Program-made: the position numbers and the translations under genes | Source: Patescibacteria group bacterium | GTDB taxonomy: Bacteria > Patescibacteriota > CPR2 > UBA1875 | Assembly (NCBI GenBank): GCA_041737595.1 | Contig: JBGSRK010000010.1 | Coordinates: forward strand, 64,001 to 128,000 | Direction of reading: 5' to 3' | Length of the DNA: 64,000 bases | In this document: one piece after another, positions 1 to 64,000 of the stretch | Layout: each line of letters opens with the position of its first letter | How positions within the stretch are numbered: the stretch's first letter is position 1 | The notes under the pieces: generated by a model | Database searches by the model: none | Told to the model about the DNA's origin: nothing | Seen by the model: only the letters and a program-made list of their open reading frames with translations

Positions 1-3
1 AAA

Positions 4-2409
4 TTATGATTTTACTTTTAGTTCTTTTGCAGTTTGTTCGAGGTCTTTTTTATCTACACTATCAGGAAGGGGCGTTTCAATCCCTGCTGCTTTTGTTGCA
101 ATCACATCTCCTGTGGCAATTGGACTCCCAGGTGTAACAGTTGCTCCTATTTCTGCTTTTGTATTTTCTAAAACTGATGGGCTAACCCCTATTCCTGCAG
201 CAAGTTCTCCAATAGCTGGGGTTGTAGGAGAACCAGGTGTTGGGGCAGGAGCAGAAGCTCGTTTTATTTTTAATTTTGATTTTATTGGTAATTTAAATCC
301 AAATACTGATCCTTTGCCTTCTTCTGAATGAAAAATAAGTTCTCCACCATGATCATCCATAACACGTTTTGCAAGATAAATCCCAAGCCCTGTTCCATCT
401 GGACGAACATGTCTTGCGTTATCGGCTCGATAAAACTTAGTAAACAAATTTGCCTGTTGAGCCTTAGGGACACCAATACCTGTATCTGTTACTTTAAAAA
501 TAACGTTTTCTTTATCATGTTCAAGGGTTATTGTGGCACTTCCTTCAGTCGTATAATAAACCGCATTATCTATAAAATTCATCATTACCTGTCTTATTTT
601 TGTTTCGTCGGCCCAAACATGAGGAGTTTTGCCCTTTATTACAAGTGATAATTTTAATTTCTTTTCTTTAGCATGATTTTGTAATTGTTTAACTTCTTCC
701 CCTGCCACTCTTTCCATATCAATCTCCACTGGTTCAATAAAAAATCTGCCTGTTTCCATTCTTGATACATTCAAAAGATCATTTATTAACCCAACCATAC
801 GATTTGCGCCCGAAAAAGCCTCGTTTACGAAGTCGTATTGTGAAACTTTTATTTCCCCTGCATCACCTTCAAGCAACATAGAAAGATAGCCCTTGATGGC
901 TGTAAGTGGTGTACGAAGCTGATGAGAAGCCATTGAGATAAATTCATCCTTAGCTTTATCAAGTTCTCGGAGCTGACTATTCTTTTTTTCAAGTTCATGA
1001 GTTGCTTTTTTAATCTCCTGCCGTAAAGTAACATTAAATTTTTCAATCTTTTCAAAAGACTTTGCATTAGTAATCGCAACTGCCATTTCTGGAGCAATAA
1101 TTTCAAATATTTTATGATCAGAACCAGAATACATATCACCAGATTGTTTTTCGCCAAGAAGAAGTACACCAACTGTGTCTGCATTTGTTTTTATCGGCAC
1201 AGAAACAGAAACATTATATTTTTTTAGAAGTTTTTTATAATGAGATGAGTCTTCTAATTCATCACTAATTAATATGCCATCTTTTGCAAGCTTAACTATA
1301 TCTGCTTCTTCTAATTTTATTGCTTCTTTATAACCTATGGTTTGAGAATTATATATCTCGCCAACATCTGTTAAAACAACTAAAACCCCTCTTGTAATTT
1401 TCATTTCACGCTGCAGAAGTTCAAGTATTTTATACATCATTTCAATAAGAACAATTGTGGAACCGATTGTATGCGCAAAAGTATCTAGAAGTGCCTCTGG
1501 ATCATATTGATTTTTAAAGAATATTTTATCTGTAATACGCGTAATCCAACGCTTAAGTGGTTGGAAAGAGAAAGCCATAAGAACAGCAAGAGTTGTACGA
1601 ACGGCCATTTGTCCAAGATTTAATGTGTTTTGTCCTGGGAATAAAATACGCTCAAATCCAAAAACACCTCCAGCGTAAATTGCCGCCATTGAAAATACCA
1701 GAATTGAATACGCCACAGACCGCGCCACCACCATCCGAATATCCATCATTTTATGTTTGACAATCGCATAAGCAGTAAATGATAAGAAGAAAATTAAAGA
1801 AGAAGGGATAATGCTTGAACCAACAATCTTCCCTAACATTAAAGAAATCCCCAAAATTGACAATGCAATAACAGCAGTTAAAAATACTCCAAAAAACATC
1901 AGTTTAATCTGTTCTCTAACTATCCCTTTTGATTTATAGCGCTTATATAAAAGCATGCTAAGGGCTAAAATTGAATATAAAATAAAATATATTTGAAAAT
2001 ATATATAAAGTTGGCCTGGAATCATTTCAGCTATATTCCCATCAACTATATTTACAGATAAATTTGAATTACTTAATAAATAAGGGAGAAAGAATAAAGG
2101 TGGCAAAAATAAAACTAGTTTGAATATTTTATTAATTTTTGGTTTTTCAATAGGAAAATATATAGAAAAAAGCAATAAAAAAGAAGCAATAAATAATGCT
2201 CCTAATAATGTGGTCCTAGACCAAAAAAGTTCTCCACTTACAGTACTTGAAAAATCGGCAAGTATATTAGTTATTAACCATAACACCATTGATGCACCAA
2301 TCCCGGCAAAACTAATATTGATACTGTTTTTTATATTACGCAACAAAACTAATATTGAAATAAATATTGTTACTAATAAAACTAAAATTCCAACGTATGT
2401 TCCAAACAC
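4..2409 (-). CDS. Membrane sensor histidine kinase (N-terminal 7TM region, GAF, HisKA, HATPase_c, low-complexity tail)
   Basis: Multiple hydrophobic helices; H-box SHQLRTPLT; N-box NFIDNAVYY; G boxes DTGIG and GTGLG; GGAGG before the GTG start. Confidence 0.93.
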   Translation of the reverse strand: MFGTYVGILVLLVTIFISILVLLRNIKNSINISFAGIGASMVLWLITNILADFSSTVSGELFWSRTTLLGALFIASFLLLFSIYFPIEKPKINKIFKLVLFLPPLFFLPYLLSNSNLSVNIVDGNIAEMIPGQLYIYFQIYFILYSILALSMLLYKRYKSKGIVREQIKLMFFGVFLTAVIALSILGISLMLGKIVGSSIIPSSLIFFLSFTAYAIVKHKMMDIRMVVARSVAYSILVFSMAAIYAGGVFGFERILFPGQNTLNLGQMAVRTTLAVLMAFSFQPLKRWITRITDKIFFKNQYDPEALLDTFAHTIGSTIVLIEMMYKILELLQREMKITRGVLVVLTDVGEIYNSQTIGYKEAIKLEEADIVKLAKDGILISDELEDSSHYKKLLKKYNVSVSVPIKTNADTVGVLLLGEKQSGDMYSGSDHKIFEIIAPEMAVAITNAKSFEKIEKFNVTLRQEIKKATHELEKKNSQLRELDKAKDEFISMASHQLRTPLTAIKGYLSMLLEGDAGEIKVSQYDFVNEAFSGANRMVGLINDLLNVSRMETGRFFIEPVEIDMERVAGEEVKQLQNHAKEKKLKLSLVIKGKTPHVWADETKIRQVMMNFIDNAVYYTTEGSATITLEHDKENVIFKVTDTGIGVPKAQQANLFTKFYRADNARHVRPDGTGLGIYLAKRVMDDHGGELIFHSEEGKGSVFGFKLPIKSKLKIKRASAPAPTPGSPTTPAIGELAAGIGVSPSVLENTKAEIGATVTPGSPIATGDVIATKAAGIETPLPDSVDKKDLEQTAKELKVKS

Positions 2410-2445
2410 TTTCCCTCCGAATTTAATAAGCTATAAACCATTATA

Positions 2446-3111
2446 TTATTTTTTAGCAATAATTAGAACACTAGTATTACAGTAAACTAATTTTTTTGTA
2501 ATAACATTTAGCCCACTATTATTAATGGCTTCGATTATTTCGTCTTTTTTATATATTCTAATATTTTTCGGATTAACTAAAAATATATTTAACAAAAAAA
2601 CTAAAATTAGACCTGGAGTATATATAATAATTTTAGGGATATATTTAGCCTTAATCCCAGTTAATGAACATTTTATAATTTTTAAAATATTATTTTCAAT
2701 TGAACTGGTTATTACTAATTCTCCATTTTCTGTTAATAATGAGTTAATTTCTAAAAAAAATTTATTTATATCATCTACCCCTATTAGAGAATTTATTGAA
2801 ATTATTTTTTCAAATTTTTTATTTAATGGATAATGATATTTATTCATATCATGGATAATAAAACTACCTTTTTTGATTTTTTTCTTCGATATTTTAACCA
2901 TCTGTTTTGAACTATCCATCATAGTAAAATTGCCAGTATCACCATATAATCTTTCAAAATTACCAGTACCTGAACCAATATCTAACACATTTTCATTGGA
3001 GTTTATATTTGAAGCAATAAATATGTTATTTAATAATTGATTATAAGAGGGTAACGCTAATAAAGAATTATATAAATATGAATAAACATGCCATAAATAT
3101 TTTTCTTTCAT
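2446..3111 (-). CDS. Class I SAM-dependent methyltransferase
   Basis: VLDIGSGTG motif I; overlaps the ThiF stop by 4 nt. Confidence 0.85.
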   Translation of the reverse strand: MKEKYLWHVYSYLYNSLLALPSYNQLLNNIFIASNINSNENVLDIGSGTGNFERLYGDTGNFTMMDSSKQMVKISKKKIKKGSFIIHDMNKYHYPLNKKFEKIISINSLIGVDDINKFFLEINSLLTENGELVITSSIENNILKIIKCSLTGIKAKYIPKIIIYTPGLILVFLLNIFLVNPKNIRIYKKDEIIEAINNSGLNVITKKLVYCNTSVLIIAKK

Positions 3112-3923
3112 TTTTTTAATAACTCATAAAAATCAATTTCATAATATTCTGGGGTGATTTTTAATTCTTTTTTATACACAAATTGTTTTATTATAGCCAT
3201 CTCAATAAGAGATGCTGCGGCCGTAACACCTAAACTAGTACTGGGAATATATGTTTCTCTTTTGAATATTTTTTGAGCCAAAGCTTTTGCAGTATAAGTA
3301 GGAATTTTAGGGCAAAACTTATTTATTGGGATTCTATGTTTGTTTATGGCCTCTGTTGTCATTTTTTCTGGTTTTTTTAATCCAATATAATCTTCAAATT
3401 TTATACTTTTATCAGAAAAAACAAATAAATTCGCCCCTAAACCAATTGCTTGAGCCGCAAGAACAATTTTATTATTTTCTCTGGCTACCTTATGAAGTAA
3501 GTATAAATAGTAAGGCAGATTATATTCTATAGCATCTACAATAATATCTGATTGTACAAATCTTTGTACATTTTCTTCTGACACACCCTCTTTAAATATC
3601 TCTATCTTGAGATTGGGATTTATTTTTTTACAATTATCTAAAATTATATCGATTTTTTTTCTATTTATATTAGTAGAATCCGAAAAAATTTGTCTATTTA
3701 AATTTGAAATTTCAAAAATATCAGGTTCAGCAACTTTAAATTTTTCTATTCCAAGCCGAACAAGTCTTTCAAATAAAATTCCACCCACACCACCAAGCCC
3801 AGCTATTGATACTGAAATATTTTTTATTTTCTCTTGTTCTTTTTCTGTAAAAACTCCAATATTCCTCTGAAAAATTTCATCATAAGTATATTTTTGTTTT
3901 TTATCGGACTTTTTGTCGGTCAT
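3108..3923 (-). CDS. ThiF/E1-like adenylyltransferase
   Basis: GLGGVGG, DIFEISNLNRQ and IVDAIE motifs; AAGGGGG RBS. Confidence 0.9.
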   Translation of the reverse strand: MTDKKSDKKQKYTYDEIFQRNIGVFTEKEQEKIKNISVSIAGLGGVGGILFERLVRLGIEKFKVAEPDIFEISNLNRQIFSDSTNINRKKIDIILDNCKKINPNLKIEIFKEGVSEENVQRFVQSDIIVDAIEYNLPYYLYLLHKVARENNKIVLAAQAIGLGANLFVFSDKSIKFEDYIGLKKPEKMTTEAINKHRIPINKFCPKIPTYTAKALAQKIFKRETYIPSTSLGVTAAASLIEMAIIKQFVYKKELKITPEYYEIDFYELLKK

Positions 3924-4020
3924 AAATCCCCCTTGCTTTGTGCTTCCATAATAACATAAATGATACTTTCATAAAATTATAAATATAAATACAAATTTAA
4001 AAGAACTGACCTTATCAAAA

Positions 4021-4045
4021 TTGATGGAAGTCGGACTTCCATCAA
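4021..4045. repeat. Perfect palindrome, REP-like
   Basis: TTGATGGAAGT-CGG-ACTTCCATCAA. Confidence 0.7.
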
Positions 4046-4051
4046 TTTATC

Positions 4052-4103
4052 TACTTCACTTTATAAAAGCACAAGCAAATTATGTACTTCACTTTAGTGA
4101 CGT
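4052..4103. repeat. 52-bp dispersed repeat, copy 1
   Basis: 45/52 identical to 6500-6551. Confidence 0.85.
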
Positions 4104-4138
4104 ATCTAAATATTTATATGTTTATTTTTTCTTTTAAT

Positions 4139-5152
4139 TTATTCCGAGGTAGCATGTTTAATCATTACCTCTACTTCTTGACTTGCATTAATGTATTTTA
4201 CTTCTCTTTTCTTGTTTTGATTTGCCCAAACTCTAAAAATCTCATCAGCAAAGCCCTGCCCTATCATTTTTATACCCTTAAAATCTAAAGTTAAAATATC
4301 AAATTTACCAAGACCAAAAAGAATTCTTCTTGCTTGAGATCTGGAAATATAAACTGTATCGTTTTTATAAAGATTTACTTTTATTTCTGTTTTAGTAAAC
4401 TTAAATGTTTCAGGATCGGAATACTTATTAAAAACATCAGAGAGATTTTTGATAGCGTCTTTTTTAATAGAAAAAGAAACCCGAGTCCCGCATCTTTTTG
4501 GGTTAGTAGCAAGAAAAACGTCGGGTATGGTATTATCAAAAATAATTTTATGCCCCGAGCCATATATTATAAATTTATCTGCAATCTTTGAGGTAAAAAA
4601 AATCCCTTCACCCGAATGTGCCTCTGGCGCGGTGGTTTGTTTCCCTTTCATTAAATCTTGTATTGCTTCAATATCTGACTTTAATTTTTTTTTCTTCCTT
4701 ATATTATTAAAAATACCAACACCATCATCTGAGATATTAAAATTAATCAGATTATTATCTTTTTCAAATTGAATATTTATTTTTTCAGATTTTGAATGAT
4801 CTATCGCATTATTAAGCATTTCGGTAAATGCATAAGTAATAATTTCTTTTGTTTTTTTACTAACATCACTAAACAATGTTTCATCTTTTATTCTGTCCCA
4901 AATAAAATCCTCGCTCAGGTCCTTATTTTTAAATTCCCGCATTAAAACCTTGCTTGCAAAGTTTTTAGAACCAAGAACATAAATAGCTTTGTTGGCCCTA
5001 CCAATAAGAGATATTTCACCTAGGCGAACCATTTCACTCATCTTTCGTTGTATATACGCACGACTATAGCCAGTTTCAAGTGTAATATCTGAAACTTTAA
5101 TTTGCCCTTTTTCTTTTATTCTCTTCTTTACTATTTCTTTTATTTTTTCCAT
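4139..5152 (-). CDS. wHTH + HATPase_c + STAS-like (DUF4325) protein
   Basis: N-terminal HTH; EMLNNAIDHS, DDGVGIF and HSGEGIFF; C-terminal SRSQARR...LDF...GQGFADEIFR. Confidence 0.85.
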   Translation of the reverse strand: MEKIKEIVKKRIKEKGQIKVSDITLETGYSRAYIQRKMSEMVRLGEISLIGRANKAIYVLGSKNFASKVLMREFKNKDLSEDFIWDRIKDETLFSDVSKKTKEIITYAFTEMLNNAIDHSKSEKINIQFEKDNNLINFNISDDGVGIFNNIRKKKKLKSDIEAIQDLMKGKQTTAPEAHSGEGIFFTSKIADKFIIYGSGHKIIFDNTIPDVFLATNPKRCGTRVSFSIKKDAIKNLSDVFNKYSDPETFKFTKTEIKVNLYKNDTVYISRSQARRILFGLGKFDILTLDFKGIKMIGQGFADEIFRVWANQNKKREVKYINASQEVEVMIKHATSE

Positions 5153-5211
5153 GATTTGTTTACAACTTATTATAATTAGATTTTATATAGTTGTATATAA
5201 GTTGTCAACTA

Positions 5212-5595
5212 TTAAACTTGATTATTAATCTTTTCTTTTAACTTATTCCAAAATAAAAAGGTTGAAATAAAAATCCAACCAATAAAAAGCACCCAGAACC
5301 ACCAAGGAATATTTCGGCCCCAACCAATTACATAAATATATGGCATAACCCAAGCGGCTCGATTAACCACTAATGGGAAAATAAATCCGTTTTCGGTTAG
5401 AATATCTGTAATTTTAAGATTTAAATTTTTGTCTTTATATCTTTTTCTAAAATCTACTGCCTCGCGCAAAAGCCCATACCAACCGAAGTAATAGAATGGG
5501 ACAGAAAATAACATCAAAAAAATAAATATTTTTGGGTCAACATGATATTGGTTAACAGCGAGATCGTTCCATATCTGAATAATATTAATATTCAT
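5212..5595 (-). CDS. Small membrane protein
   Basis: About 3 hydrophobic segments; overlaps the upstream gene. Confidence 0.7.
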   Translation of the reverse strand: MNINIIQIWNDLAVNQYHVDPKIFIFLMLFSVPFYYFGWYGLLREAVDFRKRYKDKNLNLKITDILTENGFIFPLVVNRAAWVMPYIYVIGWGRNIPWWFWVLFIGWIFISTFLFWNKLKEKINNQV

Positions 5596-6373
5596 CCCTT
5601 ATGAGCCCCCCTAAACTAACAATAGAACGAACCACAACTTCGTTACCTGGTTTTAAATAATGTTTTGCAAAAATTCGAAGCTTTTTATCTGGGATATTTT
5701 CTGTTTCTCTAAAAATAAGATTCGGCTTATCATCATAAAAACCTATCATTACGTCACCACATCTATCAAGTTTTCGATAAGTTTCACCTGTTGCTTTAAG
5801 ATAAAGATTGATCGTTTCCCAAGTTCTATCATCTGCATAATCAATCTTCCCTGTTTTCTCGTCTACTTTATACGGGTTAGGATAAATAAAATCAGCCACT
5901 TTTGCTAAAGCCCCAATAGTTCTAATATTAGGAGTAATAAAAACAAACTCAATTTTTGTTTTAAAGTGTAATAAATTTTCCATGAATATTTTAAGGCCAA
6001 GAGTAGCATGCATTTTTTTCATAAAGCCAAGCCCTTGATAATCAGGGTCAACAGCCGTAAGCCCAAATGAATACACATATCTTCCATCAATATGAATTTT
6101 TTTAATCGGGGCTACCCCAATTAGATCATCCTTATTATTTCTTAAAAGCATTAAATATCTTGTATGTAAAATACTGTTTTCCAAATATTTCTTAGGAAAT
6201 TTGCCCCAAGCTTTTTCAACCACTTTTGAAATCTCTTCAAGCGCTTCGGATTGATTTTTTTTAGGGATATTGTTTAGCGAATCTTTAATTATTTCGGCAT
6301 AAAAATGAACACTCTCTGCAGAGCGTACCACTCTTAATTCTTTAACATTACTAAATTTAGAATAACGCTTCAT
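5585..6373 (-). CDS. GNAT-fold acyltransferase-like protein
   Basis: AVDPDYQGLG acyl-CoA binding motif A. Confidence 0.7.
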   Translation of the reverse strand: MKRYSKFSNVKELRVVRSAESVHFYAEIIKDSLNNIPKKNQSEALEEISKVVEKAWGKFPKKYLENSILHTRYLMLLRNNKDDLIGVAPIKKIHIDGRYVYSFGLTAVDPDYQGLGFMKKMHATLGLKIFMENLLHFKTKIEFVFITPNIRTIGALAKVADFIYPNPYKVDEKTGKIDYADDRTWETINLYLKATGETYRKLDRCGDVMIGFYDDKPNLIFRETENIPDKKLRIFAKHYLKPGNEVVVRSIVSLGGLIRDEY

Positions 6374-6499
6374 TAATAATTGCTTTAACCACTACATTTT
6401 AACATAATTTATTATTTTTTATCATAAAACTTGTAATTCAAAAAAAACTAAAAATCAATTAACTCCATTCACAATAAATGTGTATATACCACACTACTA

Positions 6500-6551
6500 T
6501 ACTTCACTTTATGAAAGCATAAGCATGTTATGTACTTCGCTTTAGCGAAGT
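6500..6551. repeat. 52-bp dispersed repeat, copy 2
   Basis: Ends in perfect hairpin ACTTCGCT-TT-AGCGAAGT. Confidence 0.85.
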
Positions 6552-6566
6552 GGTTAGACAAAAAAA

Positions 6567-7235
6567 TTAAGAAACTTTTTTTCTATATTTTTTTAGAAAA
6601 ACTTTAATTGTTTTTGATAAAATCTTTCCAAAGTCTTTTTCTGATTTCGCAATTTTTTCGATATCTTTTCTAAGATTTTGGTGGTTTGGATATCCTTTAG
6701 ACGGTATACTCCATTTTTCAAATTCAGGGTTCAGAAGTACTGTTAGCGCTTCTTTAATATCATGTGCTTGTTGATTTGAAAGACCAGCATCAAGCATCAT
6801 CTTCCAATAATATTTATGAACTATAAGATGCATACATTCATGCATCGCAGTTTTATAAAACCAATCTGGACTTGCCCCATAATGGGCATAAAATCCCCCA
6901 TCATCCGAATCATATGGACAACGCATATTAGTTGTAAAAATTACATAAACTTCTTTAAATGGTACTTTTTTACCAGTTATTTTTATAAGAGGTTCTTCTA
7001 TATTTTTTGGATTTATGGCAACCTGCATCCATTCAATATATTTTTTTACTGCACCACTCTTATAATATTTATTATTTAAATATGCACGCATTTTCTTTTT
7101 ATCATGAGCATCCTTTTTTGTTAGATCTTTGGGCCAATTTTTAAGCCAATCCTGCCCATAGGAACCTGTATTATTTAAGGTTTCTTGCCAATTCCAAACA
7201 TCACTAGATATACTTTCCTTATATATTAATTTCAT
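6567..7235 (-). CDS. Hypothetical protein, zincin-like HEXXH
   Basis: HECMH plus downstream E (DIKEALT); AAGGAG RBS. Confidence 0.65.
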   Translation of the reverse strand: MKLIYKESISSDVWNWQETLNNTGSYGQDWLKNWPKDLTKKDAHDKKKMRAYLNNKYYKSGAVKKYIEWMQVAINPKNIEEPLIKITGKKVPFKEVYVIFTTNMRCPYDSDDGGFYAHYGASPDWFYKTAMHECMHLIVHKYYWKMMLDAGLSNQQAHDIKEALTVLLNPEFEKWSIPSKGYPNHQNLRKDIEKIAKSEKDFGKILSKTIKVFLKKYRKKVS

Positions 7236-7327
7236 TTTATCTCCTTTTACTACTTATAATTATTCTACCACTAATTACTTAAAATATTATATTCCTTATC
7301 TTAAAAATATAGACCTAGATATTATAA

Positions 7328-7361
7328 CATAAGCATGTTATGTACTTCACTTTAGTGACGT
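7328..7361. repeat. Partial third copy of the 52-bp repeat
   Basis: CATAAGCATGTTATGTACTTCACTTTAGTGACGT. Confidence 0.8.
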
Positions 7362-7399
7362 GACTATATAAATTTTACTAAATATATTTATTTTTATTC

Positions 7400-7425
7400 A
7401 CTTTACTAATGTACATTAGTAAAGT
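7400..7425. repeat. Perfect 26-bp palindrome, possible operator
   Basis: ACTTTACTAATGT-ACATTAGTAAAGT between divergent genes. Confidence 0.65.
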
Positions 7426-7492
7426 AGTTAAAAATATTTTTAAAAAAATGAATAAATATCGGTGTTTGTGATAAAATTTATCTACATATTTT

Positions 7493-7963
7493 ATGAACTA
7501 TTTATATTTAACCCCAGAAGATAAAGATAAGGTCGAAATAAAAATCGACCTGTTAAAACATGAAAAGGAGTTATTTTCACGAAAACTTGGAGAAGCTGCA
7601 GCACACGGTGGGTCATTCCCCCAAGGAATTCCAGAATATGTTGTTCTTGAAAATAAAATTCATCGGTTGGAAGATGAAATGATTTTGCTTAAAAAAATAT
7701 TAGATGAATACGAAATTATCGAAATAGAAAAATTACCAAAAAATATTATTACTACTTATTCCAATGTAAAAGCAGAAAATAATGAGAATATAACTACCTT
7801 TCAAATAATCGAGTCTATAATATCTAAAGAAAAAGATGGAATAAAAATAGTTTCTCCCAAAAGCCCTGTTGGTTCGGCGTTTCTTGGGAAAAAGAAAGGA
7901 GAGGTTGCAAAAGTCAACCTCCCCCAAAAAAACGAGATATATAAAATTCTAGAAATTAATTAA
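7493..7963 (+). CDS. GreA/GreB-family factor with atypical tip
   Basis: YLTPE start, coiled coil, C-terminal VSPKSPVGSAFLGKKKGE. Confidence 0.85.
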   Translation: MNYLYLTPEDKDKVEIKIDLLKHEKELFSRKLGEAAAHGGSFPQGIPEYVVLENKIHRLEDEMILLKKILDEYEIIEIEKLPKNIITTYSNVKAENNENITTFQIIESIISKEKDGIKIVSPKSPVGSAFLGKKKGEVAKVNLPQKNEIYKILEIN

Positions 7964-7969
7964 TCTTTT

Positions 7970-8290
7970 TTATATTTTCCCAATATCATCTGTCTGAAGT
8001 GCTTGATTCATTTCAATAATTCTATTTTTTAATAATTCAAATTCTTCTCGAGCAATGATATCAATATTAGGAACATTATCTACAATATATTTATTTGCTT
8101 CTTCATTTTTACCTTCAGCAATAATTTTCTCAAGTTCTTTAACTTTTTCTTCAGGTAATTCATCCATAATTCTTGATGAAATTTTTTCTTCTAAAATCTC
8201 TGCGTATTTCTTGCGCATCTCGTCTTTTTCTTCATTACTTAAATGTTCAAGTTTAAGTTCTTTAATTAAATCAAATTTTAGATCTGTCAT
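7970..8290 (-). CDS. DUF5663-like small acidic helical protein
   Basis: Typical CPR family pattern ending VPNIDIIAREEF; GGAGG RBS. Confidence 0.65.
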   Translation of the reverse strand: MTDLKFDLIKELKLEHLSNEEKDEMRKKYAEILEEKISSRIMDELPEEKVKELEKIIAEGKNEEANKYIVDNVPNIDIIAREEFELLKNRIIEMNQALQTDDIGKI

Positions 8291-8300
8291 AATTCCTCCT

Positions 8301-10682
8301 TTAACCCATTAATGTACCAACCCAAGTTAACGAACCTGCAGGTAATCCAACTGCAATGCCAGCAATGCCCATATTTCTTAATATATGATTTCTAACAATA
8401 TTCTCTTCATCATGTCTCTTATCTATAGATCTATCAAAAGTTCTTATAGACTCTAACAATATCTTACTCCTAGCTGCTTCAATTTCTCCAAGAGTTAATG
8501 GGATTTTTTCACCTTTTTTTTCTTGAGCTTTTTTTAGTTCTTTTTTAAGTTTCTCGACTGTAAGCACTTTAAGTCTTTTCGTCATTTCTTCTACTTGGTG
8601 TTCATAACTTAGTCTATCTTCCTCATGTGCACCTCTTATCGGATGTACACCAGTCCCAATTCTTTCGCCAACTCTTATATTATGTGCAGCCTGTGCACCA
8701 AGTCTTTTATAAATATCATCTTCTGACATTGCATCAATTACTCCAGATTCTTGTTTATGTAATAAACTATCTCTATTTCTATTCCTTGTCTCAGAGAAGG
8801 CGTGAGTTGCAGATGCTGCAGATGTGGCACCAAGTAGCCCAACAACTATTGGTAAACCGCCACTAGCTGTTAGAGTAATGGCTGCACCAGAAATAGCAAT
8901 TGATGCGACAGATGAAATAACTGGATGTTTTCTAATAAAATTTTTCACCTTCCGATAGGCACCACCAAACAAACCTTCATTATCTTCTTTATCAGCTTCT
9001 TCATTAATTCTGTTTTTACTTTCTTCTTCAAAAAATAATTTTGCGGTTTCTTCGTGAACTAAATCAAAGAAAGATTTTGCCCATTTTTCTAATTTTTTAT
9101 TGTATTGTTCAAGAGTTTCTTTAGGTTTTGGTTTTAATCTTTCCCATTCATCCATTTGCATAGGTCTCTTTGGTTTTATATCTCTTTTTGCATTCTCATA
9201 TTCTTCTATTGTTAATGGTTCTTGAGGTTTTTCATCTTTATGTTTAATTAATGATTTTTCATATTTAGCCACTTTAAGATCAAAATCAATTTGTGTTTCG
9301 TTTACCCCTCTTTTTGGTGGTACTGGTTCACTGCCTTTCCAAGCCTTTAATTTTTTATCATACTCATATGGGTTTCTCGATTCATAATTTTCTTTCCATT
9401 CTTTTTCTCTCAAAGTATATTTATATGGGCTCACATCATCATTAGCTTCTTCCCATTCTTTTAATGTTTTTTCATAAGTCTCTTCTGTTTCTATTCTTTC
9501 GGGCCTTCTTCCACGTTCACTTCTTTTAGCCCTTGCTAATCCTTCTTGATTCGCATAATTTAGGATACCTGATTCATATTCAACACGAGCACGATTTAAT
9601 TCACCCTGTTTAGCTGGGTTCCAAGTGAATTGTGATCTAAGTTTTCTTTTATCTAAAAGTCTATCAGTATAATTGTTTCTTAGTGTTGAAATATCAATAT
9701 ATCCGCCTGTTTCTCCTGAACTTTCATATAACTTAGTTGCAGTTTCAATTAATGTATAGTTTGTATCATCGATTTTTTCAGTTTCAGACGGTTCAACAGA
9801 ATCACCATCTTCACTCCTTGGCTTGTTCCCACTCCCATCATTATCACTATTTTCTCCATCCTCCCCAGTAGTTGCTGGGGGAGTATTATTTGGGTCTGGT
9901 GGAGTTGATGGTTGAATTGGAGGTTGAACAGGCTCTTCGTCTTCATCTTCTTTAGTTTCTTTTTTACCCTCTTCTTCTAAAATTTTATCTATAGTTGAAA
10001 TAGTATCGTTAATCCATTCTAATGTGGTTCTTATTTCAGTTGAAGTCCCTTCGTCTTCGACATGAGATCTTATTAAAATTTGAATCGCAAGAAGAACTTT
10101 TTTCATTTTTTTCGCATCTATCATATCTTCTACAAATTCAGCGGGGTTATTACTAATTTGTTCTAACTTAGCCAATAAACTTTTGACCCCTTTGGGAGAA
10201 ATTTCAGTTAATACTTTTAATATTTCTTCTGATAGAAATTCACCACCTTTGGCTTTTTCACCTTTTTCTTCTACTTCTTTAGCCTCTTTTTCTGCTCGTT
10301 CTTTTGCTATAATTTCATCTAATTTCTCTTTTTGAGCCTTTTCCATTTCTCTTTTTGCAGCATTTTCTTGTCTTTGAGTTACTTCAAAAAATGGTCTTAT
10401 TTCACCAACTCTATCCCCAGTTTCATCTATAATATCTCCTATACGCGCGCCTCCACGTACTAAAGAATCATTCGATTTTATTCTAGAATTAATTTGATTT
10501 CTAGTTTGTTCGACTGTCATATCTGACTGCTCGGCAATTTCTTGAACATTGGTTGCACCTAAACCTTCGGCAGTTTTAAAATCATCACCAAACTCTCCAT
10601 TATGCATAGAGTCTGTATATTGAGTAGTTGGAGACTTATCTCCTCCCCCCTCTAATTCATGATATGAAATAACTTCGCTCAT
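8301..10682 (-). CDS. Large hypothetical protein, charged and repetitive, with C-terminal hydrophobic segments
   Basis: 793-aa ORF with GGGGG RBS; Pro-rich linker. Confidence 0.75.
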   Translation of the reverse strand: MSEVISYHELEGGGDKSPTTQYTDSMHNGEFGDDFKTAEGLGATNVQEIAEQSDMTVEQTRNQINSRIKSNDSLVRGGARIGDIIDETGDRVGEIRPFFEVTQRQENAAKREMEKAQKEKLDEIIAKERAEKEAKEVEEKGEKAKGGEFLSEEILKVLTEISPKGVKSLLAKLEQISNNPAEFVEDMIDAKKMKKVLLAIQILIRSHVEDEGTSTEIRTTLEWINDTISTIDKILEEEGKKETKEDEDEEPVQPPIQPSTPPDPNNTPPATTGEDGENSDNDGSGNKPRSEDGDSVEPSETEKIDDTNYTLIETATKLYESSGETGGYIDISTLRNNYTDRLLDKRKLRSQFTWNPAKQGELNRARVEYESGILNYANQEGLARAKRSERGRRPERIETEETYEKTLKEWEEANDDVSPYKYTLREKEWKENYESRNPYEYDKKLKAWKGSEPVPPKRGVNETQIDFDLKVAKYEKSLIKHKDEKPQEPLTIEEYENAKRDIKPKRPMQMDEWERLKPKPKETLEQYNKKLEKWAKSFFDLVHEETAKLFFEEESKNRINEEADKEDNEGLFGGAYRKVKNFIRKHPVISSVASIAISGAAITLTASGGLPIVVGLLGATSAASATHAFSETRNRNRDSLLHKQESGVIDAMSEDDIYKRLGAQAAHNIRVGERIGTGVHPIRGAHEEDRLSYEHQVEEMTKRLKVLTVEKLKKELKKAQEKKGEKIPLTLGEIEAARSKILLESIRTFDRSIDKRHDEENIVRNHILRNMGIAGIAVGLPAGSLTWVGTLMG

Positions 10683-10735
10683 TAACCCCCTTTTGGTATA
10701 AGTATTATAAGATAATTAGTATAAAAAAGAAATGT

Positions 10736-12442
10736 TTAACAGGTATAGAAAGAATCAATCTGTTTTTTATACTTTTCTGTGATTTCTTTCCGGCGAGCTT
10801 TTAAAGTTGGAGTTAGAAGACCATTCTCAACCGTAAAAGGCTTCTGAATAATTAAAAATTTTCTAATTTGTTCATAAGTCGCTACATCTTTATTCAAAAA
10901 GATATCTATTTCTTTTTGGATAACTGCGTACTGTTTTTCTTTATTAAAACCCTGAATTTTTGTTTTTTCTGGGACAATTAATGCAGCAACATGTTTTTCA
11001 CAATCTCCAAAAACAAATGATTGTGAAATATATGGAGACATTTGCATCTTTTCCTCAAGGTGAGCTGGCCCGACATTTTTGCCCGTTGAAAGAACTATTA
11101 TTTCTTTTTGTCTTGCTCCAAATTTTATAAATCCTTCTTTATCTATAGTGACAAGGTCACCGGTCTTAAACCAACCATCAGTTGTAAAAGCTTCTTTAGT
11201 TGCTTCTGGATTTTTATAATAAGACTTAAAAACATTTGGACCCTTTACTAAAAGTTCTCCATTTTTTACTTTTACTGAAACATTTGGAAGAGCCTTCCCT
11301 ACAGTCCCATATTTTCTATTTTTTAAAGTATTATTAGCTAAAATCGGGGATGTTTCTGTTAGCCCAAATCCCTCTAAAACTGGGATATCAAGTGCATCAA
11401 AAAATTCACCAATTTCTTGTGCAAGTGACGCTGCGCCTGAAACAAAAAATCTTAATTGCCCACCAAACGCATTTTTTATTTTATGAAAAACAACTTTGTC
11501 GGCTAATTTATATGCAATTGTATCTCTTGGAAAATCTTTACCTATTTTAAAAGCAATTTTAAATATTATTTTTGTAATCGGTGATTTTTCGGCTGACTCT
11601 TTAACTTTGGCGTAAACTTTTTCAAAAAGACGTGGGACCGCAATTATTATAGTTGGTTTCTCTTTTTGAGCAAATTCGGAAAGCTGATTTGAATCAATAA
11701 CATAAGAAATTGTTGCACCGCGCACGAGAGGAATATAATATCCAACTGTTCTTTCAAACACATGAGAGAGTGGCAAAATTGATAAAAACTTATCATTTTC
11801 GGTTATTTCTACACCTGCAAGAACGCCCTCAATGTTTGACATAATATTTCGATTAGTTAACTCAACCCCCTTAAATCTACCAGTTGTGCCCGAGGTATAA
11901 ATTATAGTAATAATTCTATCTTCATCATGTTTTATTGGATTAATTTTAGTTTCATATTTTCGATCATATACTTCAGTTTTAAAAAGATAAGTTGATTTAT
12001 CTAATAAGGTTGGGTGGTCAGATTCTAAATCTGATTCCATATAAATTATTTTTGTATTTTTTGGGAAAATATTTTTAATTTCAGAAACCTTATCAAAAAT
12101 TTCTCTGTCGGACACAAATATCATTTTAGGTTCTGTTTCTTCAATTATGCTACTAATTTGGGTAGCAGAAAGGACACTATGAATAGGGACCAATATTGCT
12201 CCTAAAATTAATGAAGCAATATCTGTTATAACCCATTCTGGTCGATTTTCTGAGATAATCATAATTCTATCATTAGAAACAACACCCATGTCTTTCATGA
12301 AGATAGCTAACTTCTCAGCATATTTATATATCTCAGCATATGAAAGTGATTCAAAATGATGATTTTCTTTATAAAAAAGTGCAGTTTTTTCTGGAAACTT
12401 CCCTACACTTTCTATAAATGAATCTATAACAGTTGTTTTCAT
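10736..12442 (-). CDS. fadD: Long-chain fatty acid-CoA ligase (AMP-dependent synthetase)
   Basis: YTSGTTG, GFGLTETSP, GWFKTGD and LTPTLKARR motifs. Confidence 0.92.
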   Translation of the reverse strand: MKTTVIDSFIESVGKFPEKTALFYKENHHFESLSYAEIYKYAEKLAIFMKDMGVVSNDRIMIISENRPEWVITDIASLILGAILVPIHSVLSATQISSIIEETEPKMIFVSDREIFDKVSEIKNIFPKNTKIIYMESDLESDHPTLLDKSTYLFKTEVYDRKYETKINPIKHDEDRIITIIYTSGTTGRFKGVELTNRNIMSNIEGVLAGVEITENDKFLSILPLSHVFERTVGYYIPLVRGATISYVIDSNQLSEFAQKEKPTIIIAVPRLFEKVYAKVKESAEKSPITKIIFKIAFKIGKDFPRDTIAYKLADKVVFHKIKNAFGGQLRFFVSGAASLAQEIGEFFDALDIPVLEGFGLTETSPILANNTLKNRKYGTVGKALPNVSVKVKNGELLVKGPNVFKSYYKNPEATKEAFTTDGWFKTGDLVTIDKEGFIKFGARQKEIIVLSTGKNVGPAHLEEKMQMSPYISQSFVFGDCEKHVAALIVPEKTKIQGFNKEKQYAVIQKEIDIFLNKDVATYEQIRKFLIIQKPFTVENGLLTPTLKARRKEITEKYKKQIDSFYTC

Positions 12443-12468
12443 CTTGCCCTTAGTATAACAAAAAGTTT

Positions 12469-13275
12469 TTAATAATCTATCTTAAAAAATTTGCAGGCTT
12501 CATAAAAAATTGTTCTTTTTGCGGGTTCAGAAAGAAATGCATGATAAACATTATCAATTTTAAATATTTGCTTTCTTTTTGAACTAACTGAATCAATTAT
12601 TATTTGAGGTGATTCAGGTCTAATTAAGTTACTTTTTTCTGATTGAATGACAAGAACGTCACAAGTAACTTTTTTTAAAAAACTTTTTTGTTTCTCAATA
12701 AATTCAATAACTTGTGCAATATTATCTAGTGGCATCTTATCAAGCACTCCTTGTTTAAAAACAATTTCTTTTTCAGGGTGTTTTAAAACTTTCAAATATT
12801 GTTTATTCCAATATTCCATTCCTATTTTTTTAGCATAAGGTATGGCTCTTTTCGTTATAGGTTGATATTTGATTTTCATTGGTGTTTCGATACATACAAG
12901 GCCTTTAATTATACCCGGATGGATTGCATCGAATTTTAAAGCTAAATTACCACCAAATGAAATAGCGACAATATATATTTCTTTAACATTTTTTGATAAT
13001 TCTAAAATTCCTTTTTCAACTTCATTATACCAATCCTTAGGGGTGGTTTTAGCTAAATCTTCCCAATTAGTCCCATGACCTGGCAATAAAACTCCCTTAG
13101 TAGTTATTCCTCTTTTTGAAAGAAATTTTGCAAAGCCATTAACCCGACAAAGTGAATCAGAAAAACCATGGACAAAGAATATAGCTCTTTCACCGGCTGG
13201 ATAATAAAAGGCTTGAGCTTCTTTTGGGACCTCATTAATTTTTATATCATTTTTTTCAACAGTTAATGTATTCAT
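12469..13275 (-). CDS. Alpha/beta hydrolase, carboxylesterase/monoacylglycerol lipase-like
   Basis: HGF, LPGHG and AISFGG nucleophile elbow. Confidence 0.85.
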   Translation of the reverse strand: MNTLTVEKNDIKINEVPKEAQAFYYPAGERAIFFVHGFSDSLCRVNGFAKFLSKRGITTKGVLLPGHGTNWEDLAKTTPKDWYNEVEKGILELSKNVKEIYIVAISFGGNLALKFDAIHPGIIKGLVCIETPMKIKYQPITKRAIPYAKKIGMEYWNKQYLKVLKHPEKEIVFKQGVLDKMPLDNIAQVIEFIEKQKSFLKKVTCDVLVIQSEKSNLIRPESPQIIIDSVSSKRKQIFKIDNVYHAFLSEPAKRTIFYEACKFFKIDY

Positions 13276-13367
13276 ATAATTAAAACGGAAAGCCCATTAA
13301 GCTTTCCACCTTGCAATAATTATAACATACTTTTATAATTAGAATGCAATAATATATTGAAGGACAT

Positions 13368-13754
13368 ATGGCTATAAAAATTATACTTGCGGAAGATGAC
13401 CTACAATTAATCGACATGTATCGTCGAAAGTTCGAGATGGAAGGTTTTGAAGTCCAATTTGCTGAAGATGGAGAAAAAGCAATTACAATTTTAGAAGGTT
13501 GGAAACCCGATATTGCACTCCTTGATATTATGATGCCGAAAGTAAATGGATTAGATGTTTTAAAATACATTAAAGAAAAACAAGGGTATGAAGATGTAAT
13601 CACTGTAATGCTAACCAACCTCGGTAATGAATCAACTGCTGAAGAAATTTATAAACTCGGGGCAACTGAATATATTGTAAAGGCAGATATGACCCCTCTA
13701 GAAGTCTCGGATAAAGTGAAAGCTTTAATAAAATTTTACAAAAAAGGCGCATAA
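13368..13754 (+). CDS. Single-domain response regulator
   Basis: EDD, LLDIMMP, T and K receiver residues. Confidence 0.93.
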   Translation: MAIKIILAEDDLQLIDMYRRKFEMEGFEVQFAEDGEKAITILEGWKPDIALLDIMMPKVNGLDVLKYIKEKQGYEDVITVMLTNLGNESTAEEIYKLGATEYIVKADMTPLEVSDKVKALIKFYKKGA

Positions 13755-13764
13755 AAGCGCCTTT
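13742..13764. terminator. Bidirectional intrinsic terminator
   Basis: AAAAGGCGC-ATAAAA-GCGCCTTTT between convergent genes. Confidence 0.7.
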
Positions 13765-13788
13765 TCAGATTGTTATTTAATAAGATAT

Positions 13789-14280
13789 TTAGTTTTTAGA
13801 TATCTCTTCTAAGGTTTCTATAATTTTATCTTTTTCCTGTTCCCCTATTAATCTTTTAACTTCTGTACCATCTTTAAAAAATATTAATGCTGGGACACTT
13901 TCAATCTTATAATCAGTTGCAGATTTTGAAGAAGTCATAACATCAAGTTTACCAATTTTATATTTTCCTTTAAATTCTTTGGCAATTTCAGTGATAACGG
14001 GACCAAGGTTTTGGCAATGAGGACATGTTGGTGAAAACATATCAACCATTACAATCCCCTTATATTCTAAAACCTCTTTATCAAAATTATCGTCGGTTAT
14101 TTTTATCTCAGGCGCTTCGATCTTTGAAGCTGCATTTTCTACTGTATTATCTGTTTGGATTATACTTTCTGACTTTGAATCTGTTGATCCACTAGAAAAT
14201 TTAATTGCGACCCCTACTCCTAAGATTGCAAGAAATGCTACTATCCCAATAACTATAGGCGTAATGTTTTTTGTTTTCAT
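13789..14280 (-). CDS. Membrane-anchored thioredoxin-family protein
   Basis: N-terminal TM; CPHC; cis-Pro SVPAL. Confidence 0.88.
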   Translation of the reverse strand: MKTKNITPIVIGIVAFLAILGVGVAIKFSSGSTDSKSESIIQTDNTVENAASKIEAPEIKITDDNFDKEVLEYKGIVMVDMFSPTCPHCQNLGPVITEIAKEFKGKYKIGKLDVMTSSKSATDYKIESVPALIFFKDGTEVKRLIGEQEKDKIIETLEEISKN

Positions 14281-14364
14281 AATGATTATTCTACTCCATT
14301 AATTATTATTTTCATAATAGATTTATAATATATTTTTCTATTAATTCTATGGCTTATTTTGAAC

Positions 14365-14440
14365 TGGTGGGCCCGGTGCGGCTCGAACGCACGACCAATT
14401 GCTTAAGAGGCAACTGCTCTACCAGCTGAGCTACGGGCCC
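14365..14440 (-). tRNA. tRNA-Lys(CTT)
   Basis: Cloverleaf; GTTGC-CTCTTAA-GCAAT anticodon arm; encoded CCA. Confidence 0.96.
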
Positions 14441-14635
14441 ACGTCGGAATTCGCTGACGGATTCCGACGTGGGCCAAACCAAGTCTTCATCCTTTCGCAA
14501 ATCCTCCTCTTTCGGCAAAAATCAATAGATTTTGTCGATTTAAAATGAAAATCTGTTGGTTTTCATTTTTGAGGAAGAATAACGAGAAACCGAAAAAAAT
14601 ATATAATTTTGAAGGTTGTCAGTTTATTCTGATGA

Positions 14636-14711
14636 TGGTGCGCCCGGTAGGATTCGAACCTACGACCAATAGCTTAGAAGGCTACTGCTCTATCCCCTGA
14701 GCTACGGGCGC
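14636..14711 (-). tRNA. tRNA-Arg(TCT)
   Basis: GTAGC-CTTCTAA-GCTAT anticodon arm; encoded CCA. Confidence 0.96.
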
Positions 14712-14900
14712 ACGTCAGCGAAAGCTGACGTGCTTCAAAATAATTTATATTATTTATTCCGCACTTACGCTACGCTTCCTTTGCAATTTAAATCAACAGA
14801 TTTAAATTGTCTTTTTAACTTCGATATTATAACGTATTTCAAGAAAATATTCCATTGTTTAAACTAGTTTGATACAATATAATATGTAAAAGAGGGGAAA

Positions 14901-15575
14901 ATGGACTCAACAATAAAACCACAAAATGAATTTTATACACCTGAAACAGGAATAGTTCCTGGCGCTGAATCTCAGGTCGCTCAGGCTGGACAAGATATTA
15001 GTGCAGAAAATCCATTCCCAAATATCCAACCTTCTGAAATTCTCACAAATACAATGGCTTCAGAGGTTACTCAACCACAGTCAGAATTACCAGTTGAGTC
15101 TGATGATGAATTGGCAAAAGAAATTAACGCTGGGCCAGATTTAAAAGTTGTACCAGACCCTGCAGAAATTTCTATTGATTCTACTTATACTAATGATGTC
15201 CCCGAAGCTACCCCAACAGTGATTGAACCAGCACCAATTGAAACTGTTCAACCCGAAATTGTAGCCGAAACACCTGAAGTAATAGAAGAAGTAAAGGAAG
15301 ATCCAGAAGCAATATTATCAGAAATTGACGAAGACTTTGAAGCTATAGATGGGAAAATTGCAGAATATCTAAGTGCAAACCGAGAAAAAATAACCTCTTT
15401 AGAAGATTCTATTAAAGAGGCCGAAGATAGACTTGAGAATACAAGACTTGCAACAGAACAAAGTATTAAAGATAAAAAAGCTGAAATTGTTGAACTTAAA
15501 AAAATGCGAGACAGAATAAGTGCTTATAAAGAGAGAACTAAAATAAATAAAAATCCTACTGAAATCGCAGCATAA
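14901..15575 (+). CDS. Acidic disordered protein with C-terminal coiled coil
   Basis: GAGGGG RBS; E/P-rich N-terminal half. Confidence 0.75.
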   Translation: MDSTIKPQNEFYTPETGIVPGAESQVAQAGQDISAENPFPNIQPSEILTNTMASEVTQPQSELPVESDDELAKEINAGPDLKVVPDPAEISIDSTYTNDVPEATPTVIEPAPIETVQPEIVAETPEVIEEVKEDPEAILSEIDEDFEAIDGKIAEYLSANREKITSLEDSIKEAEDRLENTRLATEQSIKDKKAEIVELKKMRDRISAYKERTKINKNPTEIAA

Positions 15576-15589
15576 AATACCCGTGTTTA

Positions 15590-16306
15590 TTATTTTATAA
15601 CGAACCCGATATACCTTGCAGATATATTTTTAGGTAATAAATCTAGTATTTTACCAAAAAAATTTATTACATTTTCTAATATAGAATAGTATCTGCCTTT
15701 TTTGGTTACAAATCTAAAATAAAAATGTCCAACATAATCTGCTTTCGTTAAATTATGGTCAGTTGTCCTGATATATCTTTTTATTTTATTTAGAGACATA
15801 GCATCAGATATATGATTTTCAAGAACCTTAGGTTCTAATATTTTATAAAGAAAATGGTAAAGTGGAGAATTTAGATTTGGAACTTCTATTAAGCATATTC
15901 CATTTTTACCCATTAAATTTAAGTGTTTATCAATTATTTTTGTCCAATTATTAAAATGTTCAATAAATCCAAAAGAACATACTAAATCATATTTTCTAAA
16001 AGATCTGTAATTAAGAAAGTCATTTTTTTGGAATACCCCACATTTATAGTTTTTAGACTTAAACCACTCTTCCATAACATTAATATTTTCGTTCCAATCT
16101 ACACCGTTTATTTCATAGCCCATTTTGCCTATTAAAGCTAGAAATTTTCCTGGATAACAACCTATTTCAAGACATTTTAGATTATCCCCTGTTGGAGTAT
16201 TATTATTTATCCATAAAGCAACAGGATGAGTAGTTATAGTAGCCTCTTTATATATAACTTTTCCCCAATGTTCTTCCCAATAATTAATATCTGTTATTGA
16301 CCCCAT
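15590..16306 (-). CDS. Class I SAM-dependent methyltransferase
   Basis: LEIGCYPG and SFGFIEHF motifs. Confidence 0.85.
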   Translation of the reverse strand: MGSITDINYWEEHWGKVIYKEATITTHPVALWINNNTPTGDNLKCLEIGCYPGKFLALIGKMGYEINGVDWNENINVMEEWFKSKNYKCGVFQKNDFLNYRSFRKYDLVCSFGFIEHFNNWTKIIDKHLNLMGKNGICLIEVPNLNSPLYHFLYKILEPKVLENHISDAMSLNKIKRYIRTTDHNLTKADYVGHFYFRFVTKKGRYYSILENVINFFGKILDLLPKNISARYIGFVIK

Positions 16307-16363
16307 AAATTGATTTTAACACAAAAAAGAAACTGTTTAAGGTTTCTTTTTTATAATAATTAC

Positions 16364-16392
16364 TGGGGTCGGATAGTGAGAGATATCAGAAC
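16364..16392. repeat. att-like repeat ending (minus strand) in ACCCCA, copy 1
   Basis: 26/29 identical to 16803-16831; adjacent terminator hairpin. Confidence 0.85.
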
Positions 16393-16406
16393 CGAGATTT
16401 TTAGAA

Positions 16407-16745
16407 CTATTTAACACACGCTAATATAATAAAAGCAAAAACTGCTAAAGTTATACCAAAATATCCTATTGGCGACAAAACTTCTTTCAAAAATAAAAAA
16501 CTTAATAAATTAACAAGAATAATAGAAAAAGCACCAAACATTGCCATTGTTTTTCCAACTGGCATTGTGGTGAAAACATATAATTGTCCAAATGTTGCTA
16601 CGGTTCTCATTAATGTATATCCCAGAAACCACCAGGTAAGAAATGTTGAAATAGTAAAACCATTTCTTTGCATACCACTTTTTGCTAAGATGTCCCCTGA
16701 GGTAAAAAGAATCTGAGATATTGCTAAAACTATTAACGGATTCAT
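16407..16745 (-). CDS. SMR/EamA (DMT) family small membrane protein
   Basis: 4 TM helices; FLFLKEVLS..YFGI motif. Confidence 0.75.
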   Translation of the reverse strand: MNPLIVLAISQILFTSGDILAKSGMQRNGFTISTFLTWWFLGYTLMRTVATFGQLYVFTTMPVGKTMAMFGAFSIILVNLLSFLFLKEVLSPIGYFGITLAVFAFIILACVK

Positions 16746-16802
16746 AAAATAATTTTAACACAAAAAGGAACCTAAATCGGTCCCTTTTTGTAATATTTAA
16801 AA

Positions 16803-16831
16803 TGGGGTCGGATAGTGCGAGAAGTCAGAAC
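16803..16831. repeat. att-like repeat, copy 2
   Basis: TGGGGTCGGATAGTGCGAGAAGTCAGAAC. Confidence 0.85.
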
Positions 16832-16870
16832 TAAAATAGTACAAAATGCTATTAATTTTGCAAAATTGGT

Positions 16871-17578
16871 TTGATGGTGCTAAAATTAAATATGGATAGA
16901 GACGTCAAACAGATTGAGTCGATTTACGGAAGCAACACCTTCCTGAGCGAACAAAAAGAAAATAAAGAAGTGAAGCACCTAAGAAGGGTGTTTTTTTCGT
17001 TAACAAAGGATTTGCACGGCAAAAGAATATTATTCATTGGTTGTGGTGATGGCGAAGAATCCATCCAATACAGCAAATGTGGTGCAACAGCATATGGTGT
17101 TGATATTAGTCCCTTATTAATCGCGGAAGCGAAAAAAAACAATCCTTTGGGTAAATTTATGGCAGGAGATTTTCGGAATATTGCTATAAAGAACTCTTTT
17201 GATATTGTTGTATCTATTTTGTCACTGCATTACTCAAAAGATTTAAATAACTCGTTTTCAAAAATATACACACTTCTTAAGCCTGGTGGGATTTGCTTGA
17301 TAGCGACCACTCACCCAACCCATAAAATGGTTACATACAACAACGGGAATTATTTTCGAAAAGGTAAGGTTTGGTATGAATGGAAGGGGTTAAAAAGATT
17401 TAATTATTTCTATCTTATAGAAGATTATATAAACGGTTTTGCAAAAAGTAATTTTCAGATAAAAGAAATGCTTGAAGTTTTTACCCCAGTTAAATTCCGT
17501 TCAGTAGAAAATAAAAATAATGAAAACCCTATCTTTACTATATATAAGATTAAAAAACCATTAAATCAAATAGATTAA
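16871..17578 (+). CDS. Class I SAM-dependent methyltransferase (start may be ATG 16892)
   Basis: ILFIGCGDG, GVDIS, SLHY and LLKPGG motifs. Confidence 0.87.
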   Translation: MMVLKLNMDRDVKQIESIYGSNTFLSEQKENKEVKHLRRVFFSLTKDLHGKRILFIGCGDGEESIQYSKCGATAYGVDISPLLIAEAKKNNPLGKFMAGDFRNIAIKNSFDIVVSILSLHYSKDLNNSFSKIYTLLKPGGICLIATTHPTHKMVTYNNGNYFRKGKVWYEWKGLKRFNYFYLIEDYINGFAKSNFQIKEMLEVFTPVKFRSVENKNNENPIFTIYKIKKPLNQID

Positions 17579-17659
17579 TTCTGATAAGGCATCTTCTAGG
17601 GTAAATATTAGAACTAAAAAAGAAGTCCTTTTGAACTTCCTTTTTAATCTTTTCAAAAC

Positions 17660-17737
17660 TGGGGTGGCTGATGGGATTCGAACCCACGACCCTCGGCACC
17701 ACAAGCCGATGCTCTAACCAACTGAGCTACAACCACC
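17660..17737 (-). tRNA. tRNA-His(GTG), with encoded G-1
   Basis: TCGGC-TTGTGGT-GCCGA arm; C73 discriminator; CCA. Confidence 0.96.
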
Positions 17738-17741
17738 ACGT

Positions 17742-17818
17742 TGGTGCGCCCTGAGGGATTCGAACCCCCGGCCTTCTGGTCCGAAGCCAGACGCTCTATC
17801 CAGCTGAGCTAAGGGCGC
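17742..17818 (-). tRNA. tRNA-Arg(TCG)
   Basis: TCTGG-CTTCGGA-CCAGA arm; CCA. Confidence 0.95.
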
Positions 17819-17841
17819 ACATTTTTTAGTTTCTTATATAT

Positions 17842-17916
17842 TGGAGCGGGTAAGGAGAGTCGAACTCCTGTCTTCAGCTTGGAAGGCTGACATAATAGCC
17901 ACTATACGATACCCGC
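17842..17916 (-). tRNA. tRNA-Gly(TCC)
   Basis: TCAGC-CTTCCAA-GCTGA arm; U73; CCA. Confidence 0.96.
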
Positions 17917-17918
17917 AT

Positions 17919-17994
17919 TGGTCGGGGAGACAGGACTCGAACCTGCGACCTCATGGTCCCAAACCACGCGCGCTACCAGCTGCGCCACTCCCCG
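17919..17994 (-). tRNA. tRNA-Pro(TGG)
   Basis: CGTGG-TTTGGGA-CCATG arm; CCA. Confidence 0.96.
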
Positions 17995-18165
17995 TCATCG
18001 TCGAAATCTGCTTATGAGTTTTGACATGGCCATCCAAGTCTTAACCCAACTGCAGTTTCTCCTCTTAGAACAAAATCAACAGATTTTGTTCTTTTGAAGC
18101 AAATTACAAACAAGTTATAACGAGGATAATTATAACCGATTTATAGCTATTTATCAATAAATTTA

Positions 18166-18189
18166 AAAAGGAGCCAGTGGCTCCTTTTT
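18166..18189 (-). terminator. Intrinsic terminator after hup
   Basis: AAAAGGAGCCA-G-TGGCTCCTTTT inverted repeat. Confidence 0.75.
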
Positions 18190-18190
18190 A

Positions 18191-18463
18191 TTATCTAACT
18201 TCTTCTTTTAAACCTTTACCAGCACGGAAACGAGGAAGTTTCATACTTGGTATAGTGATTTCTTTCCCAGTTTGAGGATCACGTCCTCTGCGTTTAGCAA
18301 TTTGCCCAAGATAAAATGTTCCAAATGAAGTAATAGAAACTTTTTCGCCTTTTTTTATTTTTTCAGTTATTGATTCAACCATGCTATTCATTATTTTTTC
18401 AATTTCTCTTTTTGAATGGCCGGTCTTTGTTGCAAGTTCTGATACTAATTCTCTTTTTGTCAT
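18191..18463 (-). CDS. hup: HU family DNA-binding protein
   Basis: FGTF...RRGRDPQTG...PRFRAGKGLKE. Confidence 0.95.
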   Translation of the reverse strand: MTKRELVSELATKTGHSKREIEKIMNSMVESITEKIKKGEKVSITSFGTFYLGQIAKRRGRDPQTGKEITIPSMKLPRFRAGKGLKEEVR

Positions 18464-18490
18464 TTTTACTCCTTTTATTTCAACTTAAAT

Positions 18491-18519
18491 ATTTTATCAA
18501 TCGTTTATCCCTATGTCAA
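18491..18519 (-). promoter_or_regulatory. Sigma70-type promoter of hup
   Basis: TTGACA-17bp-TAAAAT with TG extension. Confidence 0.7.
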
Positions 18520-18531
18520 AGGATTTTTTTA

Positions 18532-19320
18532 TTATTTATCAATCCTTTTAATTTTTATTGGTTTAAATTCTTTATCAAATGAAATTAAAACTGAATTAAA
18601 AACACCTTTTCCATCGGCTACTTCAAATTTACCACCTGTACCCTTTATAAATCGTTCAAGTATAATTTCGCTTTTAACTCCAAGCACAGAATTTTTTGGA
18701 CCTGTCATTCCAACATCTGAAATATAAATGGTACCATTTTTTAGAATCTTTGCATCTGCTGTTGGAACATGTGTGTGAGTACCAATTACTGCTGATATCT
18801 TACCATCTGCATGAAACCCCATTGCAACTTTTTCTGATGTCATTTCTGCATGAAAATCTAGAATTGAAATATCATAATCTTTTTTGCTAGCAAGGATTTC
18901 ATCAAGTTTTTTAAATGGGTTAGAAGTTTTTTCATTTATTCCTTCTTTACCAAGAAGATTTATTATTAACAACCTGCCGAAAGAAGTTGTAAGAACACGA
19001 TAACCGTGACCTGGATATTTAGAGGTAAAGTTTGCTGGTCTTAAAACAGGCATTCCTTTTTTTGCGATATCTGTAATAAATGATTTTTCTCTCCAAACAT
19101 GATTACCTGTAGTAAAAAAATCTATTCCCACTTCGTGCATTTCAAGTAAAATATCGCGGTTAACACCTACTCTTTCAGAAAGATGTTCACCATTAGCAAT
19201 AACATAATCAATCTTATATTTTTCTCTTATTATCGGTAAATATTTTTTTACAGTATCTCGACCAGCTTTACCTATAATATCTCCGATAAATAATATGTTT
19301 ATTTCTTTTTTTGAGGTCAT
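18532..19320 (-). CDS. ymdB: YmdB-family metallophosphoesterase
   Basis: GDIIG, TGNH, DFHAEMTSEK and GTHTH motifs; downstream of rny. Confidence 0.93.
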   Translation of the reverse strand: MTSKKEINILFIGDIIGKAGRDTVKKYLPIIREKYKIDYVIANGEHLSERVGVNRDILLEMHEVGIDFFTTGNHVWREKSFITDIAKKGMPVLRPANFTSKYPGHGYRVLTTSFGRLLIINLLGKEGINEKTSNPFKKLDEILASKKDYDISILDFHAEMTSEKVAMGFHADGKISAVIGTHTHVPTADAKILKNGTIYISDVGMTGPKNSVLGVKSEIILERFIKGTGGKFEVADGKGVFNSVLISFDKEFKPIKIKRIDK

Positions 19321-19371
19321 TTTTTTCCTTCTTCAGTTAGATACTGATCCATTTATAATGGAAACCCCTGT

Positions 19372-20895
19372 TTATTTTGCGTATTCTACTGCCCTCGTCT
19401 CACGAATAACATTTACTTTAATTTGACCTGGATATTTAAGATCAGACTCAATTTTTCGGGCTACTTCTTTGGCTAATTTTTCAGCACCAAGATCGTCTAT
19501 TGCTTTAGGAGTAACCATCACACGAACTTCGCGGCCAGCTTGAATTGCAAAGGCTTTTTCAACCCCTTCAAAAGAAGTAGCTATGCCTTCTAGCTCAGTT
19601 AAGCGCTTAATATAATTATCCATTGAGTCTCTTCTTACCCCTGGGCGAGATGCAGAAATTGCATCAGCTGAAAGAATAATAATAGCTTCAACGGTTTTTG
19701 GTTCAACATCTTCATGATGAGCTTCAACTGCATGTTGTATTTCTTCAGAGATTCCATATTTTTTACAAATATCTCGAGAAATAATAGCATGAGAGCCAGT
19801 CATTTCTTGATCAATTGCTTTACCTATATCATGCAGGAGACCAGCTTTTTTCGCAATTGCAACATCTGCACCCATCTCAGCAGCCATTGTACCTGCAAGG
19901 TGTGCTGTTTCGATTGAGTGATCTAATACATTTTGAGAAAATGAGGTTCTAAATTTTAAACGGCCAATAACTTTTAAAAGTTCAACTGGAAGCCCAGCAA
20001 CACCAGTTTCATAGGCTGCTCTTTCTCCGGCTTCTTTAACAATTTTATCAATATCAGCTTGTGCTTTTTCAACAGCTTCTTCAATTTTTGAAGGATGAAT
20101 GCGACCGTCTGCTATTAAACGTTCTAGAGTTAGCTTAGCAACTTGTCGACGAACAGGGTCAAAACCTGAGATAACAATAGTTTCTGGAGTATCATCAACA
20201 ATAATATCGCAACCAGTTAATTTTTCGATTGCTTGGATATTTCTTCCTTCTCGGCCAATTATTCTTCCTTTCATTTCATCGCTTGGTAGGGTAATTGCAG
20301 TAACTGTGGATTCGGCGGTTTGATCTGAAGAAAGTCTTTGAATAGCAGTTGCAATTATTTCTCTTGCCTCTTTGTCTGCATCTTCTTTGGCGTCATCTTT
20401 TACTTTTCTAATTCTTTCAACAATATCTTTCTTATAATCTTTTTCTACCATTTCAAGTAATTTTTTTTGAGCATCGTCTTTTGAAAGTTTAGAAATCTTT
20501 TCTAAATTTTTTTCTTGTTTTTCTCGTAGGTCACGAAGATAATTTTTGTTTTCATCTATCTCTGCTTTATCTTTTTCTATTGCATCTCTTTTTGTGTCAA
20601 TATCTGTTAATTTTTTATCAATTGATTCTTCTTTGATCGCAAGTCTTTTTTCCAGGTCTAATAGGTCTGATCTTCTTTCCTTTTCTTCTTTTTTTGCAAT
20701 GTCAGTAATTTTTGAGGCTTCTTCTTTTGCATTAAGAATTGTTTCCTTTGCTTCGGACTTTGCGCTATCAATTACTTTTTGGGCCTGGGCTTCAGCATTT
20801 GAGGTTTGTGTTTTTGCTTTTACGTTGCGCGCCACCCAACCAGAAACACCCCCAGCCGTAAGCCCGACTACAAGCCAAACTAATATCGGTGTCAT
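19372..20895 (-). CDS. rny: Ribonuclease Y
   Basis: TM + coiled coil + KH (GRIIGREGRNI) + HD (HDIGK); start moved to the ATG after AAGGAGA. Confidence 0.96.
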   Translation of the reverse strand: MTPILVWLVVGLTAGGVSGWVARNVKAKTQTSNAEAQAQKVIDSAKSEAKETILNAKEEASKITDIAKKEEKERRSDLLDLEKRLAIKEESIDKKLTDIDTKRDAIEKDKAEIDENKNYLRDLREKQEKNLEKISKLSKDDAQKKLLEMVEKDYKKDIVERIRKVKDDAKEDADKEAREIIATAIQRLSSDQTAESTVTAITLPSDEMKGRIIGREGRNIQAIEKLTGCDIIVDDTPETIVISGFDPVRRQVAKLTLERLIADGRIHPSKIEEAVEKAQADIDKIVKEAGERAAYETGVAGLPVELLKVIGRLKFRTSFSQNVLDHSIETAHLAGTMAAEMGADVAIAKKAGLLHDIGKAIDQEMTGSHAIISRDICKKYGISEEIQHAVEAHHEDVEPKTVEAIIILSADAISASRPGVRRDSMDNYIKRLTELEGIATSFEGVEKAFAIQAGREVRVMVTPKAIDDLGAEKLAKEVARKIESDLKYPGQIKVNVIRETRAVEYAK

Positions 20896-20917
20896 TTTCT
20901 CTCCTTTTCTCAACACT

Positions 20918-21101
20918 TAAAAGGCGGTTGAGTATAAGCCGCAAGCTGACAATATTTAGTCACATAACCTAGGTAGTTTTTAACTAGCCTGATTATTTAT
21001 ATTTGAGATTTAAAGACAAAATAATATTTTGAGTCGGATTAATATGAATTTTTTAATATATTTTAGTTTCTCTAGGTTGTCAGCTTTTTATTTTAATTTC
21101 T
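20918..21101 (-). ncRNA. Candidate structured RNA (6S-like or leader) upstream of rny
   Basis: Long-range pairs AAGCTGACAA/TTGTCAGCTT and AACCTAG/CTAGGTT; consensus promoter upstream; hairpin plus U-tract downstream. Confidence 0.45.
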
Positions 21102-21107
21102 AATTGG

Positions 21108-21136
21108 ATTATAGCTCAAAATTAACTATTTTGCAA
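21108..21136 (-). promoter_or_regulatory. Sigma70-type promoter
   Basis: TTGCAA-17bp-TATAAT. Confidence 0.7.
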
Positions 21137-21172
21137 TCTGTATTTTTCTCTATTTTAAAGTAAAATAGAGTT

Positions 21173-22030
21173 ATGAAACCAAAAATTTCTTACCATTTTG
21201 CAAAACTTCCATTAACAAAACTTCATTATGCTAAATGTGGTAATGGAGAACCACTTATTATTGTCCCTGCAACTATCTCTGAAATTGATAATTGGAAAGG
21301 TTTAATTGAATTTTTTGGGCAAAAATATACTGTATATTTTTTTGAACTTCCGGGCCATGGTAAATCAGAAAAGTTTTCAGGTAGATTTAAAAGCGAACTT
21401 GTTACGAAAACAGTCTCTGATTTAATTGACTTTTTAGGCTATAAAAAAGTAAATTTGATGGGTTTTTCTTTTGGAGGTATTTTAACAATTAAAATTTTAA
21501 ATAAACTTACTTCAAAAATAGAAAAAACTATTTTAGTATCCCCTTGTTTAACAAATAAAGCACTTACTCATAAAAAATGGCAACTTTTGTCTATTAGATT
21601 ATTAACTAAAATATTGCGACCAAAAATATCTCAAAAAATTATTTTAAAAATAATGCATGGTCAAAGAACATCAAAAATCATAATGTGGATATTAGAAAAA
21701 ATTGGTAAAGTTGAACATTTGAATGAATTAAGAAAAAAAATACTCATATTCCCAGCGGAAAAACTAGATGTTGTTATATATCAAATAGATGAAATCCTAA
21801 ATACTAATTTTAAATATATTAAAGAACAATTTGAAAATAAATTATATTTTGCAATGTCTACAAATGACCCTTTGCTTAATTATCAAACCACTGAAAATGA
21901 AATAAAAAGACTATTTAAAAAAACCTACATCCATAAATTTGACTTCCCTTATCACCAACCCCCAAAACCATTTACTTGTGAAGGATTAAATGAAAATTAT
22001 AGAGATTTACTAAGTGAAATAGTTAAATAG
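21173..22030 (+). CDS. Alpha/beta hydrolase
   Basis: LPGHGKS, GFSFGG, NDPLL and YHQ. Confidence 0.85.
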   Translation: MKPKISYHFAKLPLTKLHYAKCGNGEPLIIVPATISEIDNWKGLIEFFGQKYTVYFFELPGHGKSEKFSGRFKSELVTKTVSDLIDFLGYKKVNLMGFSFGGILTIKILNKLTSKIEKTILVSPCLTNKALTHKKWQLLSIRLLTKILRPKISQKIILKIMHGQRTSKIIMWILEKIGKVEHLNELRKKILIFPAEKLDVVIYQIDEILNTNFKYIKEQFENKLYFAMSTNDPLLNYQTTENEIKRLFKKTYIHKFDFPYHQPPKPFTCEGLNENYRDLLSEIVK

Positions 22031-22573
22031 TTATAGTTTTAGATATTTTTTTAATTTCTCAAAAGCTAATCTTCTCATACTAATTTTGTTTTTTTCTGCA
22101 GGTGACATTTCTGCAAAAGTTTTATTATAACCTTCTGGAATGAATATTGGTTCCCAACCAAAATCACTTGAACCCATTTGATCAACAATTTTCCCTAAAT
22201 TTTCACCTTTAAAAAATTTTATTTCATCTCTGTTTTTTGCATATCCAATTAGTGTTACTGCTCTTGCCCCATCTTTACCTATTTTTTTAGCAATATTTGA
22301 AAGACCAGTATTCCCAATCGTTTTCATAAACCATTTAATTAACGGTCCAGGTAAATCTTTCCCTAGAGCTTCCATATATAATGAAGTATCTTCAACAATA
22401 AATGGTCCTTTGTGATGTTTAAATGCTTCTTTTAATTTTTCATTGATTATTTTATGTGGGTCGATTTCTTGTATTTCTGGCAAATCAATATCAATCCCTT
22501 CGATCTTATCATCCCCTAATATAGCTTTTGCTTCAGCTAATTTAAATTTACTCCCAGTAATAAAATATATCAT
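22031..22573 (-). CDS. rdgB: Ham1/RdgB non-canonical purine NTP pyrophosphatase
   Basis: EIQ, VEDTSL, PGPLIKWF, FGWEPIF and KISMR. Confidence 0.9.
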   Translation of the reverse strand: MIYFITGSKFKLAEAKAILGDDKIEGIDIDLPEIQEIDPHKIINEKLKEAFKHHKGPFIVEDTSLYMEALGKDLPGPLIKWFMKTIGNTGLSNIAKKIGKDGARAVTLIGYAKNRDEIKFFKGENLGKIVDQMGSSDFGWEPIFIPEGYNKTFAEMSPAEKNKISMRRLAFEKLKKYLKL

Positions 22574-22971
22574 TTTAATCCTTTAGGTTTAGTTATTATT
22601 GGTTCTGAGCCATAGAATGGCAATGCGATTTTTTTTGGATCGTCTAAATTAATTATTTTTTTTGTCTTTGTTTCGTAAATTGGTATATTAAGAGCAAATG
22701 CAATACCATTAGCAAAAGAAATACCTATTCTAAGACCCGTAAAACTTCCTGGTCCAACAAAAACACAAATACCCAATAAATCACCGGGTTTAATAATAGA
22801 TTCATTGAAAATATCGGTGTACTTTTTTGAAAGAGTAGCTGAAAGTTCTCTCCCTGCCATCCAAGTAATCGATTTTATAATTTCTTTTGATTTACAAATA
22901 GAAATAGTAGCTTCTACATCTGCTGTATCAATATATAAAATGTAATTATCTGATTTCAAGTTCTCTTTCAT
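22570..22971 (-). CDS. tsaB: t6A biosynthesis protein TsaB (short form)
   Basis: IDT and GPGSFTGLRIG motifs. Confidence 0.9.
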   Translation of the reverse strand: MKENLKSDNYILYIDTADVEATISICKSKEIIKSITWMAGRELSATLSKKYTDIFNESIIKPGDLLGICVFVGPGSFTGLRIGISFANGIAFALNIPIYETKTKKIINLDDPKKIALPFYGSEPIITKPKGLK

Positions 22972-23359
22972 GTTCACCTTTCCATTTAAAATTAATTGAA
23001 GTATATTTACTCGGTTTAAAATCTCCTAATCTATCTGCCCATTCAACTGCTAAAACACCATTTTTATCTTTAATTGCTTCTTCTATTAAAAGTTTTATAT
23101 CCTGGTCTAACACTTCTTCTCTATATAAATCAAAATGATAAAGACTAATTTTAGGTCCGTTATAAATTTTTTCATATGTAAATGTTGGGCTTGTTATATC
23201 TTCTGAAATTAAAAGCCCTTTAGCTAACCCTTTTACAAATTGAGTCTTTCCACCGCCGAGCTCTCCGGACAATAGAAAAACTTCGCCACCTTTGCATTTT
23301 TTGCCATAGGTTTCTCCAATATTTTTCGTATCCTTCTCGCTCGATGTTAAATGTAGCAA
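22946..23359 (-). CDS. tsaE: t6A biosynthesis ATPase TsaE
   Basis: GELGGGKT, SPTF, HFDLYR and VEWA. Confidence 0.94.
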   Translation of the reverse strand: MLHLTSSEKDTKNIGETYGKKCKGGEVFLLSGELGGGKTQFVKGLAKGLLISEDITSPTFTYEKIYNGPKISLYHFDLYREEVLDQDIKLLIEEAIKDKNGVLAVEWADRLGDFKPSKYTSINFKWKGEHERELEIR

Positions 23360-24521
23360 ATATTTTTTCCTTGTTTACGTATAAAGTATAGGCAAAGGCA
23401 GAAAAAATTGCTACCCCGATAAATATTATTCCAAGCATTTTATCTGAAGGACTAGTGTTATTAAATGGTTTATCAAATATATTACTTATTTTGGGTTCAT
23501 TTTGTGACCCCATTACCTCAGCTGAAGGGACTGTCCCCTTTTTTGTTTTAATTTTTATGTCTGATGCTTCTGTTTTTTTTTGGGACATAACTGCCCCTAA
23601 AGTATCTGTAATTGATTCATATGTAATAATATTCTTTGCCGCAGGAGTTGGGGTTTTTGTCCATTGCCATTTTTCACCATTAAAAGCATATGAATAACCT
23701 TTTTTTGAGGCCCCAAAACTTGTACCACTATCATCAAAAATAACTCCCATACCATCTATTAATACTAACCCATCACCATCATTATTTAATGATATGCCGG
23801 TTTTATCAGAATAAAAAACCATATACTGGCCTTCTGAAATATTTATTCCTTCTGGAACTGTATATTTTTTTATACTTCCAAGTTTATCTGAAATTATTAG
23901 GCCTGAAATATCCTTTGAAACTTCAGAATTATATATTTCAAACCATTCTTTACCATCTTCGGGGGATGGCATAATTTCTGTTAAACATAAACCACTATAA
24001 TCCTTGTTATTAATTATTTGTTTTTCATAGAAATCATAATAGTTATTATCTGTGTCAGTTGTATTTTTACGGTACCAAATATTGTTTTTAGCAGATGGAG
24101 CAGGCTTTGTTTCAAAATCTGACGACTTACCAAAACCAACTTTATCAACTATTGTTTTACCCGAATCAGAAAAAAGTATTATCGAGTTATCTTCAGATAT
24201 AGAATAATCTGTGGAATAATAAATGTCTGGATTTTCAGTACTATCTTTGTGCCCTATTATTAATGACTCATTTGGCCTGATTTCTGCTGAGGGGAATTCT
24301 GTAATTAAATTGTATTTACTCCCTGATGCAGTTTTTTTAGCAAGTTGCCAACCTATAATATTAATATTTTCAGATGAAATATTTCTTAGTTCAACAAACT
24401 CATCAGTAGTTTTTTCACCAGCCACTTTATAAGAATAAATTATTATATTGTTTGATACGGCAAATACAGGAAGTTGGACAGATAATAATAAACAAAATAA
24501 TATTATCATTTTAATAAACAT
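23220..24521 (-). CDS. Exported protein with two lamin-tail domains and a C-terminal TM
   Basis: Signal peptide; EFVELRN and EWFEIYN; LNNDGD; PTPAAKN. Confidence 0.82.
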   Translation of the reverse strand: MFIKMIILFCLLLSVQLPVFAVSNNIIIYSYKVAGEKTTDEFVELRNISSENINIIGWQLAKKTASGSKYNLITEFPSAEIRPNESLIIGHKDSTENPDIYYSTDYSISEDNSIILFSDSGKTIVDKVGFGKSSDFETKPAPSAKNNIWYRKNTTDTDNNYYDFYEKQIINNKDYSGLCLTEIMPSPEDGKEWFEIYNSEVSKDISGLIISDKLGSIKKYTVPEGINISEGQYMVFYSDKTGISLNNDGDGLVLIDGMGVIFDDSGTSFGASKKGYSYAFNGEKWQWTKTPTPAAKNIITYESITDTLGAVMSQKKTEASDIKIKTKKGTVPSAEVMGSQNEPKISNIFDKPFNNTSPSDKMLGIIFIGVAIFSAFAYTLYVNKEKIFATFNIEREGYEKYWRNLWQKMQRWRSFSIVRRARRWKDSICKRVS

Positions 24522-24669
24522 AAGTATATTATAATACTTATGTTTGGATACTCAAGAGTTATTTATAAAAAATCATTATTATATAGCCAAAAAAAATATA
24601 ACTTTTTTTCTGCTTTTTTTAGTCCTCTTAGTGCGTTAAAATAATATTATCATATTGGAGGGGAAGTAC

Positions 24670-26625
24670 TTGATTAAACTAAAAACTGAAGAGTTAAAAA
24701 AACTATTAACTAGCAATCATCTTATTACCGATGCAAAAATTATTGAGATTGAAAAGCTTGCCGAAAGCCAACATAAATCTTTTCAAGATATGCTAGTAGA
24801 TAAGAAAGTGATTACTGAAAAAGACCTAGTAAAAATTTATGGTCAAGCTTTTGACATTCCATATATTGATCTCTCACAAATTGAAGTTAAAAAAGATATT
24901 TTAAATAGGCTATCAGAAAAAATTGCTAGAAGATACCAAGCGGTTGTTTTTGATGAAGAAGAAGGTGCACTTTCACTAGCAATGGCAGACCCATTAGATG
25001 TTCAAGCTGAACAATTTATAGAAAAAGAGTTAGGATATTCAACAAAAGTATATATATCATCATCTTCAGATATTTCCCAAATTTTAGATTTATATAAAGA
25101 AGGAATATCTTCAGAAATTTCAAAAGTAATTAAAGATACAGAAGAAATTTCAATAGACGAAGAAGGTATAGAAGAAAATGCTTCTGCAGAAAATGTACAA
25201 GAAATTGTTCAAGAAGCCCCAATAGCAAGAGCTTTAAATATAGTTTTAGAATATGCAGCTAAATCAAGAGCCTCTGATATCCATATTGAACCAAGAGAAG
25301 GTTTTATACAGGTTAGATTTAGAGTTGATGGCATTCTTCAAGACACAATGACACTCCCAAGACAGATTCTTTCAGCAATTGTTACAAGAATTAAAATTTT
25401 ATCAAACCTAAGAATTGATGAACACCGAATCCCTCAAGATGGGAGAATAAAGATAAAAGTTGGGACAAGAACTATTTCAATTCGTGTTTCAACGCTTCCA
25501 ATTATTGATGGTGAAAAAGTTGTTATGAGACTTTTAGATGAATCAAATAAAGCTCCAACTCTTGAGGAACTTGGTTTTTCTGGAATGGCACTTTTGGGTA
25601 TAAAAACAGCCCTATCACAACCACATGGTATGCTTCTCGTAACAGGACCAACGGGTTCTGGAAAATCGACAACGCTTTATTCAGCAATTTCTATGCTTAA
25701 TTCAATGGAAGTAAATATTTCTACTGTTGAAGACCCTATTGAATATAAAATACCAGGGGTAAACCAAACTCAAGCAAATGTAAAAGCAGGGATGACTTTT
25801 GCTTCTGGTTTGAGAGCCCTTTTAAGACAAGATCCTGACATAATAATGGTAGGTGAAGTAAGAGATAAGGAAACTGCCGAAATGGCTGTCCACGCTGCCC
25901 TAACAGGTCATGTGGTTCTTTCTACTCTTCATACAAACAATGCGGCTGGTTGTCTCCCAAGACTTTTAGATATGGAAGTTGAACCTTTTCTTATTGCCTC
26001 AACCGTTAATGCTGTAATTGGCCAAAGATTAGTAAGAAAACTTTGTCCAGAATGTCGAGAGGCATATCAAGTATCTAAAGAAGAAATTGAGGAAATTATT
26101 AATGCTTTCGACCTCGATCGTAATTTCCTTTCCACTACTCCTCCAAAAGAAGCTATACGTGAAATACAAAAAGTTACAGCAAATTATGGTGAAAAAATAA
26201 TTGCAGCCCCAAAAACAATTACTCAAAAAGAATCAATATTAGATCGAATTGCAAAAGACCCTAATATAATTAATCGTTCTCTTTCTGAAGCGGACAAAAA
26301 TGAAGGTGTATCAATTGGAGAAACTATATTTTCAAATGAAGATAAAAAAAGTGTATCGCATAATCACGAACTTTCATTAACACTTTATCGGGCAAAAGGG
26401 TGTAAAAAGTGCGCATCTACTGGCTATTTGGGAAGAGTTGGAATATATGAGGTACTTCAAGTGACAGAAAAAATTGGCTCAATGATAATTTCCCATGCTT
26501 CAACAGATACAATTCAAAAAGAAGCAGTAACAGGTGGAATGGTTACAATGGCACAAGATGGATTTATTAAATCATTAATCGGAGTAACGAGTGTTGAGGA
26601 AGTAATGAGAGTCACAAGAGAATAA
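24670..26625 (+). CDS. pilB: Type IV pilus assembly ATPase PilB/GspE
   Basis: ASDIHIEP, GPTGSGKST, LRQDPDIIMVGE and CPEC/CKKC; TTG after GGAGGGG. Confidence 0.95.
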   Translation: MIKLKTEELKKLLTSNHLITDAKIIEIEKLAESQHKSFQDMLVDKKVITEKDLVKIYGQAFDIPYIDLSQIEVKKDILNRLSEKIARRYQAVVFDEEEGALSLAMADPLDVQAEQFIEKELGYSTKVYISSSSDISQILDLYKEGISSEISKVIKDTEEISIDEEGIEENASAENVQEIVQEAPIARALNIVLEYAAKSRASDIHIEPREGFIQVRFRVDGILQDTMTLPRQILSAIVTRIKILSNLRIDEHRIPQDGRIKIKVGTRTISIRVSTLPIIDGEKVVMRLLDESNKAPTLEELGFSGMALLGIKTALSQPHGMLLVTGPTGSGKSTTLYSAISMLNSMEVNISTVEDPIEYKIPGVNQTQANVKAGMTFASGLRALLRQDPDIIMVGEVRDKETAEMAVHAALTGHVVLSTLHTNNAAGCLPRLLDMEVEPFLIASTVNAVIGQRLVRKLCPECREAYQVSKEEIEEIINAFDLDRNFLSTTPPKEAIREIQKVTANYGEKIIAAPKTITQKESILDRIAKDPNIINRSLSEADKNEGVSIGETIFSNEDKKSVSHNHELSLTLYRAKGCKKCASTGYLGRVGIYEVLQVTEKIGSMIISHASTDTIQKEAVTGGMVTMAQDGFIKSLIGVTSVEEVMRVTRE

Positions 26626-26626
26626 T

Positions 26627-27835
26627 ATGAAAACATATAACTATTTAGCAAAAAATAATAAGGGTGAAATTTCCAAAGGTTCATTAGAAGCTGAAAATAA
26701 TGAATCAGCAGCAGAAGCAATAGAAAACCAATCACTTACACCAATTTCAATAAAAGCAAAAGAGAAAACAGATGTAATCGCTTATATAAATACAATTGGC
26801 TCAATCCCTACTTCAGAAAAAGTAATGTTTGCAAAACAACTTGCAACTTTAATTTCTGCTGGAATTCCTATTTCACAATCAATGCATATTTTAGAATCTC
26901 AAACTCAAAATGATAAATTAAAAAAAGCAGTTGTTGAGATTGCAGCTGATATTGAGGGGGGTCTTTCACTTTCTTCAGCGATGGAAAAACAAAAAGGTGT
27001 TTTTAATGCATTGTATGTAAGTATGATAAAGGCTGGTGAAGTCGGGGGGATTCTTGAACAAACTCTTGAAAAAATTTCTGAAGAGATTGAAAAAGAACAT
27101 GACCTTGTAGTAAAAATTAGAGGAGCAATGGCTTACCCTGCAGTTATATTTGTTGCAATGATTGGGGTTGTAATATATATGGTTACCTCTATTATTCCTC
27201 AAATTGGAAAAATATTCGGAGAATTAGGTGGTAAATTACCCGCAAGTACCCAATTTATGATGGATTTGAGTGAGATAATTAAGAATTATGGTATTTTAAT
27301 CGCAATTGGAATTGCATTCTCAATTTTTGGAATTAGAATTCTATTAAAACGTAATGATAAATTTAGATATAATTTCCATAAAATTCTAAATAAACTCCCA
27401 TTATTTGGCAAATTAATTGTTAAGGTTAATGTTTCTAGATTTTCAAGAACACTTGGATCGCTTCTTTCTTCTGGGGTAACGGTTCTTGAGGCTATGAAAG
27501 TTGCTGCAAATACAATCCAAAATGAAGTTTTTAGAAAAGAAATAAAAGAAGCCGCAGAAAAAGTAAAAAATGGCTCCTCTGTTGCAGATTCACTAAAAAA
27601 TTCTAAAAATTTTCCTATGATTGTTTCTCAGATGATTGCCGTTGGAGAAGAAACTGGAACAATGGATAAAATATTAGATAAACTCACCGAATATTATGAA
27701 AAGGAAATTTCGAATGCTGTGGGAACACTTTCAAGTCTTATAGAGCCATTAATGATGATCATTGCAGGTATTGTTGTAGGGTTTATTGTTATATCAGTTA
27801 TATCTCCAATATATGAGATGGGTAATTTATTTTAA
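26627..27835 (+). CDS. pilC: Type IV pilus platform protein PilC/GspF
   Basis: Two T2SSF repeats (AGEVGG, VGEETG; YP and IEP). Confidence 0.94.
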   Translation: MKTYNYLAKNNKGEISKGSLEAENNESAAEAIENQSLTPISIKAKEKTDVIAYINTIGSIPTSEKVMFAKQLATLISAGIPISQSMHILESQTQNDKLKKAVVEIAADIEGGLSLSSAMEKQKGVFNALYVSMIKAGEVGGILEQTLEKISEEIEKEHDLVVKIRGAMAYPAVIFVAMIGVVIYMVTSIIPQIGKIFGELGGKLPASTQFMMDLSEIIKNYGILIAIGIAFSIFGIRILLKRNDKFRYNFHKILNKLPLFGKLIVKVNVSRFSRTLGSLLSSGVTVLEAMKVAANTIQNEVFRKEIKEAAEKVKNGSSVADSLKNSKNFPMIVSQMIAVGEETGTMDKILDKLTEYYEKEISNAVGTLSSLIEPLMMIIAGIVVGFIVISVISPIYEMGNLF

Positions 27836-27842
27836 TATTGAT

Positions 27843-27871
27843 TTGACATTAAAGAGTAAAGTTATCATAAT
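27843..27871 (+). promoter_or_regulatory. Promoter of the major pilin
   Basis: TTGACA-17bp-CATAAT. Confidence 0.65.
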
Positions 27872-27911
27872 TTAGAAGTAACTCAAAATGAGTTAGAAAG
27901 GGGGTGAAAAA

Positions 27912-28292
27912 ATGAAAAAAGGTTTTACGCTTATCGAGCTTCTTATCGTAATCGTGATCATCGGCATTCTTGCCGTGATTGTTGTTGGATTGGTGGCCAC
28001 CAATAGCAAGAATCGTGCGAACGACGCGCGCAAAAAATCAATTATGCGCGAAGTTCAAACTGCACTTGAACAATATATGATTGATAATGACACTTATCCT
28101 GCAGATATAGCTACGCTATATACGGATAATGATTATCTAACTGAGGCCCCTGAAGTAATAGATGAAGATGCTTATGGGTATGTTACTGCAAATGATGATA
28201 CAGAATATACTCTAACCGTTGATATGTCTAATGCTAATGATAAAGGACCAAACGTTGAAGATGGTGTTTATACATTAACTCAAAAGCAATAG
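27912..28292 (+). CDS. Type IV pilin, probable major subunit
   Basis: KKG|FTLIELL; own promoter, strong RBS and terminator. Confidence 0.92.
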   Translation: MKKGFTLIELLIVIVIIGILAVIVVGLVATNSKNRANDARKKSIMREVQTALEQYMIDNDTYPADIATLYTDNDYLTEAPEVIDEDAYGYVTANDDTEYTLTVDMSNANDKGPNVEDGVYTLTQKQ

Positions 28293-28301
28293 TTTAAATT
28301 C

Positions 28302-28333
28302 AAAAACTCCCAAGGATTTCTGCGGGAGTTTTT
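28302..28333 (+). terminator. Intrinsic terminator after pilin
   Basis: AAAAACTCCC...GGGAGTTTTT. Confidence 0.7.
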
Positions 28334-28373
28334 GAATTATCAAATCCGCTGTATAATAATAAAGGGGGATACA

Positions 28374-28781
28374 ATAATTAAAAACTCAAAATTAAAAATT
28401 AAAAATTTTAAACATGGATTTACTCTTCTTGAAATCATTATTCTTCTTTCTATTATTTCTATAATGATGTCTGGAATATTAACTCTTTTTTTTAATGTAA
28501 TCACAGTAAATAAATCAGCTGAATATTATTCAACCGCATACAAATTAATGGATTCAAAAATTGAAGAGCTCAGAGGTACTTCTTTTGAAACTATAATAGA
28601 TGATACTTATCAAATATCTGAATTACCTCAAGGGGAAGGAATAATAAGTATATCCAATGAGATTGATGGCGCTCCCCAATCAGATATTATAAAAGTAGAT
28701 TTAAATATTTCTTGGTATTTTAAGAAAAAAAATCAAATTAGAGAAGTCACATATATTACTAAGGGTGGAATAAAAAAGTGA
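28374..28781 (+). CDS. Minor pilin (PilV-like); start uncertain (ATA 28374, ATT 28377 or TTG 28332)
   Basis: G|FTLLE motif; AAAGGGGG just before ATA/ATT. Confidence 0.8.
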   Translation: MIKNSKLKIKNFKHGFTLLEIIILLSIISIMMSGILTLFFNVITVNKSAEYYSTAYKLMDSKIEELRGTSFETIIDDTYQISELPQGEGIISISNEIDGAPQSDIIKVDLNISWYFKKKNQIREVTYITKGGIKK

Positions 28782-29371
28782 AATTTCAAATTAAAAATTA
28801 TAAATTAAAAATTATTAAAGGGTTTACCTTAATTGAACTTTTAATTTCAATTTCATTACTTGGGATAATACTTGCGGCAACTGTATCAATTTTTGTCACA
28901 GCATTAAAAAATTACCAGGTTAATTTCCAAAAAAGCACAATGCAAAAAGAAATTAACTTTACTTTAGATTCAATTGGAAATGACATTAAAAGTGGAGCTG
29001 TAATTGAAGGGTCTTATGAAGATTTTGTTAGCTCAGGTAATACTATAATAATTGGGATTCCAGCCGTAGATGATGACAATAATTTTATTTATACTGGAGA
29101 TGCAATAGAACTTGACTATTTTGTTTATTATCAGGCCGGGCAAACAATTAAAAAACATATTTATGCAAACTCTCTAGGCAAAAGAACCGGGCAAGACGGT
29201 AGTGACTATGTAATACTAGATAATTTAAACACTCTTTCTTTCGAATATACACCTGGGTTAGCTTCGGCAAATCAAATTAAAACAACAATTGAAACAGTAA
29301 AAAATATTAGCAATACAAATGTTAAAATGACCGAATCAAAAATTACTAACCTAAGAAATACAAATGAATAA
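28778..29371 (+). CDS. Minor pilin (PilW-like)
   Basis: G|FTLIELL. Confidence 0.87.
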   Translation: MKFQIKNYKLKIIKGFTLIELLISISLLGIILAATVSIFVTALKNYQVNFQKSTMQKEINFTLDSIGNDIKSGAVIEGSYEDFVSSGNTIIIGIPAVDDDNNFIYTGDAIELDYFVYYQAGQTIKKHIYANSLGKRTGQDGSDYVILDNLNTLSFEYTPGLASANQIKTTIETVKNISNTNVKMTESKITNLRNTNE

Positions 29372-30722
29372 GATAAAAGAATTAAAACTTAATAAAGGGA
29401 ATGCCTGGGTTGGGATTTTAATTATGTTAGTTATAATAACAGCGCTTGGTCTTTCATTGATTGCAGAAGTATTAGGGACAATTATTGCATCAAAAAAATC
29501 TGCACAAGTTATAACCGCTCAAGCTCTTTGTGATGCCGGAGTTGAAAAAGCAGTTTGGAAATTAAATCATGACACTAGCGGATATACTGGTGAAGATGAT
29601 ATTAATCTAGAAACTGGAATAATTGATATCGAGGTAACAAGTATTGATACTGAAACAAAGAGTGTACTTGTAACATCTTATGTCCCAGATAAAACAGATT
29701 CAAAAGTAACTCGAAAAGTGAGAGCCAAGGTTAAAGCAGATATAAACGAATCAAACATAAGTTTCCATTATGGTGTACAGGTTGGTGGTCTTGGAGTAAC
29801 AATGTCAAATAATTCTAAAATATTTGGGAATGTTTATTCAGATGGGCCAATAATAGGTGGGGGGGGATCTAAGATAACTGGAGATGCTATTTCTTCTGGT
29901 CCGACCGGTAGTATTAGGGGTTCTGGTAATAGCCAAAGAATAACTATTGGGAATGATGCCAGGGCAAATACGCTTCAATATTTAAATATTACAAGAGATG
30001 CTTATTATAATAATATTTCAAGTTCAACTGTAACCGGAATATCATATCCAGGGAGTACCAACCCTACACCCGTTGGATTACCAATCGACCAAAATACTAT
30101 TGATACTTGGGAATCTTGGGCTCAAACTGGTTCAACTTATAATGGTAATTATACTCTTGATGGCAATAATAGCACTCTTGGACCAATAAAAATTAATGGT
30201 AATTTAACTGTAATTAATGGTTCAGTACTTACCATGACTGGGGTTATTTGGGTTACAGGGAATATATCTTTTGCCAATAATGCCGTTATTAAACTTGATC
30301 CATCATTTGGCCAAAATAGTGGGATGATAATTACAGACAGCCCGACAGATAAAGCAACTTACGGTAAAGTTGAAGTTTCAAACAATGTTAGAGTTTGCGG
30401 TTCATATACACTTGACCAGTGTTTAGATGATGACCCACCAGAAAATAATAAAAGTTATATAATGATTCTTTCTACAAATACAGGTTCAACTACCTCAAAC
30501 CCGGCTATTGATGCTGGTAACAATTCTAAGGCCGTAGTATATTATACAACTGTTGGGATGCTTGAGGTTGCAAATAACGGCAGACTTCGAGCAGTTACTG
30601 GTGGTGGGCTTCATCTTTCAAATGGTGCAGAAGTTCAATATGATATTGGGCTGGCGGATGCAAATTTTTCTGGTGGGCCAGGCGGATCATGGGTTTTAAC
30701 AGAATGGCAAATAGTCCATTGA
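29364..30722 (+). CDS. PilX-like minor pilin with large beta-rich C-terminal domain
   Basis: KG|NAW hydrophobic helix lacking E5; AQALCDAGVEKA. Confidence 0.8.
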   Translation: MNKIKELKLNKGNAWVGILIMLVIITALGLSLIAEVLGTIIASKKSAQVITAQALCDAGVEKAVWKLNHDTSGYTGEDDINLETGIIDIEVTSIDTETKSVLVTSYVPDKTDSKVTRKVRAKVKADINESNISFHYGVQVGGLGVTMSNNSKIFGNVYSDGPIIGGGGSKITGDAISSGPTGSIRGSGNSQRITIGNDARANTLQYLNITRDAYYNNISSSTVTGISYPGSTNPTPVGLPIDQNTIDTWESWAQTGSTYNGNYTLDGNNSTLGPIKINGNLTVINGSVLTMTGVIWVTGNISFANNAVIKLDPSFGQNSGMIITDSPTDKATYGKVEVSNNVRVCGSYTLDQCLDDDPPENNKSYIMILSTNTGSTTSNPAIDAGNNSKAVVYYTTVGMLEVANNGRLRAVTGGGLHLSNGAEVQYDIGLADANFSGGPGGSWVLTEWQIVH

Positions 30723-30768
30723 GGAATTTATTCTTTTAAGTTAAAATTAGTTTACTAGGAGGGGTTCA

Positions 30769-31803
30769 ATTAAAGATCTGATTTACAAAAAAAAGGATGT
30801 TTTAGGACTAGATATCGGTGTAAGCACTGTTAAATTTGTCCAGCTTAAAGTTTCTGGCAAATTAACTAAACTGGTCGGTTATGGGAAAATTGAACTCCCT
30901 AAAGATATTATTATTGAAGGGATAATATCAGAACCGGAGAAATTAGCTGATATTCTAACAAAATCATTCAAAACACCTCCTTGGGGTAAAATAACAGCTG
31001 AACGAGTAATTGCCTCTCTCCCGGAATCAAAATTATTCACCCGTATAATAGATTTACCAACTCTAACAAAAAAAGATATTACAGAAGCTATAAAATATGA
31101 AGTGGAACAATCGGTCCCTATCTCTGTAGATGATTTATATATTGATTGGCAAATAATAAATGAAACAAAAGATAAAACTACTGTTTTTCTAGCTGCCGCA
31201 CCTAAAAGTATTGTTAATTCATATATGCAACTTTTTACGCTACTTAATCTTGATCCTATTGCACTTGAAATGTCTCTTGGAGCAATAGCAAGGTCAATGG
31301 TTTCAAATAAACAAAAAATTGAACCAGTTATAATATTTGATATTGGTGATCAATCATCAAATATTGCTGTTTTTGATTCTAATTTACAAGTAACTGGGAG
31401 CCATCCGATTGGTGGTGGGACAATTAGACAACTTCTTGAAAATACTCTAAAAATTTCTGATAAAGAATCATACTTATTAACTAGAGGTGGTATAAAGGGT
31501 AAAACAAAAGAGGCAGATATTATTCGTGCAGAAGTAGATAAATTAATTTTAGAAATTAAAAAGATCGATCAATACTATAAAGAAAAAACCAATTATGATA
31601 AACCTTTAAGTGTTCTAATTTGTGGGGGGCTTGGATTTATGCCAGGTTTACCAGAATATTTAAAAGAACATGGGTATGAATCAAGGGTGGGTAATCCTTG
31701 GGTTAATATATCAATTTATCCAATAAAACCCGTCCCAAAAGAAGAGGTCCCTGGTTATGCAACGGCAATAGGTTTAAGTTTAAGAGGGCTTGAGAATGAT
31801 TAA
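30769..31803 (+). CDS. pilM: Type IV pilus assembly protein PilM (non-canonical ATT or CTG start)
   Basis: Frame open from 30751 with LGLDIG; FDIG, ICGG and AIGLSLR; GGAGGGG before ATT. Confidence 0.88.
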   Translation: MKDLIYKKKDVLGLDIGVSTVKFVQLKVSGKLTKLVGYGKIELPKDIIIEGIISEPEKLADILTKSFKTPPWGKITAERVIASLPESKLFTRIIDLPTLTKKDITEAIKYEVEQSVPISVDDLYIDWQIINETKDKTTVFLAAAPKSIVNSYMQLFTLLNLDPIALEMSLGAIARSMVSNKQKIEPVIIFDIGDQSSNIAVFDSNLQVTGSHPIGGGTIRQLLENTLKISDKESYLLTRGGIKGKTKEADIIRAEVDKLILEIKKIDQYYKEKTNYDKPLSVLICGGLGFMPGLPEYLKEHGYESRVGNPWVNISIYPIKPVPKEEVPGYATAIGLSLRGLEND

Positions 31804-32362
31804 AGTAAATTTATTACCAGAAGAAGCTAAAGAAAGTATTAACCAAGCTAAAAATAACTCCGCACTTGTAAATATTTTCATAAAAACTGTGTTTTTATTA
31901 TTCTTAACAATAATATTCCTTGGTGGGTTATATTTTTATTATAAAGGTGCTCTAGATTCCAGTGTAAAAGTCCTTACTGAAAAACAAAAATTAATAGACC
32001 AATATGGGAATCTTCAAGAAACATCAAAAAAACTATCTGAAAGGTTAGATACAATAAAAAGAATCGATACAAATTCAAATAAATGGTCCGGGATTATGAC
32101 TGAAATCAATAAGGTGGTACCTGCGGGTATCTATCTTACGGGGCTAAAAATGGACTCAAACATTAAAAATCGTAGCCAAATTACTGGTTATGCTGTTTCA
32201 AAAAGAGAAGTAGCATCATTACAAGAAGCTCTAGAAAAATCTGATTTATTAGAATATGTAGATATTGAAGGTTCCCAAACTCAAACTGACCCCTCAAGTG
32301 GGCTAGAAAGAGAAAATTTTACTATTAGCCTAACCTTGAAACGTGAGGCGTTAGATGAATAG
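31796..32362 (+). CDS. pilN: PilN
   Basis: VNLLP motif, TM, coiled coil. Confidence 0.88.
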   Translation: MIKVNLLPEEAKESINQAKNNSALVNIFIKTVFLLFLTIIFLGGLYFYYKGALDSSVKVLTEKQKLIDQYGNLQETSKKLSERLDTIKRIDTNSNKWSGIMTEINKVVPAGIYLTGLKMDSNIKNRSQITGYAVSKREVASLQEALEKSDLLEYVDIEGSQTQTDPSSGLERENFTISLTLKREALDE

Positions 32363-32933
32363 ACTAAGAAGTTTTAATATAATTATTTCTGTATTGTTTT
32401 CATTAATGATAATATCTATTTTCGGTTTATTTATTATTGGATATATTTTAATTTCTGATAATAGATCTACTTTAGCTGAAAATGAATATAGAATAAGTAA
32501 AGTAGATGAAGCAGAAGATAATCTTTCTTCACTTGAAAAAAGATATAATTTGATTAAAAATGATTTGATTAAAATAAATACAGCCCTCCCAGATCAAAAA
32601 GATAGCTCATTAATAGTATCTGACCTAGATTCACTCGCAAATAGCTCTGGATTAAAACTAGTGTTAATTAAATCTGCTATCACGGGTAAAAAAAGTTCAA
32701 GTTCTGATTTAAGTCTATTACAAACAATTAAGGGTAAATATGGATATGAGATCCCAATAGAAATAAAAGTAGATGGAAGCTTTGGTAGTCTTTCAGATTT
32801 TATTTCTAAAATTGAATCATCTCAAAGATTATTGAATATTACTTATATTGATATTTCTAAGGTTAGTAGGACAGGAGACATGAGTGATAGTATAGAAGCA
32901 AAAATTAAATTAACGGCTTATTTAAAAAAATGA
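32355..32933 (+). CDS. pilO: PilO
   Basis: TM; ALP; GSF..L.DF..KIE...RL. Confidence 0.85.
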   Translation: MNRLRSFNIIISVLFSLMIISIFGLFIIGYILISDNRSTLAENEYRISKVDEAEDNLSSLEKRYNLIKNDLIKINTALPDQKDSSLIVSDLDSLANSSGLKLVLIKSAITGKKSSSSDLSLLQTIKGKYGYEIPIEIKVDGSFGSLSDFISKIESSQRLLNITYIDISKVSRTGDMSDSIEAKIKLTAYLKK

Positions 32934-33244
32934 AAACAAATAAAACCCAAAATTATAAAATAACAAATCTTAAAGAACTTGGGATTAAACTTTCCAACCA
33001 AAAAACTATGTGGCAAAATGGATTATTTTATGCCGTTATAATCTCTTTGGTTATATTTATATGTGCTATGAGCTATATTTTCTTTAGGCCACTTAGCTCT
33101 GATATGAAACAAATAATTAATGAAGAAATAAATTCATCTAATGTAACCTTTAATGAAAAGGTGATAGAAGATTTAAGTAAAAAACAACAACCAATTAAAT
33201 CATCTGAGACCACAGTCGGTAAAAACCCTTTTTTACCTTTTTAG
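32930..33244 (+). CDS. PilP-like small membrane protein
   Basis: TM and C-terminal GKNPF; follows pilO. Confidence 0.6.
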   Translation: MKTNKTQNYKITNLKELGIKLSNQKTMWQNGLFYAVIISLVIFICAMSYIFFRPLSSDMKQIINEEINSSNVTFNEKVIEDLSKKQQPIKSSETTVGKNPFLPF

Positions 33245-33807
33245 TCGCTCTTTGCTATTTTTTTACCCCTAGTTCTTCTTTCATTTTCTTCAAGTTCTTT
33301 AAGCTCCATTATTTTTCTTTGAAGACCGTCGGGATCATTTATATTATTAAAAATAAAATTTCTTAACTCTCCAGCTGTTTGAATTTCAAGATTCCCATAA
33401 TCTAGAGTTGTTTGGATAATTCCATGTTGCCCAAATGTAACATCTTCTACTTGGTCGAGATCAAGCACAGAAACTTTTCTTGAAAATAATCCAATTTGCT
33501 CAACCTCAACAATATGTTCATCTGTTAAAATCACGACATTATAGTATCTTAAAACCCATGAAGTATAAGGGTAGGTTATAAAAAATAAAATAGAGATAGA
33601 TAAAATTATCTCAGGTAATAGATAAATAAAAGAGTCAGAGCCAGTTTTTTTTAATAAAATAAATAAAATGGTTGAGATAATAGAAAAGAAACCTCCGATA
33701 ATAAATGGTGTCAAAAGATAAAACCAATGTTTTCTTGTTATAATTAAAACATTTTCATCATCTTCTTGAGATTCAAAATATTTAAATTTTTTAAAAGCTG
33801 TTCCCAC
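33241..33807 (-). CDS. Bacterial PH-domain membrane protein
   Basis: RKHW, 2 TM, LTDEHIV and DYGNLEIQTAG; GTG after GGAG. Confidence 0.8.
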   Translation of the reverse strand: MGTAFKKFKYFESQEDDENVLIITRKHWFYLLTPFIIGGFFSIISTILFILLKKTGSDSFIYLLPEIILSISILFFITYPYTSWVLRYYNVVILTDEHIVEVEQIGLFSRKVSVLDLDQVEDVTFGQHGIIQTTLDYGNLEIQTAGELRNFIFNNINDPDGLQRKIMELKELEENERRTRGKKIAKSD

Positions 33808-33808
33808 C

Positions 33809-34000
33809 TTAACTCCAATCCATCCCAGCAAAATAATAAACAATTACAAGAATATTTATTGAAGCAATAAAGGTAAACAAATAAAGTGTTTTAATACTAA
33901 TATCTTTTGGCATTTTAAGTTTTATTACATGATAAATTAAAGTAATATACCAAATAAACCAAATTGCTAAAAAAAGAAATATTATATAGTTTATATACAT
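33809..34000 (-). CDS. Small membrane protein
   Basis: Two hydrophobic helices; TATAAT just upstream. Confidence 0.6.
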   Translation of the reverse strand: MYINYIIFLFLAIWFIWYITLIYHVIKLKMPKDISIKTLYLFTFIASINILVIVYYFAGMDWS

Positions 34001-34069
34001 CTTTTATAATTATACACCAATAATAGTCTTTCCAAAAAAATCATATATAAATTAAAAGTTTATAGTATT

Positions 34070-35095
34070 TTATAAAAGTTTTTGTTCGTCAGAAAAACTT
34101 AACCCAAGATGTTTTTTTGCCGCATTAGTAACTTTTCTACCCTTTGGGGTTCTTTCTAAAAATCCGATTTGTATAAGATATGGTTCATAAACATCCTCGA
34201 TTGTGTCACATTCCTCGGCAGTAGCAGCGGAAAGAGTAGAAAGACCAACGGGCCCATTACCAAATTTTTCGATTATGGTTGTTAATAAATTTCTATCAGT
34301 AGCATCGAGGCCACGCTCATCTACTGCTAATCTTTTAAGGGCCTTTTCTGCAATATCTTTAGAAATCTCGCCTTTTTCTTTAACTTGAGCATAATCTCTT
34401 ACTCTCTTAAGTAATCTATTGGCAATACGAGGAGTTTTTCTTGACCTTTTTGCAATTTCTTCAGCCCCACCTTTATCAATCACAATATTTAAAATTTTAG
34501 CAGACCTTTTTATAATTTTTTCTATTTCACCTTCGTTGTAAAAATCGAGCCTTTCAACCATCCCAAACCTATCTCTTAGGGGAGATGACAATAAACCTGC
34601 TCTTGTTGTTGCTCCAACAAGCGTAAATTTAGGAATATCTAGCCTAATAGATCTAGCAGATGGACCTTTCCCAATAATTATATCGAGCACAAAATCTTCC
34701 ATTCCTGGGTATAAAACCTCTTCTACTACTTTATTTAGACGGTGTATTTCATCGATAAATAGAATGTCTCCCTCTTCGAGGTTTGTAAGAATTGAAGCTA
34801 AATCCCCCGCTCTTTCAATTGCTGGCCCTGAAGTTACCCTAATATTTGAATTTGTTTCTGCAGCAATAACATGGGCTAAGGTAGTTTTACCTAATCCTGG
34901 AGGCCCATATAAAAGAACATGATCTATTGGTTCTGACCTTTTTTTTGCAGCAGAAATTGCAATCCCAAGATTATCTTTTATCTGCTCTTGGCCAACATAT
35001 TCTGAGAATTTTCTTGGACGGAGACTTTCTTCGAAGTCTTCTTCCCCTTTAAATTCTTCTGCATCAGTTATATGTGTTTCTTCAAATTCTGACAT
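34070..35095 (-). CDS. ruvB: Holliday junction helicase RuvB
   Basis: [17 protein letters not shown] and YEPYL. Confidence 0.97.
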
Positions 35096-35111
35096 CTTTT
35101 TCCTTTTGGCT

Positions 35112-35171
35112 TGTCATTCTGAGTGGAACGAAGAATCTACTGCAAGATCCTTCACATTCATTCAGGATGAC
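35112..35171. repeat. Palindromic miniature element (REP-like), intergenic copy
   Basis: GTCATTCTGAG...GAAGAATCT...AGATCCTTC...TCAGGATGAC. Confidence 0.8.
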
Positions 35172-35176
35172 GATTA

Positions 35177-35743
35177 TTATCTTTTCCCTAAATTTTTAAT
35201 CATCCATTTAATTTTTTCATCATTTTCAGTAATTTCTTCAGGTATATTTTTTAAAGCATTAATAATTTCAGGTTTTTGAAAACCAAGACCAAAAAGAGCA
35301 TCGATTATATCTGTGGCATCTGTTTGGGTAATTCCATTCAAATTAATATTAGTAAACCCAATTTTACCCTGAAGTTCAATAATGGCTTTTTCTGCAGTTT
35401 TTTTACCTACACCAGAAACAGCTGATAACATTGAAGAATCTCCTTTTAAGATTGAATCCTTCAAATTATCAATAGGAGCAGAACCAATAATAGCCAGCGC
35501 AACTTTTGGCCCAATCCCAGACACAGAAAGTAAATTTTTAAATAATTCTAACCCACTTTTTTCAGAAAAACCAAAAAGAGAAAATTGGTCTTCTCTAACG
35601 TGGGTATAAATATATAATTCAATTTCATTAACCTTAAGATCAATATTTACGGGTATATTAACTTCATATCCAACATTAGACACGTTTAAAATAATTTTAC
35701 CCACTTCTTGTTCTAATATAGTACCTTTTAAATATCCAATCAT
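35177..35743 (-). CDS. ruvA: Holliday junction DNA-binding protein RuvA
   Basis: MIGYLKG, VRED, VSGIGPK and GVGKKTAE. Confidence 0.96.
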   Translation of the reverse strand: MIGYLKGTILEQEVGKIILNVSNVGYEVNIPVNIDLKVNEIELYIYTHVREDQFSLFGFSEKSGLELFKNLLSVSGIGPKVALAIIGSAPIDNLKDSILKGDSSMLSAVSGVGKKTAEKAIIELQGKIGFTNINLNGITQTDATDIIDALFGLGFQKPEIINALKNIPEEITENDEKIKWMIKNLGKR

Positions 35744-35788
35744 ATTGCTATTCTACGCGACAGATTTGAAAAATAAAAGTAGACAAAA

Positions 35789-36271
35789 CTATTTTATATT
35801 TTCGCGCCAGGTTTGAGCATGACAAATTGCAACTGCAAGTGCATCTGCTGCATCATCAGGTTTCGGAATTTCTTTTAGAGAAAGTAACGCTTTAACCATC
35901 TGCTGTATTTGATTTTTATCAGCTCTCCCATAGCCAGTTAAGGCCATTTTTACTTCTAGTGGAGTATATTCAAAAACCAAAAGGCCATTTTTCTTCCCAG
36001 CCAGTAAAATTACTCCCCTTGCATGACCAACTGCAATCGCTGTTTTTGCGTTTGCAGCAAAAAATAATTCTTCAACTGCAATATGATCAGGTTTATATTT
36101 TTTTATTATATCTGAAAGTTCATTAAATATTGTATCCAAACGGTCGTGAAGTGGTGTTTTTGCTGGCGTAGAGATAACTCCGTAATCTAAAATATTATAT
36201 TTTTGGCCTTCTTTTTTTAGTACCCCAAAACCAGTAGTTGCAGTTCCTGGGTCTACTCCAATTATTATCAT
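35789..36271 (-). CDS. ruvC: Holliday junction resolvase RuvC
   Basis: GVDPG, VEE and DDAADALA. Confidence 0.97.
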   Translation of the reverse strand: MIIIGVDPGTATTGFGVLKKEGQKYNILDYGVISTPAKTPLHDRLDTIFNELSDIIKKYKPDHIAVEELFFAANAKTAIAVGHARGVILLAGKKNGLLVFEYTPLEVKMALTGYGRADKNQIQQMVKALLSLKEIPKPDDAADALAVAICHAQTWRENIK

Positions 36272-36678
36272 TTAAACCACCAAATAAATAGTAACGAAAT
36301 TCCAATTACAAAAATATCTGTACCTAAAAACAAAAATTCTTTAAAGTGAGGTTGTCTTTTTGTGTGCCATTGTCCTATTTTTTTATCATATAAAGGCGTA
36401 TATATCATGAGTAAATCAACAATAATCCCACCACAAGCCCCAGCTAAAAATCCATTTATATTCCCAATATCTTGGTAAATAAAAAAAAGTATAAAAAAAA
36501 CAGTAAAAATACCATCAAGTGCCATTAAAATTCCTTTAGATTTTTTATTTTTAGGCCAAAAATGAGGTATTTTATCTAAAATAAAATGTAAAATAATCCC
36601 AGCTAAAAACGCCCAGATTGGTGTTCCTATTCTCTGACCAAGTGCTCCACCGCTTAATGCATGAGAAAGGACTAACAT
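36268..36678 (-). CDS. Membrane protein with conserved His/Asp residues
   Basis: SH...HFILDKIPH...WH; hydrophobic. Confidence 0.7.
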   Translation of the reverse strand: MLVLSHALSGGALGQRIGTPIWAFLAGIILHFILDKIPHFWPKNKKSKGILMALDGIFTVFFILFFIYQDIGNINGFLAGACGGIIVDLLMIYTPLYDKKIGQWHTKRQPHFKEFLFLGTDIFVIGISLLFIWWFK

Positions 36679-37433
36679 TAAGAGATCTCCTCTAATATCT
36701 CATCAGAAATATCAAAGTTTGAATGAACTGCTACTACATCGTCTAAACCTTCAAGTGTATCCATGATTTTTAAAATACTTTCGGCTTTATCCTTATCACT
36801 TATTGCAACTTCTTTTTTTGGTATAAATGAAAGCTCAGCATTTTCTGAAATAACATTATTTTCCTCTAAATTTAGTTTTACCGATGAAAGTTCATTCGAT
36901 TTAGTATATACCGTTATTTGATCTTCATTTTCTTCAAAATCATCTGCTCCAGAATCTAATATAATCAATTCTATTTCATCTTTATTTTTGTTTTGTGATT
37001 TAAGATTAATAGACAAAATACCTTTTTGATCAAAAAGATAAGAAACAGAACCACTATTTCCTAAGCTACCACCATGTTTTGTAAAAGCGGCTCTTATCTC
37101 ACCCACTGTACGATTTTTATTATCAGAAGCTGTTTCTACTAAAACTGCTGTCCCTGATGGCCCATAACCTTCATATATAAATTCTTCAATCCTTACACCA
37201 CTATCATCTCCCATTCCTCTCTTTATTGCTCTTTCTATATTTGAAAGAGGCATATTAACGGTTTTCGCTTTATCCATAGCTAAACGTAATGAAAAATTCA
37301 TTTTAGGATCGTTACCACCTTGTTTCGCAGCAAGTGCTATCATATTTGCGACTTGAGTAAAGGATTTACCTTTTTTAGCATCAACAATAGCTTTTTTATG
37401 TTTAATACTCGACCATTTAGAATGTCCTGACAT
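36678..37433 (-). CDS. yebC: YebC/PmpR family protein
   Basis: MSGHSKW, YEGYGP and DNKNRT. Confidence 0.96.
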   Translation of the reverse strand: MSGHSKWSSIKHKKAIVDAKKGKSFTQVANMIALAAKQGGNDPKMNFSLRLAMDKAKTVNMPLSNIERAIKRGMGDDSGVRIEEFIYEGYGPSGTAVLVETASDNKNRTVGEIRAAFTKHGGSLGNSGSVSYLFDQKGILSINLKSQNKNKDEIELIILDSGADDFEENEDQITVYTKSNELSSVKLNLEENNVISENAELSFIPKKEVAISDKDKAESILKIMDTLEGLDDVVAVHSNFDISDEILEEIS

Positions 37434-37562
37434 ATCTTTTAGCTCCTTCGGTATAAATTATATCACAAGTTATAATTGAGACGATTATTAGTTACTTTTA
37501 TAATTTATAATTTGTATAATTTAATGGAAATTTTGGCCAAATTAAGCTATAATCTTTACGCT

Positions 37563-39341
37563 ATGAACATAGAAAACATTAGAAATTTTTGTATAATTGC
37601 ACATATTGATCACGGGAAATCAACACTAGCTGATCGTTTTTTAGAATTCACTGGAACTATTGAAAAAAGAGATATGAAAGAACAAACGCTAGATACGATG
37701 GATATTGAAAGAGAACGTGGGATTACAATAAAGCTTCAGCCGGCAAGGATGGAATATAAGGGGCATATTTTAAATTTAATTGATACTCCAGGTCATGTCG
37801 ATTTTGCTTATGAAGTTTCAAGATCACTTGCAGCTGTAGAGGGGGCAATTCTTATTGTAGATGCTTCTCAAGGGATAGAAGCACAAACACTATCTACTTT
37901 ATATGCAGCACTAGAAGCAAATCTTGAAATTATCCCAATACTTAATAAGATTGATTTACCTCATGCTGATCCAGAAAAAGTTTCTACAGAAATTATTAAT
38001 CTTCTTGGTTGCAAAAAAGAAGATATAATTTTGGCTAGTGGTAAAACGGGGACTGGGATAGAAGCAATTTTAGATAGAATTATTGAAAAAGTTCCAGCTG
38101 CAAAAAATAAACCTGATATTGGCCCAAAAGCATTAATTTTCGATTCCTTTTACGATTCGTATAAGGGAGTAATTACATATATTAGAGTTTTTAATGGCGA
38201 AATAAAAAAAGGAGACAAAATAAAACTTATGGCCGAAAATACCTTAGCAGAAGCTGTTGAAGTTGGGTATCTTACTCCTAAATTTGTAAAAACAGATTGT
38301 CTTTCTGATGGTGAAATTGGTTATATCATAACTGGTCTTAAAGAAGTTCAAAAAGCTCGTGTTGGTGATACTGTAACCCTGTTAAATAATTCTGCTGAAA
38401 AACCTTTATCTGGTTACCAAACTGTAAAACCTTTTGTATTTGCTGGACTATTTACAATAGAAGGAGATGATTTTCCAATGCTTCGCGACGCACTAGGGAA
38501 ATTAAAACTTTCTGATTCATCCTTGGTTTATGAACCAGAAAATTCAATCGCTCTTGGTTTTGGTTTTAGATGCGGGTTTTTAGGACTTCTGCATATGGAA
38601 ATAGTAAAAGAAAGACTAGAACGAGAGTTTAATCTTGATTTAATAGCTACATCCCCTTCTGTATCCTATGAAGTTCTAAAAACTAGTGGTAATCCATTTA
38701 TCATAACTTCTCCATCAGAATTACCAGACAGATCAATAATAAAAGAGGTTAGGGAGCCATACGTTAAGCTCGAAGTTGTTTCCCCGTCAGATTATTTAGG
38801 CCCAATTATGAAACTTGCTCAAGAAAGACATGGAATTTATAAAAATACTTCATATCTTGATGAGGAAAGGGCAGTTTTGGAATATGAAATACCTCTCTCT
38901 GGTATAGTTACTGATTTTTTTGATAAATTAAAAAGCGCAACATCTGGATATGCTTCTCTAAATTATGATTTTTTAGGTTATAGGGCTGGAGACCTCGTAA
39001 AAGTTGATATTTTAATTAATGGTCAATCTTTTGATACTCTTGCTCTAATAGTTAATCGACTAGATTCTCAAAGAATTGGTGATGAACTGGTTAAAAAATT
39101 AAAAGAATTAATTCCAAGACAAAATTTCAAAATTCCAATTCAGGCTGCCATAGGTGGTAAAATTATCGCACGCGAGGATATCCCTGCTTACAGAAAAGAT
39201 GTTACGGCAAAACTTTATGGTGGAGATGTAACCAGAAAAAATAAACTTTTAGATAAACAAAGAAAAGGTAAAAAAAGAATGAAGAATGTTGGGAATGTTG
39301 AGATTCCGACAGATACTTTTATTAAACTTTTAAAAAATTAA
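37563..39341 (+). CDS. lepA: Elongation factor 4
   Basis: IRNFCIIAHIDHGKSTL, GFLGLLHME and YGGDVTRK; start moved to ATG 37563. Confidence 0.97.
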   Translation: MNIENIRNFCIIAHIDHGKSTLADRFLEFTGTIEKRDMKEQTLDTMDIERERGITIKLQPARMEYKGHILNLIDTPGHVDFAYEVSRSLAAVEGAILIVDASQGIEAQTLSTLYAALEANLEIIPILNKIDLPHADPEKVSTEIINLLGCKKEDIILASGKTGTGIEAILDRIIEKVPAAKNKPDIGPKALIFDSFYDSYKGVITYIRVFNGEIKKGDKIKLMAENTLAEAVEVGYLTPKFVKTDCLSDGEIGYIITGLKEVQKARVGDTVTLLNNSAEKPLSGYQTVKPFVFAGLFTIEGDDFPMLRDALGKLKLSDSSLVYEPENSIALGFGFRCGFLGLLHMEIVKERLEREFNLDLIATSPSVSYEVLKTSGNPFIITSPSELPDRSIIKEVREPYVKLEVVSPSDYLGPIMKLAQERHGIYKNTSYLDEERAVLEYEIPLSGIVTDFFDKLKSATSGYASLNYDFLGYRAGDLVKVDILINGQSFDTLALIVNRLDSQRIGDELVKKLKELIPRQNFKIPIQAAIGGKIIAREDIPAYRKDVTAKLYGGDVTRKNKLLDKQRKGKKRMKNVGNVEIPTDTFIKLLKN

Positions 39342-39376
39342 ATCTAAATATTCCCCTTTCATTAATTTAATATGAA

Positions 39377-39553
39377 TTAATGAACTCTTAAAGATTCAAG
39401 CCTATGAATTTCCTGTTGAAGACGACGTGCTATACCCATTCGACGTCTTTCTTCTTGAGCAATTAAACGATCTACTCGCGCTTCTTCTCTCTCAAGATTC
39501 GCGATTTTGTCGTGTTCTCTTGCTTCTTCCCTAAAGCGAGTATTTATATCCAT
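39377..39553 (-). CDS. 58-aa charged helical protein (absent from the ORF track)
   Basis: GGAGGAGG RBS; MDINTRFREEAREHDK...RLESLRVH. Confidence 0.6.
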   Translation of the reverse strand: MDINTRFREEAREHDKIANLEREEARVDRLIAQEERRRMGIARRLQQEIHRLESLRVH

Positions 39554-39733
39554 GATACTCTCCTCCTCCGCTTTCGCGGGTTACCCAACTATCTTTAATA
39601 ATTATGAGTTATTTTTTATTTAAAAACTACGTTAATAAAGCCAAAAAATAGTTTTATTTATTATATAGAATGTTTTTAGATATAATAAAAATAATCAATT
39701 TATTTTCTACTGATTATTTAAATAATATTATAT

Positions 39734-40285
39734 TTAAATATTAAGTTCAGCTTCTAGTTTTTTAAGAGCAATACGTCGCATTGAGGTTTCTTTTTGCTCC
39801 TCTGGTATCATCTCCCCCCAGGTCTTATCATAGCCCTTTGGAATAAATATTGGGTCCCAACCAAAACCATGTTCTCCCCTTGGTTTTTTTGCAATCGACC
39901 CCACTGAACTTCCAAAAAAAGTCCGTAGTTTCGTCCCGTCATAAAGCCCAAACAGCACTTCTGCTCGAGCCGATCTGTCTTCATAGCCATCAAGAAGTCG
40001 AGCCAGACCTTCGTTATCTAATTCTGTAAGAAACCACTTGATGAGCGGTCCTGGTAATTTGCCTAAGGCTGTAAATACAAGAGAGGTATCTTCAATTAGA
40101 ACTGGAGTACCTACTATTTTAAAAGCCTCTTTTGCTTTATGCTTCACGATTTCATTGAGATCAAGTGATTGAATTTCGACTAAATCCACTTTTTGATGTG
40201 TTACTGGAAAATTTAAATGTCGTCCTAACTGTTCAGCCTTGGCTGCATTTCCTGTAATAAAAGTAAGTTTGTTGAATTTGATCAT
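39734..40285 (-). CDS. Second Ham1/ITPase-family pyrophosphatase
   Basis: ITGNAAK, IEDTSL, FGWDPIF and SMR; ATG start after TATAAT. Confidence 0.9.
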   Translation of the reverse strand: MIKFNKLTFITGNAAKAEQLGRHLNFPVTHQKVDLVEIQSLDLNEIVKHKAKEAFKIVGTPVLIEDTSLVFTALGKLPGPLIKWFLTELDNEGLARLLDGYEDRSARAEVLFGLYDGTKLRTFFGSSVGSIAKKPRGEHGFGWDPIFIPKGYDKTWGEMIPEEQKETSMRRIALKKLEAELNI

Positions 40286-40402
40286 ATGGAAATTATATAA
40301 AAAATATCTAACCATTAATAGAGTGTTGCGTCATCAATATAAAAAGACCAATAAATTCGGTCTCATTAACTGTTTATTTTGACTCTGCGTATCGATTCAG
40401 TA

Positions 40403-40813
40403 CTAAATTACCTTAGTTAGATCTCTTCCGATGAGAATAGGCTCAAAACCTTTTATCTCGTCCTGAAGTATCCCTTCTGGGATATTATTATATAAATATA
40501 TCTTTTTATTTAATCTAAAAGCATCATACATTTCAAGAAAAGTTGCTCCACCAATGTAATTTTTTACCCCATTTTTTTCAAAGTTTAGAACCAATACTGC
40601 ATCTATTGCGTTTATAACATCAGTGCTATGCTTAAGCATTGTTGATTTCCATTCTGAATGTTCCTTTAACCCAAGATTCCTATATCTTTCTTCAGTCCCA
40701 GGATCATCAAAGCAATTAGGCAAAGAGATAATATGACCTGCTTTTTCCAATTCAGCCTTAATCGGCAGAACTTTACTGTAAAAATTTTTACTACAAATTA
40801 TAAATATTTTCAT
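40403..40813 (-). CDS. Nucleoside 2-deoxyribosyltransferase-like protein
   Basis: KIFII.S, DAVLVLN, YIGGATFLEM..AF and KKIY pattern. Confidence 0.6.
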   Translation of the reverse strand: MKIFIICSKNFYSKVLPIKAELEKAGHIISLPNCFDDPGTEERYRNLGLKEHSEWKSTMLKHSTDVINAIDAVLVLNFEKNGVKNYIGGATFLEMYDAFRLNKKIYLYNNIPEGILQDEIKGFEPILIGRDLTKVI

Positions 40814-40815
40814 TT

Positions 40816-41343
40816 TTAAACCTTGAAATATCTTTCTTTATTAACAATATTACTTAGAGCACAGATTAATGCCTGTGTTAATATTTCCTCTCGTCTAAGT
40901 AAACCCTTTGTAAAGTAATTTATAGGGTCTTTTTCTGCATCTTTGTCTAATTCCTGAATTATAAAGCCTAATTCGGTATGTTCATTAAATATTCTGTCAA
41001 TCATCCATTGAGGGACATTGTAACCCGCACCAATTGAAAAGAATTTATCGCCATCTTTTGTTAAAACACAAATTACAGGTAAATCAAACCATTCACTTGT
41101 TTCCACTACTTGAAGAAGGCCATTTTCAATCCCAATTCCAATTTGTGATTCATTTACTTTTCTTAACGCTTCTTTAGCTCTATTTAAGGCTCCCAATGTC
41201 ATTTCTTCATAACCGACAGGGGCATTTGGAACCAATGATTTTGAATTATGACCGATAACTTCACCATTTATACCAAGCAACTTAAGAGATGCGCTCACAG
41301 CCCTTAGTTTTAATTTACTTTCTGTCCCTACTGCAATTTTCAT
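40816..41343 (-). CDS. yjjX: YjjX/DUF84 inosine/xanthosine triphosphatase
   Basis: VGT..LK, P.G.EE...GA.NRA and GIENG. Confidence 0.85.
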   Translation of the reverse strand: MKIAVGTESKLKLRAVSASLKLLGINGEVIGHNSKSLVPNAPVGYEEMTLGALNRAKEALRKVNESQIGIGIENGLLQVVETSEWFDLPVICVLTKDGDKFFSIGAGYNVPQWMIDRIFNEHTELGFIIQELDKDAEKDPINYFTKGLLRREEILTQALICALSNIVNKERYFKV

Positions 41344-41469
41344 AATAATATAATATCACAAATTAAGGCTTAAAATTACAGGTTCTATAGGAGTTAAGGG
41401 GATAAGTATCAAAGAAAAGATTTTACTAAGTCTCTTTTTATATATCTCGCTTGGTGAAAGGATTTAGAA

Positions 41470-41715
41470 CTAATCCAGAGATATATCTATCATTCCAAAC
41501 TTTTGAGATAATGGATGATTTCGGTCTTCAAGTAAGTTTGTCGTCCAGGTCCTATATCTAGAAACGAATTTCCCTTCTGAATACTCAGAAATCCTCGAAA
41601 TTCTGATACCACAATTAAACTCCATGGTTATTAGGGTATCTGGAGGACCATTTTTATCGAGAAGGTACTCTCTTATTTCTTCAGCAGTAAGTGTTGTTAT
41701 CCCCGCTTCATGCAA
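41470..41715 (-). CDS. Hypothetical protein or fragment
   Basis: ORF only. Confidence 0.4.
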   Translation of the reverse strand: MHEAGITTLTAEEIREYLLDKNGPPDTLITMEFNCGIRISRISEYSEGKFVSRYRTWTTNLLEDRNHPLSQKFGMIDISLD

Positions 41716-41727
41716 TTCTGCAAGAAA

Positions 41728-42525
41728 CTAGTCTAATGTCTTTGGTTGTTTCTTTCCATGTTCCTTTAATTCAACACTATTTTCTATAACAAGCCCTTTT
41801 TCTTTTCTCTCCTCAGGTGTCATTTCTTCATAATATTTCCAGAGCGTAGGAGCATATTTTTTTAATGCAACCATTCCCTCGTTTAACATAGAATATGCAT
41901 TATGCTCGTCCATCCATCCCTGCCCTAAAATTTGTTTAATGATTTTATCCATATTTGCACCTGTTCCAACAAAATCTTCAGCAGTCCGCGCCATTAATTC
42001 ACTGGGTGACTGTGATTTTTTAATTGAATTTTCAAGTACCCGTAAGCCTTTTACTAACTTATCCTGTATCTCTTCTTTACCAGAACTTTGCATTTGATCT
42101 ATTAACATTCTTGGTAGAGAAAATCCTGGAAGTGCGTTTATCGGTGCCATAGTTTCAGTATAATTATCAGGGACTGATTGAATTTCAAATTTACCAGCAG
42201 GTTCATCGTCCATCCTGTCAGCAGCTTTCTTAAATTCTTGATAAAGTTCTGGATTGTAATGTTCAATTTCACGGCTAATATAGCCATACCAAAAGTTAAC
42301 TTCTCCATAACGATTTATCATTTTTTCAGGACCACGACCCCCCTCTTCTGTTGGAGCGATAAGTTCCTCTACCACTGGACAACCTGCTCTCTGTCCTAAA
42401 AATCTTGCTTGGTCTTCCAGCGACATTTCAAAAAATGCAGGGTCGTTTATGTCTTCGACAAATTTCCCAGTTCCAAATGTTTCTTCTGATGGTCTTGATA
42501 ATTCCATAATAAAATAATACCACAC
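41728..42525 (-). CDS. Hypothetical protein (start probably ATG 42507)
   Basis: Long ORF with protein-like composition. Confidence 0.7.
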   Translation of the reverse strand: MWYYFIMELSRPSEETFGTGKFVEDINDPAFFEMSLEDQARFLGQRAGCPVVEELIAPTEEGGRGPEKMINRYGEVNFWYGYISREIEHYNPELYQEFKKAADRMDDEPAGKFEIQSVPDNYTETMAPINALPGFSLPRMLIDQMQSSGKEEIQDKLVKGLRVLENSIKKSQSPSELMARTAEDFVGTGANMDKIIKQILGQGWMDEHNAYSMLNEGMVALKKYAPTLWKYYEEMTPEERKEKGLVIENSVELKEHGKKQPKTLD

Positions 42526-42630
42526 TTATGTTCAACAGTTCCATCATCCGATTTGGGGTATATAAAAAAAGGCTTAATAAAGCCGAATTTATTTTGGCTC
42601 AGCACTCCGCTCAAGAACCCTAGGGCAGTT

Positions 42631-42820
42631 TTAAGTACGAAATGGCACAATTTGGCACAGTAATTAGACTGGATGTCTCACTTTTCGACGAATTAAGCAC
42701 AAAATGAGACAAATGAGACAGTTATTAAGTGTATTTATGTCAGTGTCTCAAAATCATGTGCTTAATTAATGAGACTGAGACAAATGAGACACTATAAAGA
42801 GAGATGTACCAGTGTCTCAA
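42631..42820. repeat. Three ~70-bp units of TGAGACA/TGGCACA direct and TGTCTCA inverted heptamers
   Basis: TGTCTCA at 42674, 42744, 42813; TGAGACA at 42705, 42714, 42776, 42785; TGGCACA at 42643, 42653. Confidence 0.85.
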
Positions 42821-42827
42821 GCAAGTA

Positions 42828-43943
42828 TTATTTGAATCTTCCCGAGATCTCTTCAACACATTTGCTAAATAGGCTACCGTTTATAGAAGGTTTACCGTCT
42901 TTATCTTTCCTGATAGCACAGCAGTGCAGTAGCGCTTGGACTGCTTGATCGTTTGAGACATCTTCGCCTTTCGAAATCTTTACTAGCGTGCGCACCTCTT
43001 CTTCTGTAAACATTTCAATAAGCCTTTGGTGATAAATGTTATAAATTAGATTCATCAGTCCAGCAGACTCGAGATTAGCTTCTATCTTCTTAGAATCAAT
43101 GTCGCTTCCCGTAAATGTTTTCCGAGGGTTAAATAGTGGAGCTGATTTATCGTAGAAAGTTTTTACTAGAGTCACGGTTTCGGCTGGCCAACCTCCAGTA
43201 AGAGCAATAATCTTATCAATTGCCGCCTCGTCAAATGTAACCCCATGTTTTGCGAAGTGCCTATCCAGAAGCTCGGATATTTCGTCAAGTTCTAGCGGCC
43301 TTACGAATACTTTCTCGATATCAGCCATTTCGGCCGAACCTAGAGCATTAAGTGTAACCGTATTTCTGTGTGTCTGACATAGGAATTTTAAAGCCTTTTT
43401 TCCTTTAAGTTTTGCTAGCAACTCTGCAATCCTTAGCGTTTCATCTTGTCCGTAGTCACGGATAGCCATTAACTCGTCGACAGTAATAAGAAGGGTTCGA
43501 CCATTGGACTCTAGATATTCGTCAAGTTCTGTTAAACTTTTGAAATCTGAGTTTAATTCAGTATTTATATGATTTAACATGTATTCAAAAACAGCATCGG
43601 CGCCCTCATTTCCCCTCTGGGCTACAGAGAAATCTCTTAAATCAATGTCGACACCGTTTTCAGCAAAGTAACGCTCTTTAACTTGTGCCTGAAGATAAGA
43701 TGCGCCTTGCCTTTTCATGCTCTCTATTAGTACGAGACTTGCTCGAGAAAAAGCATCGTATATATCTTCTTGTTGATCTACTCTACTCTCAAGCTCTACC
43801 CGTCCACGCTTAGCCATTGTCTCTACACCGCCGGTCTCGAACTCGATGTCTCTGAGTAATGATTTATCCGAAATTAAATCACTATTCTGATTGGTTTTTG
43901 GGTCAGAATAATCGCCTGGTGCCCCTACCCTTATTTCATTCAT
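42828..43943 (-). CDS. Degenerate AAA/STAND-like ATPase-fold protein
   Basis: LLITVDE Walker B, PLE..E, TGGWP and C-terminal wHTH-like region; no Walker A. Confidence 0.6.
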   Translation of the reverse strand: MNEIRVGAPGDYSDPKTNQNSDLISDKSLLRDIEFETGGVETMAKRGRVELESRVDQQEDIYDAFSRASLVLIESMKRQGASYLQAQVKERYFAENGVDIDLRDFSVAQRGNEGADAVFEYMLNHINTELNSDFKSLTELDEYLESNGRTLLITVDELMAIRDYGQDETLRIAELLAKLKGKKALKFLCQTHRNTVTLNALGSAEMADIEKVFVRPLELDEISELLDRHFAKHGVTFDEAAIDKIIALTGGWPAETVTLVKTFYDKSAPLFNPRKTFTGSDIDSKKIEANLESAGLMNLIYNIYHQRLIEMFTEEEVRTLVKISKGEDVSNDQAVQALLHCCAIRKDKDGKPSINGSLFSKCVEEISGRFK

Positions 43944-43965
43944 ATATTTTCCTTATATACTTTCA

Positions 43966-44778
43966 CTATACATTATACCCGAAAAAGTTTGCGCTCTCAT
44001 ATCGGCGAAGGGCTCTCTTAAGTACAAGCTTTGATAATAACCACCAAGCAATGGCGACCAAATAGGCAATTATTATTGTGTACCAAGAAAATTTGGTAAA
44101 TATTTCCACCGGGAAGCCACCTAATAGCATGGCAGGGATTACAAAAATGTATATGTATCTCATCGTACCCTCAAGCAAACCAATTGGTTGGATCGAAGGT
44201 GTAATAATTAAGTCAAAGAAGGCGTTGCCTAACCCTTCAATCTGTGGGAACCAAAACACAATGCATCCAGTCACAATTCCAAAGGAAACCTCAGCGAGAA
44301 TCGCGGTGGGCAGGATAAGTGCTAAAAGCAGGACCTGTTGTATGCTCGGTTGCATAATAATTAAGAAAATAATTATACCGATAAATCCCTGTATCAAGTC
44401 GCCCAGAGATGACACGGAAAATCTTTGGTTAAGTATTCTCACATAAAGACTTTTGGGCTTAGTTAATAGGCTGTCAAAGGAACCGCTGATTACATTATCA
44501 TCGAGTCCATTCATGCTCCCAAACAGAGCATGGCTTACCCCGTATGTGAAAATTGAAATACTCAAAAGCCCGAAGACCTCTTTTACACCCCAGCCATTTG
44601 TAGTTCCGATAGCCTTTATAAAGAATAACCAAATAATAAAGAAGGCAATATTGTTTAAAAACATCCCCAGTACTTGCAATCCAAAGCTCATTCTGAGCGC
44701 TCTTTGGTTTTTGAGGTTCTTGCCCAGTTGATATAAATAGAAATTCAGTTCTTTTTTGAAATTACTCATACTAACCAC
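43966..44778 (-). CDS. ABC-2 type permease (DUF990 family)
   Basis: GWG, GSFDSLLTKP; 6 TM. Confidence 0.88.
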   Translation of the reverse strand: MVSMSNFKKELNFYLYQLGKNLKNQRALRMSFGLQVLGMFLNNIAFFIIWLFFIKAIGTTNGWGVKEVFGLLSISIFTYGVSHALFGSMNGLDDNVISGSFDSLLTKPKSLYVRILNQRFSVSSLGDLIQGFIGIIIFLIIMQPSIQQVLLLALILPTAILAEVSFGIVTGCIVFWFPQIEGLGNAFFDLIITPSIQPIGLLEGTMRYIYIFVIPAMLLGGFPVEIFTKFSWYTIIIAYLVAIAWWLLSKLVLKRALRRYESANFFGYNV

Positions 44779-45574
44779 CGTTAACTGTTAATTTAGTGCT
44801 AGCAGATATATATGCCCTGTAGACAACAAACAGCAAGACTAACGCCCAAATAATTTGGGTGATCAGGAACCTTGGGAAATTGGTTAAAAAATCAGGATAG
44901 AAAAGCTGAGTCACATAAATAGCAGCACCCGTTGGTAGCAATTCACCTACGAGTCGGAAAGTTTGAGGGAAAAATCCAATTGGTATATATGCGCCACCAA
45001 AGATCATGATTAATTTATCTAAAATCAGATAAGCTGGCTGGGCATCTATCAGCCAAATAGCACTAATTCCGACTAATGCGTATAGCAAAGTTGCGATTAA
45101 TAACCCCAGCAGTAACAACACGAAACCCGCACCAATTCTTAATGGCATTTGCCCAACCTGCGGGAACTGACCACTTAAGACCCAAAAGGCTGTGGCCGCA
45201 AGGATCAAACCAAGTACTACAGGTATACTCTTGCCAAAGACCTCGGCGATTTTTAACTGTATATAGTTTATTGGTTTGTTTATCCATATTTCGATACCAC
45301 CAGTTTTAAATTCACGGTTAATAATTGGGAATAAACTTCGATAACCACTCCCGGCATAAATTGCATAAATAATCATCCCCCCGGCAGCTACCTGAAAATC
45401 AATACCGTTTACGGCGTCCCCATTTCGTAGACGATAAATAAAATAGTATAACAGAATAGTCATGCCCATTCGGATTGACCAAGACATGACGCTTACTGAT
45501 GCCGCTTTTTTGTGATACCAGGCCTGACGCACATTCATGTGAAAGATGGCGATGAAATTATTCAGGTTTTTCAT
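44771..45574 (-). CDS. ABC-2 type permease (DUF990 family)
   Basis: TGGIEIWINKP and GGAYIPIGFFP. Confidence 0.87.
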   Translation of the reverse strand: MKNLNNFIAIFHMNVRQAWYHKKAASVSVMSWSIRMGMTILLYYFIYRLRNGDAVNGIDFQVAAGGMIIYAIYAGSGYRSLFPIINREFKTGGIEIWINKPINYIQLKIAEVFGKSIPVVLGLILAATAFWVLSGQFPQVGQMPLRIGAGFVLLLLGLLIATLLYALVGISAIWLIDAQPAYLILDKLIMIFGGAYIPIGFFPQTFRLVGELLPTGAAIYVTQLFYPDFLTNFPRFLITQIIWALVLLFVVYRAYISASTKLTVNGG

Positions 45575-46553
45575 GCTTTTTCTCAGTAGACTTGTATATC
45601 TCGATAATAACTTCTTCTAGAGTTTCGTCTTGAATTTGAATGTCTTTAACCTTTCCTAGACCCAGAAGAGCCCGCAGGACATCATTAATATCATGGTTAT
45701 TCATCTCCACAACAGCATTTACCACTGACCCCTTGGTGGTTATCTTTACCCCGGGTACTATTACCTTTTGAGGAAGCTCTTCAAACTCAATCTTTAGATA
45801 CCTTTTGTTAAGGTATTTGGTTCTTAACTCGTTTGTTTTTGAATCAACAATAATCTGCCCCTTATCAATAACAACCGTCCTCTCCGCAAGAGCCTCAATG
45901 TCGCCTGTATCGTGTGACGTTAGGAAAATCGTAGTGTTTTGGGTTTTATTAAGATTGATTAAGGTTTTTCGGAGCATTCTTTTAGCAACAACATCTAGAC
46001 CTATCGTTGGTTCATCCAAGAAAACAATCGTGGGCTTATGAATTAAGCTTGCTGCTATTTCACCCCTCATTCTTTGTCCCAAGGAGAGCTGTCGGACGGG
46101 TTGGTCTATAATATTATCTAGCGAGAAAATATCTGACAATTCTCGGATTCTCTGTTCAATAACCTTACTTGGAATGTCATACATCTTACCAAACAGTTCA
46201 AAGCTGTCTCTGAGCGGCAGGTTTGGTAGAAGTTGAGAACGCTGACCAAATACGCAACCGATTTTATAGCTGAGTTGTCTTCTCTGTTTTATCGGATCTA
46301 ATCCACAAACCTTTATTTTCCCTTCAGTTGGTGAAAGAATTCCAGAGAGCATCTTTATAGTTGTTGATTTTCCCGCTCCGTTGGGACCAACAAATGCGAC
46401 CATTTCACCTGCCATGATCTCTAAATCTAGGTTTTTGACTGCTTCAACGTTAATATATTCGGGTCTGAACCAGTTTTTAAAGCCAGCTGTTCTTTTTTGA
46501 TAAGAAAAGTTCTTTGACAAATTATCTATTTCTACAATTACTCTCTCACTCAT
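45558..46553 (-). CDS. ABC transporter ATP-binding protein
   Basis: GPNGAGKST, LSLGQRMR, LDEPT and TSHD. Confidence 0.95.
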   Translation of the reverse strand: MSERVIVEIDNLSKNFSYQKRTAGFKNWFRPEYINVEAVKNLDLEIMAGEMVAFVGPNGAGKSTTIKMLSGILSPTEGKIKVCGLDPIKQRRQLSYKIGCVFGQRSQLLPNLPLRDSFELFGKMYDIPSKVIEQRIRELSDIFSLDNIIDQPVRQLSLGQRMRGEIAASLIHKPTIVFLDEPTIGLDVVAKRMLRKTLINLNKTQNTTIFLTSHDTGDIEALAERTVVIDKGQIIVDSKTNELRTKYLNKRYLKIEFEELPQKVIVPGVKITTKGSVVNAVVEMNNHDINDVLRALLGLGKVKDIQIQDETLEEVIIEIYKSTEKKHEKPE

Positions 46554-46657
46554 ATTTTCCTATCTTTTTAAGTAGCTTAATGATAACAATTTTTTAGGTT
46601 CAGGTAAAGCCATTTTCTACTTACATTCCTCTCAATTCAGCGATACCATCGTCCTTG

Positions 46658-47932
46658 ATGAAGAATATAACTGACAAAACGGAGTTGAAGTACTGTCTTT
46701 ACGCTCGAAAATCATCTGAATCTGACGAAAGACAGGCGATGTCAATTGATTCTCAAATCAAAGAAATGTCCGATTTGGCTAATAAAGAAGGCATTAAGAT
46801 TGTTAAGGTGGTCCAGGAGAGCTATTCTGCCAAACAATCAGGCCAAAGGCCAGTGTTCATGCAGTTGCTCTCTGATATTAGGTCGGGAGTTGTTAATGGG
46901 TTACTCACCTGGGCACCAGATAGGCTTTCGAGAAACGCTGGAGACTTGGGGTCACTCGTAGATTTAATGGATGATAAAAAACTAGTCCAGATTCGAACCT
47001 ATTCCCAAAGTTTTACCAATACGCCGAGTGAAAAGTTTATGCTGATGATCCTATGTTCTCAGGCCAAGCTGGAGAATGATAATAAGGGCGAAAATGTCAA
47101 AAGAGGCATCCGAGCCAAATGTGAAATGGGTTGGCGACCATGTATGCCGCCGATTGGTTATTACAACCGGGCTATGGCTGGTATCAAAGACGTGGTAGTT
47201 GATCCCGATCGGGGTCCATTTATATCCGAGATGTTCGAACATGCGGCTAAAGGTGAAAGCGGTCGCACGATTAAGGTCTGGCTAGACGGAATTGGAGCAA
47301 CTAGCCGAAAGGGCAAACCAATAACCTTGAGCTTGGTATATCTAATGCTCAAAAATCCGTTCTATTATGGAACTTTCGAGTATCCCATCGGTAGTGGCGC
47401 TTGGTACAAAGGTTCACATGAACCTTTGATAACCAAAGAATTGTTTGATAAGGCACAAAAACAACTAAATTGTACCCAAAAAGCCAAATGGGGATCAAAA
47501 GAATTCCCGTTTCGAAGATTCCTAACCTGTTACTCTTGCGGTTCCACTATAGTTGGTGAAGAAAAGTTCAAAACTCTCAAAAATGGCAAAAAGAACCGAC
47601 ATATTTATTATCACTGCTCACGACAGGTTGATAACAATTGCAAAGAAATGTATCTATCAGAAACACAGCTAGTTGAAGCACTGCTGCTCATCTCTGACAA
47701 GCTTACAATCGATAAAGTTTCTGTGGAGCCAGGGCTAACCAAAGCTATTCAAAAGTTTCGCTCGATGCTAGAAACCGTGAATCCCAAAAAGAAATATACC
47801 AAAAATGAAATTATCAGAACCTATACAAAATACGTATTAGAAAAAGGGACAGATTTCGAGAAAACCCAGTTGGCCAGAAACCTTAACATCAAACTGGCTG
47901 TTCACAATCGAGAAATAGTAGTTACAGGATAA
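46658..47932 (+). CDS. Large serine recombinase (resolvase + recombinase + zinc ribbon)
   Basis: YARKSS, SAK..RP, DRLSRN, NPFYYG, HEPLI, CYSC and YYHC. Confidence 0.94.
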   Translation: MKNITDKTELKYCLYARKSSESDERQAMSIDSQIKEMSDLANKEGIKIVKVVQESYSAKQSGQRPVFMQLLSDIRSGVVNGLLTWAPDRLSRNAGDLGSLVDLMDDKKLVQIRTYSQSFTNTPSEKFMLMILCSQAKLENDNKGENVKRGIRAKCEMGWRPCMPPIGYYNRAMAGIKDVVVDPDRGPFISEMFEHAAKGESGRTIKVWLDGIGATSRKGKPITLSLVYLMLKNPFYYGTFEYPIGSGAWYKGSHEPLITKELFDKAQKQLNCTQKAKWGSKEFPFRRFLTCYSCGSTIVGEEKFKTLKNGKKNRHIYYHCSRQVDNNCKEMYLSETQLVEALLLISDKLTIDKVSVEPGLTKAIQKFRSMLETVNPKKKYTKNEIIRTYTKYVLEKGTDFEKTQLARNLNIKLAVHNREIVVTG

Positions 47933-47937
47933 AGCAT

Positions 47938-48729
47938 CTATTTTTTGCCAAGTGCGTTTAAGAGTTTTGAAACTCCTTCTTCGGATTTCTCAGCGTTATG
48001 AGAATGGTTTAAACAGAGCTGGGTGGCTATCCTCGATAGATCCCCCGTTGGAATTAGGGCAAAAATAGTTGGGACATCCTTTTCGTGATAAAGCCCAATC
48101 CACTGCCTGACGTCTGAATCAAATTCAAAAACTATACATTCGTCGAGCGTATCATGCGCGGTAACCTCATCTTCATACTTGGTTAGTTCGAAAGTGTCTA
48201 TAATATTAGCCAATCTAACATTCAACATTTCACAAAATATTTCGGCTACGTCCAGCGCATCTTCAGCATCACTCTTTGTAACTTTTACGTAATCATGCTC
48301 AACTTTATTTCTTATTTTGTTATATTTTGATAATATCTTGGGAGCAACAAACCCTATATCTTTCAGAATTTCAAGCTTGAGGCTGAACCCCTTTTTGTCT
48401 GGATATTTCTGCTCATCAGCCTTATCTATATTAAGACTGAAGGTTTTAAAAACCAAATCGACAGAACAATGGATTGCCCTTTTTGAATTTGAAACCGAAT
48501 TAACAAGGCCTCGCAGAGTTGCTTCTGCTAAATCCTTTTTTGCAAATTTAATGTACACTTCCGGAGAACAATCGAAAGAATACGGCTCAACGTAACTGCC
48601 ACCATCGCAAATGGCAGTGACAGTAGGCCAGCTCTTAATATCCGCCGTCTTGAACAACTCTAAAATATCAACTTCTTTAAAGCGATCTGGATTTTCTCTT
48701 TGCACAGACTTAATAATTTCTAAATTCAT
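47938..48729 (-). CDS. HEPN-like protein
   Basis: RNKVEH (Rx4H) in a helical domain. Confidence 0.55.
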   Translation of the reverse strand: MNLEIIKSVQRENPDRFKEVDILELFKTADIKSWPTVTAICDGGSYVEPYSFDCSPEVYIKFAKKDLAEATLRGLVNSVSNSKRAIHCSVDLVFKTFSLNIDKADEQKYPDKKGFSLKLEILKDIGFVAPKILSKYNKIRNKVEHDYVKVTKSDAEDALDVAEIFCEMLNVRLANIIDTFELTKYEDEVTAHDTLDECIVFEFDSDVRQWIGLYHEKDVPTIFALIPTGDLSRIATQLCLNHSHNAEKSEEGVSKLLNALGKK

Positions 48730-48889
48730 CTTTTCCTAACAAAATTAGCAAACCGATTTGGCTTGCTAATTTCTTAGTAGTTCAAACCAGCTACTCTGGT
48801 TTTATTTCAATGCCCTAGATACACTACGGACACCTTTGGTGCTCAACTTGGCTCCCGGGGTCGGATTCGAACCGACGACCAATTGATTA

Positions 48890-49390
48890 CACTTATCCTA
48901 CTATTACTAATAGGCGTGGACTATCTCATCACCATACCTTTCGGGTTAGGTGTTGGGCGCTAAATGGTGTACTCACCTAGTCTCTGAACCTTTCCGATAT
49001 GCCGGACTTGGCTGCGGATTATCCCTTTTAGGACTTCCCGCAATTCACCCAATTTTCATTCATTCATTTCTGAATGAAGCTGCGAATGGATTTCTCTGTG
49101 GCAATTTGCACAAACTAGTATGCACTTTTCAATTTCTTTTTTCACCTTTTCCCAAGATCTTGTATTACCTGTTTCAGAAATACCAAAATTTTTATCTTGT
49201 TTATGGTGAAACTCAAGTGCTTCAATACATTTTTTATAACCACATATACTACAACAACCGCCCATATAATCAACTGCTTTCTTTCTAACCATTCTTCGGT
49301 GTTTTGAAACTGCTTTGATTATATATTCTCGACGATCTGAGTAAGTTCTTTTTTCGCTCATGTATTAATTATAACATAAGCGTTGTGATC
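48890..49390 (-). ncRNA. Group I intron at anticodon position 35/36
   Basis: Exon ends in U and intron ends in G; core elements GAATTGCGGGAA, AATCCGCAGC, GTTCAGAGACTAG and GAGATAGTCC. Confidence 0.92.
49056..49361 (-). CDS. Intron-encoded HNH endonuclease
   Basis: CSICGY...LEFHH...CILVCANCHREIH. Confidence 0.9.
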   Translation of the reverse strand: MSEKRTYSDRREYIIKAVSKHRRMVRKKAVDYMGGCCSICGYKKCIEALEFHHKQDKNFGISETGNTRSWEKVKKEIEKCILVCANCHREIHSQLHSEMNE

Positions 49391-49414
49391 ACAGTCAACT
49401 GCTCTACCGCTGAG

Positions 49415-49666
49415 CTACCCGGGATTATTTAATTGTGTTTTGAGGAATTCTCTTCCTCGGTACGACTTGAGTTGTTTTTCTCGAGCCATTGCAGCCGATC
49501 TACTTGCCGATTCTTCATTGTAGAATAGCTCCCATTGCCCGACAATTTTACCCGTATAATGGATGTTTTTATTATTATGTTCTAGAATTATTCTAGCTAA
49601 ATTATTAGTTTGACCAATATATATCTTATCTGATAATTTATTGTATAAAGCATAAACATAATACAT
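49415..49666 (-). CDS. GIY-YIG nuclease family protein
   Basis: YYVYAL...YIGQTNN...EHN...AMAREKQLK; stop codon lies within the tRNA 5' end. Confidence 0.9.
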   Translation of the reverse strand: MYYVYALYNKLSDKIYIGQTNNLARIILEHNNKNIHYTGKIVGQWELFYNEESASRSAAMAREKQLKSYRGREFLKTQLNNPG

Positions 49667-49673
49667 ATTTTAA

Positions 49674-49727
49674 TTGTATCACAGTAACTGTCCGCCGACT
49701 GGCGGACTACCCGGGATTATTTAATTG
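49674..49727 (-). pseudogene. Degenerate duplicate of the tRNA-Asn 5' exon and flanks
   Basis: Direct repeat of 49383-49435 with the D-arm replaced by TCCGCC-GACT-GGCGGA. Confidence 0.8.
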
Positions 49728-49747
49728 GATTCTTAAGATACCGGAAA

Positions 49748-49776
49748 ATTATAACAAAAAATTGTCATATTTTCAA
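49748..49776 (-). promoter_or_regulatory. Sigma70-type promoter for the GIY-YIG/tRNA-Asn unit
   Basis: TTGAAA-17bp-TATAAT. Confidence 0.65.
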
Positions 49777-49810
49777 GAATCGATTTATAATATTAAAAAA
49801 GGAGTATTAA

Positions 49811-50614
49811 ATGAAATTAATAAAGGGTCTTGTAATATTTTTCGGTATAATCGTGGTGATAATACTTTTAGTATTGGGTTATCTAGGTTACATTAAACCA
49901 ATTGCAAATGTTTTGGGTACGAATAAGCCAGTCGATTTAGGTATAAAATATACAGATTCTGATCTTGGAAGTGTAAAGCAAAAGTTTGGAGTTGAATTAG
50001 TAGAAATTGAATCAAGCGATCCAAATAATTCAATTAGATATGAAGGCGAACAAAAAGTAGAAAAATCTTTCACAGATGAAGAAATCACCGCCATGGTAAA
50101 TTCTAAAAAATGGATTTATACACCAGTAACAAATGTTCAAATAAAAATTGGGGAAGACGGTACAATTGAATCATCTGGAACATTAATGGTAAGCAGGCTC
50201 GCAAATTACTTTAGCGCTGTTTCTGGAGCCACTGTCAGCACAGATGAAGTAAATAAAGCAGTCGGTATATTACCGAAAGAAGTTCCTTATTATATTTCAG
50301 GAACAGCAAGTGTTTCTAATGGGGATGTATCGATAGACGTAAACTCATTCTCAATCGGAAAAAAGGTTTCTTTTATAAATTTTATGTCTACTGCTTATGC
50401 AAATTCTGTTAATGCCAGTGTTTCTTCGTTTAAGGTTGGTCAATTTGCAATATCTCAATCAATAATTTCTAGCTATAAAGATCAAATAAATAGTTTTTTA
50501 ACCACTAGATTAAATAAAATATCAGGACTTAAGGCAAATTTGGTTACCTTTGAAAAGGGTGAAATGAATTTTTCTGGCACTATGCCAACCAAAAAATATA
50601 GAGTAGTTAAATAA
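49811..50614 (+). CDS. Membrane-anchored hypothetical protein
   Basis: AAGGAG RBS; N-terminal TM. Confidence 0.75.
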   Translation: MKLIKGLVIFFGIIVVIILLVLGYLGYIKPIANVLGTNKPVDLGIKYTDSDLGSVKQKFGVELVEIESSDPNNSIRYEGEQKVEKSFTDEEITAMVNSKKWIYTPVTNVQIKIGEDGTIESSGTLMVSRLANYFSAVSGATVSTDEVNKAVGILPKEVPYYISGTASVSNGDVSIDVNSFSIGKKVSFINFMSTAYANSVNASVSSFKVGQFAISQSIISSYKDQINSFLTTRLNKISGLKANLVTFEKGEMNFSGTMPTKKYRVVK

Positions 50615-50630
50615 TTGCTAATTAATAATA

Positions 50631-52352
50631 TTAGTGTGGGTATTTATCTGGAGAGTCATATTTAGAAACAAACTTACTTGTTGTTTTAAGCTTACCGCTC
50701 TCATCATATATAAATCTCCAAATTACTGCTGTAAAAGAACCATTCCCACGTACGCCAATGTCATAAATTAAAGGGGATACTTTTTCAACAATCGGAACTG
50801 CTCCAGCTCCTCCTTCATTCCCAGAAAAGGATAAAGTTCTCTTTAATTTTGTACCATAGAAATCAAATGAAAGTTTATTACCATCAATTCTTGTTTGAAT
50901 TAAAATATATTTTTCGGTATCATTTTTAAATATTAAATCTGGTTTAGGGATATAAACAGTCGCGTCAACTCCATATGGTTTGTAATAACTCACAGGATAA
51001 GAATGAGCTCTGCGAGAAACAATAGGGAGCCCTGCGTTTAATGCTGCCCTAAACGCAGTAGAAGATACCTGACACATTCCGCCACCATATTCTGGAATAG
51101 TTTTATTATCCTTTATAACAAGTTCTGGTAAATAACCAGTAGAGGCATCAACTGGGCCAAGGGTAGTAATAAATGAAAATGTCTCCCCAGGTCGAATTAA
51201 AACTCCATTAAATTTAGATGCTCCAACTTTTATATTATGTCTTCTATTTACTGGAGAACCAGCAAAATTTGAATATCCAGTTGATACAAGCTCTGAAAGA
51301 CCGAGCTCCTCTAAATTATCTACTCTAATTTCTGCCTTAAGTGGTTCGAGAGTAAGATTAGTTTCTTTTTCATTAGAGTTAATTGCTGAAGAAATTATTT
51401 CAGAAGATTTTTCTATATTTACTTTTTGACCATCTATATCTTTAGAAGATATAGTTACCTTTCCATCTAATGTTCCTAATTTAGCATTAATAGGATTAAA
51501 ATTAATCTCTCCTGCTAGGTCAGATAAATACAAACTTATTTTCCTTTCAGAAAATATTGAACCTTCTAAATTTTCTCCAGGAAAAAGAAATTTATCTCCT
51601 TCATATATCATTGCCTTTGATATACCTTCACCAGAAAGATCTACAAAAGAAAGTTTTTCTTTGTCATTAATTATATAACTATTATTTTTTGTGTTAATAA
51701 CTAAATTATTTTTTGTTTTTTCTAAGATCTCCTTTTTTTGATTATTATCAATACCTCCCAAAACAGCTTCTCCAGTATTAAAGATCGCAATATTATAATC
51801 TGTTTCAAGTTCTGATGCAGACTGTTTGAAATTATGAACAGTTTCTGAAAAATTTACTCTTACTCCAGCATCACCTGATTTAACCTTTAGTTCATCTCCT
51901 TCAAAAAATATTTCAGGGCTTTTTGTTGTAGTTCTTAATATCTCGTTCTGATTATTTATTAAATTATATATTAAATCGTTACTATATTTTAAAGTAAGGG
52001 GAAAATCTTTTTTAAAACCTAACATAAAGGGATTTTTGGAGCTTTTTGAAATTGCATTAGATATGCTTTTATTAATATCAAAGCTTATACCAATGTCTTT
52101 AAGATAAATATCCTCAGGTTTTTGAGATACAATTTTAACTTTTTTTGAATTATATAAATCAATTCTTTCAGTTAAAATTTTCTCTGCTTCTTCTTGGGTT
52201 TTACCTGAAATATTTATACCTGCAATAAATATATTTGGATAAACTTTATTTTTATATATAAACCAGAATCCGAGTGTAATCATAAAATAGAAAGATATTA
52301 TCCCAATAGATCCTAAGATAATATAAAAAATATATTTGTTTTGAAACTTCAT
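50631..52352 (-). CDS. VanW family protein with PG-binding repeats
   Basis: NRRHNI, GETFSF, GGGMCQVSST and GVDATVY. Confidence 0.92.
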   Translation of the reverse strand: MKFQNKYIFYIILGSIGIISFYFMITLGFWFIYKNKVYPNIFIAGINISGKTQEEAEKILTERIDLYNSKKVKIVSQKPEDIYLKDIGISFDINKSISNAISKSSKNPFMLGFKKDFPLTLKYSNDLIYNLINNQNEILRTTTKSPEIFFEGDELKVKSGDAGVRVNFSETVHNFKQSASELETDYNIAIFNTGEAVLGGIDNNQKKEILEKTKNNLVINTKNNSYIINDKEKLSFVDLSGEGISKAMIYEGDKFLFPGENLEGSIFSERKISLYLSDLAGEINFNPINAKLGTLDGKVTISSKDIDGQKVNIEKSSEIISSAINSNEKETNLTLEPLKAEIRVDNLEELGLSELVSTGYSNFAGSPVNRRHNIKVGASKFNGVLIRPGETFSFITTLGPVDASTGYLPELVIKDNKTIPEYGGGMCQVSSTAFRAALNAGLPIVSRRAHSYPVSYYKPYGVDATVYIPKPDLIFKNDTEKYILIQTRIDGNKLSFDFYGTKLKRTLSFSGNEGGAGAVPIVEKVSPLIYDIGVRGNGSFTAVIWRFIYDESGKLKTTSKFVSKYDSPDKYPH

Positions 52353-52450
52353 ACTCCTAATTTAACTTAAAAATTACTCCTTTTAAAGATAGTAAATAAT
52401 TTGTTAAATAATTATTTTATCTAAACTACCAATATTCCTATTAATTTTTT

Positions 52451-52485
52451 TAATCAAAATGTGCGATCGGAAATTTCGATTACAA
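52451..52485. repeat. 35-bp direct repeat, left copy
   Basis: 33/35 identical to 53139-53173. Confidence 0.88.
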
Positions 52486-52593
52486 TATAAAAACATAAAT
52501 ATAATTGACATGGATAAAAAATAAGATTTATAATAATTGTTAATATTCTTATGATTAAAAAATGCTAATTCAAAACCCATTACCGCACGTTCA

Positions 52594-53091
52594 TTGCTTT
52601 TTGAATTAGCATTTTCTGGAAGATCAATTAGACTAGAAAGAATAATAAATAATTTTCAAGGGAACAAACATCGCATTCAAATTTGTTTAAATTATTTAAT
52701 AAACAAAGGGTATGTCGACTTAAAAAATACGGGTGATTCTAGGATTTTTTTAATAAACCAAAAAGGCAGACAAAGAATATTAAAATATAACATTAAAGAT
52801 TTAAAAATAAAGAAAACCAAAGAGTGGGATAATAAATGGAGGTTAATAATTTTTGATATTCCAGAAAAAGAAAAATCTAAAAGGAATATGCTTACAAGAA
52901 AATTAAAAAACATGGGGTTTATTTGTTTACAAAAAAGTGTTTTTGTCCATCCTTACAGATGTTTTAAAGAAGTAAATTTTTTAAGAAACGTTTATGGAAT
53001 TACTAAATATGTAAAAATATTTACACTAGAAAACACAGATGATGCAAAATCATTTTTGTGTAAATATTACAAAATAAATCATGAGAATTAA
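52594..53091 (+). CDS. PaaX-like wHTH + Cas2-like ferredoxin-fold protein
   Basis: WDNKWRLIIFDIPE...R..L...GF..LQKSVF; TTGACA-18bp-TATAAT upstream. Confidence 0.85.
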   Translation: MLFELAFSGRSIRLERIINNFQGNKHRIQICLNYLINKGYVDLKNTGDSRIFLINQKGRQRILKYNIKDLKIKKTKEWDNKWRLIIFDIPEKEKSKRNMLTRKLKNMGFICLQKSVFVHPYRCFKEVNFLRNVYGITKYVKIFTLENTDDAKSFLCKYYKINHEN

Positions 53092-53138
53092 ATTATTTAT
53101 AATTATAAAAATAACTATAAATTAAATAAATAAACTTG

Positions 53139-53173
53139 TAATCATAATGTGCGATCGGTAATTTCGATTACAA
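53139..53173. repeat. 35-bp direct repeat, right copy
   Basis: TAATCATAATGTGCGATCGGTAATTTCGATTACAA. Confidence 0.88.
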
Positions 53174-53216
53174 GTTTTTTTATAAAAGATTAATGGTTTA
53201 TTTAATATTTATAATA

Positions 53217-54251
53217 TTATTTATTTTTTCTTGTTTTAAATTGGTGGACTATTATAAGAATCATTCCACCTATTAAAACTAACGCAAAACAACCAGCAAA
53301 AACAAAATATCCATAACGAGGGCGGATCATGGCAGAATAAACCGCCATTCCTCCAAAAAATATAGAAAGAATATATAAAAATATTACAGTTTGAATTGAT
53401 GAAAAACCTAAGTCTAACAAACGATGATGAATGTGTTTTCTATCACCCTCATAAATAGGTTTTCTTGTTATTAACCTTCTTGCAATCGCAAATAGCGTAT
53501 CAAATATTGGTATGGCTAGTATTAATATTGGTACAGCAAGAGAAAAAGCTGCTGCAAGTTTAACTGATCCCATAATAGAAAGCGCAGCAAGTGAAAAGCC
53601 TAAAAACATTGAACCCGTATCTCCCATAAATATTCTCGAACGGAAATTATGTGGGAGAAAACCAAGAGCAGAAAACCCAATAATTAGGGCAAGTACCGCA
53701 ACAGTAAGTTGACCGTTCAAAAATGCCACAACTGCAATCGTAAAAGCAGATATTGTAGATACACCCGCTGCAAGCCCATCCAAACCATCAATCAGATTTA
53801 TTGCATTTGTGATACCGATAAGCCAAAAAAATGTTAATGGGAGGGACAATAAATTCATGCTTTGTGGTAAATGCCCTTGGAAAATTGACGCGATATCTAT
53901 TTGCACTCCAAATGAAATTATAATAATTGCTGCAAGTGATTGAAAAATTAGTTTTGGGATAGCAGAAAGTCCTAAAATATCATCAAAAATCCCAAGAATC
54001 ACAATTATTGTAGTTGCAATAGCAAAACCTGTTATTTCGGGTGAGGTTCTGTTTAAAAACAAAAAAGCAGCAATAAAACCTAAAAATATTGCTGCTCCGC
54101 CCCCAGACACAGTTGGAGTGGTATGCACTTTTCTAAAATTTGGGATATCTATTGCCCCAATTTTACCAGAAAACTTTTTTATAAATGGGGTCACAAAATA
54201 AGAAACCCCGAAGGCAATTGCTGAAAGTATTAATATTTTTTCAGTACTCAT
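53217..54251 (-). CDS. WecA/TagO-type undecaprenyl-P GlcNAc-1-P transferase
   Basis: RKVH, GIFDD, NLIDGLDGL, FMGDTGS and HIHHRL. Confidence 0.93.
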   Translation of the reverse strand: MSTEKILILSAIAFGVSYFVTPFIKKFSGKIGAIDIPNFRKVHTTPTVSGGGAAIFLGFIAAFLFLNRTSPEITGFAIATTIIVILGIFDDILGLSAIPKLIFQSLAAIIIISFGVQIDIASIFQGHLPQSMNLLSLPLTFFWLIGITNAINLIDGLDGLAAGVSTISAFTIAVVAFLNGQLTVAVLALIIGFSALGFLPHNFRSRIFMGDTGSMFLGFSLAALSIMGSVKLAAAFSLAVPILILAIPIFDTLFAIARRLITRKPIYEGDRKHIHHRLLDLGFSSIQTVIFLYILSIFFGGMAVYSAMIRPRYGYFVFAGCFALVLIGGMILIIVHQFKTRKNK

Positions 54252-54338
54252 ATAACCACTTGATTATAACAACTATTATTAATTTTTTGAAGCAAGTTGC
54301 TTATAGTCTAATCATTAAACCTTCTATATAATATTAGT

Positions 54339-54815
54339 GTGAAAAAAATATTATTCGTTACAGGGTCAGGGGGACACAGTACAGAATCATTAATACTGTT
54401 TGAACAAATAAAAGATAAGTTTGAATTTGAATTTTTATTAGAAAACGACGATCCTTTTACAAAAAAACAAATTAAAGAACTAAAAATTTACGAAGCAATT
54501 ACTATTAGAGGTAAGAAAGAAAACTTTCTGTTTACTATATTTAGGGGAATAAAATGTTCTATAGAATCTTTTTTTGTATTTATAAAATCTAAACCAGATA
54601 TAATCCTAAGCGCTGGACCAGGTATTGCTATCCCAATATCATACTTAGGCAAGTTGTTTGGGAAAAAAATAATATTTATAGAAAGTTGGTCAAGAGTTAA
54701 CACTAAATCAATTGCTGGCAAATTTATCTACCCAATATCTAATCAATTTTATGTTCAATGGCCAGAAATGACTAAGATATACAAAAAAGGAATTTATAAG
54801 GGGAGGTTGGGATGA
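54339..54815 (+). CDS. Alg14/PssD/CpsF-like glycosyltransferase subunit
   Basis: SGGH, IFIESWSR and VQW. Confidence 0.88.
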   Translation: MKKILFVTGSGGHSTESLILFEQIKDKFEFEFLLENDDPFTKKQIKELKIYEAITIRGKKENFLFTIFRGIKCSIESFFVFIKSKPDIILSAGPGIAIPISYLGKLFGKKIIFIESWSRVNTKSIAGKFIYPISNQFYVQWPEMTKIYKKGIYKGRLG

Positions 54816-55249
54816 TTTTTGTAACCGTTGGGACAACTTCTTTTAATACCTTAATAAAAGCCATTGATGAAACAAAAATCAATGATAAGGTAATTATCCA
54901 AAAATCAGATGGGTCATATCTCCCCAAAAATTATGAATTTTTTGAATATACTAATGAAATAAAAAAATATTATAGCGAGGCAGAAATAATTATCACTCAT
55001 GGGGGAGCAGGTTCAATCTTTAAATTAGTTGGTATGGGGAAAAAAGTAATTGGTGTTGCAAATGAAGAAAGAACCGACAAGCACCAATCTGATATTTTAA
55101 AAAAAATGGCTGATGAGAATTATTTGATTTGGTGTAAAGATTTAACCAAAATAAATGAAGCTATTACCAAAGCAAAGAAAACAAATTTTAAAAAATACAC
55201 TCCGCCTGAGTGCAATATAGCTGAATATATAACAGAATTTTTAAACTAA
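54812..55249 (+). CDS. Alg13/PssE/CpsG-like glycosyltransferase subunit
   Basis: MIFVTVGT, THGGAGS and HQ. Confidence 0.88.
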   Translation: MIFVTVGTTSFNTLIKAIDETKINDKVIIQKSDGSYLPKNYEFFEYTNEIKKYYSEAEIIITHGGAGSIFKLVGMGKKVIGVANEERTDKHQSDILKKMADENYLIWCKDLTKINEAITKAKKTNFKKYTPPECNIAEYITEFLN

Positions 55250-56341
55250 TTATTTTAAATCTTTGAATAATTTACTTATATTAGAAAGCCATAAATTATA
55301 ATCATATTTTTTTATGGCATCTTTTTGCCCATTTTTTGCAATTTCTAAAGCCTTTGAGAGATTATTTATAACATATTCAATTTTTTCCATTAGATCATTA
55401 CTATTTACATCTTTTGTAACAAAACCAGAAACACTATCTTCTACAATCTCTGGGAGTGATCCTTTTGGTGTAACAATAACAGGCAAACCAGTCATCATAG
55501 CCTCAACTGTTGCTAGCCCAAAGCCCTCCGAAAGAGATGGTTGGATATAAACATCCCATTTATTTAAATATTTATAGATATCGTCTTTTTGGCCCAAAAG
55601 TTCAACTTTATTATTTAACCCAAAACTATTAATCATATTCTCAAGATTATTTCTTTCTGCACCTTCACCCATGATTTCCAATTTAATATTTTTGTTTTCT
55701 ACTTGTGATATAGATTTTATAAGTTCACCAAAATTTTTTACTGGGTGTAACCGTCCAATTGAACCAATAACCAAGCATTTGTCATCCTGAGGCAGAGCCG
55801 AAGGATCTATAGATTCTTCGTTACACTCAGAATGAAGCTCAAAAAAAACACCATTATAGATAACTGTTATTTTATCTTCTTTGACCCCTTCTTGTATTAG
55901 GCCTTTTTTAAGATATTCTGAAACAGTAACATACTTCGAAGTAGCGAAGCGTAAAAGTCTATCAGAAACATAATAAATTATTTTTTTAAAAATATTCCTC
56001 TGATAATCAGTTTTCCAATCACTATGGATTATAGTTATTACGGGTATTTTATATAAAAATCCCCATAGACGACCATAAAAATTTGAAACCATCCCCATTG
56101 TTACTATGGTAGAAATATTCTTAAAGTATTTTGATCCAGGGAGAAAAGAAATGCATTTATTAAAAACTTTTGTTTCAAATTTTAATTCCTTAAGTTCATC
56201 TACAAGTGGCCAATTATTTATTGAGTATAAATGAAGATTAATTTTATTATCTTTTTTTAGACCATTAAATAAATTTAAAATATAGGTATAAATACCACCT
56301 TTGTTTTGTGCCCCACCATATAATATGACTATGTTTTTCAT
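55250..56341 (-). CDS. GT4 glycosyltransferase with in-frame palindromic insertion
   Basis: IYNG, GRL..VK and EGFGLATVEAM. Confidence 0.9.
   Translation of the reverse strand: MKNIVILYGGAQNKGGIYTYILNLFNGLKKDNKINLHLYSINNWPLVDELKELKFETKVFNKCISFLPGSKYFKNISTIVTMGMVSNFYGRLWGFLYKIPVITIIHSDWKTDYQRNIFKKIIYYVSDRLLRFATSKYVTVSEYLKKGLIQEGVKEDKITVIYNGVFFELHSECNEESIDPSALPQDDKCLVIGSIGRLHPVKNFGELIKSISQVENKNIKLEIMGEGAERNNLENMINSFGLNNKVELLGQKDDIYKYLNKWDVYIQPSLSEGFGLATVEAMMTGLPVIVTPKGSLPEIVEDSVSGFVTKDVNSNDLMEKIEYVINNLSKALEIAKNGQKDAIKKYDYNLWLSNISKLFKDLK
55780..55835. repeat. Palindromic element, intragenic copy
   Basis: Reverse complement matches 35114 onward (25 of the first 26 nt). Confidence 0.85.
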
Positions 56342-56368
56342 AAATTAATTTATTTTATTATAACAATT

Positions 56369-57619
56369 TCAACTGTTTTCACCTAAGGAATTACCAAAAA
56401 TTATTGCTACAGGGATTGAAATTGCTAGGAATTCAAACGTATTAGAAGCAAACATCATAAATGAAAATGCTAACATTGAACTATATAACAAATACTTATA
56501 ATTGTTTTTAATAAAACTAACCTGGAATATAACAGAGATCAGAAACCCCAAGAAAGTCAAAAACCCCAAGATACCAAATTGGATTAAAAATGCTATATAT
56601 TGATTATCGGTTGTCAAAAGTGGAACATAACCATTCTGCATACCTAAAAAATATATCGGACTCGAATACATTTCTGCAAATTTACCACCATAGGTGCCCG
56701 CACCTGTCCCAATAAATGGATGATTTTTTAATATATATAAACCATTTTTAAAAGACCAAATTCTACCATCTATAGAAGCATTTAACCAGTATTCTGGGTT
56801 AAAGATCACTAAAATTCTGGATTTCAACCCTGTAAAAAATGCAAGGTTACTAATTTTATTTTTAAAATAATTTATTGAGATAAATGGCAAAATGCCAAAC
56901 AGACCTGCAACCCAAGCTGTTCGAGAAAGCGACACAAAAGATGCAGTGATAAAAACCAACATTATAATTATATATTTTATATCTTTTTTATCTTTAAATA
57001 TCGAAAGACAAATAAGAACCATCAAGACCATTAACATACCAAATACATTTGGACTCGTAAAAAATGCACTTGCTCGACCATAGATTGATTCAAGGGATGA
57101 TGTTGTGAAAACTACATTCCCACTAAAATACTGCCAAATACCATAAATTGCCAACGGCAAACTGCTAAATAATAAGCTATTCAATAGTTTTATAGTCGAT
57201 TGAGCTTGTGCCCAAATAAATGCTATAAAAAATAAAATAATTAACATTATATACATAGGAGCGTTTAGTCCGGCTTCGCCCCTAATAACTGCTAAAAAAC
57301 TTGAACATATAGAAATTAACAAAAAACCAATATACCAATAATGTACTTTATATATCTTAATCTTACTTTTATCAGCAAATATAAGCGCAAAAAATAATAA
57401 TATAAATGGCAATATATCTACTACATTACCCGGCAACATTATTTTAAACATTGGCTCATACCAACTTACAACAAGTGCAATTATCCCTAAGAAAAAAGAT
57501 AATTTAGTATTTTTATATTGAAATAGTTCTAATATTTTAGATTCTTTTATTTTTTTATCAACGGAGTTAATAAATAAATTATTAACAACCCATGAATTTT
57601 TAAATAAATTAATCTTCAT
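56369..57619 (-). CDS. O-antigen ligase/polymerase family membrane protein
   Basis: RA..F..PN, SLSR, GR..., HPFIGTGAG and DNQY. Confidence 0.85.
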   Translation of the reverse strand: MKINLFKNSWVVNNLFINSVDKKIKESKILELFQYKNTKLSFFLGIIALVVSWYEPMFKIMLPGNVVDILPFILLFFALIFADKSKIKIYKVHYWYIGFLLISICSSFLAVIRGEAGLNAPMYIMLIILFFIAFIWAQAQSTIKLLNSLLFSSLPLAIYGIWQYFSGNVVFTTSSLESIYGRASAFFTSPNVFGMLMVLMVLICLSIFKDKKDIKYIIIMLVFITASFVSLSRTAWVAGLFGILPFISINYFKNKISNLAFFTGLKSRILVIFNPEYWLNASIDGRIWSFKNGLYILKNHPFIGTGAGTYGGKFAEMYSSPIYFLGMQNGYVPLLTTDNQYIAFLIQFGILGFLTFLGFLISVIFQVSFIKNNYKYLLYSSMLAFSFMMFASNTFEFLAISIPVAIIFGNSLGENS

Positions 57620-58007
57620 AATTAAATGATTCGATTACTCCACGTGCAAAAAAACTGCCATGAAGTTCTGCCTTTTGGCCAATTAATACTCTTTGGCCAT
57701 TAAAATTATAAACTTCTTCATCTTTTTCGGCTGAGGCTTTTATTGTAACGATAATACCATCATCTGTTTTTTCAAAAGATTCTATTTCAGAAGCGTTATT
57801 AGAACCGTTAAGATAAATTTTTTCACCTTGTTTTATAGATTCTTTTATTAAATCTGCATTTTCAGTTACATGAACTCCTAAGGTAGCATAACCAGAGAGT
57901 GCTTTTGTTGGAGAATACCAGGAAATAAATAAAAGTAAAAAAAACGAAATAACTGATATTATAATCAGATAATCAAATAAATTTAGTTTAATTCTCTTAT
58001 TTTCCAT
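57609..58007 (-). CDS. DUF4330-like membrane-anchored protein
   Basis: KLNLFD + TM + beta domain. Confidence 0.55.
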   Translation of the reverse strand: MENKRIKLNLFDYLIIISVISFFLLLFISWYSPTKALSGYATLGVHVTENADLIKESIKQGEKIYLNGSNNASEIESFEKTDDGIIVTIKASAEKDEEVYNFNGQRVLIGQKAELHGSFFARGVIESFNYED

Positions 58008-58677
58008 ATTTCTCCTTAATTATATACCAAATGAACATCAAAAGCCTTGGGAATCTTTTAAACCTTTTTGGTTCTATAACCATTCTCCAAAGCCATTCTA
58101 GCCCAATCCTTTGTATTATCAATGGAGATCTTTTATACACTCCGCTTGCAACATCAAACGAACCACCTGCTGTCATTGTGGTTATTTTAAGCTCCCTATG
58201 AACCCTTAGAGCTAGCTCTGCGGCTCTTTTCGCCCCCATCCCAATGAAACATACCTTAGCACCAGACTTTTTAATATTTTCTATTATTTTGTTATCATCC
58301 CCAGTAAAACCATCATGATATCCGACCAAATTTAATCCTTGTGATTTGTAACTTTTTGCGGCTCTTTTAATATTATCTTCTGTTGTCCCCCAAATATATG
58401 TAGGAGTTTTGGGATATTCTTCAATTAATTGATTTATTAAATCAATCCCGCTTATTTTTTCTATTTTTTTACCAGTTAAAAACCAATAACCCAAAGATAG
58501 TCCAACCCCATCTGCAACAAAAACATCTACATTATTTAAAATATTATCCCAATCATCTTGTTTTTGAATTAAGGCCCACTTTTCGGCATGAAGAGGAAGA
58601 ATAAAAACACTTTTTTTTATATTTTTATCCCAAAAGTTATTTGATTTATATATATTTATTCTTCTTAATTTTTGCAT
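57997..58677 (-). CDS. WecG/TagA family glycosyltransferase
   Basis: ADG, GIDL, GGSFDV and GLEWLWR...EPKR. Confidence 0.9.
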   Translation of the reverse strand: MQKLRRINIYKSNNFWDKNIKKSVFILPLHAEKWALIQKQDDWDNILNNVDVFVADGVGLSLGYWFLTGKKIEKISGIDLINQLIEEYPKTPTYIWGTTEDNIKRAAKSYKSQGLNLVGYHDGFTGDDNKIIENIKKSGAKVCFIGMGAKRAAELALRVHRELKITTMTAGGSFDVASGVYKRSPLIIQRIGLEWLWRMVIEPKRFKRFPRLLMFIWYIIKEKYGK

Positions 58678-58680
58678 AAG

Positions 58681-59682
58681 TTATTTTAAATATACTTTTT
58701 CGGTTTCAGCCCACATTCTTTCAATCGTAAACTTTTTTTTGTATAAATCATAGGCATAAGTATTATTTATTAATGCAGTTTTTCCCGCTAATTTTATTAT
58801 TGATAAGAAATCACCATATTTAGCTTGATATTTATCTGGGATTACTTCAGTTAATGATTCTAAATCAAAGGTTATTACGGGTATATTTGCAGAATAAGCC
58901 TCCAGGGCCGATAAAGACATTACTTCAGTTGATGATGGGAGAACCATTACTGATATTTGTTCGAAAAATTCAGCTATATTGTCTATATTACCTAATAAAA
59001 TAATATTTTTATTGTTTATTAATTTAATATCATTTAAATCTGGTCCATCGCCAGCAATGACAAGTTTGCGGTCAAGGTTATATAATTTTGCGAATTCTAG
59101 TATTCCTTTTTCTTTTGACAATCTCCCTAAATATCCTATCCCAGCACCTCTCTTTTTTACTTCTACTTTTGGAACACCATTATAAACTACTGATATTTTT
59201 TTATTTGTGATTCCATTAATAATCATTTGATTTTTTAGATAATTTGAAATTGCAATAAAAGAATCTGTTTTTAGTTGTATTAATTTGTAAAAAGGTCTGA
59301 CTTTAAGTGGTAACTGGTCAAGCCGATGAAAGGTTCTTATAATCTTAATTTTTGCCCCAAATATTTTTGCAAAAACAGATAAAAAATGTTCTCTTAAAAA
59401 ATGAGTATGGACAATATCAATATTATTTTCTGTAAAATATTTTTTTAATATAAATACAGCCGTCAAGTCGTACCAACTTTTCATCTTTATTATTTTATAT
59501 TTAAAAGGTTGATTATCCCCAAAGTTTTTTGGTGAAGTAGCCATATTTTCTAAACCTGGGCCTTCTTTACCAAAAACAAAAGTAATATTATTCCCACTTT
59601 TACGAGCTTCATAACTTAAATAGGTAATATATTTCTCTGCTCCCCCTGTACCTGGATAATCAATAATATGCAATATATTCAT
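58681..59682 (-). CDS. GT4 glycosyltransferase
   Basis: GGAE, VHTH, GRLSKEKG and E......LEA. Confidence 0.9.
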   Translation of the reverse strand: MNILHIIDYPGTGGAEKYITYLSYEARKSGNNITFVFGKEGPGLENMATSPKNFGDNQPFKYKIIKMKSWYDLTAVFILKKYFTENNIDIVHTHFLREHFLSVFAKIFGAKIKIIRTFHRLDQLPLKVRPFYKLIQLKTDSFIAISNYLKNQMIINGITNKKISVVYNGVPKVEVKKRGAGIGYLGRLSKEKGILEFAKLYNLDRKLVIAGDGPDLNDIKLINNKNIILLGNIDNIAEFFEQISVMVLPSSTEVMSLSALEAYSANIPVITFDLESLTEVIPDKYQAKYGDFLSIIKLAGKTALINNTYAYDLYKKKFTIERMWAETEKVYLK

Positions 59683-60609
59683 TTATACCTCAAGTATCCC
59701 AAGTTTAAATAATATTTTTGCTAAATAATATGCGGTATTATTATTAAAATTATAAACAGTAATAAATAATTTTATTTTAATTGGAATAGAGTAATGAGAT
59801 ATTTTTTTTATAGCTAAATCGCTTGATATATAATCCTTATTTAAAATCCCAGAAATTAAAATTCTATTCAAATTTTTTTTATGACCTAATTTTATATAAT
59901 CATCTTTATCAGTTAATTCTAACTTGTCGAATATTTTTTCATTTTCAAGATATAATTTTGTTTTATTTGATGAGAGTGATTGGGGTAAATTTCTCCATGC
60001 ACATAAAATATCAGGTAAAACTAAAACGCCATATTTTTTTGTAATTCTTAACCATAAATCAAAATCATCAACCCCGACTAGGTTTTCATCTAAAAATCCA
60101 ACTTCATTGAAGATTTTTCTAGGAACGATTACAGAACAAGTTGTAATATAATTTGTTAATAAGATTTTTTTATATGATTCTGGTGATGGTATATATTCTA
60201 ATTTTCTTAAAAAGGTATCAATAACATTATTTTTTTTATCAATAACATTGGCTGAAGTGGCGATTATCCCAATTTTACTTTTGTTATTTGATAAATTATA
60301 TGACTTTATTTGTTTTTCAATCTTTTCAGGATACCAAACATCATCTTGATCACAAAAAGCGATAAAATCACCTGTTGATTTTTTTATTCCAAAATTTCTA
60401 GGCCTTGCTGGTGATCCACTATTTTTTATTTTGTAATATTTGATTCTAGAGTCATTAACAGATTTAATAATATTTTCTGAATCATCAGTAGAGCCATCAT
60501 TAATGATAATCAATTCTATATTTTTATAGGTTTGATTTAAAATAGAATTAATTGACTCTTTGATGGTTTGTGAACCATTATAAACAGGGGTAATAACACT
60601 AACCTTCAT
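59683..60609 (-). CDS. GT2 glycosyltransferase
   Basis: SVITPVYN, NDGSTD and FCDQDD. Confidence 0.92.
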   Translation of the reverse strand: MKVSVITPVYNGSQTIKESINSILNQTYKNIELIIINDGSTDDSENIIKSVNDSRIKYYKIKNSGSPARPRNFGIKKSTGDFIAFCDQDDVWYPEKIEKQIKSYNLSNNKSKIGIIATSANVIDKKNNVIDTFLRKLEYIPSPESYKKILLTNYITTCSVIVPRKIFNEVGFLDENLVGVDDFDLWLRITKKYGVLVLPDILCAWRNLPQSLSSNKTKLYLENEKIFDKLELTDKDDYIKLGHKKNLNRILISGILNKDYISSDLAIKKISHYSIPIKIKLFITVYNFNNNTAYYLAKILFKLGILEV

Positions 60610-61543
60610 TTTTCCCTCCTAATAATTTTGAAGAAATCTTTTTAAAATCACCTTCTAATAAAAGCTTAAAAAATACATTAATCTTTTGAAGTGGAATATA
60701 AACAAATTTAGCATATTTAATCCAACTAGGAACTGTTTTGTACTCATTTTTACTATATGCCATATGTTTTAAATCCATAAATTTGACATAAAACCAACCA
60801 AAACCATCTTCTTTATAAAATTTATGTTCATCTGGCTCAATATTTTTCCACCTAGACATATATAAATCAGAATTACTCTTATTTAATTGAAATCTTCCTT
60901 CTGAAATACTCTCATAATGTGTAACTACCGATTTTGGAGTATAAATTATATCATAACCGGCTTTTTTAATTTTTAAGCATAAATCAATATCCTCTAAGCC
61001 ATTTACATATAATTCATCAAAACCATCTACTTCAGAAAATATTTTTTTAGGTATTGCTATACAAGCTGCTGTAACTGCTGTGTAATATCTTTTTTTATTA
61101 GCGCTAATTAAATTAGATTTTTCATAAGAATAAATATGTCTTGGTATTTTATCCTCTGAAATAACAACTCCAGCATGTTGAATCTTACCATTAGGGAAAA
61201 GGAGTTTTACTCCGACTGCTCCAATATTTATTTCTTCTAAAAAAATATTTTCAATTTCTTTAAGCCAACCAGAATGAACCTCTGTATCATTATTTAAAAA
61301 AATTAAAATTTCGCCTCTGGCTTTTTTGGCACCTTGATTACACGCTTTTGAAAAATTTTTATTTACACTATTGGTAATTAAAATTATATCTTTTTGTTTT
61401 TTTAAATAATCCACAGAGCCATCCGTGGAACCATTATCAATAACAATAATTTCTAAACCAAAACCTTCTTTTCTTAAAGATTGTAAGCATTTTTTTGTAT
61501 ATTCTTTATTATTAAAAGAGGGTATAATTGTGCTAAAATTCAC
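60599..61543 (-). CDS. GT2 glycosyltransferase
   Basis: DNGSTD, LNNDT and EDIDLC. Confidence 0.92.
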   Translation of the reverse strand: MNFSTIIPSFNNKEYTKKCLQSLRKEGFGLEIIVIDNGSTDGSVDYLKKQKDIILITNSVNKNFSKACNQGAKKARGEILIFLNNDTEVHSGWLKEIENIFLEEINIGAVGVKLLFPNGKIQHAGVVISEDKIPRHIYSYEKSNLISANKKRYYTAVTAACIAIPKKIFSEVDGFDELYVNGLEDIDLCLKIKKAGYDIIYTPKSVVTHYESISEGRFQLNKSNSDLYMSRWKNIEPDEHKFYKEDGFGWFYVKFMDLKHMAYSKNEYKTVPSWIKYAKFVYIPLQKINVFFKLLLEGDFKKISSKLLGGKNEG

Positions 61544-61569
61544 ATAGAGATATTAACACAGAAAGAGAT

Positions 61570-62952
61570 ATGAAAAAAGATATAATAATTTTATCTGTAG
61601 GTCCAGTGCCCACTCAAGATAATAAGATCGTTGAGGGGGGAGGGCTAAGAGCCTGGGGGTTAGCTAACGGTTTAAGCCAGAATGATATTAAAGTCACTGT
61701 GGCAGTACCAGACTCTTACAAAATAGAAGACCAGAACATTAACAACATTAATATTGTTAGTTGGGATTTTAACAATGTAATCGATTTATGCAACAAATAC
61801 AATACCGTATGTGTTTTGTACTCTAGGGCAGATCTGATGCAATTTTTAACAGACAATCTTGACCCTAAAAAAGTAGTGATCATAGATTTGTATGTACCAA
61901 TATACATAGAGTCGTTAGCTCGAAAAGTTCCTAGAGATATTAATGGGGTTAATAACCATTTGCAAAATATTAAATATTGGAATTCAGCATTCACGAGAGG
62001 GGATTATTTTATTTGTGCAAACAAGAATCAACATCATTTGTATACTGGATTATTAAGCGCCTTTGGCAGGATAAGCCCAGTTAGTAAAGTAGAAAATATA
62101 TTAAAAGAAGTCCCTTTTGGAATCTATAGCACTCCAATAGGAAACAAGGCTAAACTGCCCGCTAAATATAAAAAACAAAATGGCGATTTTGTTATTCTTT
62201 GGTTTGGGGGCATATATCCCTGGTTTGACATAGAGCCACTACTAAAAACTATTAAAGATCTTTCTGATAAGAATAGCCAGTTAAAGTTATATGTAGTCGG
62301 TGGCAAAAACCCGTTTGTGAAGGATGAACAATTTATTAAGAAATATAAGGATACAGTTAACCTAGCTAAGAAGATGGGTCTTTTGGATAAAAACATATTT
62401 TTTAAGGATTGGATTTCTTACGAAGATAGAGAGTCCTGGTATAACACGGCCGATATAATAATTAATTTACATAATCCTGGCAGTGAGTCAATGTATGCAT
62501 GGAGAACAAGGGTAGTCGACTTCATTTGGGCTGGAAGACCAATAATATCTAGCGGAGGAGACGAACTAAGCTCTATGATGGAGAAAAAAGATGCTGCTTA
62601 TATCCTCAAAAGTAACACAGAAGAAGAGATTTCAAAAGCTATATTAAAGGTTAAAGATGACAAGAAATATAGAGAGAAAATAATAAATAACCTGAAAGAA
62701 ATGCAAAAAAGCTTGTACTGGGAAAATACAACAAAAGAGTTGTCTAGATTTATAAATAATCCTCAAATTGCAAAGGATCGTGACTTCTTTTTAAAGAACC
62801 ATATAAATTTTAGTCCCCTAGAAAAAACTCATCACAATTCCAAAGAAAATAGGAAATATAACCAGCTTTCCAGGGCTGTTTTTATCTATAAATCTGAGGG
62901 CTTAAAGTCTTTATTGAAAAGAACCAGAAATTATCTAGGAAAGTTTTTTTAA
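61570..62952 (+). CDS. GT-B fold glycosyltransferase
   Basis: GGGLRA, DLY.P, WFGGIYPWFD and RTR..D. Confidence 0.75.
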   Translation: MKKDIIILSVGPVPTQDNKIVEGGGLRAWGLANGLSQNDIKVTVAVPDSYKIEDQNINNINIVSWDFNNVIDLCNKYNTVCVLYSRADLMQFLTDNLDPKKVVIIDLYVPIYIESLARKVPRDINGVNNHLQNIKYWNSAFTRGDYFICANKNQHHLYTGLLSAFGRISPVSKVENILKEVPFGIYSTPIGNKAKLPAKYKKQNGDFVILWFGGIYPWFDIEPLLKTIKDLSDKNSQLKLYVVGGKNPFVKDEQFIKKYKDTVNLAKKMGLLDKNIFFKDWISYEDRESWYNTADIIINLHNPGSESMYAWRTRVVDFIWAGRPIISSGGDELSSMMEKKDAAYILKSNTEEEISKAILKVKDDKKYREKIINNLKEMQKSLYWENTTKELSRFINNPQIAKDRDFFLKNHINFSPLEKTHHNSKENRKYNQLSRAVFIYKSEGLKSLLKRTRNYLGKFF

Positions 62953-64000
62953 ATAAAGATTCTCAATTTGGCTTGAGTATTCTTTTATAGATTTTGGAGG
63001 TTTTATTCTTCTCTGAAATTTGTTAATATTCTCTGGATCATTTGAGAAATATGACATAGCCCTCTCTAAATCCCCCGTCTTATCAGGGTTAAAGATTAAG
63101 CCATCTACATTATTTTTGACCCTTTCGGGCATTCCACCTCTATTAGAAATAATTACAGGTTTACCAAATGTATGAGCTTCATCTACAACTAACCCATAAA
63201 TCTCATTCCATAACGATGGGACTACTACTACGTCTATCTTGTTCATTATTTTTGCTATATCAGTCGGTTTATATATACCACCATATTCAATTGAACTGAT
63301 TTTACTTACTTCACTTAATGCCTCTCTAATTTTATTGTCTTTTTCGTCATATGAGCCATATATCTTTAAAGCGACATCTTTGTTTTTGTCTGATAAACTC
63401 TTAAATTCATTTAATAACAGGTAAAAACCCTTATCTTTTGTTATGTGAGAGATAAAACCAAAGTTAACTTTTTCTCCTTTATGAATTTTTATTGCATTAT
63501 CATTTAACTTAATCCCATGTTCTATATATTGTATCTTTTTAAAATTTATACCAAAATTAGTAGCTTCATTTTTTAAGTAATTTGAAGGAGATATTATTAC
63601 ATCGGCCATATTATAATATTCTTTAAATAAATTATTCCTTACTGATATCTCTTTTGGATCAATGTGCTTTTCAAGATCTCCGGCAATACTTTTTTTCTTT
63701 AATAGGTCAAAATTCCTTAAAAACCTAATAAATGCATCAGAAATTGGCTTAATTATTGGTAATCTTCTAAATACTACATATGTTTTATATGCTAATGATT
63801 TTAATCTATACTTAAAACTTTTATCTCTAGGTTGCATAAGTCTCATACAATCTTCACAATCGTGTAGTATATTTTTGTTTTTAAAATTACAGTTTTTATC
63901 ATGTTTGTAACCACGTATATACGGACATTTAAACCACATATCATGTAATGTTAAGAATAGAGGGATATTTTTTCCCTTTACTATAGAAATAAAATCTAGG
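62935..64000 (-). CDS. GT4 glycosyltransferase, 5'-truncated by the window edge
   Basis: LTLHDMWFKCP, SPS and PSLWNEIYGLVVDEA; frame open to the edge. Confidence 0.88.
   Translation of the reverse strand, partial: LDFISIVKGKNIPLFLTLHDMWFKCPYIRGYKHDKNCNFKNKNILHDCEDCMRLMQPRDKSFKYRLKSLAYKTYVVFRRLPIIKPISDAFIRFLRNFDLLKKKSIAGDLEKHIDPKEISVRNNLFKEYYNMADVIISPSNYLKNEATNFGINFKKIQYIEHGIKLNDNAIKIHKGEKVNFGFISHITKDKGFYLLLNEFKSLSDKNKDVALKIYGSYDEKDNKIREALSEVSKISSIEYGGIYKPTDIAKIMNKIDVVVVPSLWNEIYGLVVDEAHTFGKPVIISNRGGMPERVKNNVDGLIFNPDKTGDLERAMSYFSNDPENINKFQRRIKPPKSIKEYSSQIENLYLKKLS

Follow-up and report, generated by a model that had tools for sequence, protein, structure and literature searches.

A small gene array behind tRNA-His in an ultra-small bacterium: a probable insertion hotspot of large serine recombinase elements

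Behind the tRNA-His gene of a Patescibacteria group bacterium, a small array of genes is interrupted by 29-bp repeats, and these repeats are the leftover attP P arms of large serine recombinase (LSR) mobile elements that insert at the tRNA-His end. The region from 17659 to about 15590 of the window, i.e. the whole stretch of 64,000 nucleotides analysed, is probably a tRNA-His hotspot built by one clade of LSR integrative elements of the Patescibacteria. The array is treated here as a hotspot for insertions; to call it a new kind of integron would go beyond what is proven. In this way bacteria whose genomes measure about 1 Mb would gain accessory genes, with one tRNA end gathering small units from serine-integrase elements. 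The arrangement was not found described in the literature searched, and databases of the TIGER/Islander type or supplements may list such islands.

Layout of the array and its repeats

The tRNA-His(GTG) gene, with encoded G-1 and CCA, occupies 17660..17737 of the minus strand (G-1 at 17737; ARAGORN, Rfam and the sequence itself). With the repeats it has only its final hexamer in common, ACCCCA (17660-17665), in which they too end, as the sequence-only reading had stated. Ten nucleotides past the tRNA stands a hairpin with A and T tracts, T0 (17612..17649, minus strand; -17.4 kcal/mol, z -4.9), followed by E0, a 37-nt element with inverted ends (17578..17614, minus strand) that is recognized by its conservation and overlaps the stop codon of methyltransferase gene 1. 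This gene, the cargo of unit 1, encodes a class I SAM-dependent methyltransferase (Pfam Methyltransf_11, 65 bits) and is convergent with tRNA-His according to the ORF list and the sequence; it had been placed in the minus-strand order, but it runs on the plus strand from its ATG at 16892 to 17578. Its promoter-like site, TTGCAA-17-TAAAAT with TG (in full, TTGCAA-17-TGcTAAAAT), is found at 16858..16886 of the plus strand, 5 nt before the ATG.

Repeat R1 (16803..16840, minus strand) consists of the 29-mer at 16803-16831 and 9 conserved upstream bases, and its plus strand reads WGRIVREVRT. It is followed by hairpin T1 (16759..16792, minus strand; -19.6 kcal/mol, z -6.3), by an extended -10-like site, TGTGTTAAAAT (16752..16762, minus strand), and, 6 nt further, by the ATG of the unit 2 cargo, a gene for a 112-aa four-helix membrane protein (16407..16745, minus strand). 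The TAG stop of this gene lies within a partial copy of the left end of R2 (16393-16409). R2 itself (16364..16399, minus strand; the 29-mer at 16364-16392 plus upstream bases; plus strand WGRIVRDIRT) leads to hairpin T2 (16320..16355, minus strand; -12.0 kcal/mol, z -4.3), to a second TGTGTTAAAAT site (16313..16323, minus strand) and, again after 6 nt, to the ATG of methyltransferase gene 2 (15590..16306, minus strand; class I SAM-dependent; Pfam Methyltransf_23, 54 bits). Both modules are equal in length and layout. No repeat follows methyltransferase gene 2, and the repeat model found no third copy beyond it at E values up to 10; this gene is either the cargo of the oldest unit or a resident gene of the B' side. 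The uniform cassette layout once proposed does not hold: each unit comes with a promoter-like site of its own, and methyltransferase gene 1 is inverted.

Direct reading and a pattern search agree with the earlier description of R1 and R2 as minus-strand repeats identical at 26 of 29 positions. The repeat pattern gave no match in 100 shuffles of the sequence, and the genome-wide check that had been proposed places exact copies of its 15-nt core only at R1 and R2 across the 1.09-Mb genome; the third core match has 2 mismatches and is unrelated. Exact copies of TGTGTTAAAAT in the window number two, each 41 nt past a repeat. Of the extended -10 that had been singled out at both junctions, what stands is the identical 11-mer: TGnTAAAAT occurs 235 times in the genome and TGnTAnAAT followed by N4-8 and ATG 65 times. 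Only the exact 11-mer is special, and an extended -10 near the ATG is a genome-wide habit.

Several other identities for the repeats and their surroundings were tried and rejected. We took TGTGTTAAAAT to resemble a XerD arm, and a Xer/dif-like site was dismissed because no matching left arm is present in the sequence. The repeat is not a fragment of the tRNA, since on direct reading the 29-mer cannot fold as T arm plus acceptor, and no Rfam family attains its threshold at R1 or R2. Some local similarity to the flank of R1 (p about 0.005) is seen at about 15505-15545, within the last part of ORF 14901-15575; the repeat model finds nothing there. The idea that the repeats are relics of a paralogue of this ORF was superseded by the LSR result below, and the ORF has no homologue at E <= 0.001 in 27 other genomes of the order. 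Foreign GC content was also discarded: the array has 29.5% GC, and the contrast of 31% GC with the genome value of 38.5% is misleading, because the contig itself averages 32.6 +/- 4.6%.

The 112-aa protein, formerly identified as SMR, can be called only SMR/DMT-like, as it scores below the curated cut-offs of Pfam Multi_Drug_Res (PF00893; 17.5 bits against 23.7), NIPA (21.7 against 26.2) and NCBIfam SMR_qac (SMR_qac_int; 16.9 against 188). Within the class its closest relatives, at 43-44% identity, are encoded on other contigs. Relatives of the methyltransferases in the class are distant, with at most 32% identity for methyltransferase 1 and, outside G000, 32% for methyltransferase 2.

An ordinary tyrosine-integrase island in which the tRNA 3' end recurs as a direct repeat, or a local duplication of an intergenic module, would agree with the position beside a tRNA and with modules alike in length and layout. 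Either is extremely improbable here. A direct repeat of at least 15 nt of the tRNA 3' part is absent, 6 nt being in common with the tRNA; no integrase ORF appears in the ORF list for 13000-21000, five ORFs of which were run against Pfam; and the repeat is not a local duplication, because the 29-mer is present in 17 of the 32 class genomes.

The repeat is the tail of an LSR gene

Read in reverse complement, the repeat turns out to be the final codons of an LSR gene. In G025 (locus L042), an intact LSR of 549 aa, encoded at 9504-11150, ends ...WGRIVCDVRT..., i.e. ...LTHWGRIVCDVRTEMILQV, and the reverse complement of the repeat copy at 11103-11131 encodes this end in frame; a second copy at 4307-4335, 6.8 kb on, bounds the element. 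In G163 (locus L080), the LSR ORF overlaps tRNA-His antisense, and WGRIVEVVRT followed by ACCCCA is found 17.9 kb from tRNA-His on the expected strand and side, attL and attR being 17.9 kb apart. Both LSRs possess Resolvase, Recombinase and Zn_ribbon_recom/zinc-ribbon domains above the Pfam cut-offs. In the six frames of the whole genome studied here, this peptide pattern matched three times, two of the matches being R1 and R2. A search for the 29-mer at LSR 3' ends (WGRIV..VRT) had been suggested, and the tail was found in G025 and, at the protein level, in G163. The assignment of the repeats to serine-recombinase att arms is thereby supported by the in-frame LSR tail of the former and the same tail peptide in the latter.

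ACCCCA is the sole block that the tRNA end shares with every well-matched repeat copy, and no dyad symmetry was seen between the repeat arm and the right arms. On the plus strand, direct reading places GAAC at positions 26-29 in the repeat, against 21-24 in the tRNA end. The 5-bp displacement of a zinc-ribbon motif between attP and attB of LSRs, with which this shift had been equated, is real in the extract of PMC3783163, and the GTTC offset is exactly 5 bp in the class; the match does not, however, extend to G163, where the P arm keeps the peptide VRT and the GTTC letters are absent.

From these relations a course of integration can be proposed. The attP site would span the 3' end of the LSR gene itself, with the antisense of the last LSR codons (W-G-R-I-V-x-x-V-R-T) as P arm, the antisense of the W-G codons (TGGGGT, i.e. 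ACCCCA) as common core and the antisense of the preceding conserved codons, in G025 a hairpin with a T run, as P' arm. The 3' end of tRNA-His would serve as attB (B arm), and the crossover would fall within ACCCCA. Integration would then replace the LSR tail by tRNA-antisense codons, putting the hairpin of the element behind the tRNA and the P arm at its far end. R1 and R2 would accordingly represent P arms linked through ACCCCA to right arms that carry a hairpin, and T0-E0 beside the tRNA a decayed P' arm, T0 being the predicted terminator of the tRNA operon, derived from the P' side of an LSR element. The plus strand of E0 matches the region of the G025 LSR gene coding RLELNKK at 25 of 29 nt in a gapped alignment, and E0 probably represents what decay has left of the 3' coding part of such a gene. 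The array may have grown by repeated integration at the tRNA and subsequent loss of the LSR and backbone genes, leaving two methyltransferase genes and the SMR-like gene as putative cargo. Since no LSR of the relevant clade was found in the genome, where the best matches are 22-32% identical, the array may now be static.

Alternatively, repeat and hairpin could be retained for an RNA function, as part of a small RNA or of a 3' UTR in which a conserved single-stranded seed precedes a terminator, the recombinase link being secondary. Conservation of the 29-mer, its constant position just before a hairpin with a T run, and stems that vary in sequence and keep their structure are in line with such an element. 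It is very improbable, however, given that the 29-mer is the in-frame antisense of the last LSR codons, that G163 keeps the peptide while the letters change, that no Rfam family matches, and that the repeat is restricted to tRNA-His loci with up to 4 copies per array.

Some observations fit less easily with LSR insertion followed by decay. Decay alone does not obviously explain many neat single-gene units, and the right arms of R1 and R2 have no clear LSR-coding similarity beyond the hairpin. The lack of dyad symmetry of the arms, the missing terminal repeat past methyltransferase gene 2 and the unremarkable GC content belong to the same group. Repeated insertion at an occupied tRNA also needs an extra assumption, because canonical LSRs, as far as the extract of PMC3783163 goes, do not recombine attP with attL or attR.

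The tRNA-His locus and the LSR clade among relatives

Among the 32 genomes of the class, the repeat is a feature of tRNA-His loci. The repeat model gave 30 matches in 17 genomes, and 27 of them are located downstream of tRNA-His on the same strand, at distances of 46 nt to 7.6 kb. Off this pattern are an inverted match in G028 and a partial one in G025:C70, away from tRNA-His; the match in G007 is unconfirmed and stands outside the 27. These matches, too, are at odds with the scar interpretation. With the 29-mer pattern at up to 3 mismatches, 9 of the 32 genomes were matched, and the reversed control matched none. Exact-pattern scans yielded 1 match in metagenome contigs and 2 in genome contigs; the UBA1875 record (G004) is the one true copy among the three, the other two having arisen by chance in DNA with 55-57% GC.

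Unit number and content vary at the tRNA-His locus of relatives, as expected when its comparison was first proposed: across the 17 genomes, the arrays contain 1-4 repeat copies with different genes, which corresponds to the variable cassette content of integrons. An LSR is present in only 1 of the 9 arrays with ORFs listed. G001, in which tRNA-His is followed by a hairpin and a convergent HU gene with no repeat, fits a relative with unoccupied attB. G004 has a hairpin of the G001 type and the HU gene, but behind a repeat and with a 0.45-kb unit between; the two belong to different genera and provide a comparison, not a strain-level empty site. T0 is nearly identical in G004 and G014, and T0-E0 is 79-80% identical in three genomes. 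Between the window and G004 this identity is 79%, with 63% for the tRNA-His genes and about 50% for the next 100 nt.

It is unlikely, though consistent with part of these data, that the LSR-less units (repeat, hairpin, promoter and gene) are mobile cassettes, re-inserted at tRNA-His as small circles by an LSR acting in trans, as a serine-recombinase counterpart of the integron. Units in the mapped arrays are mostly 0.3-1.5 kb with one to few genes and differing content (the LSR-bearing unit of G025 is 6.8 kb), the T0-E0 ends are equal in three genomes with different genes behind them, and R1 is identical at 29 of 29 positions to the copy in G004, another genus. The right arms of the tRNA and of the repeats are merely an AT-rich spacer plus hairpin, and therefore attL may resemble attB, and attR attP, to the enzyme. 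Against these points, the genome has no LSR of the clade, no protein of the window cassettes was found in another array of the class, the units have their own promoter-like sites with one gene inverted, and the directionality rules of LSRs, in the extract of PMC3783163, oppose such reactions. Of three runs, all available as contigs, the two that contain the stretch stem from one study; their contigs are colinear with the window across the array and reveal no circle junction or alternative order, rare forms being invisible in contigs; the joints listed in them are all tRNA-to-tRNA cross-matches. Mobility in trans would amount to a second, unrelated solution to the integron problem.

A more specific proposal, which we consider quite unlikely, is that this LSR clade reads essentially the left half-site only, namely the T arm and acceptor of the tRNA in attB and its own tail-coding sequence in attP, with any AT-rich spacer plus hairpin as the right half-site. 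To such an enzyme attL would still be attB and attR still attP, and an incoming LSR could insert, excise and reshuffle LSR-less units. If true, this would be a serine-recombinase analogue of the integron and a store of accessory genes in ultra-small Patescibacteria.

The 424-aa LSR at 46658-47932, suggested from the window as the trans-acting enzyme, was rejected in this role; it falls in a different clade of shorter proteins and shares 30% identity with the G025 LSR (residues 4-401 of 549). Copies 77-92% identical are present in 7 other class genomes, and this LSR is not associated with the repeat, because the repeat occurs in 5 of the 8 genomes with it and 12 of the 24 without.

Insertion by the clade of the G025 and G163 enzymes finds further support across the phylum, where a homologue is present in 217 of the 401 genomes sampled. 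When the 120 listed homologues of the LSR C-terminus were sorted by the residues after the conserved W, tRNA-antisense tails (..DSN..) were seen in 64, a stop within 4 residues of the W in 34, and a W x5-7 [VIF][RG][TNM] tail in 15, with other tails in 3 and no anchor in 4; the three closest show WGG-stop, the antisense of the window tRNA-His end. Related proteins ending in tRNA-antisense codons are taken as the integrated form and those with the W..IV..VRT tail as the attP form. Of the best 30 LSR loci in the 401 genomes, the 3' end of the ORF overlaps a tRNA antisense in 24, covering 11 isotypes; 2 more adjoin a tRNA, and 4 do neither. The nearest phage or plasmid LSRs with alignments along most of the protein show only about 23-26% identity, the top value among those listed, 32%, covers 54% of its length, and no relative was found in the viral contigs searched with the LSR. 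With a clade this common and attP in its own last codons, attB and attP would be readable from the gene tail; this would be useful for the prediction of att sites and could possibly yield new integration tools.

Comparison with known systems

Integrons depend on the tyrosine recombinase IntI, attI and attC, the last an imperfect palindrome. The array is similar to them in having small gene units at one fixed site, each ending in a related site, with content that differs between relatives. However, an IntI with attI and a common promoter Pc is lacking: the ORF list for 13000-21000 shows no integrase ORF, with Pfam run on 5 of these ORFs, and every unit has a TGnTAAAAT site to itself. One gene also points the other way. 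Paired inverse-core/core hairpins of the attC type are also absent, the 29-mer having no internal inverted repeat on direct reading and the only hairpins being the terminator-like ones behind it.

The composite SCCmec islands are formed by Ccr serine recombinases at the 3' end of rlmH. As there, tandem units, many without a recombinase of their own, are lined up at the 3' end of one conserved gene with short serine-recombinase att repeats between them. The present array differs in its anchor, which is a tRNA, in its units, for the most part single genes of 0.3-1.5 kb, and in what is repeated, namely the P arm of the element instead of the target gene end. SSV-type archaeal integrases are tyrosine recombinases whose gene is split on integration into a tRNA; they have in common with the present LSRs an attP within the integrase gene and a tRNA gene as target, whereas here the exchange would concern only the last 10-16 codons, after which the ORF either continues or ends immediately.

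In Prochlorococcus tycheposons, repeated integration at one tRNA likewise pushes older elements inward and leaves att copies, remnants and cargo; according to the extract of 10.1101/2020.12.28.424599, 910 of 937 elements use tyrosine recombinases and the scars are partial tRNAs. In the present case the recombinase is an LSR, whose own 3' end forms the scar and has 6 nt in common with the tRNA.

Agreement in enzyme and site structure is seen with the large serine integrases of phages and other elements (A118/LI, phiC31, Bxb1), which have the same Resolvase, Recombinase and zinc ribbon domain set and a short common core of attL and attR; in this class, though not in G163, the P arm also has its GTTC-containing motif 5 bp farther out from the core than the tRNA arm does, in keeping with the extract of PMC3783163. 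Unlike these integrases, the clade has as its targets tRNA genes of many isotypes, at their 3' ends, and its attP, whose arms are without dyad symmetry, lies inside the last codons of the integrase itself, so that integration would exchange the protein tail.

The tRNA-His array and its counterparts in relatives

Along the minus strand of the window, the array is anchored at the tRNA cluster Pro-Gly-Arg-His, whose last member, tRNA-His (17736-17660, minus), has a terminal ACCCCA. Directly after it come a 10-nt spacer and the strong hairpin T0 (17649-17612, minus), then E0, a 37-nt element with inverted ends (17614-17578, minus). The first class I methyltransferase gene runs on the plus strand from its ATG at 16892 to 17578 and has its own promoter-like site. 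The 29-bp repeat R1 (16831-16803, minus) precedes the hairpin T1 and a copy of TGTGTTAAAAT that stops 6 nt short of the ATG of a gene for an SMR/DMT-like membrane protein of 112 aa (16745-16407, minus). The second repeat, R2 (16392-16364, minus), likewise has a hairpin (T2) and this 11-mer behind it, again with 6 nt before the start codon, here that of methyltransferase gene 2 (16306-15590, minus). An acidic convergent ORF (14901-15575, plus) has its stop 14 nt from the end of that gene, and tRNA-Arg(TCT) and tRNA-Lys lie beyond it. R1 and R2 are identical at 26 of 29 positions (0 matches in 100 shuffles) and are the sole copies in the 1.09-Mb assembly. Their repeat-to-ATG modules are of equal length, and the stems of T1 and T2, unlike in sequence, both fold well. 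The repeats, hairpins and gene order thus stand as described in the sequence-only reading, but the orientation of the first methyltransferase gene had to be corrected to the plus strand.

Several other features of this region were observed. The ORF at 14901-15575 encodes 224 aa with a coiled-coil-like C-terminus; it matched no Pfam family, with only a sub-threshold TraP-like match, and a search of 27 further genomes from the order brought up no homologue (E <= 0.001). The distance from tRNA-His to tRNA-Arg(TCT) is 2.9 kb in the window (region 14365-17994). In the distant relative G046 (L022), Pro-Gly-Gly-Thr-Arg-His-Arg(TCT) form one unbroken run, and Lys and Glu come after a further 0.4 kb or so. 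In G004, a genome of the window's family, Arg(TCT)-Lys lie in inverted orientation on the opposite flank of the cluster. Contigs from two public runs of one study break inside the SMR-like gene (window 16502-16584), at 16568-16584 in one and 16502-16548 in the other, where depth is low (6-12). Two more tRNA-His genes of differing sequence are found on small contigs of the window's genome, C72 (252-328) and C118 (562-636). The GC content of C118 is 47%, and that of the assembly is 38.5% versus 32.6% for the window's contig, a sign that some contigs of the bin are foreign.

When one genome per species was scanned for the exact pattern, the full R1-identical 29-mer turned up in Patescibacteria bacterium UBA1875 (G004), of the same family as the window's genome and a different genus. 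There, tRNA-His is followed by a near-identical T0-E0 and a 95-aa ORF, then by the repeat with a hairpin behind it, and last by a convergent HU gene. In G001, another genus of the family, a hairpin of the same kind and HU follow tRNA-His directly; therefore, G004 holds a 0.45-kb unit between two ACCCCA copies. Allowing up to 3 mismatches, the pattern is present in 9 of 32 class genomes, and the reversed control gave 0 matches. A model built from 15 copies detected 30 sites in 17 of the 32 (E <= 0.01). Of these 30, 27 lie on the contig and strand of tRNA-His, between 46 nt and 7.6 kb downstream of it, and an array holds 1 to 4 copies. The three exceptions are an inverted copy on the opposite flank of the tRNA cluster in G028, a partial copy on another contig (C70) of G025 and an unverified site in G007. 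An AT-rich spacer and a hairpin stand behind every well-matched copy. The genes between repeats vary from genome to genome, and comparison of these ORFs bore out the earlier expectation of variable content at the tRNA-His locus. Additionally, some copies are interrupted by GC-rich inserts between ..ACTA(T) and CCGACCCC (G008:C4:200365-200420, L133; G008:C4:203089 onward, L136; G021:C23:4320 onward, L132). One insert, of 19 nt, resembles a hairpin; the rest measure about 50 nt or more. Small insertion events in the att arm may account for them.

The repeat as the tail of a recombinase gene

In G025, a 549-aa ORF on the opposite strand ends ...LTHWGRIVCDVRTEMILQV, and the repeat nearest to tRNA-His is the antisense of its final codons, in frame. 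The ORF encodes a large serine recombinase (LSR), with Resolvase, Recombinase and zinc-ribbon matches that pass the Pfam cut-offs. It belongs to an element of about ten genes that is bounded by a second repeat 6.8 kb further along. Part of the LSR coding sequence also supplies the hairpin behind the repeat, which is the antisense of KTEALTSV codons, a peptide kept in most LSR homologues. These codons (L042, ~11050-11100) form a palindrome, the opposite strand of which is a hairpin with a T run; a dual use of the coding sequence, with the hairpin placed behind the tRNA by integration, is possible. On the plus strand, R1 translates as WGRIVREVRT and R2 as WGRIVRDIRT. In G163, from another family, an LSR overlaps tRNA-His, and WGRIVEVVRT followed by ACCCCA and a hairpin is found 17.9 kb off on the predicted strand and side. 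This complete 17.9-kb element (L080, G163:C1:349000-368999, 1682-19641) carries a Toprim primase-like gene together with metal or redox cargo: an M14 peptidase, an HMA (heavy-metal) P-type ATPase, and one DsbD-like and two DsbA-like genes.

The 120 listed homologues of the LSR C-terminal 150 residues were sorted by the residues after a conserved tryptophan. Tails antisense to a tRNA (..DSN.., antisense of the T loop) occur in 64, a stop within 4 residues of the tryptophan in 34, and a W x5-7 [VIF][RG][TNM] tail (e.g. WLRIVDNVRT) in 15; 3 are of other kinds and 4 are without the anchor. The three closest listed homologues end in WGG-stop, the exact antisense of the window's tRNA-His end. Among the 30 best LSR loci in 401 phylum genomes, the 3' end of the ORF overlaps an antisense tRNA gene in 24 (Gln, Ser, Asn, Trp, Glu, His, Arg, Met, Lys, Asp and Gly), a tRNA is adjacent in 2, and neither is seen in 4. 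Taken together, G025, G163, the tail sorting and the tRNA-overlapping loci argue that in this clade attP would span the LSR gene's own 3' end and attB would be the tRNA 3' end, integration swapping the protein tail. The repeats of the window are P arms, one side of attP, of a tRNA-His-specific LSR lineage. The in-frame tail in G025 and the far-end peptide in G163 confirm the proposal that they are serine-recombinase att sites at tRNA-His.

Proposed growth of the array

The repeat is an LSR arm that marks the far ends of tRNA-His insertions, whose content varies among relatives. The crossover would fall inside the 6 shared bases, and after integration the element's hairpin would take the place of the tRNA's terminator. 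The array would have grown by repeated integration at the tRNA and later loss of the LSR and backbone genes. According to the available text of PMC3783163, the zinc-ribbon motif occupies positions 16-24 in attP and 11-19 in attB. The GTTC offset between the tRNA and the window repeat is exactly 5 bp, a tentative fit to this geometry if the centre is at the first bases of ACCCCA; however, the P arm of G163 keeps the peptide but not the GTTC letters. Over the 85 nt behind tRNA-His, which take in T0-E0, the window, G004 and G014 show 79-80% identity. The tRNA-His gene itself is just 63% identical between the window and G004, and the 100 nt past T0-E0 are at chance level. On its plus strand, T0-E0 agrees at 25 of 29 nt with the part of the LSR gene that encodes RLELNKK, and the hairpin is in the corresponding place. 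T0-E0 is probably a decayed P' arm, the other side of attP, borne by an element and not inherited with the tRNA; the assignment of R1 and R2 is the firmer one.

The sequence-only reading proposed that LSR-less units were moved in trans, giving an integron-like array. An LSR is present in just 1 of 9 arrays with ORFs listed, most units are single genes with tidy ends, and T0-E0 has constant boundaries with differing genes behind it in three genomes; all three points fit this proposal, and fit compaction in very small genomes equally well. The window's genome has no LSR of the relevant clade (best matches 22-32% identical), and no other array in the class genomes searched was found to carry any of the three cargo genes. 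Also, canonical LSRs do not take attL or attR as substrates, as stated in the text available for PMC3783163. These points argue against active movement here. Movement in trans is unlikely. The public-run contigs are colinear with the window; being assembled contigs, they are uninformative on rare circles. An integron was rejected, since no IntI was seen among the ORFs listed for 13000-21000, there is no attC-like palindrome, the units have their own promoter-like sites and one gene is inverted.

The LSR at 46658-47932 (plus; 424 aa; Resolvase, Recombinase and zinc ribbon), suggested as the acting enzyme, is an unlikely candidate: it belongs to another clade, and the repeat occurs in 5 of 8 genomes with a close copy versus 12 of 24 without one. 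Copies 77-92% identical exist in 7 other class genomes, across families and with different neighbours; G003 has a second copy of this type (77%), and further copies in G004 are at just 50-52%. It looks like a separate mobile recombinase without association to the tRNA-His repeat.

The extended -10 near the ATG is a general habit of this genome and not specific to the array. The genome has 65 occurrences of TGnTAnAAT with N4-8 and then an ATG, often right behind a terminator T run, and the terminator-promoter-ATG layout is also seen behind tRNA-His of relatives without a nearby repeat. Examples of such sites in the window are 16752-16745, 16313-16306 and 16878-16894. This suggests that leaderless mRNAs and a fused terminator-promoter layout are widespread in the genome.

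Comparison with known systems

By domain content, the LSR of the repeat clade is a large serine recombinase, but one distant from those that have been studied. Over its full length, identity to phage and plasmid LSRs is ~23-26%; the top value among the matches listed, 32%, covers 54% of the protein. In the literature searched, no account was found of LSRs that target tRNA genes and have attP in their own tail, or of arrays of this kind; island databases may already contain them. Parallels exist for the separate parts. SSV-type tyrosine integrases also have attP inside the integrase gene. SCCmec-type islands are tandem arrays and, like the present array, contain units without a recombinase that lie at the end of a single conserved gene. 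Tycheposons, as far as described in the accessible text of the preprint, are tRNA-anchored islands formed by repeated integration and decay, and resemble the array in both respects (bioRxiv 10.1101/2020.12.28.424599).
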